Positions 1-64,000 of a DNA stretch of 64,000 bases are shown here, piece after piece. Within the stretch, counting starts at the first letter, position 1. Each line of letters starts with the position of its first letter. The notes below the pieces were generated by a model. It was given only the letters and a program-made list of their open reading frames with translations, had not been told where the DNA came from and ran no database searches. The translations under genes were made by a program, and so were the position numbers. The stretch is from Candidatus Alloenteromonas pullicola (GTDB lineage: Bacteria; Bacillota_I; Bacilli_A; RFN20; CAG-826): positions 6,648-70,647 of the forward strand of contig DVMV01000010.1 of NCBI GenBank assembly GCA_018714785.1, in the 5' to 3' direction.

Positions 1-1919
1 GCATCGACCATCCTGGTTGGGAATGGGATGCGGATTATCTTGTCATGCGGGGGCAAATTAGGGTTTATGGCGCCTACGACTCGCTTTTCAGGTGCGGCTG
101 GGGCGGGCTCCTCTTCCTTCTTCTCCTCGACCGGGGCAGCAGCCGGGGCCGGGGTATTGACGACGACGGTGATGTTCGGGGTCGGGGCGGGGGCGGGCTC
201 CTCCTTCTTCTCCTCGACGACGACCGGCTTCTCCTCTTCCGGCTCCTTGACCAGCACGGTGACCGGGGCGACCTTCTCCTCCTTTATGGGGGCGGCGTCC
301 TGGATCTCCTGGCGGATGATGGAGCGGATCATGTCGGCGGTGATGCACGGCTCTTCTTCCTTGGGGGTTAGCTTGGAAACCTCATCGGCGACGATGGAGC
401 GGATGTCGTCGGCGGTTAGGACCGGCTTCTTCTCCTCCTCGGCGCGGCGGGCCTCCTCGGCCTTGCGGGTTTCCTCTAGCTGCTTGAGCAAGGCGGCGTG
501 CTTTTCCTCGGCTAGGCGCTTCTCGTCCTCGGCCTTCTTGGCCTCCTCGAGCTTGCGCTGCTCCTCGGCTTCCTTCGCGGCCTTCTCCTCAGCCTCGCGC
601 TGAAGCTGCTCAAGGGCTTCCTTGCGGGCCTGCTCTAGGGCTTTGAGTTTCTCTTCCTCGAGCTGCTTGGCCTTCTGCTCTTCCTCAAGCTTCTTCTTGG
701 CCTTCTCGTCCTGCTCGGCTTGGAAGGCATATAGCTCTTCCTTGATTATCTCGCGGACGTCGACCGGCTCGGGCTTCGGCTCGGGCTCGGGCTTCGGCTC
801 CTCCTTCTTGGAGGCGGCGATCTCCTCAGCGATTATCTTCCGGACGTCCTCGGCGGATAGGGCCGGCTCCGGCTCCGGTTCGACTAAGACATCGGACGGC
901 GGGTTGGCGGATTTGACTTCCTCGGAGACGATCTTGCGGACCTCCTCGGCGGTTAAGGCCGTCTTGGCGGCATCGGTCGAGGAGGGGACGGCGACGATGA
1001 CGGGCTGGGAAGCGGGCTTCTGCTTCTCCGCGAGCTCCTCCTTGACTATCTTGCGGATATCCTCGGCGGTTAACGGCTTCTCGCCAGAGATCGCGCCGGC
1101 GATCTCGGAGACGGGCACGTCTCCCTTCTTGTCCTGCTTGGCTTCGGGGGCATAGGTGTTGATGTATTGGACCAGCAATGGACCGGAGATGTGCGACCCG
1201 GCCGGGGCGGGAACGACGTTGGAGGCGGTGACCGGTCCAGCGACGACCGGGGTCCCGTCGGCCAAAGCGGTCGGGGCGGGCTTCTTCTCCTCCTCGACCT
1301 CGCGGGCATAGAGCCTATCGGTGGCGTAGGCCGCGGCGTCGGTCGGTATGAGGGCGGCCTTCTTGGGCTCCTGATAGCTGACGATATAGGCCATGTCAGT
1401 GATGATCGCGGCGATGCAGAGTATGGCGCCGACGAGCATCAGCAGAGGCGGGACTAGGCCAACGATGCCGCCGAGGATCCCGATGGTCTTGAAGTTGGCG
1501 ATCATGACGCCGACCCATCCGGCATCGGAGAATTTCTTCTCGGCGCCGTAGTTGACGACGTAGCCTTCCTCGGTGAACAGCAGCACGATGCAGTAGACGA
1601 TGACCGCGGACTCAATTAGGAAGACCAGGGTCTCAAGCAGCGAGAGCGGCTTTTTCTTGGCTATGATCAGGATGATGTGGACCAGCAGCAGGATCACTAG
1701 CAATCCAGCCGTGCCATAGAAGACGTAGTCGCTGCAGTAGAGCGTTCCGTCGAACGGCGCCTTGAGGGCCGTCAGCAAGAGGTCGAACTTGAAGATGTTC
1801 GAGATGTTGAGGTAGCTGCCAAGCCCGCCTATCATGTTGGGCAGGAAGTAGAAGAACACCAAACCTCCCGCTAACAGGATAAGGCCAATGATTGACAGAG
1901 CGGCAATTTTCTTTTTCAT
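1..1919 (-). CDS. Membrane protein, partial (3' end lies beyond the window). Multi-TM N-terminus followed by a long E/K/P-rich region with a repeated L-T-A-E-D-I-R-K-I-V-type motif.
   Basis: ATG at 1919 (MKKKIAALSIIGLILLAGGLVFFYF...). By manual reverse-complement translation the frame stays open to position 1, and it is missing from the ORF track only because no stop falls inside the window. Several hydrophobic helices in the first ~190 aa are followed by a coiled-coil-like EEKAKKKLEEEQKAKQLEEEKLK stretch. The plus-strand ORFs 28-603 and 622-1155 are its S/A/F-rich antisense mirror. Confidence 0.6.
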   Translation of the reverse strand, partial: MKKKIAALSIIGLILLAGGLVFFYFLPNMIGGLGSYLNISNIFKFDLLLTALKAPFDGTLYCSDYVFYGTAGLLVILLLVHIILIIAKKKPLSLLETLVFLIESAVIVYCIVLLFTEEGYVVNYGAEKKFSDAGWVGVMIANFKTIGILGGIVGLVPPLLMLVGAILCIAAIITDMAYIVSYQEPKKAALIPTDAAAYATDRLYAREVEEEKKPAPTALADGTPVVAGPVTASNVVPAPAGSHISGPLLVQYINTYAPEAKQDKKGDVPVSEIAGAISGEKPLTAEDIRKIVKEELAEKQKPASQPVIVAVPSSTDAAKTALTAEEVRKIVSEEVKSANPPSDVLVEPEPEPALSAEDVRKIIAEEIAASKKEEPKPEPEPKPEPVDVREIIKEELYAFQAEQDEKAKKKLEEEQKAKQLEEEKLKALEQARKEALEQLQREAEEKAAKEAEEQRKLEEAKKAEDEKRLAEEKHAALLKQLEETRKAEEARRAEEEKKPVLTADDIRSIVADEVSKLTPKEEEPCITADMIRSIIRQEIQDAAPIKEEKVAPVTVLVKEPEEEKPVVVEEKKEEPAPAPTPNITVVVNTPAPAAAPVEEKKEEEPAPAAPEKRVVGAINPNLPPHDKIIRIPFPTRMVD

Positions 1920-2005
1920 GTTTGCTTCCCTCCGCAAATATTCATTGCTTTACGCACATTGTAAACGCTGGGTGGGAAAAGCGGAAGGGGAAAATACCGC
2001 AAAAG

Positions 2006-2884
2006 TTAGCTAAAAGAGCCGGATAGGGCTTTATCGGAGCAATAAATGGTCATCTTGCCGCGCAGAATGCTGACCCTGACCTTGCCTTTCGGGCCGATTT
2101 CCCCATCGATGCACCAAGGGCCCGGGAAATCGCTTTCAATCGTCAAATCAGTAGCTTTTATCGGCGTTATTCGGTTCTTAGGGAAGTAATTTAGCAGGCC
2201 GTTGAACGCTCCCTTGGCGGTGATGAAAACCTCAAATTGACCATCGTTGACTGATCCTCGGCGGTTGACGGAGAACCCGCCGACCTTTTTGCCGTTTAGC
2301 AGCAGCAGAAACGGCGTTTCGGCCTCGATCGACTCTCCCGAGGGGAGGGTTAGCCTGACTTTGATGAGCTCGCGCCTGAATGATTCGGCCAAGGCCAGAT
2401 CGTAGTAGGCGAAGCGCCCCAAAATCCTTTTAAGTGACTTAGGCGCGCGATAGGCGATGCCGCTATAGGCGCCGATGGCTGCCATGTAGACGAAGTGCGA
2501 GGAGTTGATCTTGACGATGTCGACCTTCATCGTCTTGCCCCGCTGTATGGCCTTTAGCCCGGACCGAAGCCCCCGGCTGATGCCGAAGCTGCGCCCAACG
2601 TCGCCGAGGGTTCCGGCGTTTAGGAAGCCGATGGTCGGCATCTTTTCGAGCCCCGCCAAAGCGTCGATGGCGTGGTTGAAGGTGCCATCCCCGCCGGCGA
2701 CGATTACCGAATCGTACCCCGCCGCGGATCGCAGAAGGTCTCTCTTCCAGTCGTCATGCTCCTCTATGCGGAAAACATCAACCGAATCGAACGTTGAAGA
2801 AAGCCGCAATAAGGCCATATGTAACTGCCGCTTGCTCAATCTGTGCCCGGAGGCTCCGGAAAGGACAAAAAGGGCTTTCGGCAT
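2006..2884 (-). CDS. Diacylglycerol-kinase-family lipid kinase (YegS/DagK-like)
   Basis: 292 aa with the DAGK catalytic-domain signature VIVAGGDGTFNHAIDAL. Size and layout are typical of this family. Confidence 0.8.
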   Translation of the reverse strand: MPKALFVLSGASGHRLSKRQLHMALLRLSSTFDSVDVFRIEEHDDWKRDLLRSAAGYDSVIVAGGDGTFNHAIDALAGLEKMPTIGFLNAGTLGDVGRSFGISRGLRSGLKAIQRGKTMKVDIVKINSSHFVYMAAIGAYSGIAYRAPKSLKRILGRFAYYDLALAESFRRELIKVRLTLPSGESIEAETPFLLLLNGKKVGGFSVNRRGSVNDGQFEVFITAKGAFNGLLNYFPKNRITPIKATDLTIESDFPGPWCIDGEIGPKGKVRVSILRGKMTIYCSDKALSGSFS

Positions 2885-2895
2885 ACGATTCTAGT

Positions 2896-4509
<1,614 letters not shown>

Positions 4510-4593
4510 TGGATTGCTCCGCTTAAACTAGAAAATTGTATTACCAACGAAAGGCTTAAAGAAGAATGAATCGGACGATATTTGGACTATGTC

Positions 4594-6828
4594 CTAATCT
4601 TCCAGGATAAATGGCCTAGCCATCGGCTCCTCGCCGGGCCTGGAAATCTCGATGTTCTTGTAATGTGTCTTGATTCCAAGGTGGACGGGGATGACGCACA
4701 CCCCGTTCTCCTCGCTGGCCCTAATGAGGAAAAGGTTGTACTCCCCCTTCTTATACCCAAGCCCATCTCCTTCGTCCTCATAGTGATAGCAGGCGGCCTC
4801 ATCGCCGGTCCAGATCAGGCGGAGGGTAGAGGGGAAATCGGTGGTCTTCGTCCCCTTGGGGTTAGCCGCGATGATCGAATGGGCGCGGATGAATAGCGGG
4901 ACGTTCCCGATGCCGACATCGATGAGATGATGGCCCTTTGCGAGTTTTTCGCCGGTGAAGTAGGAATAGAAATCGTCCGGGAAGTAGGCCGATCTCGTCT
5001 TCTCACCCGGGAATAAAGACGGGGCCAAAAGCAAAGAATCGGAGAGCATGATCTCGGTATTCTCGTCATAGACCTCGGGATCGTCGGGGAAGTTATAGAC
5101 AAGCGGGCGCAATACGGCCAATCCGCTCGATTCGTGCAGGAACAGCGAATCGTATATGGTCGGGATGAGCTCATAGCGCGTCAATATCGCCTTCCGGTAG
5201 GCCGCAAGGAACTCGCCATGAAGCGTATAAGGCTCCTGGTGTTTGGTCCCTAGCGAGGAGTGGTTGCGGTATAGCGGGTTGAATATGGCGGCCGTCGCCC
5301 ATTTGGCCAGCAGCTCGGGCGTGGAATCCCCGCCGAAGCCTCCGATGTCGTTGCCGACGTTGGCGACTCCCGACATCGACATGTTGGATAGCTGCGGGAT
5401 CATAAGCCGCATATGCTCATAGATCGACTGGTTGTCGCCGGTCCACATGGTCGAGTAGCGGGCGGTGCCGGCGTAGGCCGCCCTGGTGATGATGTAGGGC
5501 CGGCGTCCGGCTTTCTGAAAGCCAATATAGGTCGCCTCGTCCATGAGATGGCCATAGATGTTGTGGCAAAGCGAATGCGGCAAGCCGCCCATGTCGACGT
5601 CTAGCGGCAACGGCCCCTTGAAGGAAGCCGGCTCGTTCATGTCGTTCCAGATGCCTGAGGCTCCGGATTCCAATTGCCTCGCGACCCAATCGCCCCACCA
5701 TTGCCTGACCTCTTCCTTGTAGAAGGCGGGAAAGACCGAATCCCCCGGCCAGACCTCGTTGTGGTACACCTCGCCGTTTTGGGTGCAGAAATAGCCTTTC
5801 TCAATCCCCTGGTCGTATACCTCATATCCCGGCAGGGCCTTCACCCCGGCATCGATGATGGTGACCAGGTGCACTCCTTTGCCCAATACCGAGGCGGCCC
5901 AATCCTTGAAATCCGGGAACCGCTTGGAATCGACGGTGAAATCCATGTAGCGGTCCATGTAGTCGATGTCGAGGTGCACGCAGGAAAGCGGGATGTCGGC
6001 CTCCTCGTATCCTTTGATTACCGCCTCGACCTCCTCCTTGCTGGAGTATGACCAGCGCGACTGCTGCGCGCCCAATGCCCATCTTGGCGGAAGCGGGTTG
6101 CGGCCCACGATGGAGGTGTAGTCGGCGATGACGTCGGGCATCGAGCCGAAGAAGCAATACATGTCCAGCCCGCCTAGGGAAAAGTCATAGCTAACCAGCC
6201 TCTCATCTTCCTTGTTGAAGTCGAAATGGCACTTGGAGGTGTTATCCATGAACACCCCGACCGAATCCTCGCCATGGAACATCAGGAAGAACGGAATGGA
6301 CTTATAAAGCGATTTGTACGTGTCGACGTGGGCGCTCGGGTCGTCGGTGTTCCAGTTGATGTAGTCGTATCCGCGCTTATCCAGAGGCCCCGTCTTGTCG
6401 CCTAGCCCGTAGATCGGGGAATCGTTTATGAAAGACACGCCGCCTTGGTATTCATCGCCTTTGTTGGACTCGTGCCCCTCCTTCTCCATTAGCGAGAGGT
6501 CGCGCTCATCCTTTCCCAATACATGAGGGGCCATCTGCAGGCAAAGCTTGCCGCGGAAATACACCTTTAAGCGCAGCGCCCCATCGAAATGGAGCCGGAG
6601 GTCTCCGAATGAGGCCTCGTTGCCTTTTACCTCCACTTCGTCTTTCGCATTGGCCAATTTGCCAACGCAGGCGGAGGGAAGCGAATCCGCCTTATGAAGC
6701 CGGAAGCAGACCGGGGAAAGGAAAAGGAGCCGGTATTCGCCGGCGTCGTCGAGCAGTTTTATCTCGCCCGAGGGAAGTTTGATCATGTCCATATCGACAT
6801 TATCCAACAAAGTAGCCCGGCGAGCCAC
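4594..6828 (-). CDS. Glycoside hydrolase family 31 alpha-glucosidase
   Basis: 744 aa with the GH31 nucleophile region GIWNDMNEP and overall GH31-like sequence. The start is ambiguous: GTG at 6828 directly abuts an upstream terminator, and ATG at 6792 is the alternative. Confidence 0.85.
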   Translation of the reverse strand: MARRATLLDNVDMDMIKLPSGEIKLLDDAGEYRLLFLSPVCFRLHKADSLPSACVGKLANAKDEVEVKGNEASFGDLRLHFDGALRLKVYFRGKLCLQMAPHVLGKDERDLSLMEKEGHESNKGDEYQGGVSFINDSPIYGLGDKTGPLDKRGYDYINWNTDDPSAHVDTYKSLYKSIPFFLMFHGEDSVGVFMDNTSKCHFDFNKEDERLVSYDFSLGGLDMYCFFGSMPDVIADYTSIVGRNPLPPRWALGAQQSRWSYSSKEEVEAVIKGYEEADIPLSCVHLDIDYMDRYMDFTVDSKRFPDFKDWAASVLGKGVHLVTIIDAGVKALPGYEVYDQGIEKGYFCTQNGEVYHNEVWPGDSVFPAFYKEEVRQWWGDWVARQLESGASGIWNDMNEPASFKGPLPLDVDMGGLPHSLCHNIYGHLMDEATYIGFQKAGRRPYIITRAAYAGTARYSTMWTGDNQSIYEHMRLMIPQLSNMSMSGVANVGNDIGGFGGDSTPELLAKWATAAIFNPLYRNHSSLGTKHQEPYTLHGEFLAAYRKAILTRYELIPTIYDSLFLHESSGLAVLRPLVYNFPDDPEVYDENTEIMLSDSLLLAPSLFPGEKTRSAYFPDDFYSYFTGEKLAKGHHLIDVGIGNVPLFIRAHSIIAANPKGTKTTDFPSTLRLIWTGDEAACYHYEDEGDGLGYKKGEYNLFLIRASEENGVCVIPVHLGIKTHYKNIEISRPGEEPMARPFILED

Positions 6829-6829
6829 G

Positions 6830-6853
6830 AAAAAAGCCCAGGTTGCCCTGGGC
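6830..6853 (-). terminator. Rho-independent terminator downstream of tRNA-Glu
   Basis: On the minus strand: GCCCAGGGCAACCTGGGC hairpin followed by TTTTTT. Confidence 0.5.
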
Positions 6854-6864
6854 TAATTTCCTTT

Positions 6865-6939
6865 TGGTGACCCCAGCTGGAGTCGAACCAGCCATTGAAC
6901 CTTGAGAGGGTTCCGTCTTAACCGATTGACCATGGGGCC
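6865..6939 (-). tRNA. tRNA-Glu (anticodon CUC)
   Basis: The reverse complement GGCCCCATGGTCAATCGGTTAAGACGGAACCCTCTCAAGGTTC...GGTTCGACTCCAGCTGGGGTCACCA folds as a cloverleaf. Acceptor GGCCCCA/TGGGGTC, anticodon loop CTCTCAA, encoded CCA end. Confidence 0.85.
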
Positions 6940-7002
6940 GACGGGGTCAAGGCATATTTAACTACGTTGCCCGCCCCATATCAAGAAAAATCTAAGCGAG
7001 GT

Positions 7003-8664
7003 TTATAGGCTCTCGGAGACTTTGCCTAGCCTATAGGCTACTTCGTCCTTGCCCAATATCTCGAGGACCTCGTGGAGGTTCGGGGACTGGGTGGAGCCAG
7101 TTATGGCAAGGCGCAGCAGCTCGGCGCAATCGGAAATCGAGCCGGTGTAGGCGTCCGGATTGGCCTTGTAGTCCTTGTTGGAGATGGCGAAGCCGAACGA
7201 CTCGCCGATCCTCTTCACGCCGTTCCACCAAGTGGCTTCGTCGACGCCGAATTCCATCTTGTCGGATAGCTCGGCGAGGACCTTCTTGATGGTCGAATGG
7301 TCGACTTTGTCGGAGAAGGGGATGCCGTTTGCGGCGATTTTCTCCCATTCGTCGCGGAAGAAGTAGCGGATGAGCGGGTAGATGTCGCTGTATTTGGCGT
7401 AGTCTTTGCGCGGGGTCTTGCGGTCCTTCTCGATGTTTAGTATCCGCTTGACGTATTCCGGCTCCTTCTGTATGCGGGCAAAGAACTCCGCATCGTGGGC
7501 CTTGGCATAGGAGCTGACCTCGACGAACAGCTCATCCAGCGGCAACGAGGCGATGACCTCCTTGCCGAAGTAGTTGAGCTTGCCCTCGTCGAATAGCGCC
7601 CCATCCATGGATATCTTCTTGATTGTGAAGGGGAAGGCGCTTAGGTCGAAGCTCTTGTGGGCGATGGACCACTCCTCGAAGTTGGAGTTGGCGATCGACA
7701 TCAAATAGACGAGCAGCGCCCGCGGGCAATATCCCATGTCGAGGAAGTAGCTGACGGCCGCCTCGGGGTCCTTGCGCTTGCTGAGCTTGCGCTTGTTGCC
7801 GTGGTCGAGCTTCATGATCGACGGGATATGGGCGTATTTGGGGGCCTTCCATCCGAGGGCGCGGAACATATCGAGATGGATCGGTGTCGAGGGGATCCAC
7901 TCCTCGCCGCGGGTGATGATGGTGGTCCGCATGAAGTGGTCGTCGCAGACGTGGGCAAAATGGTAAGTCGGCAATCCGTCGGACTTCAAGATGACTACGT
8001 CGGTGTCGTTGTCCTGCAGCTCGATCTCGCCGCGGATGGCGTCGACGAACTTGGTCTTCCGGTCGTGGTTGCCGTTGCTGCGGAAGCGGATGACCCACGG
8101 GGTGCCCTCCTTGATGCGCTTCATCCGCTCCTCGACGCTTAGGTTGCGGTCGCGGGCGTAGTCGCCGTAGTATCCGGGGAGGATCTTGTTGGCTTCCTGG
8201 AACTTGCGGATGGCGTCGAGGTCCTCGGGGGTGCAGAAGTCCGGATAGGCGCGCCCTCGCTTAATGAGCTCTTTGATCACCGCGCGGTAGATGTCCTTGC
8301 GCTTGCTCTGTTGGTAGGGGCCGTACTCGCCTTTGTCCCCATCGGGGAAATACCCCTCATCGGCCACGATGCCGAATTCGGCAAGCTCGCGGATGAGCAA
8401 ATCGCCGCTGCCTTCGATGGTGCGCTTGGTGTCGGTGTCCTCGAGGCGGAAGAAATAAACCCCGCCGCTCTTCTTGGCGATGGTGTAGCTTATCAAGGCG
8501 GTGAATAGCGATCCGGTGTGCAGAAACCCGGTCGGAGAAGGGGCGAAGCGGGTCACCTGGGCGCCTTCGGGCAATTGCCGGGCGGGGTAGCGCTTCTCAA
8601 GGTCATCGATCGTCAGGGTGACGTCGGGGAACAGCAGTTCGGCTAGATCTTCGTTAGTGGGCAT
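7003..8664 (-). CDS. gltX: Glutamate--tRNA ligase
   Basis: 553 aa class I aaRS. HIGH-type motif (PSPTGFLHTGS), KMSKS-type motif (KLSKRK), and FAHVCDDHFMRTTIITRGEEW typical of GluRS. Confidence 0.85.
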   Translation of the reverse strand: MPTNEDLAELLFPDVTLTIDDLEKRYPARQLPEGAQVTRFAPSPTGFLHTGSLFTALISYTIAKKSGGVYFFRLEDTDTKRTIEGSGDLLIRELAEFGIVADEGYFPDGDKGEYGPYQQSKRKDIYRAVIKELIKRGRAYPDFCTPEDLDAIRKFQEANKILPGYYGDYARDRNLSVEERMKRIKEGTPWVIRFRSNGNHDRKTKFVDAIRGEIELQDNDTDVVILKSDGLPTYHFAHVCDDHFMRTTIITRGEEWIPSTPIHLDMFRALGWKAPKYAHIPSIMKLDHGNKRKLSKRKDPEAAVSYFLDMGYCPRALLVYLMSIANSNFEEWSIAHKSFDLSAFPFTIKKISMDGALFDEGKLNYFGKEVIASLPLDELFVEVSSYAKAHDAEFFARIQKEPEYVKRILNIEKDRKTPRKDYAKYSDIYPLIRYFFRDEWEKIAANGIPFSDKVDHSTIKKVLAELSDKMEFGVDEATWWNGVKRIGESFGFAISNKDYKANPDAYTGSISDCAELLRLAITGSTQSPNLHEVLEILGKDEVAYRLGKVSESL

Positions 8665-8721
8665 AAAAGGCCTCCGTAAAAGTCCGTCGAGATTATATTA
8701 CCCCAAAGGGCAATCTTCCAC

Positions 8722-8751
8722 TTGAATCGCGTTGCGGTAGGTGCTTATAAT
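8722..8751 (+). promoter_or_regulatory. Sigma70-like promoter for tRNA-Gly(GCC)
   Basis: TTGAAT (8722-8727), 18-nt spacer, TATAAT (8746-8751), about 21 nt upstream of the tRNA 5' end. Confidence 0.45.
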
Positions 8752-8772
8752 ACACAAGCCCGAAAGGGAAGC

Positions 8773-8846
8773 GCAGGCGTAGTTCAATGGTAGAACATTA
8801 CCTTGCCAAGGTAAATACACGGGTTCGATTCCCGCCGCTTGCTCCA
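8773..8846 (+). tRNA. tRNA-Gly (anticodon GCC)
   Basis: GCAGGCGTAGTTCAATGGTAGAACATTACCTTGCCAAGGTAA...GGGTTCGATTCCCGCCGCTTGCTCCA. Acceptor GCAGGCG/CGCTTGC, anticodon loop TTGCCAA, encoded CCA end. Confidence 0.85.
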
Positions 8847-8853
8847 TCACGAT

Positions 8854-8886
8854 AAAACCCCCGATTCGCTCGGGGTTTTATTTTTG
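8854..8886 (+). terminator. Rho-independent terminator after tRNA-Gly
   Basis: AAAACCCCCGA-ttcgc-TCGGGGTTTT hairpin followed by a T-rich run. Confidence 0.55.
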
Positions 8887-8943
8887 CTTAGTGCCATATT
8901 ATTAAAACGCGCGCAAATCGATATAATACGGGCGAGGTCACTT

Positions 8944-9915
8944 ATGATAGATTTGCACTTACACCTAGACGGGGCGCTATCCGAAGAGGAGCTGCGCCAT
9001 CTTTGCCTTCTCAACCACCGCGATCCAAGCGAGGTCGATCACGGCAAATTCAAAGCCAATCCCGACAACGGCAGGGACGATTGGGTCGATTGCTTCGACT
9101 TCCCCTGCTCATTGCTGCAGACGGCCGAGTCGCTCACCTACGCGACCTATTCGCTTTTCAGGAGGCTATCCGAGCAGGGATTGCTCTACGCCGAGGTCAG
9201 GTTCGCCCCGCAGCTCCACCTGAAGCAGGGCATGGGGATGGATCAGGTCGTCATGGCCGCCATCGCGGGTCTAGAGGCCGCCAAGCTCGAGACCAAAATG
9301 GCTGGGCAGCTCATCCTCTGCGCTATGACCAACTGCCCCGACCCAAAGCTCAACATGGACACCGTCTTGGTCGCCGAGCGGTTCCTCGGCAAAGGGGTAT
9401 GCGCCATCGACCTGGCCGGCCCCGAAGGCATCCACCACATCGATTACTACAAGGACATATTCGACAAAGCCAACGAGCTCGGCGTGCCCATCACCATCCA
9501 CTCCGACCACAAGTTCGGCCCGGTGACCATCTGGGAGTCGATCAAGCTCGGTGCCAGGCGGATCGGCCATGGGTTCGACGCCATCGACGACGAGATGCTA
9601 ACGAGCTTTTTGGCCAACACCGGCATCCCGCTGGAGCTCTGCCCCACCTCCGAGGTCACCTATGGCCCCTTCGATTCCTATGCCCAGTTCACTCTGAAGA
9701 GGCTTTTGGACGCCGGGGTCAAGGTCACCATAAACACCGATGACCCGACCGTCTTCGGCTGCGACCTAAAGGGCGAGTACTCGATAATGGAGAAGACCTT
9801 CGGCCTCACCAAGGACGAGGTCAAGAAGATCATGCACAACGCCGTCGACGCCGCCTTCCTCGACGCCGATCAGCAGGCATACCTAAGGGAATTGGTCGAT
9901 GAGCGCCTCCGCTGA
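8944..9915 (+). CDS. add: Adenosine deaminase
   Basis: N-terminal metal-binding motif MIDLHLHLDGAL, plus ITIHSDH and INTDDP motifs. I chose the ATG at 8944 (GAGG 7 nt upstream) because the longer tracked ORF would run through the tRNA and its terminator. Confidence 0.85.
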   Translation: MIDLHLHLDGALSEEELRHLCLLNHRDPSEVDHGKFKANPDNGRDDWVDCFDFPCSLLQTAESLTYATYSLFRRLSEQGLLYAEVRFAPQLHLKQGMGMDQVVMAAIAGLEAAKLETKMAGQLILCAMTNCPDPKLNMDTVLVAERFLGKGVCAIDLAGPEGIHHIDYYKDIFDKANELGVPITIHSDHKFGPVTIWESIKLGARRIGHGFDAIDDEMLTSFLANTGIPLELCPTSEVTYGPFDSYAQFTLKRLLDAGVKVTINTDDPTVFGCDLKGEYSIMEKTFGLTKDEVKKIMHNAVDAAFLDADQQAYLRELVDERLR

Positions 9916-11314
9916 GCCGATATCGCGTTTTGAGAAGGTCTTCGGCGCCTACCGCGGCAAAGGGAACAAGAAGCTTGACCTTCTCGGCGGGCTCGTCACC
10001 TTCCTGGCGATGTGCTACATACTGCCGGTCAACGCCTCGATACTCTCGCAGTCCGGCATGGATCCGCTCGGGGTGTTCGCCTCGACCGCCTTGGTCTCTG
10101 GCATCGCCACGCTGTTGATGTCGATGCTTGGCAAGGCGCCGATCGCCTTGAGCGCCGGGATGGGGCTAAACGCCTTCTTCACCTACACCGTCTGCGGGAT
10201 GCTTGGCTTCTCCTGGCAGGAAGGCATGATCCTGCTCACCGTCTCCGGGGTGCTATTCCTAATCATGTCGATTACCAAGGTGAGGCTTTTCATAGTCAAT
10301 TCCTTCCCTAAGGACGTCAAGCACGCCATCTCGGCCGGACTGGGCGCTTTCCTGGCCTTCATCGGGCTGAAAGGCGCGGGTATAGTCGCCGACAGCGAAT
10401 CGACATTGGTCACCCTCGGCGACCTGTCGCAGCCTAGCGTCATCCTCTCGGTGGCGGGCATCTTCTTCGTCTTCTTCCTCTCCAACCTCAAGACGAAGTC
10501 CAAGCTCTTCTCCTACCTCTCGCTCCCCATATCCATGCTCCTATTGGCCTTGGTCGGCTATTTCATGACCCTAGGCGGGGTCAACGACCCGATGCTCCCC
10601 AACGTCGATTGGGGCGCCAACTGGGGGATCGTCAATTACGAGAAGGTCTTCATGTACGGGGTGTTCGATCCCGCCAATTCCGGCATGGATTTCCCCGCAA
10701 TGCTCGCGGATGTATTCTCAAATCCGCTCTCCTACGCCGCTTTGATATCGCTTCTGCTGGTAAATCTATTCGACACCACCGCCACCTTGCTCGCCTGCGG
10801 GGCCGAGGCGGAGATACTCGACGAGAAGGGGAACCTGCAGTCGAACGGTCCGGTGCTCGCCGACGCAATCGGATCGGCCATCTGCGCCCCGCTTGGGACC
10901 TCGACCGTCACGAGCTTCGCCGAATCCTCGGTCGGAATAAAGACCGGGGCCAGGACCGGTTTCGCCTCCTTGCTGACCGGAACCCTGTTCATCCTCTCGG
11001 CTTTCCTCTACCCGGTGTTCGAGCTCTTCTCCTCATCCTGCGTCTCCTCCGCCGCGTTGGTCAGCGTCGGCGGACTCATATTCTCCTCGAACATGAGGAA
11101 AATAGACTTCTCGGAGGCCGAGAACGGCTTCTGCGCCTTCCTATCGGTCTTGATGATAGTGCTGACCTACTCGCTGACAACCGGCATCGCCTTCGGCTTG
11201 CTCTCCTACGTGGTGATAGCCGTGGCCCGTGGCAAAGCCAAAAAGCTCGGCTGGATGGTGTATCTGGTCGCCTTCCTTCTGTTGGCGTCTTTGGTGATAA
11301 CCGCGATAGTCTAG
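9899..11314 (+). CDS. NCS2/AzgA-type purine (adenine/guanine/hypoxanthine) permease
   Basis: 471 aa polytopic membrane protein whose N-terminus (FEKVFGAYRGKGNKKLDLLGGLVTFLAMCYILPVN) is typical of the family. It overlaps add by 17 nt and sits in a purine-salvage context. Confidence 0.8.
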   Translation: MSASAEPISRFEKVFGAYRGKGNKKLDLLGGLVTFLAMCYILPVNASILSQSGMDPLGVFASTALVSGIATLLMSMLGKAPIALSAGMGLNAFFTYTVCGMLGFSWQEGMILLTVSGVLFLIMSITKVRLFIVNSFPKDVKHAISAGLGAFLAFIGLKGAGIVADSESTLVTLGDLSQPSVILSVAGIFFVFFLSNLKTKSKLFSYLSLPISMLLLALVGYFMTLGGVNDPMLPNVDWGANWGIVNYEKVFMYGVFDPANSGMDFPAMLADVFSNPLSYAALISLLLVNLFDTTATLLACGAEAEILDEKGNLQSNGPVLADAIGSAICAPLGTSTVTSFAESSVGIKTGARTGFASLLTGTLFILSAFLYPVFELFSSSCVSSAALVSVGGLIFSSNMRKIDFSEAENGFCAFLSVLMIVLTYSLTTGIAFGLLSYVVIAVARGKAKKLGWMVYLVAFLLLASLVITAIV

Positions 11315-11973
11315 CTCTTGCCGAGCTTCCCCCGGAGGTTGAGCTCGCTTAGGTCATGGACGGCGATCGCCATCGCCTGGGGGTCGAGGGGATCGATGTC
11401 CTGCGATTCGAGGTAATCGATGAGCTTCGGCAGCATCGATAGCGACGTGACGAAGTTGTCGGAATAACTGTTGTCCAGCGGCGTCATCAGGCAATCGTCG
11501 TTGATAAGCACGATCGAGATGAAGAAATGGGTGTCGAACCCGGTCATCATGGCCATCCATTCGACCCGGGTTTTGTTGCGCATCATCGGGTTGGCGATGT
11601 ATTTCGCCTCCTTGCCGCGGTAGAAGATCCAATTGGGGTCGGTCTCCTTGGCGGCGATCGCCCCGTCGTAATATCGGTCGCGGATGCAGTAGATGAACTT
11701 GTTGCCGATCATCACGTGGTCGATGTGGAAGGTCTCCGAGTCGCCGATCCGGTTGACGAAGTCGTTGATCAGGTAGAAATCGTTGTAAAGCACCACTTTC
11801 TTGATCGTGGAGTAGTACATGCGCATGGTGAAGCGACGGTATAGGAAGTGCTTCACTGGCTCATAGAGGAAAAGGAACGCGAAGATGAGGCCGACCAATA
11901 TGCAGAGCACGCAGAAAATCGACAGCCTCACCGAATAAGGCAATCCGAAGGTTATAGCCGCGAAGGCCCTCAC
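11311..11973 (-). CDS. NERD-domain-like membrane protein
   Basis: One N-terminal TM helix (LSIFCVLCILVGLIFAFLFLY), then a NERD-like core (FHIDHVMIGNKFIYCIRDRYYDG). I chose the GTG start at 11973, which forms a GTGA overlap with the deoD stop. The tracked start at 12090 would lie inside deoD. Confidence 0.55.
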   Translation of the reverse strand: MRAFAAITFGLPYSVRLSIFCVLCILVGLIFAFLFLYEPVKHFLYRRFTMRMYYSTIKKVVLYNDFYLINDFVNRIGDSETFHIDHVMIGNKFIYCIRDRYYDGAIAAKETDPNWIFYRGKEAKYIANPMMRNKTRVEWMAMMTGFDTHFFISIVLINDDCLMTPLDNSYSDNFVTSLSMLPKLIDYLESQDIDPLDPQAMAIAVHDLSELNLRGKLGKS

Positions 11974-12689
11974 GCGAAGTCCTCCGCGGTCTTGATGGCC
12001 ACCTCGACCATGTCGACGAGCCCGCTCTGGCGCTGCTCGGCGCTCATCTCCTCGCCCCCTAGGAACGAATTGGAGACGGTCAGTATGCAAAGGGCGTTCT
12101 TGCCCATCCTCGCGGCGTTGGCGTATAGGGCGTAGGATTCCATCTCGACCCCGAGCACGCCGAGCTTAGCCCACCTCTTCCAGGTATCGGGATCCTCGTC
12201 GTAATAGATGTCGGCCGAAAGCACGTTGCCGACGTGGACGGCCTTCCCCATCTTCTTGCCATATAGGTAGGCGCTTAAAAGCACCGGGAAGCTCGAGACG
12301 GCCGAGAAGGTCCCGCCGCGGAGGTCGAACCCGCCCATCCAGTTGGAGTCGGTGCAGGCGCCTTGCGCCAGTATCAGGTCGCCTTGCTTGATCTCGGGCT
12401 GATAGGCCCCGGCGGTCCCAATCCTGATAATTGTCTCCACGCCGTAGAAGGCGAAAAGCTCATGGGAATAGATGCCGATGGAGGGCATGCCCATGCCGGA
12501 AGCCATGACCGAAATCAGCTTGCCGGACTTGGTGTGGCCAGTGTAGCCGAATACGTTCCGGGTCGAGGTGACCAGCTTGGCATCGGTTAGGAAGGTCTCG
12601 GCGATCCATTTGGCGCGCAGGGGGTCGCCTGGCATCAATACTACTTTGGCGAAATCGCCTTTCTCGGCGGCAATGTGCGGTGTCGGCAT
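11970..12689 (-). CDS. deoD: Purine nucleoside phosphorylase, DeoD type
   Basis: 239 aa. MPTPHIAAEKGDFAKVVLMPGDPLRAKWIAETFL and GVLGVEMESYALY are hallmark DeoD sequences. Confidence 0.9.
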   Translation of the reverse strand: MPTPHIAAEKGDFAKVVLMPGDPLRAKWIAETFLTDAKLVTSTRNVFGYTGHTKSGKLISVMASGMGMPSIGIYSHELFAFYGVETIIRIGTAGAYQPEIKQGDLILAQGACTDSNWMGGFDLRGGTFSAVSSFPVLLSAYLYGKKMGKAVHVGNVLSADIYYDEDPDTWKRWAKLGVLGVEMESYALYANAARMGKNALCILTVSNSFLGGEEMSAEQRQSGLVDMVEVAIKTAEDFA

Positions 12690-12704
12690 GTTATATCTCC
12701 TTTG

Positions 12705-12736
12705 GGCAAATAAAACCCCTTATCGCTAAGGGGTTG
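12705..12736 (-). terminator. Rho-independent terminator after glmS
   Basis: On the minus strand: AACCCCTTA-gcga-TAAGGGGTT followed by TTATTTG. Confidence 0.55.
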
Positions 12737-12797
12737 TTGTCTCATAAGGTGCCCATGGCGATATTTTAACGCCTAAAGGGCATAAGGGAATAGTCGG

Positions 12798-14570
12798 CTA
12801 TTCGACCGTGACCGACTTGGCTAGGTTCCGCGGTTTGTCGATCGGCAGCCCCTTGGCCTCGGCCAGGTAATAGCTGAGCAGCTGGGCGACCACCACGCTC
12901 GGGCAGACCCTGAGGTATCCCGGCACGGTCTTGAAGCTGATGGAATCCCCTTGCCGGAAGAGCGATTCGTCCGAGATGATGAGCAAGTCGGCCCCGCGGG
13001 ATGACAGCTCAACGAAATTGTTGCGGGTGCTGGCCTCCTTTGATGGGTCGGTCACGAAGCCGACCACCAAGGTCCCCTTCTCTATGAGGGCGATTGGCCC
13101 GTGCTTTAGCTCCCCGCCGGGATAGGATTCGGCGTGGACATAGGCCACCTCCTTCATCTTCAGCGCACCCTCCAGGGAGGATAGGTAATCGTACCCACGG
13201 CCGATGTAGAAGGCGTCGCGGGCGTCTTTGCGCTTGCTGGCCTCCTCCTTTACCTTGTCCGAGTGCTTTAGGATGTCGGATATCGAGTCGCACATTGAAA
13301 GCAGGTCCTTCTCGATTCCCGAATAGCCCCGCAAAGCCGCCACCAGAAGCGCCAAAAACGAAATCTGGGCGATATAGGACTTCGTTGAGGCGACCGCCAC
13401 TTCAACCCCGGCATAAAGCAGGCAGGAGAATGTGGCTTTCCTTTCGAGGGTCGACCCTTTGCTGTTGGTGACGACGAGGTTGGGCAAGCCGTGTTCGTTT
13501 ATGACCTTCTGGCATTTGATCAGGTCGGCCGTCTCCCCCGATTGGGAGAGGATTATGAAGAACGGGTTGCCACCGATGTCATAGGGGTCGTAGGCCCATT
13601 CCGAGCCGATGGAGGCGCTGCTTGGCTTGCCTAAGGCGCGGAAATACTTCACCCCGACCTTCGAGGCATAGAAGCTGGTGCCGCAGGCGAGGAAATGGAT
13701 GGAACTGGCCCGCGAAATGGCATCGAGGACCTTGGGATCGAAGCGGATCCCGCAATCCAGATAATTGTCCAGCAGCCTATGGATGACCGACGGGATCTCG
13801 TGAATCTCCTTCAGCATGTAATGCGGGAACCCGTGCAGATCGTCGTCGTAGAAATCTGGCGAGCGGCTAGACTCGGGGCGATCCACTTCCTTCCCTTCGG
13901 AGAAAATATGCACGGAATCAGCATCGAGATACCCATAATCCCCATCCTCAAGCTCGACGAAGCGCGAGGTGAGGTCAATCATCGCCCCCGCATCGGAAGC
14001 GAGGTAATTGGCTTGGTTTCCCAACCCCAAAAGCAGCGGCGAGGCGCCCTTCATGAAATATAGGCGCCCGGGCTCATCGACCTTGATTATGGCCGCCGCA
14101 TAGCTTCCCTCGACCCGCCTTTTCGCGGACTCGATGGCCAAAAGGACGTCCTTGAGGTGTAGGTATTCCTCCTCAACCAAATCGATTAGGATCTCCGAAT
14201 CGGTGTCGGAGGCGAATTTGTACCCCTTCTGCTTCAGCTCGTCGCGGAGCGGGCGGAAGTTCTCAATCACGCCGTTGTGGACTATGGCGAATTTGCCGGA
14301 GTAGCTTAGGTGGGGATGGGCGTTGGCCACGCTTGGCTGCCCATGGGTTGCCCAGCGGGTGTGGGCTATGCCGACGGTCCCCTTGAGCTCATCTCCCAGC
14401 AAGGCGGCAAGCTTATCGACCTTCCCCACTTCCTTGTGGATCTCGAACTTGCCATCGTCATCCACGCAAACCCCGGCTGAGTCATAGCCGCGGTATTCAA
14501 GCTTCTTGAGCCCCTTTATCAGGTATGAGCGGAAATCGATCTTTCCGACTCCTCCGACTATTCCGCACAT
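12798..14570 (-). CDS. glmS: Glutamine--fructose-6-phosphate aminotransferase
   Basis: 590 aa. Starts MCGIVG (Ntn catalytic Cys), has two SIS domains, and ends KSVTVE. Confidence 0.95.
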   Translation of the reverse strand: MCGIVGGVGKIDFRSYLIKGLKKLEYRGYDSAGVCVDDDGKFEIHKEVGKVDKLAALLGDELKGTVGIAHTRWATHGQPSVANAHPHLSYSGKFAIVHNGVIENFRPLRDELKQKGYKFASDTDSEILIDLVEEEYLHLKDVLLAIESAKRRVEGSYAAAIIKVDEPGRLYFMKGASPLLLGLGNQANYLASDAGAMIDLTSRFVELEDGDYGYLDADSVHIFSEGKEVDRPESSRSPDFYDDDLHGFPHYMLKEIHEIPSVIHRLLDNYLDCGIRFDPKVLDAISRASSIHFLACGTSFYASKVGVKYFRALGKPSSASIGSEWAYDPYDIGGNPFFIILSQSGETADLIKCQKVINEHGLPNLVVTNSKGSTLERKATFSCLLYAGVEVAVASTKSYIAQISFLALLVAALRGYSGIEKDLLSMCDSISDILKHSDKVKEEASKRKDARDAFYIGRGYDYLSSLEGALKMKEVAYVHAESYPGGELKHGPIALIEKGTLVVGFVTDPSKEASTRNNFVELSSRGADLLIISDESLFRQGDSISFKTVPGYLRVCPSVVVAQLLSYYLAEAKGLPIDKPRNLAKSVTVE

Positions 14571-15892
14571 TCGTTTCCCTCCTTGATGGCCTTGGCGACC
14601 ATTTCGACGGCCTTATGGCATCTATCCTCGTCTAGGCATTCGCCCATCACCCGGACCAGCGGTTCGGTGCCCGACCCGCGAAGCAGCATCCTGCCGTCGT
14701 CGCCCAGCATCTCCTCGGCCCGCTTCAGCGCGGCCTTTACCGAATCCGATTCCAGGGCTTTGGTGGCGCCGCTTCTGTCCTTGAACCGGATGTTTATCAA
14801 GGACTGCGGGTAAACCTTAAGCTCCTGGAGTTTGGCGAAGACCTCGGGCTGATTCAGGTATATCCCGATGATCTTGATCGCGGTCAATAGGCCATCCCCG
14901 GTGTTGAGGTCGGAGTGGAATATAACGTGGCCGGATTGCTCCCCGCCGATCGAAAGACCCTTCTCTTTCAGACGCACCTGGACGTATTTGTCGCCCACGG
15001 AGACGGTATCGTACCCGATCCCCTCTTCCTCCAGCGCTTTGCGCAGGCCGAAGTTGCTCATGACGGTTATCACGACCTCGTTGCCATTTAGCAGCCCCTT
15101 CTCCCTAAGCGATAGCGCACCGAGGAATATCTCGGCATCCCCGTCGATGACCCGGCCGGTGCTATCCAAGCCGAGGCAGCGGTCGGCGTCGCCGTCGAAG
15201 GCGAAGGCCAGGTCGTAGCCGTCTTTGGCGAACTCCCGCTGCAGATTCTCGAGGTGGGTCGAACCGCAGCCGGCGTTGATGTTCTTCCCATCCGGCTCGG
15301 AGCAGATGAAGGTGGCGTCAATCCCCAGCAAAGGGAACAGCTTCGGGGCCAAGGCCGAGGCCGAGCCGTTGGCGCAGTCGAAAAGCACCCTAACCTTCCC
15401 TTGGCCCTCGTGCTTTCCCATCAGGAAGCGAAGGTATTTATCCTTGAGTTCCGGCGCTTCCTGATAATGGCCGGGGCGGGTTGGCAAATAATCCTCAGCC
15501 GAATCGATGTAATCCTCGATCTTCGCCTCGATCTCCTCGCTTAGTTTCTCGCCGGAATGGGAGAACAGCTTGATTCCGTTGTCGGAATAGGGGTTGTGGG
15601 AGGCCGAGATCATGATCCCGTAGTCGAATTCGCCGTTCTCGACCAAATACGATACCGATGGCGTGGTCGAGACGCCTTCGTCGAAAAGGAAGCCGCCGCT
15701 TCTCACGATTCCTTCCTTTAGCCCTTCCAGCAAGGCAGGGCCCGATTCGCGGGTGTCCCGGGCGATTAGGATCCGGTTGGCTTTGCCATTCGGGTATTGC
15801 CCTATGTAGCGCCCGATGCGGTAGGCGATCTCCTGCGTAAGAACGCTCAAAGCCGCGCCGCGGATTCCGTCGGTTCCAAAATAACGTCCCAT
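14558..15892 (-). CDS. glmM: Phosphoglucosamine mutase
   Basis: 444 aa. MGRYFGTDGIRG N-terminus and active-site ISASHNP. Its 3' end overlaps glmS by 13 nt. Confidence 0.95.
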   Translation of the reverse strand: MGRYFGTDGIRGAALSVLTQEIAYRIGRYIGQYPNGKANRILIARDTRESGPALLEGLKEGIVRSGGFLFDEGVSTTPSVSYLVENGEFDYGIMISASHNPYSDNGIKLFSHSGEKLSEEIEAKIEDYIDSAEDYLPTRPGHYQEAPELKDKYLRFLMGKHEGQGKVRVLFDCANGSASALAPKLFPLLGIDATFICSEPDGKNINAGCGSTHLENLQREFAKDGYDLAFAFDGDADRCLGLDSTGRVIDGDAEIFLGALSLREKGLLNGNEVVITVMSNFGLRKALEEEGIGYDTVSVGDKYVQVRLKEKGLSIGGEQSGHVIFHSDLNTGDGLLTAIKIIGIYLNQPEVFAKLQELKVYPQSLINIRFKDRSGATKALESDSVKAALKRAEEMLGDDGRMLLRGSGTEPLVRVMGECLDEDRCHKAVEMVAKAIKEGNECAE

Positions 15893-15914
15893 CTCTTCTC
15901 CTCAAATCTCCAAA

Positions 15915-16745
15915 TTATTTGCCTGATTGCGAAATCTTCTTGCTGCTCTTCAGCGCCATGTAGTCCTCGAAGGTGGTGAGGAATGATTCTGGCTCGATGG
16001 TCTGCAGCTCGCCTTCGTAGGCGATCGAGATGCGGCCGGTCTCCTCGCTGACCACGATGGTCACGGCATCGACTTGGCTCGATATCGAAAGCGCCGCGCG
16101 GTGGCGGGATCCGAACTTGCCCGGCATGGCTATATCGACGGTTTGATAATAAACGGAGGCCGCGGCAATGAGGTCGTTTCTAATGATGACCGCCCCATCG
16201 TGAAGGCGGGTGCCGGGATAGAAGATGGTCTGCAGTATCTCGGAGCTCACCGGGCAATTCAGGGTGACGCCTTTGGCGATGAAGTCCGATAGGTCGTCGT
16301 CCTTCTCGAAAGTGATGAGGGCGCCGATCTTCTTCTTGGACATGATGAGGACCGCGTCGGCGACCTTCCTATAGACGGCGTCGCGGTCGAATATGGCCTC
16401 GGGGATGGCCGAGTTGCGGCCAAATATGCGCTTCGGGCTGACCTTGTTGGCCCGGTTTGAGATGTATTTTCTCCCGTCGGCGGAGTTCTGCAGGAAGAAC
16501 AAGCAGACGGCGATGACGAAGACGGCAAGGCAGATATAGACAAGCAGATCGAAGCCAAAGACGTAGAAAAGCAATATCGCAACCTCGTCTATAAGCAATA
16601 TCGCCCGGGGGACCCATCGCTTGAACCAGTTGTAGAAAACAAAATCGAGCAGGCCGAATATCAATACGGCGAGGATGAAGGGGACATAGTTGGCGTAATT
16701 GCCGAAGTCCTGGTAGGGGGCAAAGCCGGTTAGAAGAAGGTTCAT
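15915..16745 (-). CDS. cdaA: Diadenylate cyclase, membrane-anchored CdaA type
   Basis: 276 aa. Three N-terminal TM helices, then a DAC domain with GALITFEKDD, DGAVII and GSRHRAA motifs. Confidence 0.9.
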   Translation of the reverse strand: MNLLLTGFAPYQDFGNYANYVPFILAVLIFGLLDFVFYNWFKRWVPRAILLIDEVAILLFYVFGFDLLVYICLAVFVIAVCLFFLQNSADGRKYISNRANKVSPKRIFGRNSAIPEAIFDRDAVYRKVADAVLIMSKKKIGALITFEKDDDLSDFIAKGVTLNCPVSSEILQTIFYPGTRLHDGAVIIRNDLIAAASVYYQTVDIAMPGKFGSRHRAALSISSQVDAVTIVVSEETGRISIAYEGELQTIEPESFLTTFEDYMALKSSKKISQSGK

Positions 16746-16754
16746 TTTCTCATC

Positions 16755-17243
16755 TCATTTCTTGGAATGCGCATACCTGGCAGCGGCCGAGGCGGCGATG
16801 GCGCCGGCGATGTCGTCGAGGAAGGTGTTGGAATTGCCGGGATAGGTCCCGTCGTCTTTTTTGGCGTTTAGTTTTCCGACGATACCGTATTTGGTCTTGT
16901 CGATGTAGCCGAAGTTGGTCAAGGCAATCGAGCCATAGACGTTGCAGATGGAATAGGCAAGAACCTCGTCGACCCCATATAGGCCCTCGTCCTCAAGCAG
17001 CATCTTGGAGAGGATATCATCCTTTATCGCCCCGCTGTCGGCGGCCTCGTCGATCGCGATGCCGGTCATTATCGTATATTGGACCTCGCGCTTGCCGAGG
17101 ACGTCCATCACCGACTCGATCATGTCCTGGTGGGTCAATTCGGGAAAATAGGCCTTCTGCAGGAAGACGGCGCAATCGGCCAAGTCGTCAACGGTGACGC
17201 CTCTATCGCTGAGCAAGTCTATGCAATGCTGCCTCAAGTCCAT
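16755..17243 (-). CDS. PgpA/YutG-family phosphatidylglycerophosphatase A-like protein
   Basis: 162 aa, similar throughout to Bacillus YutG-type proteins as I recall them (DEGLYGVDEVLAYSICNVYGSIALTNFGYIDK...TFLDDIAGAIAA). First gene of the cdaA-glmM-glmS operon. Confidence 0.7.
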   Translation of the reverse strand: MDLRQHCIDLLSDRGVTVDDLADCAVFLQKAYFPELTHQDMIESVMDVLGKREVQYTIMTGIAIDEAADSGAIKDDILSKMLLEDEGLYGVDEVLAYSICNVYGSIALTNFGYIDKTKYGIVGKLNAKKDDGTYPGNSNTFLDDIAGAIAASAAARYAHSKK

Positions 17244-17263
17244 GGTTTTTCCTTTGCTAGAGA

Positions 17264-17292
17264 ATGATATAACGTTGAAACCTGGGTTTCAA
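17264..17292 (-). promoter_or_regulatory. Candidate promoter of the yutG-like/cdaA/glmM/glmS operon
   Basis: On the minus strand: TTGAAA (17292-17287), 17-nt spacer, TATCAT (17269-17264), then a ~20-nt leader with an AAAGGA SD. The dyad TTGAAACC-TG-GGTTTCAA overlaps the -35 element and spacer. Confidence 0.35.
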
Positions 17293-17411
17293 ACGCGTAA
17301 GCGCGCGCAAAAATCCCCAATTCGGCAATATTTCGATAAACCGGTAGAGTATTGCGGACTATTCCGAAGATAAAAGGCGATTCAGGAAATCCAAAAAATT
17401 TTGCTTGTCCT

Positions 17412-17442
17412 TCGAAAAAAGAAAAAGCGGGCGATCGCCCGC
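17412..17442 (-). terminator. Rho-independent terminator after tRNA-Gly(CCC)
   Basis: On the minus strand: GCGGGCGATCGCCCGC perfect hairpin followed by TTTTTCTTTTTT. Confidence 0.6.
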
Positions 17443-17453
17443 TCGTTTTCTTC

Positions 17454-17527
17454 TGGAGCAGCCTGCGGGAATCGAACCCGTATAACCAGCTTGGGAAGCT
17501 GGTGTTCTACCACTGAACTAAGGCTGC
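17454..17527 (-). tRNA. tRNA-Gly (anticodon CCC)
   Basis: Reverse complement GCAGCCTTAGTTCAGTGGTAGAACACCAGCTTCCCAAGCTGGTTATACGGGTTCGATTCCCGCAGGCTGCTCCA. Acceptor GCAGCCT/AGGCTGC, anticodon loop TTCCCAA. Confidence 0.85.
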
Positions 17528-17542
17528 ATCGAGAGCGCTGAT

Positions 17543-17571
17543 ATTTAACAACACCGGCGCCTCATAGTCAA
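17543..17571 (-). promoter_or_regulatory. Sigma70-like promoter for tRNA-Gly(CCC)
   Basis: On the minus strand: TTGACT (17571-17566), 17-nt spacer, TTAAAT (17548-17543), 15 nt upstream of the tRNA. Confidence 0.45.
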
Positions 17572-17578
17572 ACGTTTT

Positions 17579-18313
17579 CTACTTGGGTCTCACCCGAACG
17601 ACCGAGCCGTTTTTAGAGGCAAGCGACCTGGCGTAGGCTATTGCCTCCTCCTGGGTGGAGAACGTCATGACCGCGTCGGCCTTGTTGGCATAGCGGACGC
17701 GCCATTTCTTGGTGTTGCTCGGGGCGGGCTTGCCTTCGAATAGAACCACCGCTTCCTGCGGGGCGGGCTTCTCGGGACGAGGGCTTTCCAGCAATAGGAC
17801 CTCCTGGCTCGGGGTTGGGGCCACCGAGACGATGAGGCCGGCCGGCTGCTGCTCGGCTTTTGATGGCTCCTTGGCTAGCCCTTCCTTTGCGGCGGATGCC
17901 TCGGGCTTCTCCTCTTTCTTCGGCTCGGACTCAAGGGCGTTGAGCTTCGCCAAGACGGAGTTGAGGGTGCGGAAGGTGGAGCAATAGGCGACGAAGGGGC
18001 CGACGATGATCAGCGACCCGAACAGGCACCAATTAAAGAACTTCCCGAATCCGGTGCGATGATCATAGACGGAGAGCTCGACCGCCTTCTCCTCGACCCG
18101 CCGGGATAGCGTCGCCATGTAGATAAGCGTGGGGATGCCGAGGAAAATCCAGTCGAGAATCCACACGATTGGATAAGGCATCAGCCTCTTCTTGGCAAAT
18201 GTATTGACGTCTTTCCCGACGAAGTGGAGGTAGAACAAGGTATAGATCCTAAGGGTGATGATGCTGAGGAATATAAACAATATTCCCGACCTTTTTACTC
18301 TTTTGTACTTCAT
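17579..18313 (-). CDS. Membrane protein with a DUF4234-like N-terminus and a DUF2188-like C-terminal domain
   Basis: 244 aa. RSGILFIFLSIITLRIYTLFYLHF resembles the DUF4234 TM hairpin. A P/E/K-rich linker leads to a C-terminal KKWRVRYANKADAVMTFSTQEEAIAYARSLASKNGSVVRVRPK that resembles DUF2188. Family names are from memory. Confidence 0.5.
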   Translation of the reverse strand: MKYKRVKRSGILFIFLSIITLRIYTLFYLHFVGKDVNTFAKKRLMPYPIVWILDWIFLGIPTLIYMATLSRRVEEKAVELSVYDHRTGFGKFFNWCLFGSLIIVGPFVAYCSTFRTLNSVLAKLNALESEPKKEEKPEASAAKEGLAKEPSKAEQQPAGLIVSVAPTPSQEVLLLESPRPEKPAPQEAVVLFEGKPAPSNTKKWRVRYANKADAVMTFSTQEEAIAYARSLASKNGSVVRVRPK

Positions 18314-18362
18314 ATATGTCCCTCTTCGCTAATATTAAAACAAGGCACTGCCCTTGACAACG

Positions 18363-18383
18363 AAAAAACCGCGTTGACCGCGG
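18363..18383 (-). terminator. Rho-independent terminator after tRNA-Val
   Basis: On the minus strand: CCGCG-gtcaa-CGCGG followed by TTTTTT. Confidence 0.5.
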
Positions 18384-18397
18384 CCTCTCTCACTTCA

Positions 18398-18473
18398 TGG
18401 TGGGTGCTACAGGGATCGAACCTGTGACCTCCTGTACGTCAAACAGGTGCTCTCCCAGCTGAGCTAAACACCC
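18398..18473 (-). tRNA. tRNA-Val (anticodon GAC)
   Basis: Reverse complement GGGTGTTTAGCTCAGCTGGGAGAGCACCTGTTTGACGTACAGGAGGTCACAGGTTCGATCCCTGTAGCACCCACCA. Anticodon loop TTGACGT. Confidence 0.85.
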
Positions 18474-18510
18474 ATGAGTTTCAGTGAGTGCCGCTTTTTC
18501 GCGGCTCGAT

Positions 18511-18539
18511 TATTATATGGACATAGATATTGCACTTCA
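18511..18539 (-). promoter_or_regulatory. Sigma70-like promoter for tRNA-Val
   Basis: On the minus strand: TTGAAG (18539-18534), 17-nt spacer, consensus TATAAT (18516-18511). Confidence 0.5.
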
Positions 18540-18556
18540 AGGGAAATTTTAAAGAC

Positions 18557-18586
18557 GAAAAAACCGGCTCCCGATGGGCAGGCCGG
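18557..18586 (-). terminator. Probable terminator after tRNA-Thr
   Basis: On the minus strand: CCGGC...GCCGG stem with an inner CCC/GGG helix, followed by TTTTTT. Confidence 0.4.
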
Positions 18587-18599
18587 CTGGCGTTTTCCT

Positions 18600-18675
18600 T
18601 GGTGCCGACTAGAGGAATCGAACCTCCAACCTACGGTTTACGATACCGTTGCTCTGCCAATTGAGCTAAGTCGGC
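18600..18675 (-). tRNA. tRNA-Thr (anticodon CGU)
   Basis: Reverse complement GCCGACTTAGCTCAATTGGCAGAGCAACGGTATCGTAAACCGTAGGTTGGAGGTTCGATTCCTCTAGTCGGCACCA. Acceptor GCCGACT/AGTCGGC, anticodon loop ATCGTAA. Confidence 0.85.
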
Positions 18676-18711
18676 GCGACACATACTTTAAACTAACTTC
18701 ATCACCTAGAC

Positions 18712-18738
18712 AAGAAAAAGGGGCGCTTGTCGCGCCCC
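18712..18738 (-). terminator. Rho-independent terminator after the P-type ATPase gene
   Basis: On the minus strand: GGGGCGCGACAAGCGCCCC hairpin followed by TTTTTCTTG. Confidence 0.55.
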
Positions 18739-18745
18739 ATTGCCC

Positions 18746-21547
18746 TTAGGCTTTTCTCTCGCTGACTTTCTTCTTGATGAAGAGGATCAGCACGACGATC
18801 TCGTGCACCACCAACGGGACGATGGACAGCAGGAACACCCAGAGGTAATCCAGCCAGTGATCGTGAAGCGGGTAGACGGAGAAAAACTTAATATTAATGT
18901 AAGGAATTTCAATAACCGCAATTTGCAAAAGAATTCCGCTGACAAACGCAATCCAGAGCATCGGATTCTTGTCGGCGAAGACCATGACGAAGCTCTTCTT
19001 GGTATTGGTCATGCCTAACATGTGGAACAATTCCGAGAAGGCCAATACGCAGAAAGCCATCGACTGGGCTTCCTCAACTATCTGTCCCATGCCGAGTTGC
19101 TCGGCCTGATCAAAGAACGAGAAAATGTCAATATTGTATCCAGAAGCGTTGAGCTCGGCGATCTCGTTGAGCGGAGCGATGATGAAAGCGGCAAGGGTTA
19201 TTAGTCCAATCACGATGCCGTATCCGAACGCGATTAAATAACCGCCGTGGCTGAACAGAGATTCCTTCGGGTCGCGCGGCTTGTCGTTCATGATGTCCTT
19301 CGGCTTCTTGTCGGCGCCAAGGGCGATGGCCGGCAGCGAGTCGGTGATTAGGTTGACCCAAAGCAGATGAATGGCAAGAAGTGGGCTCGGAAGTCCCATA
19401 AGGGCGGCAATGAACATGCAAACGATCTCGCCGATGTTCGAGCTTAGTAGGAACAGGACGGTCTTCTTGATGTTGGCATAGATGCCGCGCCCTTCCTCGA
19501 CCGCCTTCTCGATGGAGGCGAAGTTGTCGTCGGTGAGGACCATGTCGGCGGCGCCTTTAGCGACGTCGGTGCCGGTGATGCCCATGGCGATGCCGATGTC
19601 GGCGGCCTTAAGCGAGGGGGCGTCGTTGACGCCGTCGCCGGTCATGGCGGCGGTATTCCCGTTGGCCTTGATGGCCTTGACGATCGATACCTTGTTGGCA
19701 GGCGAGACGCGGGCGAAGACCCGGACGGTCTTGACCTTCTCGCGGAGCTCATCGTCGGAGCAGGCGTCGATCTGGTCCCCGGACATGCACTGCGACTCAT
19801 TCTCGGCGATGCCAAGCTCCTTGGCGATGGCCAAGGCGGTGTCCTTGTGGTCTCCGGTGATCATCACGGTGGTGATGCCGGCCTTCTTCAAGGTCTCGAC
19901 GGCGGGCTTGGCAGCCGGGCGCGGCGGATCGACCATGCCGACCAATCCGACGAAGATGAGCCCGTCTTCCTTTATCGGGTCATGTGTGCCGTCCTCGGGG
20001 AGACGGATGGTGAGCGAAAGCACGCGCAGGGCCTGCTGGGCCATGGCCTCGCTGGCCTTGCGGATGGCCTCGATGTCCTTTTCCTCCATCGGGCGGGCCT
20101 TATCAAGCGAGCCGTCTTCGGAATCGAGGATGAGGGTGGTCTTCTTGAGAACTTGGTCCAAAGCGCCCTTGGTGTATTGGATGTCCTGCTTATCCCCTTT
20201 GTGGAGGGTCGACATCATCTTCCTTACCGAATCAAAGGGCAGCTCGTTGATGCGCGGGGTCTCGGATTCTATCTTGCTCTTGGGCATGCCCAAGGCGGAG
20301 GCGAACTCGACCAAGGCGACCTCGGTCGGGTCCCCGTATACGCCGCCCTCGACCTTGGCATCGGAGCATAGCGACATGCCGCGGGCCAGAAGCGACAGTC
20401 CGGTCTTAGAGGCGTCGAATTCCTCCTTCTTGACCAATCCAATGGCCGGGGTATAGGCCTCGACGACGGTCATCTTGTTCTGAGTCAAGGTTCCGGTCTT
20501 ATCGGAGCAGATGTAGGAAACCGCGCCCAATGTCTCGACCGAGGCGGTGCGGCGGACGACGGTATTGACCTTCGCCATCTTCCTCATGCCGAGGGCCAAG
20601 ACGATGGTGACGACCGCGGTAAGGCCCTCCGGGATGGCGGCGACGGCCAAGGCCACTGAATCAAGCAATGCACCACTCCATTCACTAGCAATATCGGAAT
20701 TTATAACTGCCCAAAGGATCTTAACCAAAAGCATTGCAACAACAACGCCGATGCAGATGTAGCCGAGGAACTTCGACAGTCCCGCCAGCTTCTTCTGCAG
20801 CGGGGTCGGCTCCTCTTCCTCGTCGGTGAGCATCGAGGCGATGCGACCGATCTCGGTCTTCATGCCGGTGGCGATGGCGACGCCCTCGCCGCGGCCATAG
20901 ACGATCGGGGTCGACATGAAAACCTCATTGACCCGGTCGCCGATCCCGGACTTATCGGTCAAGACGATGGAAGCATCCTTCTCGGCCGGCACCGATTCGC
21001 CGGTAAGCGAGGATTCGTCAGCCTTCATGGAGAAGGATTTTATAAGGCGCAGGTCAGCCGGAACGGTCCGTCCTTCCTCAAGGATAACCAAATCGCCGAC
21101 CACGACGTCCTCAGCTGGAATCTCGATTATTTTCCCATCGCGCCTTACGGTGGCGGTCGGGGCCGACATCTTCTTCAAGGCCTCAAGCGCCTTCTCTGCC
21201 TTCATGGCCTGGATGGTGCCGATGGTGGCGTTTAGCACGACGACGGCGAAGATGATGATCGTGTCGGCGATGGCCTCGACGATCTTCTCCGCGGAGTAAT
21301 CGGCCTCTTGGACGACCTCGACTATGCCCAAAACCAAGGATATGACCGCGGCGATGGCCAGTATCAGGGTCATCGGGTCCTTTATCTGGTCGAAGAAAAT
21401 CTTCCACCAAGGATCCTTGGGCTTCTCATCTAGCTTGTTTTTCCCGTCGGCGGACAGCCGCTCGGCTGCCTTTACCGAAGAAAGGCCGACCTCGGGGTCG
21501 ACCGAAAGCTCCTCAAGCGTTTCTTTTGCACTGCGGTCTTCGAACAT
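18746..21547 (-). CDS. P-type (type II, Ca2+/Mn2+-like) cation-transporting ATPase
   Basis: 933 aa. Phosphorylation motif CSDKTGTLTQNKM, plus TGES, MITGDHKDTA and GDGVNDAPSLKAADIGIAMG, with ~10 TM segments. Confidence 0.9.
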   Translation of the reverse strand: MFEDRSAKETLEELSVDPEVGLSSVKAAERLSADGKNKLDEKPKDPWWKIFFDQIKDPMTLILAIAAVISLVLGIVEVVQEADYSAEKIVEAIADTIIIFAVVVLNATIGTIQAMKAEKALEALKKMSAPTATVRRDGKIIEIPAEDVVVGDLVILEEGRTVPADLRLIKSFSMKADESSLTGESVPAEKDASIVLTDKSGIGDRVNEVFMSTPIVYGRGEGVAIATGMKTEIGRIASMLTDEEEEPTPLQKKLAGLSKFLGYICIGVVVAMLLVKILWAVINSDIASEWSGALLDSVALAVAAIPEGLTAVVTIVLALGMRKMAKVNTVVRRTASVETLGAVSYICSDKTGTLTQNKMTVVEAYTPAIGLVKKEEFDASKTGLSLLARGMSLCSDAKVEGGVYGDPTEVALVEFASALGMPKSKIESETPRINELPFDSVRKMMSTLHKGDKQDIQYTKGALDQVLKKTTLILDSEDGSLDKARPMEEKDIEAIRKASEAMAQQALRVLSLTIRLPEDGTHDPIKEDGLIFVGLVGMVDPPRPAAKPAVETLKKAGITTVMITGDHKDTALAIAKELGIAENESQCMSGDQIDACSDDELREKVKTVRVFARVSPANKVSIVKAIKANGNTAAMTGDGVNDAPSLKAADIGIAMGITGTDVAKGAADMVLTDDNFASIEKAVEEGRGIYANIKKTVLFLLSSNIGEIVCMFIAALMGLPSPLLAIHLLWVNLITDSLPAIALGADKKPKDIMNDKPRDPKESLFSHGGYLIAFGYGIVIGLITLAAFIIAPLNEIAELNASGYNIDIFSFFDQAEQLGMGQIVEEAQSMAFCVLAFSELFHMLGMTNTKKSFVMVFADKNPMLWIAFVSGILLQIAVIEIPYINIKFFSVYPLHDHWLDYLWVFLLSIVPLVVHEIVVLILFIKKKVSERKA

Positions 21548-21564
21548 ATAGTCCTCTCCTCAAT

Positions 21565-21655
21565 AGAGTTAAGGTCTCGCGAGGCAACTACCCCCTTATC
21601 CCGGCCTACGGCGTGTTGACGAGATAAGGCGATGCGCTACTCCCCTTACAGCGGG
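21565..21655 (-). promoter_or_regulatory. yybP-ykoY (Mn2+) riboswitch-like 5' leader of the P-type ATPase
   Basis: Minus-strand RNA: GUAAGGGGAGUAGCGCAUCGCC...CUCGUCAACACGCCG...GCCUCGCGAGACCUUAAC. It carries the class hallmarks GGGGAGUAGC, GUCAACA and GAGACCUU with P1 pairing UAAGG/CCUUA. The SD GAGGAGAGGA follows immediately. Confidence 0.65.
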
Positions 21656-21693
21656 AAAAGATACCACAAAGGGCAGAATATATAAAGACATCT

Positions 21694-22344
21694 CTACACG
21701 CGGCGCAGGCGCTCAAGCGTGAATATGATGGCAACCGACATCACGACTTCCGAGATCGGGGAAAGCAATAGAAGCGTTACCGCCAGGCCGACCTGGGCCG
21801 GGGGATACGATGGTAGCAGGATCACGCTGAATATGGCGAAAGAGAAGCAGATGGCGATGAACAGCAACGCGGAATAGGCTATCGCCAAGGCCCTGACCTT
21901 CTTGAAGCTGGCCACCGGATTCACCATGTATTTGGTGATGTTGTAGTAGAGCATGAACCCCACCACCGCTTCCGAGAGCACGAAAAGCAGATAGAACACG
22001 GACAAAACGATGGATATCGGGTTATCGACGTTGAACATCAGCCCGAGCGTCGTCCCGCCGAAGAAGACCTCCATCAGCTGGTCGAAGGCCATGAAGAAGA
22101 CGAAAAGCAGGATTCCGCGGTAGGCGTAGTTATCGTTCCTTATGTTGCAGAAGAAGATGATGGCGTAGGCGATGAAGGTGAGGATGTAGTTCCAAACAAG
22201 CGAGAAATCGAAACCCCATCCCCCGGCCGACATGTCTATTATGAAGGATGCGATGAGCATCGCCACCGCTATCCCGCTCAGCCCGACGGCCAGTATCTTG
22301 TTCCGGCGGTGCTTGAGGTACATCTTCAGGTTCTGCAGGTTCAT
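21694..22344 (-). CDS. Hypothetical polytopic membrane protein
   Basis: 216 aa with about 6 hydrophobic helices and good coding-like composition. No family recognised. Confidence 0.6.
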   Translation of the reverse strand: MNLQNLKMYLKHRRNKILAVGLSGIAVAMLIASFIIDMSAGGWGFDFSLVWNYILTFIAYAIIFFCNIRNDNYAYRGILLFVFFMAFDQLMEVFFGGTTLGLMFNVDNPISIVLSVFYLLFVLSEAVVGFMLYYNITKYMVNPVASFKKVRALAIAYSALLFIAICFSFAIFSVILLPSYPPAQVGLAVTLLLLSPISEVVMSVAIIFTLERLRRV

Positions 22345-22374
22345 AGAGACTTATAATAGCTAGGCCAAACCGCA

Positions 22375-22809
22375 TTGGGCAAGAATATGGTCAACGCAAG
22401 CTTCGCATTCGGCAACATAGATGAGTCCGATCCCGTGCTCGATCCCCGATACAAGGGGAAGGGAATAAGCCGGAAAGACGGGTCGTTCTCGATGAGGCTG
22501 TTCCTAAACGGAACCGAGATCGCCTATGCCTTCGCCTATCCGCTTGACCCCGAGCATTACCTGATCGCGGCTTTAACCGTCGATAAGCGCCTCCGGGGAA
22601 GGAAGATCGGCACCTATGCCGTTAAGTTCCTCCAAACCCATATCCGGGAGCTTTCGGGCCGCTACCTATTGGCCTACTGCCCCCTGGGGATGGAGCGCTT
22701 CTTCCTCTCGCTTGGCTTCAAGGACATTAGCCTAGGCGAGGTGAGTTTCGACGAATTCGGCCAGCCGGCCATATTGATGCAGAAGCAATGCTTCAGGCGC
22801 AGGCCTTAA
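22375..22809 (+). CDS. GNAT-family N-acetyltransferase (probable)
   Basis: ~140 aa. The motif-A-like segment LTVDKRLRGRKIGTYAVKFL and the size fit GNAT. The start is either TTG 22375 or ATG 22387. Confidence 0.5.
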   Translation: MGKNMVNASFAFGNIDESDPVLDPRYKGKGISRKDGSFSMRLFLNGTEIAYAFAYPLDPEHYLIAALTVDKRLRGRKIGTYAVKFLQTHIRELSGRYLLAYCPLGMERFFLSLGFKDISLGEVSFDEFGQPAILMQKQCFRRRP

Positions 22810-23233
22810 TCAGCATCGCGCCCGATCCGGGCACGGAGCAAAGCCTCTTGCCATCCCGGAAGCAAAAGCAGCCGCCGTCGAGAAGGAAAACATCGCCATG
22901 AGGCGGCATCTGTTCTTTCCTAAGGCAAAGCCAAGTCGGGTTGGCGAAAGCGGCCACATCATTGAGGAAGAATGCATCTTCCGCGAAGTGCGTAGGGCTT
23001 TTGCGGGGCTTTAATATGGTTTTGCCGCGCAAATCGGCGATGAAGCATATCAGCCCGCCTTCGTCGCAGATGCGCTGCAGATGCGACGCGGATTCGGCTT
23101 TCACTAAGCCATCGACCCTTATCGCCAATACGGCGCAGCCCCACTTTATGCACGAGCGGGCCCTTTCGAACAGCAGCAGCGGAAGCAGCTCCCCGCAATC
23201 CTCTTCCCCTATTTGGCAGACGGCGATTTTCAT
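22793..23233 (-). CDS. Hypothetical Cys-rich protein
   Basis: 146-aa ORF with ATG at 23233. The N-terminus MKIAVCQ is vaguely C-N-hydrolase-like, but the protein is far too short. No confident family. Confidence 0.4.
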   Translation of the reverse strand: MKIAVCQIGEEDCGELLPLLLFERARSCIKWGCAVLAIRVDGLVKAESASHLQRICDEGGLICFIADLRGKTILKPRKSPTHFAEDAFFLNDVAAFANPTWLCLRKEQMPPHGDVFLLDGGCFCFRDGKRLCSVPGSGAMLIKACA

Positions 23234-23307
23234 GCGTCGAAGATTATCTCACAAAAGGTTTATTTTTAAAAAAATAAGCGTATGCTTCAGGCTTTGGGAG
23301 GAAACCC

Positions 23308-24708
23308 ATGAACATCTTGCCAAGCCTAATCGATTCCAGCCTTACCAACCAGCCATACATGCTGCTGCTGCCGCTGGGACTCATCCTGATCGTAGGAAAG
23401 CTCCTTTCCTTGGTGATGGCCAAGATTAAGGTTCCAGAAGTCGTCGGCTATCTGCTCGGCGGATTGCTGATCGGCCTGTTCTATTTCATACCCAAGGACA
23501 GCCAGTTCATCCTGACCGACTACTCGGTCGAGGGCATCAACGACCTGGCCAAGATCGGCGTCGTGCTTATCCTGTTCGAGGCGGGCATCGAGACCAACCT
23601 CTCCGAGATAAAGAAGCAAGGCAAGGCCGCTATAACCATCACCTGCTTTGGGGTCGTCTTCCCCTTGGCGTTGGGCTTCCTCTCCGCCTTCCTCTTCCGC
23701 ACCGTCGGCCATATGAACCCGGCCTTCTACGACTCGCTTGAGGCAGCCGGAACCTCGCCTTGGTATTCCGATATCTACTATGGCGTCATATTGACCGCCA
23801 CCAGCGTCTCAATCACCGTCGCCACCTTAAAGGAACTTGGCAAGCTCGACGGACCCGCCGGAACCGCCTTGGTGAGCGCCGCCATCATCGACGACGTCAT
23901 CGGCATCGTCCTGCTTTCCATCGTCATCTCGCTTTCCGGCGGCTCCGAGGCCAGCGCCCCCTGGGTCATCCCCACTGGGTCCGGCGCTTGGTCGGTCGTC
24001 TTCCTGATACTCATCATGGCCGCCTTCTTCGCCATCAGCATCGGCATGGGGATCGGCGTCCACAAACTGTTCAACTGGATGGGCAAGAAGTGGCCCCACC
24101 ACCGCCGCATCCCGATGTTCTCCCTCGGGTTCTGCTTCCTGTGGGCTTTCTTGGCTGAGGTGTTCCACATCGCCGACATCACCGGCGCCTACGTGGCTGG
24201 CCTGATCCTGGCCAACACCTCCGCCTCCGGGTACATCGACCACCGCATGGACACCACCGCGAACGTCTTGTTCACCCCGGTGTTCTTCGCCTCGGTCGCG
24301 CTGAAGATGTTCTCCTCGCTGGGGGTCGGCAGCGACACCGGCTCGGTATCCTCGATATCCGGCATGTTCATAGTCTTCGGCATCGTCTGGGTCATCGCCG
24401 GTCTGCTTGGCAAGATACTAGGGGCCGGATCGGGCGCGTTGCTGACCAAGTCCAAGGGCAAGGAAGCCCTCATCATCGGGGTCGGCATGATGGCCCGGGC
24501 CGAGGTGTTGATCGTCACCGCCCAGGAAGGCGTCGATTCCGGCTTGGTCGAGTCGGCCATAATCCCGTTCACCCTGGCCTTGATACTCGTCTCGAGCTTC
24601 CTCACCCCGATCTTGCTCCGCTACCTATACAAAAACGTCGGCAGCAAACTGCCGAAGGTCGAGGGGGCCGGGATCACCAATACCGAAGCTTCGGAATCGG
24701 GAAAGTAA
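23308..24708 (+). CDS. Cation:proton antiporter (CPA2/Kef-NapA-like)
   Basis: 466 aa with ~12 TM segments. The N-terminus LLLPLGLILIVGKLLSLVMAKIKVPEVVGYLLGGLLIG is typical of Na+/H+-exchanger-family proteins. GGGAGG SD lies 6 nt upstream. Confidence 0.85.
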   Translation: MNILPSLIDSSLTNQPYMLLLPLGLILIVGKLLSLVMAKIKVPEVVGYLLGGLLIGLFYFIPKDSQFILTDYSVEGINDLAKIGVVLILFEAGIETNLSEIKKQGKAAITITCFGVVFPLALGFLSAFLFRTVGHMNPAFYDSLEAAGTSPWYSDIYYGVILTATSVSITVATLKELGKLDGPAGTALVSAAIIDDVIGIVLLSIVISLSGGSEASAPWVIPTGSGAWSVVFLILIMAAFFAISIGMGIGVHKLFNWMGKKWPHHRRIPMFSLGFCFLWAFLAEVFHIADITGAYVAGLILANTSASGYIDHRMDTTANVLFTPVFFASVALKMFSSLGVGSDTGSVSSISGMFIVFGIVWVIAGLLGKILGAGSGALLTKSKGKEALIIGVGMMARAEVLIVTAQEGVDSGLVESAIIPFTLALILVSSFLTPILLRYLYKNVGSKLPKVEGAGITNTEASESGK

Positions 24709-25771
24709 GGCAATCTGACACCCCGCCGCTGCAAAGCAGGGTGTCTTTTTTGCTTTCGATGAGCCCATTTATCCCGCCGTATTCCTCGGCTATCCGCCGA
24801 CAGAGGGCATAGGTGAGATAGGCGTCGCCCTTGGCTTGGTGCAGATGCACCTCCATCGGCGAGATCGCGCCCAGCTCGACGCAGGCGTCCTCAAGGGAAA
24901 CCGAGCGGTCGGAGCGGAGCAATTCGTCGGCGATGGGCTGCAGGTCAAGGCAAAGGAACCTCATCTCCTCCAGCCCATAGCGGAGGCACGAGGAACACAG
25001 GAATTTGATGTCGTTGGCGGCGGCGAATCCGACCGGCAAGGTATTTTCGTCCTCAAGCAGGTCCTTGATCTTCTTGTGGAATGCGGGGAATGGCGGGTTG
25101 GAAAAATACGTCTTCTCGGCATAGGCCAGATGGATCCCGCCTAGATGGAACCCATCCTCGGGGTTGATTATCATCTCGCCTTGGTTGGGCAAAGACATAT
25201 CGAGGCCGCAGTCTACGTGGCCGAACTCGCAGATCTTGCAAACCCCGCCGAAGCAATTGGCGCACTCGATGTCGAAGAAAAGCAGTTTACTTATCTTGCG
25301 AGGATCGAACCCGGCGAGGGCCTGTTTCCTCAGGCGGCGATGCCGATCCAAGGCGGCGAAGCCATTGAGCAGCTTCGGGTATTCGAGGTAGCAATCCAGG
25401 TAGGCCTCCCCAAACACATCGTCTGGGGATAGGCCCTCGTAATCGGCCATCCTAGAGAGGAACCCCGCCGGAGTCACCGGCTTCTTCTCGCCGAACTGGG
25501 TGAAGGCCTCCTCGATCGGCAGCTCCTCCTCCACTCCATAGAAGGCGCGGAAAAAGCGGCTGAGGTCGAAGAAGCGCAAGGGCGCGGCGACCCCAGCCTG
25601 CCCAAGCAGCAGGAATATAGGAAGGCAGTCGTAGCCGACGCAAACCCGCCCCGCCGCCAGTTCCGGAAGCTTTTTGGGGTCTATGGCCGAAGCTTTGGAA
25701 TCCCCTTGTGATCCATCATTCAGGCAGAGCAGCTTCCCATCATCGGAAAGCCAGAGGAAGAGCGGGCCCAC
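24674..25771 (-). CDS. DEDDh (DnaQ-like) 3'-5' exonuclease domain protein with a ~190-aa N-terminal region of unknown function (operon gene E)
   Basis: Exo motifs FFDIECAN (DxE), AANDIKFL (D) and HQAKGDAY (H-x4-D). The start is uncertain. I chose GTG 25771 (TAGTG overlap with the upstream stop), because the tracked 441-aa version would overlap gene D by 229 nt. Confidence 0.6.
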   Translation of the reverse strand: MGPLFLWLSDDGKLLCLNDGSQGDSKASAIDPKKLPELAAGRVCVGYDCLPIFLLLGQAGVAAPLRFFDLSRFFRAFYGVEEELPIEEAFTQFGEKKPVTPAGFLSRMADYEGLSPDDVFGEAYLDCYLEYPKLLNGFAALDRHRRLRKQALAGFDPRKISKLLFFDIECANCFGGVCKICEFGHVDCGLDMSLPNQGEMIINPEDGFHLGGIHLAYAEKTYFSNPPFPAFHKKIKDLLEDENTLPVGFAAANDIKFLCSSCLRYGLEEMRFLCLDLQPIADELLRSDRSVSLEDACVELGAISPMEVHLHQAKGDAYLTYALCRRIAEEYGGINGLIESKKDTLLCSGGVSDCLTFPIPKLRYW

Positions 25772-27687
25772 TACCTTACCATCGCCCCGTCCATCATGAC
25801 GTAGACGAGCAAGGCCACGGCGACCGCCAAGCTGAGCACGAAAAGCCCCAGCAGGATGTAGCGCCAGACGCGATTCGATTCCTTGTAGACGGCGACGCTG
25901 CTCAAATAGGCGAAGGCGCCCAGCACAAGCAGCGGCAGCCGGAACAGCTCCGCCAGCGGATAGGTGGCGACGGGCAGCCCAAAGCAGACGCTGCTGCACA
26001 TAAGCATGGCGATGCCGGAGAGCCCCAGCGCCCTCCTAAACCACGCAGAACCCCGCTCATCGCGGCCGAAATACTGCAAACCGATGATCTGCAGCAGGAT
26101 TATCAATATGCCGAGCGGCACGATGTAGATCGCGGTCCCAAGCGACTTCTGCAGGTCATTGAGGTAGAAAAGCGCATAGGCCAAAGCGCAGGCAAAGGCC
26201 GGCAATCCGATTATGAAGAACCAATAGAAGACCGCCTTGAGCAGGTCGAAGCTCTTGGCCGTGGTCCGCTTCAGCTTCTTGCCAAGCGGCTGCTTGAGGG
26301 CGGAGGGGTTCTCCCCGGCGAAAACGCGCAGGTCGGCGACCCGGGTCTTGGTGACGATCTTGTGGGCCCTAGGCGAGCGGAGCAGATCCTCCTTAAGCGA
26401 GTTGAAGTCGGCCTTAAGGCGGGACGAAAGGTGGAAGTCTAGATAGACGAGGTTGGCGGCGGAGGCCTCGAGGTCGATCTTCCGCTGGCCGTCGCGCGTC
26501 TTGAGGATAAGCTGGAAAAGCAAGGCCTGCTTCTCCTCGTCTAGCCCTAGCCCCACCGCTTTGGCGAGGAAGTCGATCTTCTTCTGGAAGCTAAGCGGCT
26601 TGATCGCCTTCAAAGTCAGGTCGAATTTGGTCGAGTCGATCAAAGGGAGCGAGATGAAATGGGCCAGTAGGTCGAGCGCATCCTCATCCCCCTCGTCGGC
26701 CTTGTTGGCCAAGACGATGGCGGTGTCTTTGTAGGAGGAGCTGTCCTTGCGAAGGGCCATCTGGCAGAGGAAGGCGGTGCGGAAGCTCTTCTCGTCCTCG
26801 CATTCCCTATATGCCTCATGGGAGATCTCGTCGATCGAGACCCCGGCGCGGCACGAATACACCGCGACCGCTTTGTCGATGTTCGGCTCCTCGTCGAAAT
26901 ATAGGACCGATAGCTCGTTGAACTCGTTTTGGATGATCTTGGAGAATATCTCGATCTGGTCCTTGGCCTTCCCGTGCATCCCCGGGCAAAGCGAGCAAAG
27001 GTAATCGCGGCGCTCGATGGCCGCCCGGAGGGTGGTCTCATCGTGGATGCGGTTGGTCTCGTCCTCGCAATCGAGGATGGCCGCATTGAGTATCGATTCG
27101 TTGAGCAGGTCCTGCTTGCACGATTCGCTGTGGTCGGCGGTGGTAAGCGAATATACGAGGGAGAGCTGTCGCGCCGATTCCTCCCTGGAAAGAGGCGGCA
27201 GGCCCTCTTGCTTGTTCTTTCGCGCCTTAAGGAGGCAGAGCTTGGCTTTCTGGTAGGCGATATGCTCTATGGCCTCGTGCTTAATGCCGTTGAGCCGCTC
27301 ATCGTCGATGGCCTCGGCCCGATCGTCCATCGCGTTGAGGATGGCGAGGGCCTTGTCGAAATAGCCTTGCTCGGCCAGCCTTGACGCGCCCTGCATCTGC
27401 CGGCGGGTCAAAATGGCGAAATTGGCGATCTGCTTCTGCAGCTCGACGGCCTCGGCGTGGTCTTCCTTGGCTTTGGCTATCTTGGCTTTGCAGCAAAGCA
27501 GCTTCTCCCGGCTAAGGGCCATCTCGACGATGTCGGCGGAGGCTTTTGGGAGGCTTGGCGCATAGGCGCAGGATACCGATTCGATCTCGGTCAGTTCGTT
27601 GGTGAGGCTGACGTAGACGTCGGCCTTGTAGCGGACGCGTTCCTGCGAGCCGGCAAGCTGCTCGGCGATGGTCTTGTTCTCTTCCAT
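25771..27687 (-). CDS. Hypothetical 638-aa protein with a ~440-aa helical (TPR-like, Cys-containing) soluble N-terminal part and a C-terminal block of ~5-6 TM helices (operon gene D)
   Basis: ATG 27687 lies 1 nt after the stop of gene C. The N-terminal part is helix-rich (AEQGYFDKALAILNAMDD). The C-terminal ~170 aa are strongly hydrophobic (FYWFFIIGLPAFACALAYALFY..., LLGLFVLSLAVAVALLVYVMM). Confidence 0.65.
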   Translation of the reverse strand: MEENKTIAEQLAGSQERVRYKADVYVSLTNELTEIESVSCAYAPSLPKASADIVEMALSREKLLCCKAKIAKAKEDHAEAVELQKQIANFAILTRRQMQGASRLAEQGYFDKALAILNAMDDRAEAIDDERLNGIKHEAIEHIAYQKAKLCLLKARKNKQEGLPPLSREESARQLSLVYSLTTADHSESCKQDLLNESILNAAILDCEDETNRIHDETTLRAAIERRDYLCSLCPGMHGKAKDQIEIFSKIIQNEFNELSVLYFDEEPNIDKAVAVYSCRAGVSIDEISHEAYRECEDEKSFRTAFLCQMALRKDSSSYKDTAIVLANKADEGDEDALDLLAHFISLPLIDSTKFDLTLKAIKPLSFQKKIDFLAKAVGLGLDEEKQALLFQLILKTRDGQRKIDLEASAANLVYLDFHLSSRLKADFNSLKEDLLRSPRAHKIVTKTRVADLRVFAGENPSALKQPLGKKLKRTTAKSFDLLKAVFYWFFIIGLPAFACALAYALFYLNDLQKSLGTAIYIVPLGILIILLQIIGLQYFGRDERGSAWFRRALGLSGIAMLMCSSVCFGLPVATYPLAELFRLPLLVLGAFAYLSSVAVYKESNRVWRYILLGLFVLSLAVAVALLVYVMMDGAMVR

Positions 27688-27688
27688 C

Positions 27689-27991
27689 CTACTTGGCCTC
27701 CTTGTTCAGTTCGAAATAGGCCTGCAAATCCGAGACTGAATCGTTCAGCTCCCTGACAAGCGAGGTGAAGTCGGCCATGATGGCCACCTCGCGCTTGGTC
27801 AAGGAGTCGGCGGCCTGGTTGAGGCGCTCGACGTTTTCCTTGGCCTCGGCGTTGAGCCTGTCGAGCATGCTCTCTTTCTTCTTGCTGAGCTCCGCCCCCA
27901 AAGCGGCGTTTTCCTTCTCCAGCTCCGCTTCCTTGGCCAGGGAGGCGTCTAGCTCTTCCTGAAGAGGGTCCTTCTGCATTTCTTCGCTCAT
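27689..27991 (-). CDS. Small coiled-coil protein, 100 aa (operon gene C)
   Basis: ATG 27991 forms an ATGA overlap with the stop of gene B. The sequence is E/K/L-rich with heptad character (LDASLAKEAELEKENAALGAELSKKKESMLDRLNAEAKENVERLNQ). Confidence 0.55.
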   Translation of the reverse strand: MSEEMQKDPLQEELDASLAKEAELEKENAALGAELSKKKESMLDRLNAEAKENVERLNQAADSLTKREVAIMADFTSLVRELNDSVSDLQAYFELNKEAK

Positions 27992-28248
27992 AGCTTTATC
28001 CCCTCCTCGTCGAAGCATTTCTTTATGGCATCGGAGCAGCTCTGGATCGATTTGCCAAGCCGCTGCTTGGCGTCAGCCTCCAAATCGGAGATGGTCTTCT
28101 CGACGACCTCCTCCGCGGAGGCTATGGTCGCCTTCTGCGAATCGATGTACGACTTAAACCCCTCGTGCAGGGCGGAATCGGCAGAGGCATTTAGGAATTC
28201 CGCTTTCTTCCTCATCTTCTCGGCCAAGGCCTTGTAGTCTTCTTTCAT
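27988..28248 (-). CDS. Small helical protein, 86 aa (operon gene B)
   Basis: ATG 28248 is preceded by an AGGAGG SD within the 15-nt gap after gene A. Predicted all-helical (MKEDYKALAEKMRKKAEFLNASADSALHEGFKSYIDSQK...). Confidence 0.55.
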   Translation of the reverse strand: MKEDYKALAEKMRKKAEFLNASADSALHEGFKSYIDSQKATIASAEEVVEKTISDLEADAKQRLGKSIQSCSDAIKKCFDEEGIKL

Positions 28249-28263
28249 CCTCTTTCCTCCTGC

Positions 28264-28641
28264 TTAGGCGCTCGGCAAGCTGCCGCTTCCCCCGGGCATA
28301 AGCGAAGCGCTCATCTGCTTCATATAATCCTCGTTTACAACCCCCACCAAGAACAGCAGCGAGAAAAGGCTGGAAAGCGAAGCCAAGGATATCAAAGATT
28401 GGGCGGGCGCCGGGTAATGGAGTATCGAGCGGAAGGTGGCGAGGTTGGCGTTCACCGCCTTCAGGCACTCCTCGTAGTCGAGGTCCGCCGTCTTGTTGGC
28501 GCGGACGAACCCATCGACGAGGCCGGCCAAGCCCGAAATGTACTCCGCTGAGGGGGCTTCCGAAGGCCGTCCAAGCTGATTCTTCACGATCTCCGCTTGG
28601 GCGTCGGATAGATATTTTCCGGTCATGAATTGGTCTTCCAT
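28264..28641 (-). CDS. Small protein, 125 aa, with one hydrophobic segment (operon gene A)
   Basis: The ORF has ATG at 28641, with an alternative ATG at 28626. It contains LISLASLSSLFSLLFLVGVV and a Gly/Ser tail. A -10-like hexamer lies 8 nt upstream. Confidence 0.5.
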   Translation of the reverse strand: MEDQFMTGKYLSDAQAEIVKNQLGRPSEAPSAEYISGLAGLVDGFVRANKTADLDYEECLKAVNANLATFRSILHYPAPAQSLISLASLSSLFSLLFLVGVVNEDYMKQMSASLMPGGSGSLPSA

Positions 28642-28649
28642 ATCTCAAT

Positions 28650-28677
28650 ATTTTATAGCACGCGGCGCTTATGGCAA
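28650..28677 (-). promoter_or_regulatory. Candidate promoter of the five-gene operon, possibly giving a leaderless transcript
   Basis: On the minus strand: TTGCCA (28677-28672), 16-nt spacer, TAAAAT (28655-28650), then only 8 nt to the ATG at 28641 with no SD. Confidence 0.3.
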
Positions 28678-28681
28678 GCGG

Positions 28682-29326
28682 TCAAGGAAGCCGCAGCCGG
28701 TTAAGGCAGTCGACTATCCCGGGGAAGTCGTTGGCGACATCGTCGGGGGCGACCGCCTTGCCGAATCCGTAGGCGGCGTGGATGAACGGGATCCCGGCCT
28801 TCCGGGCGCTCTCCTCATCCTTATGGGTATCGCCGATGTAGACGGCCTTCTCGATGCCATCCCGGTCCATCAGGGCCCGGATGGTGACGTCCTTGCTCTT
28901 CTTGGTGTCGTCGAAGCACATGTGGTCGAGGAAAGTGTTCGGCCCAACCAAAGGAAGGAAAGTCTCGATATAGCCGAACTGGCAATTGGAGACTATGTAC
29001 AGCCGATACCCGAGGCTTATCAGCTTCTGCAAGGTCGCTTCCTCATCCGGATAAAGCTTCCCCGGGTGTTGGAGGAGGTATTCGTCTTCCGCCTCGAAAA
29101 GCGCCTTCCCCACCGCCGCTTTGCGCTCGGAGCTCTCGCCGGGGAGTATCGAATCGACGATCTCGTCCATCGTCTTCCCCATCTGGGCCCGCGAATCGGC
29201 TTCGGTGAATCGGAACGACGGCGAGATGACCTTCCTTCCCTCAAGTTCCCAGCTCTCGGCGACTTCCTTGGCCGAGTCCCACAGGGTCCCATCGAGGTCG
29301 AATATGATGGCCGTTTGCTTTTCCAT
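28682..29326 (-). CDS. HAD-IA family hydrolase (phosphatase)
   Basis: Motif I AIIFDLDGTLWDS sits near the N-terminus when the ATG at 29326 is used. Motif IV region YIGDTHKDEESARKAGIPFI is present. The tracked TTG 29350 start would lie inside the upstream terminator. Confidence 0.8.
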   Translation of the reverse strand: MEKQTAIIFDLDGTLWDSAKEVAESWELEGRKVISPSFRFTEADSRAQMGKTMDEIVDSILPGESSERKAAVGKALFEAEDEYLLQHPGKLYPDEEATLQKLISLGYRLYIVSNCQFGYIETFLPLVGPNTFLDHMCFDDTKKSKDVTIRALMDRDGIEKAVYIGDTHKDEESARKAGIPFIHAAYGFGKAVAPDDVANDFPGIVDCLNRLRLP

Positions 29327-29354
29327 GGGTTGATTATAGATAAAATCCAAGGCC

Positions 29355-29380
29355 GCCGAAAGAAAAGGCCGCTTTAGCGG
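29355..29380 (-). terminator. Rho-independent terminator after the 29388-30062 membrane-protein gene
   Basis: On the minus strand: GGCCGC-taaa-GCGGCC followed by TTTTCTTTC. Confidence 0.5.
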
Positions 29381-29387
29381 CCAATTC

Positions 29388-30062
29388 TCATATGTCAGCC
29401 TCTAGCTGCGCCCCGGCGGGCTCGTAATCGGACCCGTGGTTGACCCAGGTTATCAATAAGAAGGCGAGCAGGAACGCCCTCGAGGTGGCGTAGCCGCACC
29501 AGAAGACGACGTCCCCCTGGTGGTTGAAGGCATCGAGGAGGTTGTAGTTGGACACCGAGATCGCGTACACGATCAAGGCGGCGAGGATGAAGACGACGAA
29601 GTAGGACAGCTTGCAGTCCCCGTCGAGCGTCTTCTTGAAATAGAGCACGGCGGAGGCGGCGACCAAGGCCGCGGCGACCACGCCGATGATCCCGGTGAGG
29701 ATGTCGTCGTTGACGACGAAGTTGAAGATCCCAAGCGCCAGCACATAACCGAATACCAGCGTCAAGACCAACATGGTCATGAAGACGTGGCTCGACTTCT
29801 TGCGCAACTGCATATCGAGGATCAGCAGGAACATCGCCACCACCAGCAGGGCGGCGAAGGCGATGGTCATGGCCGATTCGCCGGTGTGGAGATAGCCGTC
29901 GACCGGCTCACCCGGCTCCAGGTAATCGATTTGGTAGTTGTGGGCCGCCGGGTCCATGTAGGCCTGCGGCATGACGATCCAGACCGGCAAGGTCACGAGC
30001 ATCAGCACGAAGGCGCAGACGGACCGGAGGTCAATCCCCATTTTTTTGAAGAAACTGATCAT
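29388..30062 (-). CDS. Hypothetical polytopic membrane protein
   Basis: 224 aa with ~6 TM helices. It lies 2 nt downstream of the oppF-like gene and is probably the last gene of the opp operon. Confidence 0.6.
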   Translation of the reverse strand: MISFFKKMGIDLRSVCAFVLMLVTLPVWIVMPQAYMDPAAHNYQIDYLEPGEPVDGYLHTGESAMTIAFAALLVVAMFLLILDMQLRKKSSHVFMTMLVLTLVFGYVLALGIFNFVVNDDILTGIIGVVAAALVAASAVLYFKKTLDGDCKLSYFVVFILAALIVYAISVSNYNLLDAFNHQGDVVFWCGYATSRAFLLAFLLITWVNHGSDYEPAGAQLEADI

Positions 30063-30064
30063 CG

Positions 30065-31792
30065 TTAGTCCTCCTTGGCCTTCTCATCTAGCGCGGCGAT
30101 CTCTTCCCGATAGGCGGCCTCCTCCGCGTCGTTGCAGAGCACGAAATGGCCGGGAAGGATCTCGCGCCAAGAGGGCTTCTGCTGCGAATAATCGTGGGCT
30201 TCTGCGGGGTTATATACCTTCCGAACGCGGTTTTTCTCGGAAATCGGGTCGGGCTTCGGTATGGCCGATAGGAGCGCCTTGGTGTATGGATGGAGCGGGT
30301 GGCGGAACAGCTCATCGGAAGAGGCGAGCTCCACCATGTCGCCGAAGTACATGACGCCGATGCGGTCGCAGAAGTATTTGACGACCGAGAGGTCATGGGC
30401 GATGAACAGCATCGTGAGCCCCATCTCGTCCTTGATCTGGTTGAGCAGGTTGAGGACCTGGGCGCGGATGGAGACGTCGAGCGCCGAGATCGGCTCGTCG
30501 CAGATTAGCAGCTTCGGGTTCATGATGAGCGCCCTGGCGATGCCGATGCGCTGCCTTTGGCCGCCGGAGAACTCATGCGGATAGCGGGAGGCGTACTCGG
30601 GGATGAGGCCGACCTTCTTGAGGGCTTCCTCAACGGCGTGGCGGTTCTCCTCCTTGTTGTACTGCCCCTGGATATGCAATCCCTCGGTGATGATGTCCTC
30701 GACCGTCATGCGGGGGTCGAGGGAATCGATCGGGTCCTGGAAGATCATCTGGATCTCGTTGCGCAGCCTCCTGGAGGAGTGCTTGTTGTCGTAGCGAATC
30801 TGGCGGATCTTCTCGCGTTGGGTGGAGACTATCTCGTGGACCCGGTCCTTCTCGGCTTTGACGGCCGCCTCGTAGCGGTCCTTGAGCTCAGCGACCTTCT
30901 GCGTGTCGACGATGCCCCTCACCGCCTCACCGCGCTCGGCGGCGATGGCTTTGATCTCCTTCATCGCCTTCTGCTTGATGGCGAGCTTGTCGGCTTCGTT
31001 CTTGGAGTCGGCGAGGTCATCGCGGGTCTGCAGCCTCACCGATTTGACCTTGGCGTCGTATTCGGATTCGATGCGGCGAACCTCATCGCGGCGAAGCAGC
31101 TCGGAAAGGTCGGACCTATACCGTGCCTTGAGCCCCTTAAGATATGCCCTGGACCTAATCTTGGTCCACTTGATCTCCTTCTCGTTCCACCTCGAGCCGG
31201 CCGCGACGCGGTAGCCCTTGTAATAGATGGAGCCGGAAGTTAGGGGATAAAGGCCGATGACGCAGCGCCCGGTGGTGGTTTTGCCGCATCCGGACTCGCC
31301 GACCAATCCGAAGCATTCCCCTTCGTGGATGGAGAAGGAGATGCCGTGGACGGCCTTGGTCTTGTAGTCACCGGAGCGGAAGAACTCCTTGAGGTAGCGC
31401 ACGTCGAGGATGGTCTTGCTCTCGGGCAGGTTCGAATCGTAGGTGACGCCGAATAGGCTCAATGCGTATTGGGCGTTCTTCAGATTGGCGACAAGCTCAT
31501 CCTTGGTGCGCTTCAGCCCCTCGTCGAGCTCGACGCCTTTGTAGCGGGCATTGAACTCGCGCAGCTCGGATTTGGCCTTCTTGACGGCGTCCTTGAGCGG
31601 CTTCTTGCTCCGCTCGGCCTTGGCCTGCTCGAGCTCCTGCTGGAGCCTGGCCTTCTCGGCCTTATCCTCGTCGGTGAGGGTCTTCCCGATATGGGCAACC
31701 CAAAACTTCAGCTTGGCCTCAACGGCCTTGCGGTAAGCGCGGTTCATCTCGATGGCGCTTCTGGTTGGCAGGCTGAATTTCTCGTTGCTCAT
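30065..31792 (-). CDS. oppF: Oligopeptide ABC transporter ATP-binding protein (OppF-like), expanded
   Basis: 575 aa. Walker A GESGCGKTT, signature FSGGQRQR and Walker B LLICDEP are present. It also has a ~125-aa K/E-rich N-terminal extension and a ~150-aa charged insertion between Walker A and the IQMIFQDP (Q-loop) region. Confidence 0.85.
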   Translation of the reverse strand: MSNEKFSLPTRSAIEMNRAYRKAVEAKLKFWVAHIGKTLTDEDKAEKARLQQELEQAKAERSKKPLKDAVKKAKSELREFNARYKGVELDEGLKRTKDELVANLKNAQYALSLFGVTYDSNLPESKTILDVRYLKEFFRSGDYKTKAVHGISFSIHEGECFGLVGESGCGKTTTGRCVIGLYPLTSGSIYYKGYRVAAGSRWNEKEIKWTKIRSRAYLKGLKARYRSDLSELLRRDEVRRIESEYDAKVKSVRLQTRDDLADSKNEADKLAIKQKAMKEIKAIAAERGEAVRGIVDTQKVAELKDRYEAAVKAEKDRVHEIVSTQREKIRQIRYDNKHSSRRLRNEIQMIFQDPIDSLDPRMTVEDIITEGLHIQGQYNKEENRHAVEEALKKVGLIPEYASRYPHEFSGGQRQRIGIARALIMNPKLLICDEPISALDVSIRAQVLNLLNQIKDEMGLTMLFIAHDLSVVKYFCDRIGVMYFGDMVELASSDELFRHPLHPYTKALLSAIPKPDPISEKNRVRKVYNPAEAHDYSQQKPSWREILPGHFVLCNDAEEAAYREEIAALDEKAKED

Positions 31793-33330
31793 TGTTTGTT
31801 GACCCCCGCCTTCTTGAGGCTGTTCTGAATACGGGCGGAGACGATGCGGGGCATCTTGGTCTCCGGGGCGCGGCTATCTAGCAGCCAGGTGGCCGCATAA
31901 TGGGTCTTGGTTATCTCGAACATCGGCGGCTGGGCCTTGTAGTCGACTTCCATCGCGTATTTCGACCGGGGGGCGAAAGCGTCTCCCTTCGGCGGGAAGA
32001 GCATGTTCGGCGGAGTGCCGGGGATGGCCTCGAGCTTCTCCTTGGAGTCGATGTCGGGGATGGAGGAAAGAAGGGCCCAGGTGTAGGGATGGGCCGGCGA
32101 GTAGAAGACCTCCTTCGCGGTCCCGTACTCGACGATCTTGCCGGCGTACATGACGGCGACGCGGTCGGCCATGTTGGCGACGACGCCGAGGTCGTGGGTG
32201 ATGAAGATGACCGACATGTGGTGCTTGGCCTTGAGCTCGTTGATGAGCTCGAGGATCTGGGCCTGGATGGTGACGTCGAGGGCGGTGGTCGGCTCATCGC
32301 AGATCAAGACGTCGGGGTGGGCGGTGAGGGCGATGGCGATGACGATGCGCTGCCTCATGCCGCCGGAGAACTCGAAAGGATACTGGTTGAAGCGGCGGGC
32401 CGGTTCGGGGATGCCGACTTCCTCCATGATCTTAAGCGCCCTCTCCTTCGCTTCCTTGTGGGTCACGCGGAGGGTGGATATGTAGCGGCGATGCTCGGTG
32501 AGGAAGGCGTCGTAGCGCTCCTTCAAGCTCTTTCCGTATTCGCCTTGGCGGAGCGCCTTGAGGTTGGCCTTGTGCTCATCGCGCAGGGCTTTGCGCCTCT
32601 CGGCGACTTTCTTTTTCGCGTCCTTGGAGACCTTCTTGAATTCGCGCTTATCGGCGGCGATGACTCCCTTAAGGGAGCTGATCTTCTCCTCGTTTTCCTT
32701 CTTCAGGGCGGCGAGTTTCTCCGCAAAAGGGGCGTAATCGAAAGCGGAATTGGCCTTCTTGGCCTCTTTCTTCGCCTTCTTGGCCTCGGCCTCTATGTCC
32801 TCGACCGCATGCTTATAGGTGGTCTTGGCGATCTGAACGAGCCTCTGGTCGTTCTTGAACTTGATGAACTCATCGTTGACCAAGTCCTTGTAGAGGTTCT
32901 TCATATGGTCGCCGTTGATGATCATGACCTCGGTGATCTGCTTGCCGATCTTCATGATCGGGTTAAGCGAGGACAGCGGGTCCTGGAAGATCATGCCGAT
33001 CTTGGTGCCGCGGATGTTGTGGAACTCATCCTCGGAGACCTGGGTCAGGTCCTCGCCTTCGTATAGGATCGAGCCGGAGACGATGCGGGCGCTTTTGGGG
33101 AGAATGCCCATGATGGCCTTGTTGGTGACCGATTTGCCGGATCCGGACTCGCCGACGATGCAGAGGGTTTCCTCCTTGTAGAGGTCGAAGCTCACGCCGC
33201 GGACGGCGTGCACCATGCCCTCATCGGTCTTGAAGGAGACCGCGAGGTTGCGGACGGAAAGGACCTTCTCCTTCTTGGAGTCGTCGTCCCCCGTGGTGAA
33301 GGGGTAATCGATGGTCTTGTACTTATTCAT
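31789..33330 (-). CDS. oppD: Oligopeptide ABC transporter ATP-binding protein (OppD-like), expanded
   Basis: 513 aa. Walker A GESGSGKS, Q-loop MIFQDP, signature FSGGMRQR and Walker B VLICDEPTTALD are present. A ~160-aa K/E-rich insertion sits between the Q-loop and the signature. 4-nt overlap with oppF. Confidence 0.85.
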   Translation of the reverse strand: MNKYKTIDYPFTTGDDDSKKEKVLSVRNLAVSFKTDEGMVHAVRGVSFDLYKEETLCIVGESGSGKSVTNKAIMGILPKSARIVSGSILYEGEDLTQVSEDEFHNIRGTKIGMIFQDPLSSLNPIMKIGKQITEVMIINGDHMKNLYKDLVNDEFIKFKNDQRLVQIAKTTYKHAVEDIEAEAKKAKKEAKKANSAFDYAPFAEKLAALKKENEEKISSLKGVIAADKREFKKVSKDAKKKVAERRKALRDEHKANLKALRQGEYGKSLKERYDAFLTEHRRYISTLRVTHKEAKERALKIMEEVGIPEPARRFNQYPFEFSGGMRQRIVIAIALTAHPDVLICDEPTTALDVTIQAQILELINELKAKHHMSVIFITHDLGVVANMADRVAVMYAGKIVEYGTAKEVFYSPAHPYTWALLSSIPDIDSKEKLEAIPGTPPNMLFPPKGDAFAPRSKYAMEVDYKAQPPMFEITKTHYAATWLLDSRAPETKMPRIVSARIQNSLKKAGVNKQ

Positions 33331-33332
33331 GA

Positions 33333-35525
33333 TTAATCATCGGCTCCTTTCAAAGCGGGGTTGAAGGCATCGCGGAGGCCGTTGCCGAACAAATTGAAGC
33401 AGATCATGATGAGGGCCATGATGATCGAGGCGCTCACGATGAGGTAAGGATAGGTCTGCAGGTCGTTCTGGACGTTGGAAAGGGTGATGCCGAAGCTCTG
33501 CGCGCCGGCAAATGACAACGCGCTGGGCAATAGGTAGGAGATGTTGGCCTCGGTGAAGATGACGGAGGGGATCATCAGGATGGCGCTGGTGATGATTGGG
33601 CCGATGCCGTTGGGCAATATGTGCTTGAAGATCAAGCGGCCGTCGGAGGCGCCCAAGGTCCTTGAGGCCAAGACGTATTCTCGGCGTTTATAACGGTAGA
33701 ACTGCCGCCTGGTCTCGCCGGCGACGCCCATCCAGCCGGTTAAGCAAAGGGCGAGCAGGAACGTCCAGAAGTTCGATCCGAGCAACAAGACGATAAGGGT
33801 CATCATGACGATGAACGGCATGCCGCCTAGGATCTCCGAGAAGCGCTCCATGAGGAGGTCGACCCAGCCGCCGAAGTAGCCGGAGATCGCGCCCCAGATG
33901 AGGCCGACGAAGATGTTGATGGCGGCCGATAGGACGCCGAGGCCCAGCGAGGTCAGCAGGCCCGAGAAGACGAGCTTGAAGAAGTCCTTGCCGTTGCGGT
34001 CGGTGCCGAAGATGTACATCGGGTACTCGCACGAGCCGATGCGGCCCTGCATGTAGAGCTGGCGGTATAGCGAGTTGGTCCCGGTGACGGAGGTAACGAT
34101 GTAAAGCGGGCTGTCCGGGGATTCAAGCGGGTTGATGCGGACCGATATCTGCCCTATCGCCCTCATCGGGCAGTAGGTGTCGCCTTCTTCGGTCAGCACG
34201 AGGGTAACCTGATTGTAGGTGCCGGTTGTGCGTGGGAGGGTAACAGTGTCGGTGACGCCCCTTTGGTAGGCGGTCTTGGTGTTGCCGCTCTTGTCCACGT
34301 AGCTGATGGACTCAATCCAGCCGTTGCTGACGTAGGTATTGATGTCATTGGTGGTGAACTCCTGGCCGGTGATGTCGCCGAATACCGCCTTGTAGTAATC
34401 GTAGCGGAAAGTTCCGTAATAGACCTCGGAATGGTAGATGCCGAGGGTGGTGGCGCTTCCATAGCGGGTGTAGCGGTTGGTGGCCGAGGAGTTGGCGATG
34501 TTCGAATAGGCCGCGGTGGCGTTGTCGAAGGAAGCGGCGCTCACGCTGGAGAGCCCGCCGGTGGCGGTCGCGGTTTCTACATACAAGGAGTTGTAGCCGT
34601 CGACCAGGTTGTCGCTTCCGGCCATGATGATGGCTAACTGGCCGCTGAGGGTCGATTCGGAATAGCCCTCGAGGTATCCGCCGTCGCGGAGGATCGAGAC
34701 GACGTTGGTGGCGCTTAGCCCCGCGGTGTCGCCCTCGATCTCGGTGACCTCGGTCAGAGGTATCAGCTGATAGGGAGAGGCTTCCTCGACGGTCGCGTCT
34801 TCGCCCGTGCCGGCATCCTCGCCGCCCTCGCCGGTGGATGGCATAGGCAAAGCGTCGGTGTAGAAGCCGAGGAAGGCCTTAAGCGAGGAGTCCTCGACCT
34901 TGTTGTCCTTGACCGCGTCGGGGAGGAAGGTGATCTCGTAGTTGACCAGCGAATCGCTTAGGTCAAGGCTGACCTCGGGCGATAGGATGCCGCAGTCGGG
35001 GGCATCGTAGTGGCCGCTGGTATTGACTTCGGTGGCGTTGGTTATCTGAATCGCCCCGCCTTTGCCGTATTTGGAGACGGCGGTGTCGAAGGTATCCGAA
35101 TAGGCCTTGCGGGAGGTTATCTCGCCGATGATGGCGTAGGACTTGTAGTCTGAATCGGACGGCAGCTTGGTCGGGTCGGCCGGGTCGAGGACGACGTTGT
35201 CGACGGTCCCGGTGCCATCGAGGAAACCGCCGAGGTCGGCGTTGAACCACTTCGGGGGGAGGTAGCTGGCGGCGCCGTTGGGGGTATCGATGTCGTTTTG
35301 GTTGGCGACCGGCACGATGACGGCCATGGCGATTAGAACGAACAGTATCGCCCCGGCGACGACCGAGGAGCGGTTCTTGACGAAGCGCTTGAAAGCGTCC
35401 TTGAGGTAGGTGGTCGGCTTGGTCTCGAACTTCTGGTCGTGGATTGAGGCATCCTGATGCACGAAGGCGAAATCGGAGTCGGCAACCTCGGGGGTTTCGT
35501 TCTGGTTGAGTTTTTCTTTGTCCAT
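33333..35525 (-). CDS. oppC: Oligopeptide ABC transporter permease (OppC-like) with a giant extracytoplasmic insertion
   Basis: 730 aa. TM1 lies around residues 55-73. About 420 aa of non-hydrophobic sequence follow before the conserved IFGTDRNGKDFF motif and the usual 5-TM BPD-transporter core (EAA-like region RTLGASDGRLIFKHILPN). Confidence 0.8.
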   Translation of the reverse strand: MDKEKLNQNETPEVADSDFAFVHQDASIHDQKFETKPTTYLKDAFKRFVKNRSSVVAGAILFVLIAMAVIVPVANQNDIDTPNGAASYLPPKWFNADLGGFLDGTGTVDNVVLDPADPTKLPSDSDYKSYAIIGEITSRKAYSDTFDTAVSKYGKGGAIQITNATEVNTSGHYDAPDCGILSPEVSLDLSDSLVNYEITFLPDAVKDNKVEDSSLKAFLGFYTDALPMPSTGEGGEDAGTGEDATVEEASPYQLIPLTEVTEIEGDTAGLSATNVVSILRDGGYLEGYSESTLSGQLAIIMAGSDNLVDGYNSLYVETATATGGLSSVSAASFDNATAAYSNIANSSATNRYTRYGSATTLGIYHSEVYYGTFRYDYYKAVFGDITGQEFTTNDINTYVSNGWIESISYVDKSGNTKTAYQRGVTDTVTLPRTTGTYNQVTLVLTEEGDTYCPMRAIGQISVRINPLESPDSPLYIVTSVTGTNSLYRQLYMQGRIGSCEYPMYIFGTDRNGKDFFKLVFSGLLTSLGLGVLSAAINIFVGLIWGAISGYFGGWVDLLMERFSEILGGMPFIVMMTLIVLLLGSNFWTFLLALCLTGWMGVAGETRRQFYRYKRREYVLASRTLGASDGRLIFKHILPNGIGPIITSAILMIPSVIFTEANISYLLPSALSFAGAQSFGITLSNVQNDLQTYPYLIVSASIIMALIMICFNLFGNGLRDAFNPALKGADD

Positions 35526-35527
35526 AA

Positions 35528-36580
35528 TTACTTCTTAGCCCCCATTCTGATGCGCGGGTCGACGATGCCGTAGCTGAGGTCGATGACTAGGGTGGCGAAC
35601 AGGCCGATCAAGGTATAGACGGCCATATCGACCATGATCACTGGATAGTCTTTGCCGGTCAGGGCGGTGACGAATAGGCTTCCGATGCCGGGGATGCCGT
35701 AGATTTGCTCAAGGACCATCGAGCCCGAGAGGATGGAGATGAACTGGGCGATTATCATTGGGACGATCGGCACGAGGGAGTTGCGCAAAGCGTGCCGGGT
35801 GACCGATTGGGCCCTGGTGAGGCCTTTGGTCCTGGCGAGCAGCAAGAACTCGCTAGACATGACCTCGCAAAGCTCGGCGCGGGTATAGCGGGCGAAGGAG
35901 CAGATCGAGCCGAAGCTCAAAGACAGCACCGGGATGATATACGCCTCCACGGCCAATAGCGGGTCGGCGGCGGCGTTGGCCTGCGATGGCCAGCGGATCG
36001 GGAACCCGGGGATCTGCTTGAAGGCCAATAGCAGGAAGGAGATCAAGACGAACGACGGGACCGAGATGAAGATCATGATGATGGTCGAAATGGCGGCGTC
36101 GGTCGCGGTGTTCTTCTTCAAAGCGGCCCAGATGCCGAGCCCAAGGCCGAGCGGCACCGAGATGATGATCGAGATGATGTTGAGCTTCATCGAAGCCGGA
36201 AGCCTCATCATGATGATGGACATGGCGTTCTGGTTAAGGCCGACCGAGGTGGAACGCCCCCAATCCCAATGCAGGAACACGTTCTTTAGGAATACGTAGT
36301 AGCGATAAAGGATCGGATAAGGGGCAAAGTAGTAGTTCTGCCCATTGACCGTGACCATCTGCTCATATTTGCCGGCCGCGATCTGGTTGATGTCTTTGAC
36401 TTCGTAGTAGAAGCCAAGGGTGACCTGCTGCTGCCAGAAGCGGAATTCCTCGTTGAAATTCATCGCATTCGGCTCAAGCGGCAGGCACTGAAGCAAAATG
36501 TAGGTGATCGAGAGAATGATGAAAGCTGTCAAGAAAATGAACAGTATCCTCTCTATTACGTATTTGGTGCTTTCTTTCAT
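35528..36580 (-). CDS. oppB: Oligopeptide ABC transporter permease (OppB-like)
   Basis: 350 aa. N-terminus YVIERILFIFLTAFIILSITYILLQ and EAA-loop region LLARTKGLTRAQSVTRHALRNSLVPIV. Confidence 0.85.
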   Translation of the reverse strand: MKESTKYVIERILFIFLTAFIILSITYILLQCLPLEPNAMNFNEEFRFWQQQVTLGFYYEVKDINQIAAGKYEQMVTVNGQNYYFAPYPILYRYYVFLKNVFLHWDWGRSTSVGLNQNAMSIIMMRLPASMKLNIISIIISVPLGLGLGIWAALKKNTATDAAISTIIMIFISVPSFVLISFLLLAFKQIPGFPIRWPSQANAAADPLLAVEAYIIPVLSLSFGSICSFARYTRAELCEVMSSEFLLLARTKGLTRAQSVTRHALRNSLVPIVPMIIAQFISILSGSMVLEQIYGIPGIGSLFVTALTGKDYPVIMVDMAVYTLIGLFATLVIDLSYGIVDPRIRMGAKK

Positions 36581-36654
36581 TATTCTCTCTTTCTGCTTTG
36601 TAGCGGGTCGGGGTTACATTAACCCCTAAAGCGTTATTTATCAAGGCGGGCTAA

Positions 36655-36693
36655 GCAAGATAAGAGCCGCCCCCGCAGTTGGCGGGGACGGCC
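36655..36693 (-). terminator. Intra-operon hairpin or partial terminator between oppA and oppB
   Basis: On the minus strand: GCCGTCCCCGCC-aact-GCGGGGGCGGC strong hairpin followed by TCTTATCTT. It may act as an attenuator that raises the oppA:oppBCDF mRNA ratio. Confidence 0.45.
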
Positions 36694-36714
36694 CCAATCA
36701 AATTCACAATGAGC

Positions 36715-39348
36715 TTATGAATTGTAGGCGGTCATGCCATAGGCGGCAATTTCGCCCGAGATGGTGATTAAGACCGATTTGGTGATGACGCCGTTGCCCA
36801 TTCCGATCTTCCCGAGGTCGACGGAGTAGACCAAGGAGAAGTAGAGCATGAAGTACTTAACGGCTCCCTGATCCTTATGGTACATGTCGATGTACTGCTG
36901 GAGGGTGGCCTTCGGGACGGTGATGTCGAAGTAGCCGTTCAGGTTCTGGACCGGGGTGAAGTCGCCGGTCATGTAGTATCCCGATTGCGGGGTGGCGGTG
37001 TTGCCGAGCATGACGGCCATGTCGGCGACCGAGAAGGTCAATAGCGACAAGCCCTGATCATCGGTGGCGTTGGCCGGGAAGGTAGCCCGGAAGACGACGT
37101 TGTCGCCCGAATCGATGAGCTGCTGGTTATCGGCGACTGGGCTGGTGACGCCCTCGTCGATGATGGACCATCCCTGCGAGGCGCTCCAGAGGGCATCGTA
37201 GGAGAACTTGTATCCCTTGTAGACGGCCGGGTTGGTCTGGTTGACCTCGTCGGTCGGCTCGCCCCAGTTGAGGCAGAAGCCCTGGTTGATGGCGGTGGTC
37301 GACGAGCAGGTGTTCATGAAGTCGAGCGGGTTGAGCACGACGCCGGAGACGGCGCCCTCGGCGAAGTCGAACTCGCCGTGGTCCATCTTGGTGTAGGTGT
37401 CGTTGTAGGTGCTGCCGCCGATCTTAAGCTTGATGTCGATCCTGAGGTTGTTGCCGGCGTTGGCGGCATTGAACGCATCCTCGACGTAGGACTCGATGTA
37501 GGATCCGATGTTGTCGATGGTGGTCTGGTAGCGGAAGATGCCGATGATCTCGATGGTATCGCCGGGCATGTAGTAGCCATTGCTGATCATCTCATCGCCA
37601 GCGGCCTTGAAGTAGCTCTCAGCTAGCTCACGGGAGTAGCAGGCGGTGTTGCCGGCGGCGTATTGACGCGGCCAGAGGACGGCTTGGCCCCACTTCGAGG
37701 CGCGCCAGGATTCCTTGCCGGCCGGATCGATCATGTAGGCGTTGGAGAGGTATCCGACGGCCGGGTTCTTACCGGCTAGGTCGGCGAGCTCCTGCCTGTT
37801 CATGGCGAAGAAGAACCCGTTGAGGAAGTTCTTGTTGCTCATGATGGGCTTGACGTCCCAGTAGTCGTTCTTGCCGTGCTTGTAGATGGTGCCGTTCTCG
37901 CCGAAGTATTCGATCCACTGCTCTTCGGTGGTGGAGTTGAGGTTGAGCTTGATGATGGTCGAGCCCTCGGTGCGGAGGACGTTCGGATCGTTGCGGTGGG
38001 CCTTCAGCTGGCTGACCGGGATCGAGACCTCGTCGAGCTCGTTGTTGAGGAAGGCGTTGTAGGCCAGGACATCGGCGTTCTCGCCGCTGAAGATGACCTC
38101 GGTGTAGCCATCATAGTGGTACTGATCGGCCTCGTAGTAGTCGTCGACCGATTCGTAGACGATCTTCTGCTGGTCTTCCCAGTAGGTCGGGACGTAGGCC
38201 CCGAGGACGAGGATGTTGTCGAAGCAGTTTCGCGGGTCGGAGCCGGAGCGGGTGCCGAAGTTCTTGGCGCCGGCGTTGAAGCTCCCGCCGCCGATATCTT
38301 CAAGGAACTCGGCCGGAACCGGGGAGTAGAGCCCGGAGGATAGCGCAGTGCGGGCATAGCTCGTGGACTGCGGCTGGATGAAGGCGAAGTCGATGGACTG
38401 CTCGGCCTCGTTGACCTGGATCCCGACGCCGGAATCCTTCCAAGCGCCCTGCTGGGCCTGGGTGTCATAGACGTACTCCATGGCGCCCTGGAAGCCGGAG
38501 GTGTCGGAGACTAGGTCGGCGTAGCGGAGGAGCCTGGCGTTGAGCATAGCCTTGAACGGGGTGAGGTAATCATCTAGCTGGACCTGGCGGCCATCGTATT
38601 TCTGACGGAGGGTGGCCGAAGCGGTCGGAGCCATGTGGTAGGTATAGCCTTCGCCGGTGTGGACCTTGACGCGCCAGAACTGGCTGGTCTGGTCCTCGGA
38701 CGGGTTTTCTATGACCTGGCCATTGGCATCGAGCATGATCGGCTCATCGGTCATCGAGAGCGACCCGACCCAATAGTAGTCGGAGTGGTCGGCGTTGGCC
38801 TTGACCCCGAAGTAGCTCGAGGAGATCATCGACATGCGGTCGGAGACGTCGGAGCCGTTGGAATCCCAAGCATTGAAGGTGCCCGAGTCGACGGTGGTGT
38901 AGCCATGGAAATAGGACTTCCACTCCTCAACCGACTCGTTGATAGGCCCATTGTACATGGTCCCAGTGGGATCGATTTTCCCATAGGGGGTGCCGAAGCC
39001 ATAGTTGGTCAGATACTTGGTCGAGGGCAAAGTGACGCGGGCAGAGAATTGCTCATAGCTGGCATCGTCGTATAGCGGGATGCCGGCAGTGAAGTTGTCC
39101 AAAGCATACTTCTCCAGCGAGTAAAGAACCTCAGCCTTGTCCTCATACGAATCCTGGGAGTAATCCAAGGTGCCGGAAGCCAAGCCCTGATCGGTCCAGT
39201 CCGGGGTCCAAGGGGACTCATCGGGAACGGTGCCGGAACCTCCGCCACCAGTGTTGCTTGATCCGGTATTTGAGGAAGTTGTAGGTTTGCAGCTTGCCAG
39301 TCCGAGCGTCACGCCCAGCAAGGCTGCTAGCATTAATGATTTCTTCAT
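36715..39348 (-). CDS. oppA: Large substrate-binding lipoprotein of the Opp operon (OppA-like)
   Basis: 877 aa. Signal peptide plus lipobox MKKSLMLAALLGVTLGLASC, followed by a Ser/Thr/Gly tether. First gene of the oppBCDF cluster. The family-5 SBP assignment rests on context and size, not a verified motif. Confidence 0.65.
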   Translation of the reverse strand: MKKSLMLAALLGVTLGLASCKPTTSSNTGSSNTGGGGSGTVPDESPWTPDWTDQGLASGTLDYSQDSYEDKAEVLYSLEKYALDNFTAGIPLYDDASYEQFSARVTLPSTKYLTNYGFGTPYGKIDPTGTMYNGPINESVEEWKSYFHGYTTVDSGTFNAWDSNGSDVSDRMSMISSSYFGVKANADHSDYYWVGSLSMTDEPIMLDANGQVIENPSEDQTSQFWRVKVHTGEGYTYHMAPTASATLRQKYDGRQVQLDDYLTPFKAMLNARLLRYADLVSDTSGFQGAMEYVYDTQAQQGAWKDSGVGIQVNEAEQSIDFAFIQPQSTSYARTALSSGLYSPVPAEFLEDIGGGSFNAGAKNFGTRSGSDPRNCFDNILVLGAYVPTYWEDQQKIVYESVDDYYEADQYHYDGYTEVIFSGENADVLAYNAFLNNELDEVSIPVSQLKAHRNDPNVLRTEGSTIIKLNLNSTTEEQWIEYFGENGTIYKHGKNDYWDVKPIMSNKNFLNGFFFAMNRQELADLAGKNPAVGYLSNAYMIDPAGKESWRASKWGQAVLWPRQYAAGNTACYSRELAESYFKAAGDEMISNGYYMPGDTIEIIGIFRYQTTIDNIGSYIESYVEDAFNAANAGNNLRIDIKLKIGGSTYNDTYTKMDHGEFDFAEGAVSGVVLNPLDFMNTCSSTTAINQGFCLNWGEPTDEVNQTNPAVYKGYKFSYDALWSASQGWSIIDEGVTSPVADNQQLIDSGDNVVFRATFPANATDDQGLSLLTFSVADMAVMLGNTATPQSGYYMTGDFTPVQNLNGYFDITVPKATLQQYIDMYHKDQGAVKYFMLYFSLVYSVDLGKIGMGNGVITKSVLITISGEIAAYGMTAYNS

Positions 39349-39466
39349 TTGTGCCTTTCCTTTCTTCTTTCATGCGCGCTGGCAGTACCCAAACGCGTAT
39401 GTAAAAGAAACCACACGGACAGAAATTTTCAACAATTTTTTTAAAATTAGCCGAACAATCGGCAGT

Positions 39467-39865
39467 CTAGGCGGCAATTTGAGACTGGAACGCGATCAAA
39501 AACCCTATGGCCAGCGCGATGTCGATCAGCCCCACTACCAGATAAGGCACCCATACCAGCTTGTTGGTCCGGCGTTTCTCGACTTTCTGGACATGGTAGT
39601 CGCCGGCGTCCTCATACCGCTTCTCCATCCCCTTGTGGCGGTAAGCCTCGAAAAAGCGCTGGAAGCTGTATCCGAACACATCGAATGTGCCGCTTCTGAC
39701 AACCAAAGTCATGAGGAAATAGGCGAGGATGCACGCCCCGGCGACGAAAAACCCGTCGCTGGCCTTGGCGTAGGCATCGGCGTTGTCCCGCAGGAAGAAC
39801 ATCAGGCAGAAAACCAGCGCCGACAAGGCTATGCAGACTATTGTTGGAATGAGGTAGCGCTTCAT
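39467..39865 (-). CDS. Small membrane protein (DUF3899-like)
   Basis: 132 aa from the ATG at 39865 (MKRYLIPTIVCIALSALVFCLMFF...), with 3-4 TM segments. The tracked upstream extension lacks coding character. A -10-like TATCCT lies 8 nt upstream of the ATG. Confidence 0.5.
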   Translation of the reverse strand: MKRYLIPTIVCIALSALVFCLMFFLRDNADAYAKASDGFFVAGACILAYFLMTLVVRSGTFDVFGYSFQRFFEAYRHKGMEKRYEDAGDYHVQKVEKRRTNKLVWVPYLVVGLIDIALAIGFLIAFQSQIAA

Positions 39866-40015
39866 GACGCAATAGGATAAACCAACCCCGGTGTTTTGCA
39901 AACACGGCAATATATAAATAGGAAAGGAGGGGGATTTCGGTATTTCGGTAAGACTAGCTAAATCCGGACAGCAGGCCGGAAATTGCCGCGTTAGCCGCAT
40001 TAATAATTAAAGCGT

Positions 40016-40043
40016 TTGACTAATTTCGTTTTCCCCTTATATT
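40016..40043 (+). promoter_or_regulatory. Candidate promoter of the metalloprotease lipoprotein gene
   Basis: TTGACT (40016-40021), 16-nt spacer, TATATT (40038-40043). An AAGGAGA SD lies 8 nt before the ATG at 40074. Confidence 0.4.
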
Positions 40044-40073
40044 ACACACACGTGCAATAAGGAGAAGCATGTT

Positions 40074-42128
40074 ATGAAAAGCAAGAAAACCATAGCCGCT
40101 TGGGCCGTTGTCGGCCTAAGCCTGGTCGCCTTGGCCGCTTGCGGTCCGACTACCTCAGACTCCAGCTCCGGAACTCCCGGCGGATCCAATAGCGGCTCGA
40201 GCAGCATAAGCACCCCGTCCCAGACCACCCGCAGGATCGTCGTAACGCTTAAGACGTACACCATCCCCGAGGGGTCGACCTTCTTCGATGGCTGCCAGCC
40301 ATCCGTCGTTTACCAGAACGACGAAACCGGCGAGGAGCTGGAGGTTTACAACTACACCAACAAGACCAGGTACACCGTCACCAACAAGGAGACCAAGGAA
40401 ACTTACGAGGCCGGCGACTCGCTTCCTGCCGGAACCTACACCTGCGAAGTCCGCTACTCCCAAAACGGCTATCTCCGCTCGTCGGTCAACTTCACCGTGA
40501 CCGAAGCCACCCCCGAGGTCGCCGAGGAAGGGAAGGGATACACGACCTACAAGGTCTCTGACCTTTCCAAATACGAAATCCAGAACTTCGACGGCATCGA
40601 GACCCTCGGCGGCGGCGGAATGCCGGCGACCGGCGACGTCAAGATCCTCGTCATCCCCATCCAGTTCGAGAACGTAAAATTCGGCGATGACGCCCTGGTG
40701 AAGAGCGTCCTCAACGAGGCTTTCTTCGGCGAAAGCGAAGACACGCCGTGGGAATCGCTGCACTCCTACTACAAGAAGTCGAGCTACGGCAAGCTCAACA
40801 TCGGCGGCATCGTCGTCGACCCGATGACCTACCCGGTCGACGATAGGACCCTCGACGCATCCAACACCTCCTTCTCCACCACCGTCTGCACCTGGGCCGT
40901 CAACCAGCTCAAGGCCGCCGGGATGGATATGACCGAATATGACGCCGATGGCGATGGCTACATCGACGGCGTCGAGATAGTCTATGTCACCAGCCAGCAG
41001 ACCCCGGGCTCGACCGGCGACGTCAACACCGGCTCCAACGACCTGTGGTGGAACTTCACCACCAATACCTCGAGCGGGCCCAACAAGGCCTCGCCGACCG
41101 CCCACCGCCTCTTCTGGTCGCGCTGGGACTACGTCACCAACTCCTACTACGCCACCTCGACCGAGGGCATCGCCTATAACGGCAAGAAGGTCGACGCCCA
41201 CACCATCATCCACGAGACCGGCCACATGATGGGCGCCCCCGACTACTACTCCTACGATAGGAACGAGGGCCCGGCGGGCCAGGTCGACATGATGGACAAC
41301 AACGTCGGCGACCACAACGCCTACACCAAGATGATCTACAACTGGGTCGCCCCCAGGGTCATCGACGGCTCCTCGAAGAACTTCACCATCACCCTGAATT
41401 CCTTCGTCGACACCGGGGATTTCCTCCTCGTCAAGCCGACCTCCGACCCCTGGAACGAGACCCCTTACGACGAGTATCTCATCCTTCAGTACTACACCCC
41501 GACCGGAGTCAATGAGATGGATTCCACCGGCTATCCGGAATGGAACCAGCCCTCCACCGGCGGCAGCGGCAACGTCTATGGCCACGGCGGAACCTACGAG
41601 CATCCGGGCCTCCAGGTGTTCCACGTCGACACCAGGGTCGCGGCCGACTTCGGCGACCTCGACGACAAAGGCGCGATAATCAACAGCAGCGTCGTCAGGG
41701 AATACACCGACGACCCGCAGCCTGAGGCCACCTACGACAACGGGGCCAAGAAGTACCAAGGCGCCGCCCACCGCGTCCACGACAACACCCCGTCGCGTTC
41801 CACCGAGGCCGATGGATCCCCCACCGACATCCGCGAGCTGCAGGCCATCTTCCCCTCCGGCGTCAACTCGACCGACACCAACTCCTACTATTCCTCCTTC
41901 GGCGTCATGACCAACCTGTTCGGCCTCGACTCCTACCGCGAGACCGGCGATGACCTGACCACCGAGAGCTACTACGGCGGATCGACCTACTCCAACTACC
42001 GGCTGAGGGACTTCTTCCCCAACGACCTGGCTTGGAACGATGGCTCGACCTTCGACTGGACCTTCTCCGTGGTCGATCAGACCGACGATACCATCACCCT
42101 CCACTTCATCAACACCAGCCTAGACTAA
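40074..42128 (+). CDS. Surface lipoprotein with an M6 (immune-inhibitor-A-like) zinc metalloprotease domain
   Basis: 684 aa. Lipobox LVALAAC followed by an S/T/G tether. The zinc site HETGHMMGAPDYYSY matches the HExxHxxGxPDxY pattern of M6/InhA-type peptidases. Confidence 0.65.
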   Translation: MKSKKTIAAWAVVGLSLVALAACGPTTSDSSSGTPGGSNSGSSSISTPSQTTRRIVVTLKTYTIPEGSTFFDGCQPSVVYQNDETGEELEVYNYTNKTRYTVTNKETKETYEAGDSLPAGTYTCEVRYSQNGYLRSSVNFTVTEATPEVAEEGKGYTTYKVSDLSKYEIQNFDGIETLGGGGMPATGDVKILVIPIQFENVKFGDDALVKSVLNEAFFGESEDTPWESLHSYYKKSSYGKLNIGGIVVDPMTYPVDDRTLDASNTSFSTTVCTWAVNQLKAAGMDMTEYDADGDGYIDGVEIVYVTSQQTPGSTGDVNTGSNDLWWNFTTNTSSGPNKASPTAHRLFWSRWDYVTNSYYATSTEGIAYNGKKVDAHTIIHETGHMMGAPDYYSYDRNEGPAGQVDMMDNNVGDHNAYTKMIYNWVAPRVIDGSSKNFTITLNSFVDTGDFLLVKPTSDPWNETPYDEYLILQYYTPTGVNEMDSTGYPEWNQPSTGGSGNVYGHGGTYEHPGLQVFHVDTRVAADFGDLDDKGAIINSSVVREYTDDPQPEATYDNGAKKYQGAAHRVHDNTPSRSTEADGSPTDIRELQAIFPSGVNSTDTNSYYSSFGVMTNLFGLDSYRETGDDLTTESYYGGSTYSNYRLRDFFPNDLAWNDGSTFDWTFSVVDQTDDTITLHFINTSLD

Positions 42129-42134
42129 GCTCGA

Positions 42135-42160
42135 AGCCGGGACAAAACCCGGCTTTTTCT
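42135..42160 (+). terminator. Rho-independent terminator after the metalloprotease gene
   Basis: AGCCGGG-acaaaa-CCCGGCT followed by TTTTT. Confidence 0.6.
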
Positions 42161-42311
42161 TTAGCAAGAGCGACTATTACATATGTATATGTAAATAATC
42201 CTTGAAACTTTTGGTTTTGCATATATCCTAGATTGGCACAAATCCAGGAATAGGATTTGAGTGTATATGGCCCATTGATATCCAAGGGCCTTAGGAAAGG
42301 AAAAAGCAACA

Positions 42312-44429
42312 ATGAAGAGAACTCTTAAATTGCTCTCTGTCGCCGCTTTGCTCGGACTAGGCGTAACCGGCCTTGCCGCCTGCGGCGAAACATCTTCCAG
42401 CACGGTAACCGGCCCGTCCATCCAGGCGCCCGCCGAAGCCACCTCCGTCAATTATGGCGAGACGCTTCAGCTATCGGCCGTCGGATTCCAGGGAGCGGTC
42501 AGCTGGACCAGCTCCAACACCTCCATCGCGACCGTCTCGGCGGAAGGCCTAGTCACCGGCATCATCCCGGGCACCGTCAAGATCACCGCCATCGACGAGG
42601 CCGACAACCGCGCCGAGATCGAGATCTCCGTCGTCGACCCCGAGGCCACCACCTCCGGCACCGTCACCGTCGACTACGACAACCTCCCCACCGAGATATT
42701 GGTCGATAGCCAGATCGACATGGATCAGTACGCCCAGGTCAGCAAGGTCACCAACTGGTACCTGACCACCGAGGACACCGACATCGTCAAGATCGAAGGC
42801 CACACCATCATCGGCATCGCCCCGGGCAGCTATCTGGTCACCCTGCACGCCGGACGCACCGCCCGCGCCATCCAGGGAACCGTCATCACCGAAGGCAAGA
42901 TCGACTTCAACGAGGCCTTCGACGCGGTCGCCGACAACTTCATCGGCTACTCGCCGTTCTCCGGCATGTATGAGTTCGCCTCCAATTACTATGCGACCAT
43001 CTACTCGCAGAACCCCAACGGAAGCTACGTCTTCTCCGGCGGAATCAAGCAGGTGAGCGAAATCGAGGGCCAGCAAGTCGCCACTTGGCGCGCCTTCGAC
43101 GTCGACGTCACCGTCGCCACCACCGGCGATTCCTTCCTCAACCACGTCCCCGGAACCTTCGAGGTCAAGCCGGGTTACGGACGCTCCCGCGAGGCCGTCG
43201 CCGGAACCGCCCCCTCCGTCGAGGGCAGCGACTTCGTCGAGCTCTTCCACAAGGGCGCCAGCCTCGATGCCTACTATCTATCCGAGAGCAACGGCCGCGT
43301 CGCCGCGCTGATGAACTACTACGCCCCGGGCGCCTGGGAGAACATCGTCTACTACGTTGAGGCCAGCGGCTACACCGTCGATGGCGTCACCGCCGTCTAC
43401 AGCAAGGAAGGCAACTTCTTCGACTTCTACCCCTCGGTCAGCAACGGGACCTTCGTCAACACCATCAACGTCGGCGGTGATAAGATCGATGCCGTCGTCG
43501 AGATTTCCGACATCGGCAACGTCAAGATCGACGAGGCCGACGCCTGGGTCGCGAACCCGGTCGCCCCGGATCCGATCGACATCAGCCCGCTCGACAATTT
43601 CTTCGCCGGCATCGTGGAAAAGAAGACCTGGACCGAGCACGCCATCGGCCGCTGGTACAACACCCAGACCGATGAACAGGTCCCCACTCCTGAGGGCATG
43701 ACCTTCGTCGACACCCACCAGGACATCTGGAGCCAGTTCGAGATCACCAGGTACGGCAACGCCAACGCCACCTACACCCTCTACGAAGGGCTAAACGACA
43801 ACAACGCCTGGGGCGATTCCGACCCGAACATCGCCAACAACACCGCGGTCGGCTACTACGTCAAGGACAGCAGCCTCTACACCGTCACCGGGACCAACGA
43901 TCCTGAGACCAGCACCACCACCTGGAACAGCGACGATGCGCCGGTTCAGGGCATGAGCGGCATCAACGACATGTTCGACACCAGCCTCACCCCGTGCAAC
44001 GTCTTCACCGGAGCCGACCTGGAGCTCGGCGGCCAGAGCCTCGGCGCCACCATGCTCGAGCTGACCAGCTTCTACGACAAGAAGACCACCGATACCGGCA
44101 CCACCTACTACTTCAACCACAACGGTCCGGATACCGAGATCGGAACCTCGAACCCGGGCAGCGTCGGCACCTACTACTTCGGGCTCGCGATGGCCGATCC
44201 GATCATCGCCTTCTACACCGCCTACTACATGGTTGAGACCGGCTACATCTACGACTACGTAACCATGGGCTTCGACCTCACCACCGCCGCTGATGAGCTG
44301 ACCTACTGGATCGACTTCAACTACAGCGCCGCCATCCACTACGAGATCAGGATCACCCTCTCCGACGTCGGGACCGACAACGTCCCCCAGTCGCTGAAGG
44401 ACAAGACCGCTGCCACTCCCGCCGCGTAA
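42312..44429 (+). CDS. Surface lipoprotein with N-terminal bacterial Ig-like (Big_2-type) domain(s)
   Basis: 705 aa. Lipobox GVTGLAAC. Big_2-like segment SVNYGETLQLSAVGFQGAVSWTSSNTSIATVSAEGLVTGIIPGTVKITAIDEADNRAEIEISV. The rest is a Y/D/T-rich domain of unknown family. Confidence 0.7.
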   Translation: MKRTLKLLSVAALLGLGVTGLAACGETSSSTVTGPSIQAPAEATSVNYGETLQLSAVGFQGAVSWTSSNTSIATVSAEGLVTGIIPGTVKITAIDEADNRAEIEISVVDPEATTSGTVTVDYDNLPTEILVDSQIDMDQYAQVSKVTNWYLTTEDTDIVKIEGHTIIGIAPGSYLVTLHAGRTARAIQGTVITEGKIDFNEAFDAVADNFIGYSPFSGMYEFASNYYATIYSQNPNGSYVFSGGIKQVSEIEGQQVATWRAFDVDVTVATTGDSFLNHVPGTFEVKPGYGRSREAVAGTAPSVEGSDFVELFHKGASLDAYYLSESNGRVAALMNYYAPGAWENIVYYVEASGYTVDGVTAVYSKEGNFFDFYPSVSNGTFVNTINVGGDKIDAVVEISDIGNVKIDEADAWVANPVAPDPIDISPLDNFFAGIVEKKTWTEHAIGRWYNTQTDEQVPTPEGMTFVDTHQDIWSQFEITRYGNANATYTLYEGLNDNNAWGDSDPNIANNTAVGYYVKDSSLYTVTGTNDPETSTTTWNSDDAPVQGMSGINDMFDTSLTPCNVFTGADLELGGQSLGATMLELTSFYDKKTTDTGTTYYFNHNGPDTEIGTSNPGSVGTYYFGLAMADPIIAFYTAYYMVETGYIYDYVTMGFDLTTAADELTYWIDFNYSAAIHYEIRITLSDVGTDNVPQSLKDKTAATPAA

Positions 44430-44444
44430 TAGCATCGGGAAGAC

Positions 44445-44470
44445 GCCGCTCCGCAAGGGGCGGCTTTTTT
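44445..44470 (+). terminator. Rho-independent terminator (GNRA-loop hairpin) after the Big_2 lipoprotein gene
   Basis: GCCGCTCC-GCAA-GGGGCGGC followed by TTTTTT. Confidence 0.65.
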
Positions 44471-44695
44471 GTTTCTTTATGGCAGCAGGACGAATGTGCC
44501 AAAACCCCGCAAAAGCCCGATATGGGCTTCTTCCCATGCCAAGCGAAAATTATCCAACCGACGAGGAAAAAGCCCGCAGAGGCCCCCGATTCGCCTTGTT
44601 GAGGCCATTAGCCGATTCATTATCCAGGCAACCCGCGATGCGGCGCATGGGCCTCCATGCCATGCGGCCAAGGTTAGGCTAGGGCCACTTCGGCC

Positions 44696-44725
44696 AAAAA
44701 GAAAAGCCGCCCCTTGCGGAGCGGC
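44696..44725 (-). terminator. Rho-independent terminator after the 894-aa lipoprotein gene, with a hairpin identical to 44445-44464
   Basis: The minus strand reads GCCGCTCC-GCAA-GGGGCGGC followed by TTTTCTTTTT. Confidence 0.6.
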
Positions 44726-44740
44726 TTGGGCTAATTGCCT

Positions 44741-47425
44741 TTATGCGGCCCAGTCGGCGGCCGGGGCGAAGGAATCGAACTGATAGTTCAGAACCTCGTA
44801 TTCCTCGTCGGTCTCGACGTAGCCAAGCACCCAGGTGCCGTCGGTCACTTCGTCCATGCCCGACCAGCTGCCGTCGTCGGCCTGCAGTAACACGCCGAGA
44901 TAGCCATCGACGGTCTCGGCGACCATGACGGTCGCGACGTTCCCGCCGTCGAGGAGGGTGTAGGAGAAGACCCCGGTCTCGGGATCGATGTTGAACCCGA
45001 AGTAGTAGAGGTCATCGCCGACCTGGACGGTCGAGCGGGTGTTCTCCGGATCCTCGGGGTCGTAGTCTTTGATGGTGACCACGGTGTCCTTGTCGACCGC
45101 GGAGGCGACGTAGTCTTCCGTGAAGTCGGTGATGTAGTACCAGGTGCCGAACGGGTCGAAGTCGTCGGCCGGGAGCAAGGTGATGGAGAGCTCGGTCGGG
45201 TAGTCCTTCCAGTCGTCCATGTAGTAGTCGGACTGGACGGTGACGGTGATCTGGGTCTGCTCGGTGACGCTGGACTTGGTCGCGTCGGCGAAGAGGTAGT
45301 AGTAGCCGTCGCTGCCGAGGTAGGACCTGACATCCAAGGCATCGGAATCGGCTTCGAGGGTCACCGGCACGTTGTAGTCATACGGCGAGCCGATGATGCG
45401 GAAGGTGCGGGTTGTTCCGCAGGCCATGGTGAAGGAGGTGGAGGTGTCGAGGAGGTTCTGCGATTCGCTCCAGACGCCGTCCTTGCCGGTCAGGTAGAAT
45501 CCGCGGACGCGGGCGTTGTCGATGACCTCGACCTCGATCTCGACGCGGGGCGCGATGTCCTCGGGAAGGGCGGGGTTGCCGATGGTGATGGTCGCCTTGC
45601 CCGCCGAAAGCGGCATGAAGGTGAACCGGCCATAGCCGTCGACGTTGCCGATGACCTTGGTGTTGCTCGAGGAGAGGATGGTGAAGGTGGTCAGGTTGGA
45701 GTAGGTCCCGTAATCGTCGATGGTGAGGTCGAGGGCGGTGGCCTTGTCCGAGGTCAGGATCATGTGGTCATTCAGCGAGGCGGTCTGGACGAGGTTGCTC
45801 TTCTGGATGGCGTTCTTGTCGGCGTATTCGTCCCCAAGGTCGTCGTCGCGGATGGCGGCGGTCAGGGTCGAGGTGAAGTAGGCGGAGTCGTCATAGGTGT
45901 TCTTGCCGGTCGGCTCGCCATAGGTATAGGTGGCTTCCATGCTGCCGACGACGGTGCCGTTGTTCTCGTGCCCGGGGATTATCTGGTGGTTGGTGAAGTC
46001 GTAGTCGTCCTCGCCATAGCGCTTGGCGGAGTAGCTGATGCCGAGTATGCGTCCGGCCTCATCGAAGGAGGCGTCGACGGTGTAGGTGTAGTAGCTGACC
46101 TCCTTGTCGGCCTCATCGACGTAGGTAGAATTGGTGGTGTCGATCTCGCGCCAGGAGGTGAGGTTGACGTCGAAGCCGTCCTCGGTCTGCTCCGAGGTCA
46201 CGGTCCTGTCGAACAGGCCGAGCCCCTCGGTTCCGATATCGGCCGAGGCGTCGAATCCGACGTAGTAGGCATTTTGGATGTCGAAGCGGAGCGACTCCAT
46301 GCCGTGGGAGAAGCTGTGGGCCAGGTAGTTGGCGTCATGCTCGCTGACCTGGTAGCGGCCGTAGTCGTCCTGGATGTCGCCCTCGGTGGCCACGACGCCG
46401 TATTTGCCGGCGTGGGCCGAGGTGTTGGCCCCAGAGTAATGCTTCTCGCCCCACTCGACGTAGGAGTCGACTATGCGGTAGTAGTCGCGGGAGGCGTCAT
46501 AGACCTTGTTGACGACCCCAAGCGAGGTCCCGTCGGATACCTTGACCGCCTCGGCGTGGCTGCCGTCGGTGTAGTTGTCGTAGGTGTATTTGACGTCGTT
46601 GATGGCGTTGGTGTAGGCGATCTCGGAGACCCCGTCGAGGTTCATGGTCGATTCGGACCGGACCCGGCCCTCGAATAGGGCGTGGAAGGTGTTGACGTCG
46701 GAGGGGAGGACGTCCTGATGGACCTTCTTGATATAGCAGTGGCCCGCCGCCGGATCGGCGTTCTCGTCGTAATAGAAGTCGTAGGTCGCCCCGCCGGCGA
46801 GGATAAGCTCGCCATCGGCGTCGTCATAGGCCGACTCGACGTTGGCGAAGCACTTGGTGTAGTCGACGTCGATGACGGAGAGCTCGGTGCTCTTGACGTA
46901 GAAGGAGAACTGGGCATCGGAGGCGACTTTGACGTTGCGGGCGACGTAGAGGCCGCTGCCGGGCTCCTCTTCCTTGAGGACCGCGGCGATATCGCCTTGG
47001 ACGGTGACGTCGCCGGCGATGGACAGGCTGATCGAGATGGTGACCGAGCGGTTGGGCATCACGAAGCTCGCGTGGCCTTCGGAATCCACGGTCAAGGCGG
47101 TGCCGTTGTAGGTGAGCGACTTCAGGGTGTAGCCGTCGTCGACCACGACGGTCAGGTTGACGGTCTCGCCTTCGGCGGCGCGCTCCTTATCGGCGGTGAC
47201 GGTGGCGCCGGAGACGTTGTTGATGCGGATGATGTAGGTGGTGGCCTCCGTGGTGGTGGAGGTCGAGCTGCTGGTGTCCCCGCCAATGGGGGTGGTAGTG
47301 CTGGTGTTCGTATCGGTGCTGTCAGAAGCGTTTCCGCCGCCAGTTGCCGAGCTGGAGGCGTCGTTGCCGCAGGCGGCTAGGGCGAGGGCCGACAGGACCA
47401 ACAATAATGAAGCAGGTTTCTTCAT
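44741..47425 (-). CDS. Large surface lipoprotein (894 aa) with B-repeat/Ig-like domains
   Basis: Lipobox LSALALAAC and a long S/T/G tether. The N-terminal module YIIRINNVSGATVTADKERAAEGETVNLTVVVDDGYTLKSLTYNGTAL...VMPNRSVTISISL resembles divergent InlB B-repeat domains. A Big_2-like segment lies near residues ~590-650. Start ATG 47425 (AAGGAA upstream) or ATG 47443. Confidence 0.7.
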   Translation of the reverse strand: MKKPASLLLVLSALALAACGNDASSSATGGGNASDSTDTNTSTTTPIGGDTSSSTSTTTEATTYIIRINNVSGATVTADKERAAEGETVNLTVVVDDGYTLKSLTYNGTALTVDSEGHASFVMPNRSVTISISLSIAGDVTVQGDIAAVLKEEEPGSGLYVARNVKVASDAQFSFYVKSTELSVIDVDYTKCFANVESAYDDADGELILAGGATYDFYYDENADPAAGHCYIKKVHQDVLPSDVNTFHALFEGRVRSESTMNLDGVSEIAYTNAINDVKYTYDNYTDGSHAEAVKVSDGTSLGVVNKVYDASRDYYRIVDSYVEWGEKHYSGANTSAHAGKYGVVATEGDIQDDYGRYQVSEHDANYLAHSFSHGMESLRFDIQNAYYVGFDASADIGTEGLGLFDRTVTSEQTEDGFDVNLTSWREIDTTNSTYVDEADKEVSYYTYTVDASFDEAGRILGISYSAKRYGEDDYDFTNHQIIPGHENNGTVVGSMEATYTYGEPTGKNTYDDSAYFTSTLTAAIRDDDLGDEYADKNAIQKSNLVQTASLNDHMILTSDKATALDLTIDDYGTYSNLTTFTILSSSNTKVIGNVDGYGRFTFMPLSAGKATITIGNPALPEDIAPRVEIEVEVIDNARVRGFYLTGKDGVWSESQNLLDTSTSFTMACGTTRTFRIIGSPYDYNVPVTLEADSDALDVRSYLGSDGYYYLFADATKSSVTEQTQITVTVQSDYYMDDWKDYPTELSITLLPADDFDPFGTWYYITDFTEDYVASAVDKDTVVTIKDYDPEDPENTRSTVQVGDDLYYFGFNIDPETGVFSYTLLDGGNVATVMVAETVDGYLGVLLQADDGSWSGMDEVTDGTWVLGYVETDEEYEVLNYQFDSFAPAADWAA

Positions 47426-47457
47426 TGTTTTTTTCCTTTCCATTTTTATTTATTCTT

Positions 47458-48270
47458 CTATTCCGACATTACCGGAAAGAAAACATCGACGACCCCACCG
47501 GATGACATCGGGTGGGCAACGTACCCATTGAGGGTCACGTTGATTTGGACCATGGTCAGCGAATCGCCGGTCTGGTTCTGCCAATCGGTGATCATCAGGA
47601 CGTGCTCGTTGTTGCTTATCCCGCGGTATTCGTACGAGAACTCTATCGGGGGATCGAGCACGATGGTTCCCGACCCGGTTCCCCTATCCTCGCCGGAGAC
47701 CATGCCGGTCCCGCCGGGGAAGAAGTAGATGTCCATGCCGGTGATGTAGGCGGATTCGTAGTGATCGACTTCGTTGACCATGAAGTCCTCGAGCTCCTCG
47801 ATGGTGGATAGCCTCGGGCGGAAGGTCAGGACGTAGCGGTAATGGAGGTAGTCCTCCGAATCGTAGATGCATAGCACCGCGCGGCCCGGCTTGAGGCCGG
47901 TCCAGCTGAGGGTTCCGGACCCGCAGGTCACCTCGGCCACCCCGTTGTCGGTGATTGTGGCATAGGCCCCGACGGTCGAGAAGCTGGTGAAGCTGAAGGT
48001 CCCGTTGTAGGTGATGCCGACGGTGAAGGGGATGTCGACCGCGGCGTCGAGCAGATCCCCTCCTAAGCCGATGGTGTCGCTGACCTCGTCGGACTTGTCC
48101 CACTCGACGTCGGTGAAGTCATCCTCATCCGGCGTGGTGGCGTCGGGGGTGGAGGACGATTCGGAATCGGATGAGCCGGGCGCGGTTGAGGTCGAGGCGC
48201 CCGCCCCGCCATCGCACCCGGCTAGGGCGAGGATGGCGAACAGGCTTAATGGCAATAGTTTCTTGTTCAT
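47458..48270 (-). CDS. Surface lipoprotein, 270 aa, unknown family
   Basis: MNKKLLPLSLFAILALAGC lipobox and an S/T/D/E tether. AGGAG SD 7 nt upstream of the ATG at 48270. Confidence 0.65.
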   Translation of the reverse strand: MNKKLLPLSLFAILALAGCDGGAGASTSTAPGSSDSESSSTPDATTPDEDDFTDVEWDKSDEVSDTIGLGGDLLDAAVDIPFTVGITYNGTFSFTSFSTVGAYATITDNGVAEVTCGSGTLSWTGLKPGRAVLCIYDSEDYLHYRYVLTFRPRLSTIEELEDFMVNEVDHYESAYITGMDIYFFPGGTGMVSGEDRGTGSGTIVLDPPIEFSYEYRGISNNEHVLMITDWQNQTGDSLTMVQINVTLNGYVAHPMSSGGVVDVFFPVMSE

Positions 48271-48286
48271 ATTCACTCCTTGCAAA

Positions 48287-49720
48287 TCACTGATCGATTA
48301 TGTTCTCGTCGATCCACTGGTCGACGCATGGTATCGCGGCGCTGCCGAACCCGTCGTAGCTGAACGAGGCGGCGACGCGCGATCCGTTGACCATCATGTT
48401 CAAGATGAAGTTCACGTCCGCCACGTTGCCTGAGGTATCGTCGACGTAGATGATGAGCGATTCGACCGAGAGCGATGTCACGGTAATGGAGGCCTGAAGC
48501 GAATTCAGTACCTGGGAGTTATAGAAGAAATCAAGCAGGATCTGCGAGTTTTCCGTGATGAATCCGCTCCCTTTGAAGTCGTAGGCCTCCGATTCATATG
48601 GGGCGAAGAACTGAAACATGTGGTCCCACATTATCATCTTGGATGGGTAATCCATGATATCGGCCATGTTCGAGATGTTGGTCGTGAAGGCCGGGGCATA
48701 GAGCATCACGTTGGTGAGGGTCTTCATGTCCTGCGACAGCATGAACTTGTAGGCGCCGTCGAGGGCGATTGGCTCATCGACCCCCTCGCCGACGTAGTAC
48801 TTCTGCGGCAATGAGACGTAGCCGGTGGAGAAGATGTAGTAGGCGCTATCGGTATAACCGCCGTACCAATAATCGGGGGTATATACCTCGACGCCGATCT
48901 CCTTGCGCTCGGCTTCGGGGGTGTAGGTAAGCGACTCGTAGGTCCGCTTGTAGAAGCGCTCGGTCTTGAATGCGTTGGCAGCCGCCACCAGTGAGGAATC
49001 GTAGACGGAGGCGCCGGAGGTCGCCAGATAGTCGGTGACCTCGCCCGAGGTGGAGTTGGAGAATGTCGATAGCATCGTCTCATAGACGTAGTCGGTGCCG
49101 TCGAAATTGGCTTCGATGCTCAGCACCAGCCTGTCGAACCCGGAAGCCAAGGTCCTGATCTCGGCATGGACCGAGGTCACGTCGGAGATCAAGGTCGTGT
49201 CCAAAACGTTGAACTTCAGCATCTGGAGTCGGGCGTCCTTGTTGGTTATCTCGATGCTCCTGGCTTCCTTGTCCTTGACGGCGTCCTCGCTAAGCAAAGG
49301 GGTGGTGAACAGATCGCCGTCCCAAATCGAGGTCAGCTTTTTGCCCGAGGCGTCAAGATAGGCGTCGGAGGCGACCATGTTGCCCTGCTCGTCCAAGTTG
49401 AGCCGGAAAACGGATCCGTCCTTGTAGGCGAATCCTTCCTCGGCCCCCTCGTAGTCGCACCAGGTGAAGTCCTCGGTGTAGACGTTGGAGTAGGTCGTGC
49501 TTACCCCGCCGTTGGCGGTGACGGTCGTGTCGGCCGTGAAGTTGTGGGCCCCTTTCATGGTGGACAGGGCGGAGTAGACCGAAGTGTAGTCGATCTCCTT
49601 CGGGGCATTGCCGGTCGACGAGCCAAAACCCGAGCTTTCACTCGGGCCGTTGGCACATCCTGTCAGGAGGCCGGACGCCAGAAGCAGCAGGCCCCCTTTA
49701 AGTTTGGTTTTAGTGTGCAT
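48287..49720 (-). CDS. Surface lipoprotein, 477 aa, unknown family
   Basis: MHTKTKLKGGLLLLASGLLTGC lipobox. AGGAGG SD upstream of the ATG at 49720. The longer tracked ORF has no signal-peptide logic. Confidence 0.65.
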   Translation of the reverse strand: MHTKTKLKGGLLLLASGLLTGCANGPSESSGFGSSTGNAPKEIDYTSVYSALSTMKGAHNFTADTTVTANGGVSTTYSNVYTEDFTWCDYEGAEEGFAYKDGSVFRLNLDEQGNMVASDAYLDASGKKLTSIWDGDLFTTPLLSEDAVKDKEARSIEITNKDARLQMLKFNVLDTTLISDVTSVHAEIRTLASGFDRLVLSIEANFDGTDYVYETMLSTFSNSTSGEVTDYLATSGASVYDSSLVAAANAFKTERFYKRTYESLTYTPEAERKEIGVEVYTPDYWYGGYTDSAYYIFSTGYVSLPQKYYVGEGVDEPIALDGAYKFMLSQDMKTLTNVMLYAPAFTTNISNMADIMDYPSKMIMWDHMFQFFAPYESEAYDFKGSGFITENSQILLDFFYNSQVLNSLQASITVTSLSVESLIIYVDDTSGNVADVNFILNMMVNGSRVAASFSYDGFGSAAIPCVDQWIDENIIDQ

Positions 49721-49748
49721 ATTCCTCCTGGGATGTGGTTGCGATTGT

Positions 49749-52700
49749 TTACGAGATCGCGGTTGGCTCAATGTTGAGGCTGAGCCCATAGGCTTCGGAT
49801 GCGGCGGGAATCTTGAGCTTCAGATAGTAAGTGGTACCGGCGGTCAGGTTGACGGTGACGTAGAAGTCCCACTTGTATATCGTCTCAGGATGCCTGTTGT
49901 TGTCGTCGTCGGCGCCTTCGCCATCGACTAAGGATAGGGCGGTGGCGGTGGCTTCCGGAGAATCGTAGACCCCATATATCTTGGCATCAAGTCCGGAGTT
50001 GGTCATACCATCGATGGTTTTGGAGTAGATCTTGTACAGGCCGGTGGTCGAGGCGGTGAACTTGAACCAGACCCCATCGCGCTGCGACGACTCCTGCAGA
50101 TGGGTGATTTCGTTGGCGCCTTCGTCGACCGAATAGGCGTTGGCGGCGCTGGTGCCGTCCTCGACGCTATTCGAGTAAACGGCGGTGATGGTTTGCTCGC
50201 CTTCCCCTACCACTTTGACGATCAGCTCATCGCCGGTGGCGACCTTGACGAATTGCTCGTCGCCGGGGGCAAGGGTCAGCTTCTCGGTGCCATTGAGGAG
50301 CACCTTGGCCGATCCGGTGGCCGCTTCGTCTAAGGAAACCGTGTAGTAGCCATCGGCCTCGGCGACGTCCTTATAGTGGATGCCGGCTTCCGATCCAGCC
50401 AAGGCGACCGGCTGGCCGGTGAGCCAATCCGTCTCGATCGCCAAGGAGACAAGCTCCCCGGGGGCGGCAAGCTTCGCGCCTATGTATAGCCCGGTCGCGT
50501 CATCGCTATGCCATCCGATATTGGCTTGGGCATAGTAGGTGACGCCGGCCTCTAGCTGCATCTCCCAGGCGAAGTCGTAGCGATAGGTGGTGTAGGAATG
50601 GGCGCCCTCGTCATCGTCGTCGCCGACCATGTCGAGCTTCTCCTCGGAGCCTTCGGCATAGACGCCCCTGAGCGCGGTGTCGATGTTTGTCGACTTGCTG
50701 TAGACGGTGTAGGTCCCGGTTTCGGAAACCGTGAACTTGAACCAGTAGCTGCCGGGGTCTTGGCCGATCAGGTAGTCGATGTTGGCCTCGCCGGCTTCTT
50801 CGATGCCATCGGTCAGGTCGTAGGCGGTGTCGCGGGTCTGCCCATCCTCATAGGTGTCCTGGAGGGCCCAGGTGAGGGTGACGTCCCCGTCGGCTCCGTC
50901 GATCTTGAGGTAGACGGCCTCCCCGGCGGTGAGCTTGGTTCCGATCTTCCCGCCCATCGCGGTCGAGAGCGATTCGCTGCCCTCGGCATCGACGAAGTGG
51001 AGCTCGGCGTTCTCATTGCCCTCGGCGAGGGTCACGACGAGGTACTTCCCGCCGGCCGCCTCGGTTGGGGTGTAGGCGAGGAAGAACCCATCGGCCTTGG
51101 CGGCGTAGGTCCCGGTCGCGCTGGCTTCCATGTCGACCGAAAGCGGGCGTCCGATGTAATCGCCGTCTGCGACTTGGGACATGGTGAATTGGAACATCGT
51201 CGAGGTGGAAGAGGTCGTGTTGTAGCCAATCTCGATGGTGTAGGTGCCCTCAGCTAGGTGGGAGCGGCTGAGCAGCTCGCCTCCGTATGAGGAGCCTCCG
51301 TACCATCCAGAAGATGTGCCTTCCTCGACGGTCTTGGCTATGACCTCGGCCCCCTCCGCGTCATAGACGACGAAGTATTTGGCGTAGGAGTCGCTCCCGC
51401 CTTCGAGCAGGAACGCGTAGTCGCCCTCCTCGACGGTCACGGTGCGGTATTCGCTATGGCCGTTGAGCAAGGAGGTGGTGACGGTCTCGCCAAGCGTTAT
51501 CGGCGCGGGGTTGCCCATGGTCGATCCGGCCGGGGCATCGCCGATCAATAGGGTGGTGTGCTCCTCGTCGGTTGTCGGATCGTTGAAGGAAACGGCGATT
51601 ATGTAGGTGTGGCCGGCCTCGGCATCGAGGATGATGGTCGAGTCGGAGGTGCCTCTGTCATCGCCGACGGAGGTGACGTTAGCTGGGTCGGTGACGTCGT
51701 AGATGGTGACGTCGGACCAGCAGTAGTTGGTGCGGCCTATGGTGAGCGCCAGGCTTTCGCTGGTGCCGGCTTCGTATTTGTAGAGGACATCCGGGCTCGC
51801 GGAGTCGTAGTTGTCCTGGCGGACCTCGGCCTCAGTGCCTTTGGCGATACTCTGGCAGGTGCTGGGATCGTCGTTGTCGTGGTCGGCGAATTTGACGACG
51901 AGGTTGCCATACCAGGCATCGTAGTAGGTGGTATCGCCCAACGGGTCGACCAGCAGGCAATATGTCTTGCCCGGCTCGGCCTTGAAGCGGATGCCGCCGT
52001 CGTTGCCGACTTCCTGGACCACCGAGTCGTCGGCCGGGGTATCCTCGCCGATCTCATCGATGAGATTGGCATCATCGAAGGTACCTTCGTAGACGCTGAT
52101 CTTGGTGTAGAGCCACGAAGTCGGGCTGTCATCCGAGCTCTCCGATAGATCTTCGTCGACGTAGATATAGCGCCAATCCTCGGCCGCATCGGCGGGATGG
52201 GTGTAGGTCATGTAGACCTTGTCGAACCCTTCGACTATCTCGAAGCTCATCTGCCCGGTGGTGGTTAGGGCATAAGGATTCTCGGCGCTGACCCCAGGCC
52301 CGAAATCCTCGTAAATCGCGTATATGTCGAGGTCGTCGTTGACCGTAGCGGCCGGATCCCAAGGCGTGGTTCCCTCTGGATCGAGGTACCATCCCTTGAA
52401 CCGCTTTCCGGTCAGCTTGGGATTGCCGGGGGCCTCGGTGGCCTTTCCGCCGATGACGGTGGTCTCATAATCTCCGGTCAGATCGCCAATTGCCCCTTCG
52501 CCGATGTGCCAAGTGATGGTGTGCAGGACGGTGTCGGAGCAGATGACGTTGTCTATGAACAATCCGTTCCCGGCGTTGTCCTCGGTCTTGAGGGCTTCCC
52601 ATTCGGCGGTCGTCCCGGCGTAGTTGACCTGCTTGACCGATCCCGCGGCCGAGACGAGGCTATTAGGGAGGGACTCGACGTCGGCCGAGACGTTGAACAC

Positions 52701-53744
52701 CAGGTCGGACTGCTCGAAGTAGGTCGAGAACGTGGTCAGGTTTATCGCGTCGTAGTTGACGGTCTTGAGTCCGCTGGCCCGGAGCGAGGAGTTCGAAACG
52801 GTAACCAGGTCGCGAGGAAGCGTGAGCTCGGTCAATGCGCTGCAGCCGGACAAGCAATAGGAATCGAAGAATTTGATAGTGTCGGGCAAAGTCAGCGAAG
52901 TGATGTGGCTGAAGTACTCGAATGCCCCGTTGGCCCCGGTGAGGTCGGCTTTCTCGGAAAGCGCGGTGACCTTGCCCATGAAGGTGGCGACCGGGCCGGC
53001 GTAGGTGTAGTAGTTCTCGGGTATCACGACCGGGCCGGTTACGTCGGTGTCCTTGTAGGCGCCGTATTCACCCTCATATCCCTCGGCGGTCAAGGCGATG
53101 AACTTGCAGTTCACGGCCTGATCGCCCTCGATGCCAACCGCGTTGCAGGTGATGGTCGCGGAGCTGTTGGTCGCGCCGGCCTCGACGCCGACTTTTACCT
53201 CAAGCAGGTCCAGGAGGTGGTCTTCCGGTATGTCCTTGAGGGTATAGACGATGTAGTAAGGCGAATCGGCGGTGGCGGCCTCGTCTAGCTCAGGGGCCTC
53301 GCCCGCCGTGTCGTACCACTTGATCTCCGGATTGCCCTTAAGCGATGAATAGGCGTATCCGACGGCTATGGTCTTCGCGGCCTTGACCTCGGTCCCGTCT
53401 TGGGCGGTGACCTTCCTGGTGATGTAGGCAGAGGTCACGCCGGAAACGGTGTTGAGCTTGGCGTAGACGCGGACGTCCTTGGTCCCGGCGGCCTCGCCGT
53501 CTTGGACCAATAGCCCTACTTTTGCGTCGATTGTGGGGGTCGCGGTGAGGTCGGTCGCCCCATCGTCGACGCCTAGCTTGACCCTGGCGCCGATGGCGTC
53601 TTCGGGAAGGGTGGCGTCCTGAAGGACCTCATTGCCCTTGGCCGGGGCCTTTTGCAGGGCCAATCCGACCCCAGCCCCGATGAGGCTCAGTCCTAGGCAG
53701 GAGGCGGCGGAGATTATCAGAAGCTTGTTCTTTTTCATTTTCAT
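49749..53744 (-). CDS. Giant (1331 aa) secreted or anchored surface protein: BspA-type leucine-rich repeats, a Listeria-Bacteroides (InlB B-type) repeat, and about 7-8 PPC-like beta-sandwich modules
   Basis: Hydrophobic N-terminus MKMKKNKLLIISAASCLGLSLIGAGVGLAL. LRR segment FSHITSLTLPDTIKFFDSYCLSGCSALTELTLPRDLVTVSNSSL. B-repeat FKGWYLDPEGTTPWDPAATVNDDLDIYAIYE. Recurrent ...AGTTYYLKLKI / EGTYTIEIGY / AGHTYIIAVSF endings are typical of pre-peptidase C-terminal-like domains. ATGA overlap with the upstream gene. Confidence 0.75.
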   Translation of the reverse strand: MKMKKNKLLIISAASCLGLSLIGAGVGLALQKAPAKGNEVLQDATLPEDAIGARVKLGVDDGATDLTATPTIDAKVGLLVQDGEAAGTKDVRVYAKLNTVSGVTSAYITRKVTAQDGTEVKAAKTIAVGYAYSSLKGNPEIKWYDTAGEAPELDEAATADSPYYIVYTLKDIPEDHLLDLLEVKVGVEAGATNSSATITCNAVGIEGDQAVNCKFIALTAEGYEGEYGAYKDTDVTGPVVIPENYYTYAGPVATFMGKVTALSEKADLTGANGAFEYFSHITSLTLPDTIKFFDSYCLSGCSALTELTLPRDLVTVSNSSLRASGLKTVNYDAINLTTFSTYFEQSDLVFNVSADVESLPNSLVSAAGSVKQVNYAGTTAEWEALKTEDNAGNGLFIDNVICSDTVLHTITWHIGEGAIGDLTGDYETTVIGGKATEAPGNPKLTGKRFKGWYLDPEGTTPWDPAATVNDDLDIYAIYEDFGPGVSAENPYALTTTGQMSFEIVEGFDKVYMTYTHPADAAEDWRYIYVDEDLSESSDDSPTSWLYTKISVYEGTFDDANLIDEIGEDTPADDSVVQEVGNDGGIRFKAEPGKTYCLLVDPLGDTTYYDAWYGNLVVKFADHDNDDPSTCQSIAKGTEAEVRQDNYDSASPDVLYKYEAGTSESLALTIGRTNYCWSDVTIYDVTDPANVTSVGDDRGTSDSTIILDAEAGHTYIIAVSFNDPTTDEEHTTLLIGDAPAGSTMGNPAPITLGETVTTSLLNGHSEYRTVTVEEGDYAFLLEGGSDSYAKYFVVYDAEGAEVIAKTVEEGTSSGWYGGSSYGGELLSRSHLAEGTYTIEIGYNTTSSTSTMFQFTMSQVADGDYIGRPLSVDMEASATGTYAAKADGFFLAYTPTEAAGGKYLVVTLAEGNENAELHFVDAEGSESLSTAMGGKIGTKLTAGEAVYLKIDGADGDVTLTWALQDTYEDGQTRDTAYDLTDGIEEAGEANIDYLIGQDPGSYWFKFTVSETGTYTVYSKSTNIDTALRGVYAEGSEEKLDMVGDDDDEGAHSYTTYRYDFAWEMQLEAGVTYYAQANIGWHSDDATGLYIGAKLAAPGELVSLAIETDWLTGQPVALAGSEAGIHYKDVAEADGYYTVSLDEAATGSAKVLLNGTEKLTLAPGDEQFVKVATGDELIVKVVGEGEQTITAVYSNSVEDGTSAANAYSVDEGANEITHLQESSQRDGVWFKFTASTTGLYKIYSKTIDGMTNSGLDAKIYGVYDSPEATATALSLVDGEGADDDNNRHPETIYKWDFYVTVNLTAGTTYYLKLKIPAASEAYGLSLNIEPTAIS

Positions 53745-61619: not shown

Positions 61620-63706
61620 TCATGAAATTCAAGAGCTACAAGGGATTCAACACCGCCGGGCGCGGCCCAGAGATAAACGACGTCACCCTGCAGTGGACCT
61701 GCGGGAAGGAAGGTTATCAGCACATCGCCCAGCACTATGGGGTCAGGAAGAAAGGGTATGGCAAGCCCAAGCATTCGTGGGCTTCGCTTTTCCGGGTATT
61801 CTCCTACCTCAAAGGCGATAAGTGGATGTTCTTCGCCGCGGTCATCGTGACCACGGTGATGATCGTCATCAACATCGTCGGCGGATTCGTTTCCGGACCG
61901 CTGGTCGACGCGCTTCTGCAGCCGGCCTTCTACTCGATATCCGGATCCTGGGGGCAATACAGCGGCCCCGCCGATTACCTTTCCGTCGGGCTCGAGGGGA
62001 CATTGCCGTTCTATAAAACCATCTTCGAGATGGTCGATTGGACCGCCTCCCCCGCCACCGTCTTCGCCCAGACCGCCCAGACCATGGGCATGTTCCTCGG
62101 GATCCTCGGCGGGTTCTACGTGCTGGGGCTTCTCTGCTCCATCGCCCAGATCTTCCTGATGACCAGGATAGGCACCAATTCGCTGATGCGGCTGCGCAAC
62201 GACATGTTCGCCCGGATGCAGAGGCTTCCTTTGTCCTACTTCGACCAGACGGCCCACGGCGACATCATGTCGCGGTTCACCAACGACGTCGACAACCTCG
62301 CCCAGTTCTTCAACACCGGCATTATGGAGCTCTTCACTTCCGTCATCATGATGGTCGGCTTGCTGGTCTTCATGTTCATGGTCAACTGGCTGTTGGCCTT
62401 GGTCAGCCTGATAATGGAGCTGATCGCCATGGGAATCGTGGCCATAAACGTCCACCGCTCGGTCAACGCCTTCTCCGAGACCCAGGTATCGATGGGCGAG
62501 TTCAACGGCATCGCCGAGGAAGCCCTATCCGGGCTCAAGGTCATAAAGTGCTTCTCCAAGGAAGACGACATCATGGCGCTGTTCAAGTCCATCGACTACC
62601 GCCACACCGTCCACAACAAGCGCAGCGTGTTCCTAAGCTCCGCCAACGTGCCGATCGTAAACAACATGAACAACCTGACCACCGCCTTGGTGGCCATGAT
62701 CGGTGTCGTTCTGATCGCCACCGACTCCAGCCTCATCCACGTCACCGTCGGCACCCTGATATCCTACGTGGCCTTCCTGCGCATGCTGGCCAGGCCGTTC
62801 AACAACATCTCCAACCTGCTGACCATGGTCCAATCCTCGCTAGCCGGCGCCGAGCGCATCTTCCAGATGATAGACCTCCCGCCGGAGCCGAGCCTGCAGA
62901 AGGCCAAGTGGCGCAGCTACAAGGGAGAGGACGGCAAGTTCTACTGGACCGACGGCGAGCACACCAAGCCGCTGCGGGGCCAGGTCGACATGCGCCACGT
63001 CGACTTCTCCTACGTCAAGGGGCAGCCGATACTCCACGACATCACCCTCTACGCCCACCCCGGGCAGAAGATCGCCCTCGTCGGCTCCACCGGGGCCGGC
63101 AAGACCACCATCACCAATCTGCTCACCCGCTTCTACGACATCGATTCGGGGGAGATATTGATAGACGGCATCGACATAAAGGAGATCGACCGGGTCTCCA
63201 TGCGGAGGTCGATGACCCTGGTATTGCAGGACACCCACCTCTTCTCGGGCACCGTAATGGACAACATCCGCTATGGCCACCTGAAAGCCAGCGACGAGCG
63301 CTGCATCGAGGCGGCCAAGATGGCCTGCGCCGACCCGTTCATCAAGAAGCTGTCGAAGGGGTACGACACCTACATCGACGGGGCCAACGCCTCGCTCTCG
63401 CAAGGGCAGAAGCAGTTGCTTTCCATCGCCCGGTGCGCCGTCTCCAACCCGCCGATCCTCATCCTCGATGAGGCGACCTCCTCGGTCGACACCCGCACCG
63501 AGAGGCTGATCTCCAAAGGCATGGACAACATCATGAAGGGCAAGACGGTGTTCGTCATCGCCCACCGCCTATCCACCGTCCGCTACGCCGACTGCATAAT
63601 GGTCATGGACAAAGGCCGCATCATCGAGCGGGGAACCCACGACGAGCTATTGGCCCAGAAGGGTCGCTACTACGAGCTTTGGATGGGGAAGACCGAGCTA
63701 GATTAG
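61616..63706 (+). CDS. ABC exporter, fused permease/ATPase, subunit 2 (likely heterodimer partner)
   Basis: 696 aa. Walker A GSTGAGKTT, signature LSQGQKQL, Walker B ILILDEATS. GTGA start/stop overlap with subunit 1 (alternative ATG at 61622). Confidence 0.85.
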   Translation: MIMKFKSYKGFNTAGRGPEINDVTLQWTCGKEGYQHIAQHYGVRKKGYGKPKHSWASLFRVFSYLKGDKWMFFAAVIVTTVMIVINIVGGFVSGPLVDALLQPAFYSISGSWGQYSGPADYLSVGLEGTLPFYKTIFEMVDWTASPATVFAQTAQTMGMFLGILGGFYVLGLLCSIAQIFLMTRIGTNSLMRLRNDMFARMQRLPLSYFDQTAHGDIMSRFTNDVDNLAQFFNTGIMELFTSVIMMVGLLVFMFMVNWLLALVSLIMELIAMGIVAINVHRSVNAFSETQVSMGEFNGIAEEALSGLKVIKCFSKEDDIMALFKSIDYRHTVHNKRSVFLSSANVPIVNNMNNLTTALVAMIGVVLIATDSSLIHVTVGTLISYVAFLRMLARPFNNISNLLTMVQSSLAGAERIFQMIDLPPEPSLQKAKWRSYKGEDGKFYWTDGEHTKPLRGQVDMRHVDFSYVKGQPILHDITLYAHPGQKIALVGSTGAGKTTITNLLTRFYDIDSGEILIDGIDIKEIDRVSMRRSMTLVLQDTHLFSGTVMDNIRYGHLKASDERCIEAAKMACADPFIKKLSKGYDTYIDGANASLSQGQKQLLSIARCAVSNPPILILDEATSSVDTRTERLISKGMDNIMKGKTVFVIAHRLSTVRYADCIMVMDKGRIIERGTHDELLAQKGRYYELWMGKTELD

Positions 63707-64000
63707 GCTAGGGAAATCCGGCTTATCCGACAACGGGGAGGAGATCATCTCTTCCCCGTTTTCCTTTCCCTCCATCTTCCTGATGGTCGGGTCGGAATAG
63801 GTCTTGCAGTATAGGCAGAAGGAATCGAGGTCGTAGCAGGATGAGTAGATCGTCTTCTCCCTGCTTGCCCCATCGTTGGCGGTTCCCTCCACCACCTTGA
63901 CGTTATCGAGTATATGGAAGAAGCCGACTATCTCCTCCTGCTCGGAGGCGAACGAGGAGTTCTCCCTGGCGAAGCTCGCCCTCACGAAGCGGGAGGGGCC
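63698..64000 (-). CDS. Hypothetical protein, partial (5' end lies beyond the window)
   Basis: The minus frame is open from the window edge to the stop at 63698. C-terminal sequence ...CYDLDSFCLYCKTYSDPTIRKMEGKENGEE. Its 3' end overlaps the convergent ABC gene by 9 nt. Confidence 0.4.
   Translation of the reverse strand, partial: GPSRFVRASFARENSSFASEQEEIVGFFHILDNVKVVEGTANDGASREKTIYSSCYDLDSFCLYCKTYSDPTIRKMEGKENGEEMISSPLSDKPDFPSLI

Follow-up and report, generated by a model that had tools for sequence, protein, structure and literature searches.

Membrane-anchored TPR and helical-repeat scaffolds such as LapB/YciM and EzrA present an all-helical repeat domain at the membrane as a protein-docking platform. 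A comparable layout is predicted for the product of gene D, one of five closely packed genes (A to E) in the window, the whole 64-kb stretch of DNA that was analyzed here. BamD is the best structural match of D, with ~220-280 residues aligned by Foldseek at a TM of ~0.5. Known DEDDh exonucleases (the PolC exonuclease domain, DnaQ, RNase T, and Cas2-DEDDh) resemble residues 164-332 of E, in which all five catalytic residues are found. In sister lineages, the place downstream of D that E takes here is filled by SbcCD or Wadjet/MksBEF (JetABC) genes, while T7SSb LXG/Lap loci share small helical genes placed directly 5' of a large protein and tight coupling. The earlier note on this DNA had recognized no described system in A-D, and searches of Pfam, NCBIfam, PADLOC, PHROGs, and PDB sequences agreed: neither A nor D had a match, B had no family match, and C gave generic coiled-coil matches only (PDB and Pfam). 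The PDB sequences were queried with single sequences and with profiles of all five proteins, and apart from the coiled coils of C only E matched. The newness of the module rests on this absence of matches and not on a demonstrated mechanism. Orphan operons confined to one order are common.

The five ORFs and their sizes, as first described, were recovered from the ORF coordinates on the minus strand, and direct reading of the sequence returned the same four tight junctions: TAA followed by 15 nt including AGGAGG between A and B, an ATGA overlap between B and C, TAG-g-ATG between C and D, and TAGTG between D and E. The start of C at ATGA is backed by orthologues and the GTG start of E by an orthologue alignment. 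All five genes are under purifying selection. Compared with L009, a species with 83-91% nucleotide identity over these genes, dN/dS was 0.044 for A, 0.095 for B, 0.079 for C, 0.079 for D, and 0.175 for E. Because these values are low, the small ORFs are taken as genuine genes, which counters the concern that they might not be translated. The packing had also been read as a sign of a complex. However, genes that overlap or lie 2 nt apart are usual across the whole window, so packing alone is weak evidence; what stands is that B, C, and D stay together as a unit in all lineages examined, a pattern compatible with a complex as far as sequence can indicate. An Rfam scan of the whole window found five tRNAs and no match inside the operon, and no internal paralogy emerged when A, B, C, and parts of D were compared with hhalign.

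Table 1. Positions of the module, its flanking signals, and conserved parts of D in the window.
Feature	Position	Strand	Remarks
Terminator-like hairpin upstream of HAD gene	29382-29367		
HAD-IA phosphatase gene, conserved upstream partner	28682-29326	-	Start ATG 29326; NCBIfam HAD-SF-IA-v1 above cut-off
Promoter-like site TTGCCA-16-TAAAAT	28650-28677	-	8-10 nt before A start codon; 10/12 match
Gene A	28264-28641	-	125 aa ORF
Gene B	27988-28248	-	86 aa ORF
Gene C	27689-27991	-	100 aa ORF from ATGA start
Gene D	25771-27687	-	638 aa ORF
D residues 437-470, juxtamembrane motifs (LL)RSPxAHK...K and PxGK	26278-26379	-	Conserved; predicted cytoplasmic
D residues 541-547, G-R-D-E-R-G-S loop, TM2-TM3	26047-26067	-	Most conserved stretch of the family
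D five predicted TM helices, residues 482-637	25777-26244	-	Hydropathy and AF2; external loops very short
Gene E	24674-25771	-	365 aa ORF, GTG start
Terminator-like hairpin and T-run	24638-24655	-	19 nt after E stop, within 3' end of convergent Na+/H+ antiporter gene

The HAD phosphatase gene, first taken for an unrelated neighbor, turned out to accompany the module across lineages more constantly than any other gene and lies directly 5' of A or B in most of them. PGP-like models matched it below cut-off, and a perfect TATAAT is found 6 nt 5' of its ATG. In more distant relatives the gap between the HAD gene and A is only 12-16 nt, so the two are likely co-transcribed there. The promoter proposed for the operon itself is present as a site that can also be read as a TGcTATAAA extended -10 and that is kept in L009. 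It is only suggestive, because the promoter-like matches of the region are not above chance (three found vs 3.1 expected from shuffles).

Among the small genes, A encodes a helical protein with the conserved motifs YLSxSQxEI and LIDGFVRSN, a hydrophobic helix, and a P-x-A at the C-terminus that is invariant in the orthologue alignment. Its single hydrophobic segment, noted before, was located at residues 80-104, but D, E, N, or Y occurs within it in several orthologues, and it may not be a TM helix. B is all-helical, with an invariant A-D inside an ADxAL..G...Y...Q motif, and its gene precedes C-D in all lineages examined. C is a coiled-coil protein with a leucine-zipper-like N-terminal half, and the spacing of its gene to B on one side and to D on the other is always between -14 and +3 nt. 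Pfam searches of 10-12 homologues each of A, B, and C returned scattered coiled-coil noise only. A PADLOC match of C to JetC (E 0.006) was set aside as noise of the same kind.

D is predicted to be an integral, N-in membrane protein in which ~480 aa of all-helical sequence precede the TM region: a long N-terminal helical hairpin is followed by a TPR-like solenoid (to about residue 440), a basic juxtamembrane segment, and the TM helices. This layout had been described correctly, while the count, given as 5-6 TM helices, was narrowed by hydropathy and AF2 to five (residues 482-509, 518-540, 545-570, 577-600, and 606-637 of the model). In the AF2 model (pLDDT 89.8, pTM 0.69) a cytoplasmic TPR-like solenoid is confidently placed on these five helices, and the juxtamembrane linker is packed with similar confidence (pLDDT ~90), residues 403-405 and 476-478 being joined by a beta-bridge. 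When two D models were searched with Foldseek against PDB and BFVD, the matches were of a generic TPR-like kind only, with E of at least 0.027, and no specific structural relative emerged; the part of D considered as TPR-like is residues ~110-440. Pfam detected no TPR or Sel1 motif in the D of the window or in 39 family members, nor any other match in the latter.

Across these 39 sequences, the invariant residues of D are all C-terminal. Mean identity to the D of the window is 16% in residues 1-110, 37% in residues 437-480, and 25% in the TM region, making the N-terminus the most variable and the membrane face the most conserved part. In the juxtamembrane motifs, R437 and S438 are 97% conserved and K447 and G469 invariant. 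D543 and E544 of the GRDERGS loop are likewise invariant, with G541 and S547 conserved at 95 and 90%, respectively, and the loop is predicted to be cytoplasmic from the positive-inside rule.

E combines a clade-specific N-terminal domain (residues 1-160), the DEDDh domain, and a conserved C-terminal tail, PIPKLRYW. The catalytic residues of the ExoI DxE (D167/E169), ExoII D (D254), and ExoIII Hx4D (H311/D316) motifs are all present and are invariant in a 10-sequence alignment. Profile matches were obtained to PADLOC DEDDh (4.3e-9), to PHROG 192 (5.2e-13), and among PDB profiles to Cas2-DEDDh and the PolC exonuclease domain (~1e-6) as well as DnaQ and RNase T. The E of the window falls below Pfam gathering cut-offs, while orthologues pass that of RNase_T (28.3 and 26.7 bits vs a cut-off of 24). 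E is also 37% identical to stand-alone Clostridia RNase_T/DEDDh_C 3'-5' exonucleases. Its residues and profiles mark E as a 3'-5' exonuclease of the DEDDh type with an intact catalytic site, in line with its first description as DnaQ-like with DxE, D, and H-x4-D motifs. A degenerate second exonuclease domain in the N-terminal region was considered and is not claimed, as the hhalign signal was weak (P 0.005, probability 7%).

An exhaustive profile search of 1.84 billion representative proteins identified 42 clusters of D, all but three of them 590-642 aa long, while a word-indexed search (5.8 G) found only seven clusters and a broad D alignment used as query returned the same seven proteins. 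A metagenome scan with the GRDERGS motif added two short contigs only. Named members are annotated as 'hypothetical protein [Bacilli bacterium]', and genomes with D belong to Ca. Alloenteromonas, Ca. Enteromonas, and uncultured Bacilli. The module is thus restricted to a narrow group of uncultured small-genome gut Bacilli of the Enteromonas/Alloenteromonas type, probably of the GTDB order RFN20. Bacilli of the RFN20 type are abundant uncultured gut and rumen bacteria with genomes of 1.2-1.9 Mb, most of them without peptidoglycan synthesis. In the literature, Enteromonas is placed in RFN20/CAG-826.

The genes B, C, and D always occur together, in ~13 lineages with a spacing of -14 to +3 nt, and their order and junctions are kept at GC contents of 30-58% and at D identities down to ~20%. 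A and the upstream HAD phosphatase usually accompany them, within a recurrent backbone of MscS(-)/X(-) | HAD-A-B-C-D-[slot]-NaH(-)/GNAT(-)/TM212/P-type ATPase/DUF4234. As one chromosomal backbone is kept, B-C-D, usually with A and the HAD gene, is a vertically inherited chromosomal module and not a mobile one; the comparison of gene neighborhoods, proposed as a check for a patchy distribution, revealed this same backbone position in all lineages examined. The expected conserved block of A-E did not hold, since E occurs in one clade only and A is missing from the low-GC clade, though present in all other lineages examined. E is a clade-specific accessory and not part of the core.

DNA-processing genes repeatedly occupy the slot after D. 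It holds E in the clade of the window, SbcD-SbcC directly in L022 and L028 (with SbcDC nearby in L026), and a JetABC/MksBEF-like set without JetD in L029, while AddBA lies 4 kb downstream in L027. In several lineages the slot contains non-DNA genes (TM242, MarR-ABC, RnfC), including a multi-TM protein.

The best explanation, tentative and at a little under an even chance, is that A-D form a membrane scaffold peculiar to this lineage, perhaps one that positions DNA-processing enzymes at the membrane. A structural or organizational role is proposed over an enzymatic one because A-D encode no NTPase or recognizable catalytic domain. D would act as a membrane-anchored platform whose five TM helices hold a rigid cytoplasmic TPR-like solenoid at the inner membrane face, where its RSPxAHK, PxGK, and GRDERGS motifs would form a functional hub. 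The coiled-coil proteins B and C, co-translated with D, may assemble on its poorly conserved N-terminal helical hairpin, and A could dock on D, possibly by its P-x-A tail in the manner of classical TPR-peptide recognition. Such a platform might then recruit cytoplasmic clients. In the clade of the window this would be E, bound through its N-terminal domain or its conserved C-terminal tail, while SbcCD or a condensin-like complex may take this part in other lineages. The effect would be to bring the processing of DNA ends, or the handling of the nucleoid, to the membrane.

Several observations temper this proposal. These genomes are compact, and genes that plainly have nothing to do with each other are often tightly joined in them, so the coupling of D and E may be incidental. 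The DNA-related neighbors could reflect ancestral synteny only, with D beside sbcDC, and the conserved D/E loop and TM prolines of D could equally fit a channel or an enzyme. The earlier note had offered as its alternative a membrane-anchored sensor coupled to a nuclease, in defense or in DNA/RNA processing; a role in DNA processing is possible in a weaker form, with DNA-processing genes recurring in the slot after D. It is rather unlikely that A-B-C-D is specifically a new platform tethering SbcCD, an MksBEF/JetABC-like condensin, or a dedicated DEDDh exonuclease to the membrane of wall-less gut Bacilli. If it were, chromosome repair or organization would be coupled to the membrane in a new way, and a real link to SbcCD, condensin-like genes, or the exonuclease would define a new membrane-DNA interface. 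More generally, a ~3-kb module held at one position lineage-wide under strong purifying selection likely serves a basic cell-biological function outside known families. D, with its confident predicted structure and no detectable relative, offers a tractable entry point to it.

A real (A)BCD complex with a role unrelated to DNA, acting as a gated channel or as a lineage-specific scaffold for the envelope, cell division, or osmotic homeostasis, and with E, SbcCD, and JetABC as mere neighbors, is a serious possibility, if on balance somewhat unlikely. RFN20 genomes mostly lack mraY and murG, and lineage-specific envelope or division factors are therefore to be expected. MscS is a conserved divergent neighbor, D is most conserved at its TM-proximal motifs and TM prolines, and both the non-DNA genes in the slot and the ordinary character of gene overlaps in these genomes agree with such a role. 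However, three non-homologous DNA-processing modules (the DEDDh exonuclease, SbcCD, and the JetABC-like set) share the slot position in different lineages, and the coupling of D to E is kept together with the clade-specific N-terminal domain of E down to 47% D identity. Hydropathy and AF2 also leave D almost without extracellular surface for envelope sensing.

Anti-phage or anti-plasmid defense, with D as a membrane-disrupting effector or sensor, B and C as regulators, and E as nuclease effector, is quite unlikely and is disfavored by the strict vertical synteny, the same chromosomal position recurring down to ~20% D identity. Pairs of a membrane protein and a nuclease are common among defense systems, the best solved relative of E by sequence is Cas2-DEDDh, and L029 has a Wadjet-like JetABC set next to the locus. 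The locus of the low-GC clade adjoins NERD, an ATPase_2 protein, and a type I R-M system, but this NERD/R-M island, seen in L001/L016, seems to have been inserted between the HAD gene and B. PADLOC matched only E, through the generic 'DEDDh' accessory model, while A-D gave nothing among the window proteins and 39 D homologues beyond sporadic coiled-coil noise in 1-2 members. The locus has no mobility genes and a flat GC content, none of the viral contigs scanned carry D, and the nuclease is missing from most lineages.

It is very unlikely that the genes have no common function and no complex, being unrelated lineage-specific ORFs squeezed together by genome compaction. Overlaps or 2-nt gaps do join clearly unrelated genes (Opp ATPase, TM224, and HAD in L005, and many pairs in the window), but B-C-D are never split in ~13 lineages, although insertions separate A from B in L028 (an NTP_transferase) and the HAD gene from B in L001 (the island), and order and junctions survive from 30 to 58% GC.

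It is barely conceivable that this is a polymorphic toxin locus of the T7SSb/LXG kind, in which the small helical proteins would be targeting partners, the large protein a membrane-active effector, and the last gene one for immunity or for a partner: the analogy first drawn extends to the superficial layout of two or three small helical genes before a large protein with a hydrophobic C-terminus and fails every testable defining feature (domains, EssC, conservation polarity). The missing WXG and LXG motifs and EssC had already been remarked on; Pfam found no LXG (PF04740) in D or 39 family members, the window proteins and 10-39 homologues per family gave no LXG, WXG100, DUF3130, or DUF3958 match, and no EssC-type (FtsK/SpoIIIE) ATPase or T7SS core gene was seen among the large ORFs of the 64-kb window, the ten largest of which, those of the operon aside, encode surface proteins, a GH31 enzyme, an SBP, and ABC transporters. 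The module further differs from LXG/Lap loci in lacking Lap domains, in its reversed conservation polarity (polymorphic toxins vary at the C-terminus and are conserved at the N-terminus), in the predicted integral membrane topology of D, in the nuclease or housekeeping gene after D in place of an immunity protein, and in its vertical inheritance.

SbcCD and Wadjet/MksBEF have no homology to A-D, and any functional link to them is putative. Relatives of E carry a C-terminal, sometimes BRCT, extension, unlike E with its 160-aa N-terminal domain and its translational coupling to a membrane protein gene. Compared with the TPR scaffolds, D lacks a TPR motif in its sequence, its Foldseek E-values are not significant, and it is predicted to be held by a C-terminal anchor of five TM helices with family-invariant cytoplasmic motifs and not by a single N-terminal helix or lipid anchor. 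It is also accompanied by dedicated small coiled-coil partner genes, in a family confined to one uncultured lineage.

Genes B, C and D, together with A and the upstream HAD-IA phosphatase gene (HAD), very probably form a conserved, vertically inherited module, in which D is membrane-embedded and has a large helical-repeat domain in the cytoplasm, and the intact DEDDh exonuclease E is co-encoded in one clade only. The five ORFs and the junctions described in an earlier note were all recovered on reading the sequence: TAA, 15 nt with AGGAGG and ATG between A and B, an ATGA overlap between B and C, TAG-g-ATG between C and D, and TAGTG between D and E. Compared with L009, the closest relative (83-91% nucleotide identity across the A-E genes), dN/dS was 0.044, 0.095, 0.079, 0.079 and 0.175 for A, B, C, D and E, respectively, and 0.07-0.11 for neighbouring housekeeping genes. 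These values indicate that A-E, small ORFs included, are real coding genes under purifying selection.

Features of the window and of related loci that carry D (L-numbers); the slot is the gene position directly downstream of D
Feature	Locus	Position	Strand	Detail
Gene A	window	28264-28641	minus	ORF, 125 aa
Gene B	window	27988-28248	minus	ORF, 86 aa
Gene C	window	27689-27991	minus	ORF, 100 aa
Gene D	window	25771-27687	minus	ORF, 638 aa
Gene E	window	24674-25771	minus	ORF, 365 aa, GTG start
A C-terminus	window	28264-28272		P-x-A-COOH
E C-terminal tail	window	24677-24700
E Cys cluster	window	25231-25263		residues 170-181
E 3' hairpin	window	24655-24638		terminator-like, T-run
E/antiporter 3' overlap	window	24674-24708		35 nt
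-10-like site of A	window	28641-28657		TGcTATAAA
-10-like site of HAD	window	29326-29345		TATAAT
Hairpin upstream of HAD	window	29367-29382		GGCCGC-taaa-GCGGCC, T-run
224-aa membrane protein	window	29388-30062
Tight junctions elsewhere	window	31789/31792, 33330/33333, 35525/35528, 30062/30065, 55686/55689, 61616/61619
Very large predicted surface proteins (several)	window	42312-53753		1334 aa (LRR_5, Flg_new), 900 aa (Flg_new_2), 705 aa (Big_2)
Five tRNA genes	window	6868-6939, 8773-8843, 17457-17527, 18401-18473, 18603-18675
Non-coding stretch	L001	6701-7413		~700 nt
Slot multi-TM protein	L001	9891-10619
Slot multi-TM protein	L017	6545-7297
Slot multi-TM protein	L019	9808-10575
SbcD-SbcC	L022	3453-7648		+5 nt after D
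SbcD-SbcC	L026	14015-18267		3 kb downstream of D
NTP_transferase gene	L028	7372-8226		between A and B
SbcD-SbcC	L028	10965-15184		+53 nt after D
JetA-JetB/MksE-JetC	L029	12013-17213		without JetD

The neighbourhood sample comprised about 13 lineages with a GC of 30-58% and D identities down to ~20%. B and C were found upstream of D in all of them, with spacings of -14 to +3 nt (B-C) and -8 to +2 nt (C-D). A precedes B at a looser spacing of -4 to +135 nt in every lineage except the low-GC, Enteromonas-like clade, and in most lineages HAD sits directly upstream of the module, 12-50 nt away. In a tblastn map, all loci shared a single backbone: MscS(-)/X(-), followed by HAD-(A)-B-C-D-slot-Na/H antiporter(-)/GNAT(-)/TM212/P-type ATPase/DUF4234. 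This shared order points to vertical inheritance at a fixed chromosomal place, the module being neither mobile nor confined to islands. One insertion, a sugar-nucleotidyltransferase-like NTP_transferase gene, separates A from B in L028, where polysaccharide-synthesis genes occur farther upstream. In L001 and L016, NERD, ATPase_2 and type I R-M genes near the module appear to have been inserted between HAD and B; in L001, which belongs to the low-GC clade, this island apparently sits where other lineages have A. The non-coding stretch upstream of B in L001, flanked by the NERD, ATPase_2 and type I R-M genes, carries direct repeats (TTTAGACTCCTTTAGACTT...; AAAAACTCCCTAGGAAAAAGTG twice).

The content of the slot differs between lineages. 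In the window's clade it is occupied by E, which overlaps D by 1-4 nt in all members (D identity down to 47%). SbcD-SbcC follows D directly in L022 and L028 and lies farther downstream in L026, and L029 carries JetA-JetB/MksE-JetC. In the low-GC clade, which has neither A nor E, a multi-TM protein of 242-255 aa without a family match begins 3-4 nt after D. MarR and an ABC exporter fill the slot in L025 and L027, with AddB/AddA 4 kb beyond them in L027, and RnfC fills it in L024. This variation marks E as an accessory, clade-specific component outside the conserved core. The five-gene unit of the earlier note thus dissolves, since E is restricted to one clade and A is missing from another. The recurrence of three non-homologous DNA-processing modules at one position after D is suggestive. 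Ancestral sbcDC synteny, with later replacements in a permissive slot, could also account for it.

A promoter of the operon's own had been proposed as well. A promoter-like site, TTGCCA-16-TAAAAT (or, read alternatively, an extended -10 TGcTATAAA), is present in the 40-nt HAD-A gap and kept in L009, but such matches are not enriched in the region (3 observed versus 3.1 expected from shuffles). The TGcTATAAA lies 8-10 nt before the ATG of A, and a perfect TATAAT lies just 6 nt 5' of the HAD ATG (most likely 29326), pointing to transcripts that are leaderless, or nearly so, in this organism. Because a strong terminator-like hairpin separates HAD from the gene of the 224-aa membrane protein, the transcription unit may begin at HAD and not inside the upstream Opp operon. 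This protein, encoded between the Opp ATPase gene and HAD, has a weak, sub-threshold match (E 0.001) to the Mycoplasma MSC_0624 family of F1-like-ATPase-associated membrane proteins. At the other end, E overlaps the convergent Na+/H+ antiporter gene, and its terminator-like hairpin sits within the antiporter coding sequence.

The assignment of E as a DEDDh exonuclease held. E matches PADLOC 'DEDDh' (4.3e-9) and PHROG 192 (5.2e-13), and over residues 164-332 it shares 37% identity with stand-alone Clostridia RNase_T/DEDDh_C '3'-5' exonucleases'. D167, E169, D254, H311 and D316 are invariant. Among proteins of solved structure, those nearest to E by profile are Cas2-DEDDh, the PolC exonuclease domain, DnaQ and RNase T. 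E adds a new member to the known DnaQ-like DEDDh family; its N-terminal domain is unusual, the first 160 residues being confined to the window's clade. A degenerate second exonuclease domain there was dropped as a reading, the hhalign signal being too weak (P 0.005, probability 7%). Right after the ExoI motif, the E of the window carries a CxxC...CxxC cluster; since C170 and C181 alone are invariant among relatives, a four-Cys zinc site was ruled out as a family feature. E orthologues share the C-terminal tail P(L/I/V)PKLRYW-COOH.

For D, 7 clusters were found in a word-indexed search of 5.8 billion proteins and 42 when 1.84 billion representatives were searched exhaustively with an HMMER profile, 40 of them at E < 1e-30 and all but three with 590-642 aa and the same architecture. 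The profile gave no partial matches to other families among these representatives, and the viral contigs scanned held no copy. Named members are 'hypothetical protein [Bacilli bacterium]', and species-level genome matches were Ca. Alloenteromonas pullistercoris, Ca. Enteromonas sp. and uncultured Bacilli/Bacillales MAGs. Ca. Enteromonas (GTDB genus UBA733, family CAG-826, order RFN20) has genomes of ~1.2 Mbp with a GC of up to 57%; RFN20 genomes are small, and mraY and murG are absent from most.

An AlphaFold2 model of D from 39 sequences (mean pLDDT 89.8, pTM 0.69) shows a long hairpin of helices at the N-terminus (5-36 and 47-106, at lower confidence), a helical-repeat solenoid ending near residue 440, a basic juxtamembrane segment packed back on the solenoid via a beta-bridge (403-405/476-478), and five TM helices (482-637) joined by very short loops on the outer side. 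The 12 K/R in residues 440-486, ahead of TM1, predict an N-in topology. 'TPR-like', as D had been called, holds for the general architecture but not beyond it, as Foldseek against PDB and BFVD returned only generic TPR-like proteins (BamD with TM ~0.5, LGN, SPY, SNAPs) at E >= 0.013. Relative to the window's D, identity averages 16% (1-110), 18% (111-250), 29% (251-436), 37% (437-480) and 25% (TM part), and the invariant or near-invariant residues R437, S438, K447, G469, G541, D543, E544 and P572 cluster at the predicted cytoplasmic, membrane-adjacent face.

Each of A, B and C forms a recognisable family with conserved motifs. Those of A are YLSxSQxEI, LIDGFVRSN and a C-terminal P-x-A invariant in 10 divergent orthologues; B has an invariant A-D within ADxAL..G...Y, and C a coiled coil with N58, F75 and N83. 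No paralogy was found among them or with parts of D. The window's A-D had no significant match in Pfam, NCBIfam, PADLOC or PHROGs, nor did 39 D, 10 A, 12 B and 11 C homologues in Pfam or PADLOC scans. Single-sequence or profile searches of A-D against PDB sequences gave no significant match; for C, only generic (GCN4-type) coiled coils matched.

We tentatively favour A-D as a docking platform anchored in the membrane by D. B and C, always co-translated with D, would attach as coiled-coil subunits to its variable N-terminal hairpin, and A would dock perhaps via its invariant tail, as in TPR-peptide recognition; the tails of A and E could each serve to dock onto the TPR-like domain of D. The motifs conserved in the juxtamembrane segment and the loop of D would act as the functional hub, and the platform would place client enzymes at the membrane, namely E (via its unique N-domain or its tail) in the window's clade and perhaps SbcCD or a condensin-like complex in others. 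Neither an NTPase nor a recognisable catalytic domain is encoded by A-D. The DNA-recruitment step in particular is unlikely. Less probable than the platform as a whole, yet ahead of that step, is the same A-D complex with a non-DNA function, such as envelope, division, osmotic homeostasis or a channel, in a lineage that is mostly without a cell wall.

A defence system is quite improbable given the fixed synteny of the module, the lack of PADLOC matches to A-D, a GC that is flat over the A-E locus and its flanks, and the fact that most lineages lack the nuclease. The tight junctions, from which a complex had been deduced, are real, but overlaps and 2-nt gaps are the rule for same-strand ORFs across the whole window and also join plainly unrelated genes in relatives, so that packing alone is little evidence. 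That unrelated genes were merely compacted together is nevertheless very doubtful, as B-C-D linkage is invariable although insertions occur elsewhere in the locus. The proposed analogy with T7SSb/LXG toxin loci is hardly credible and fails on every testable defining feature, with LXG, WXG100 and Lap domains all absent, no EssC within the window, a conservation gradient opposite to that of polymorphic toxins, a predicted integral N-in membrane topology, and vertical inheritance.

Judged from the absence of matches, the A-D core appears to be unlike anything catalogued; order-level orphan operons are not rare, which tempers the interest in it. Its nearest analogues are membrane-tethered TPR or helical scaffolds, to which it is related by functional analogy and not by membership.
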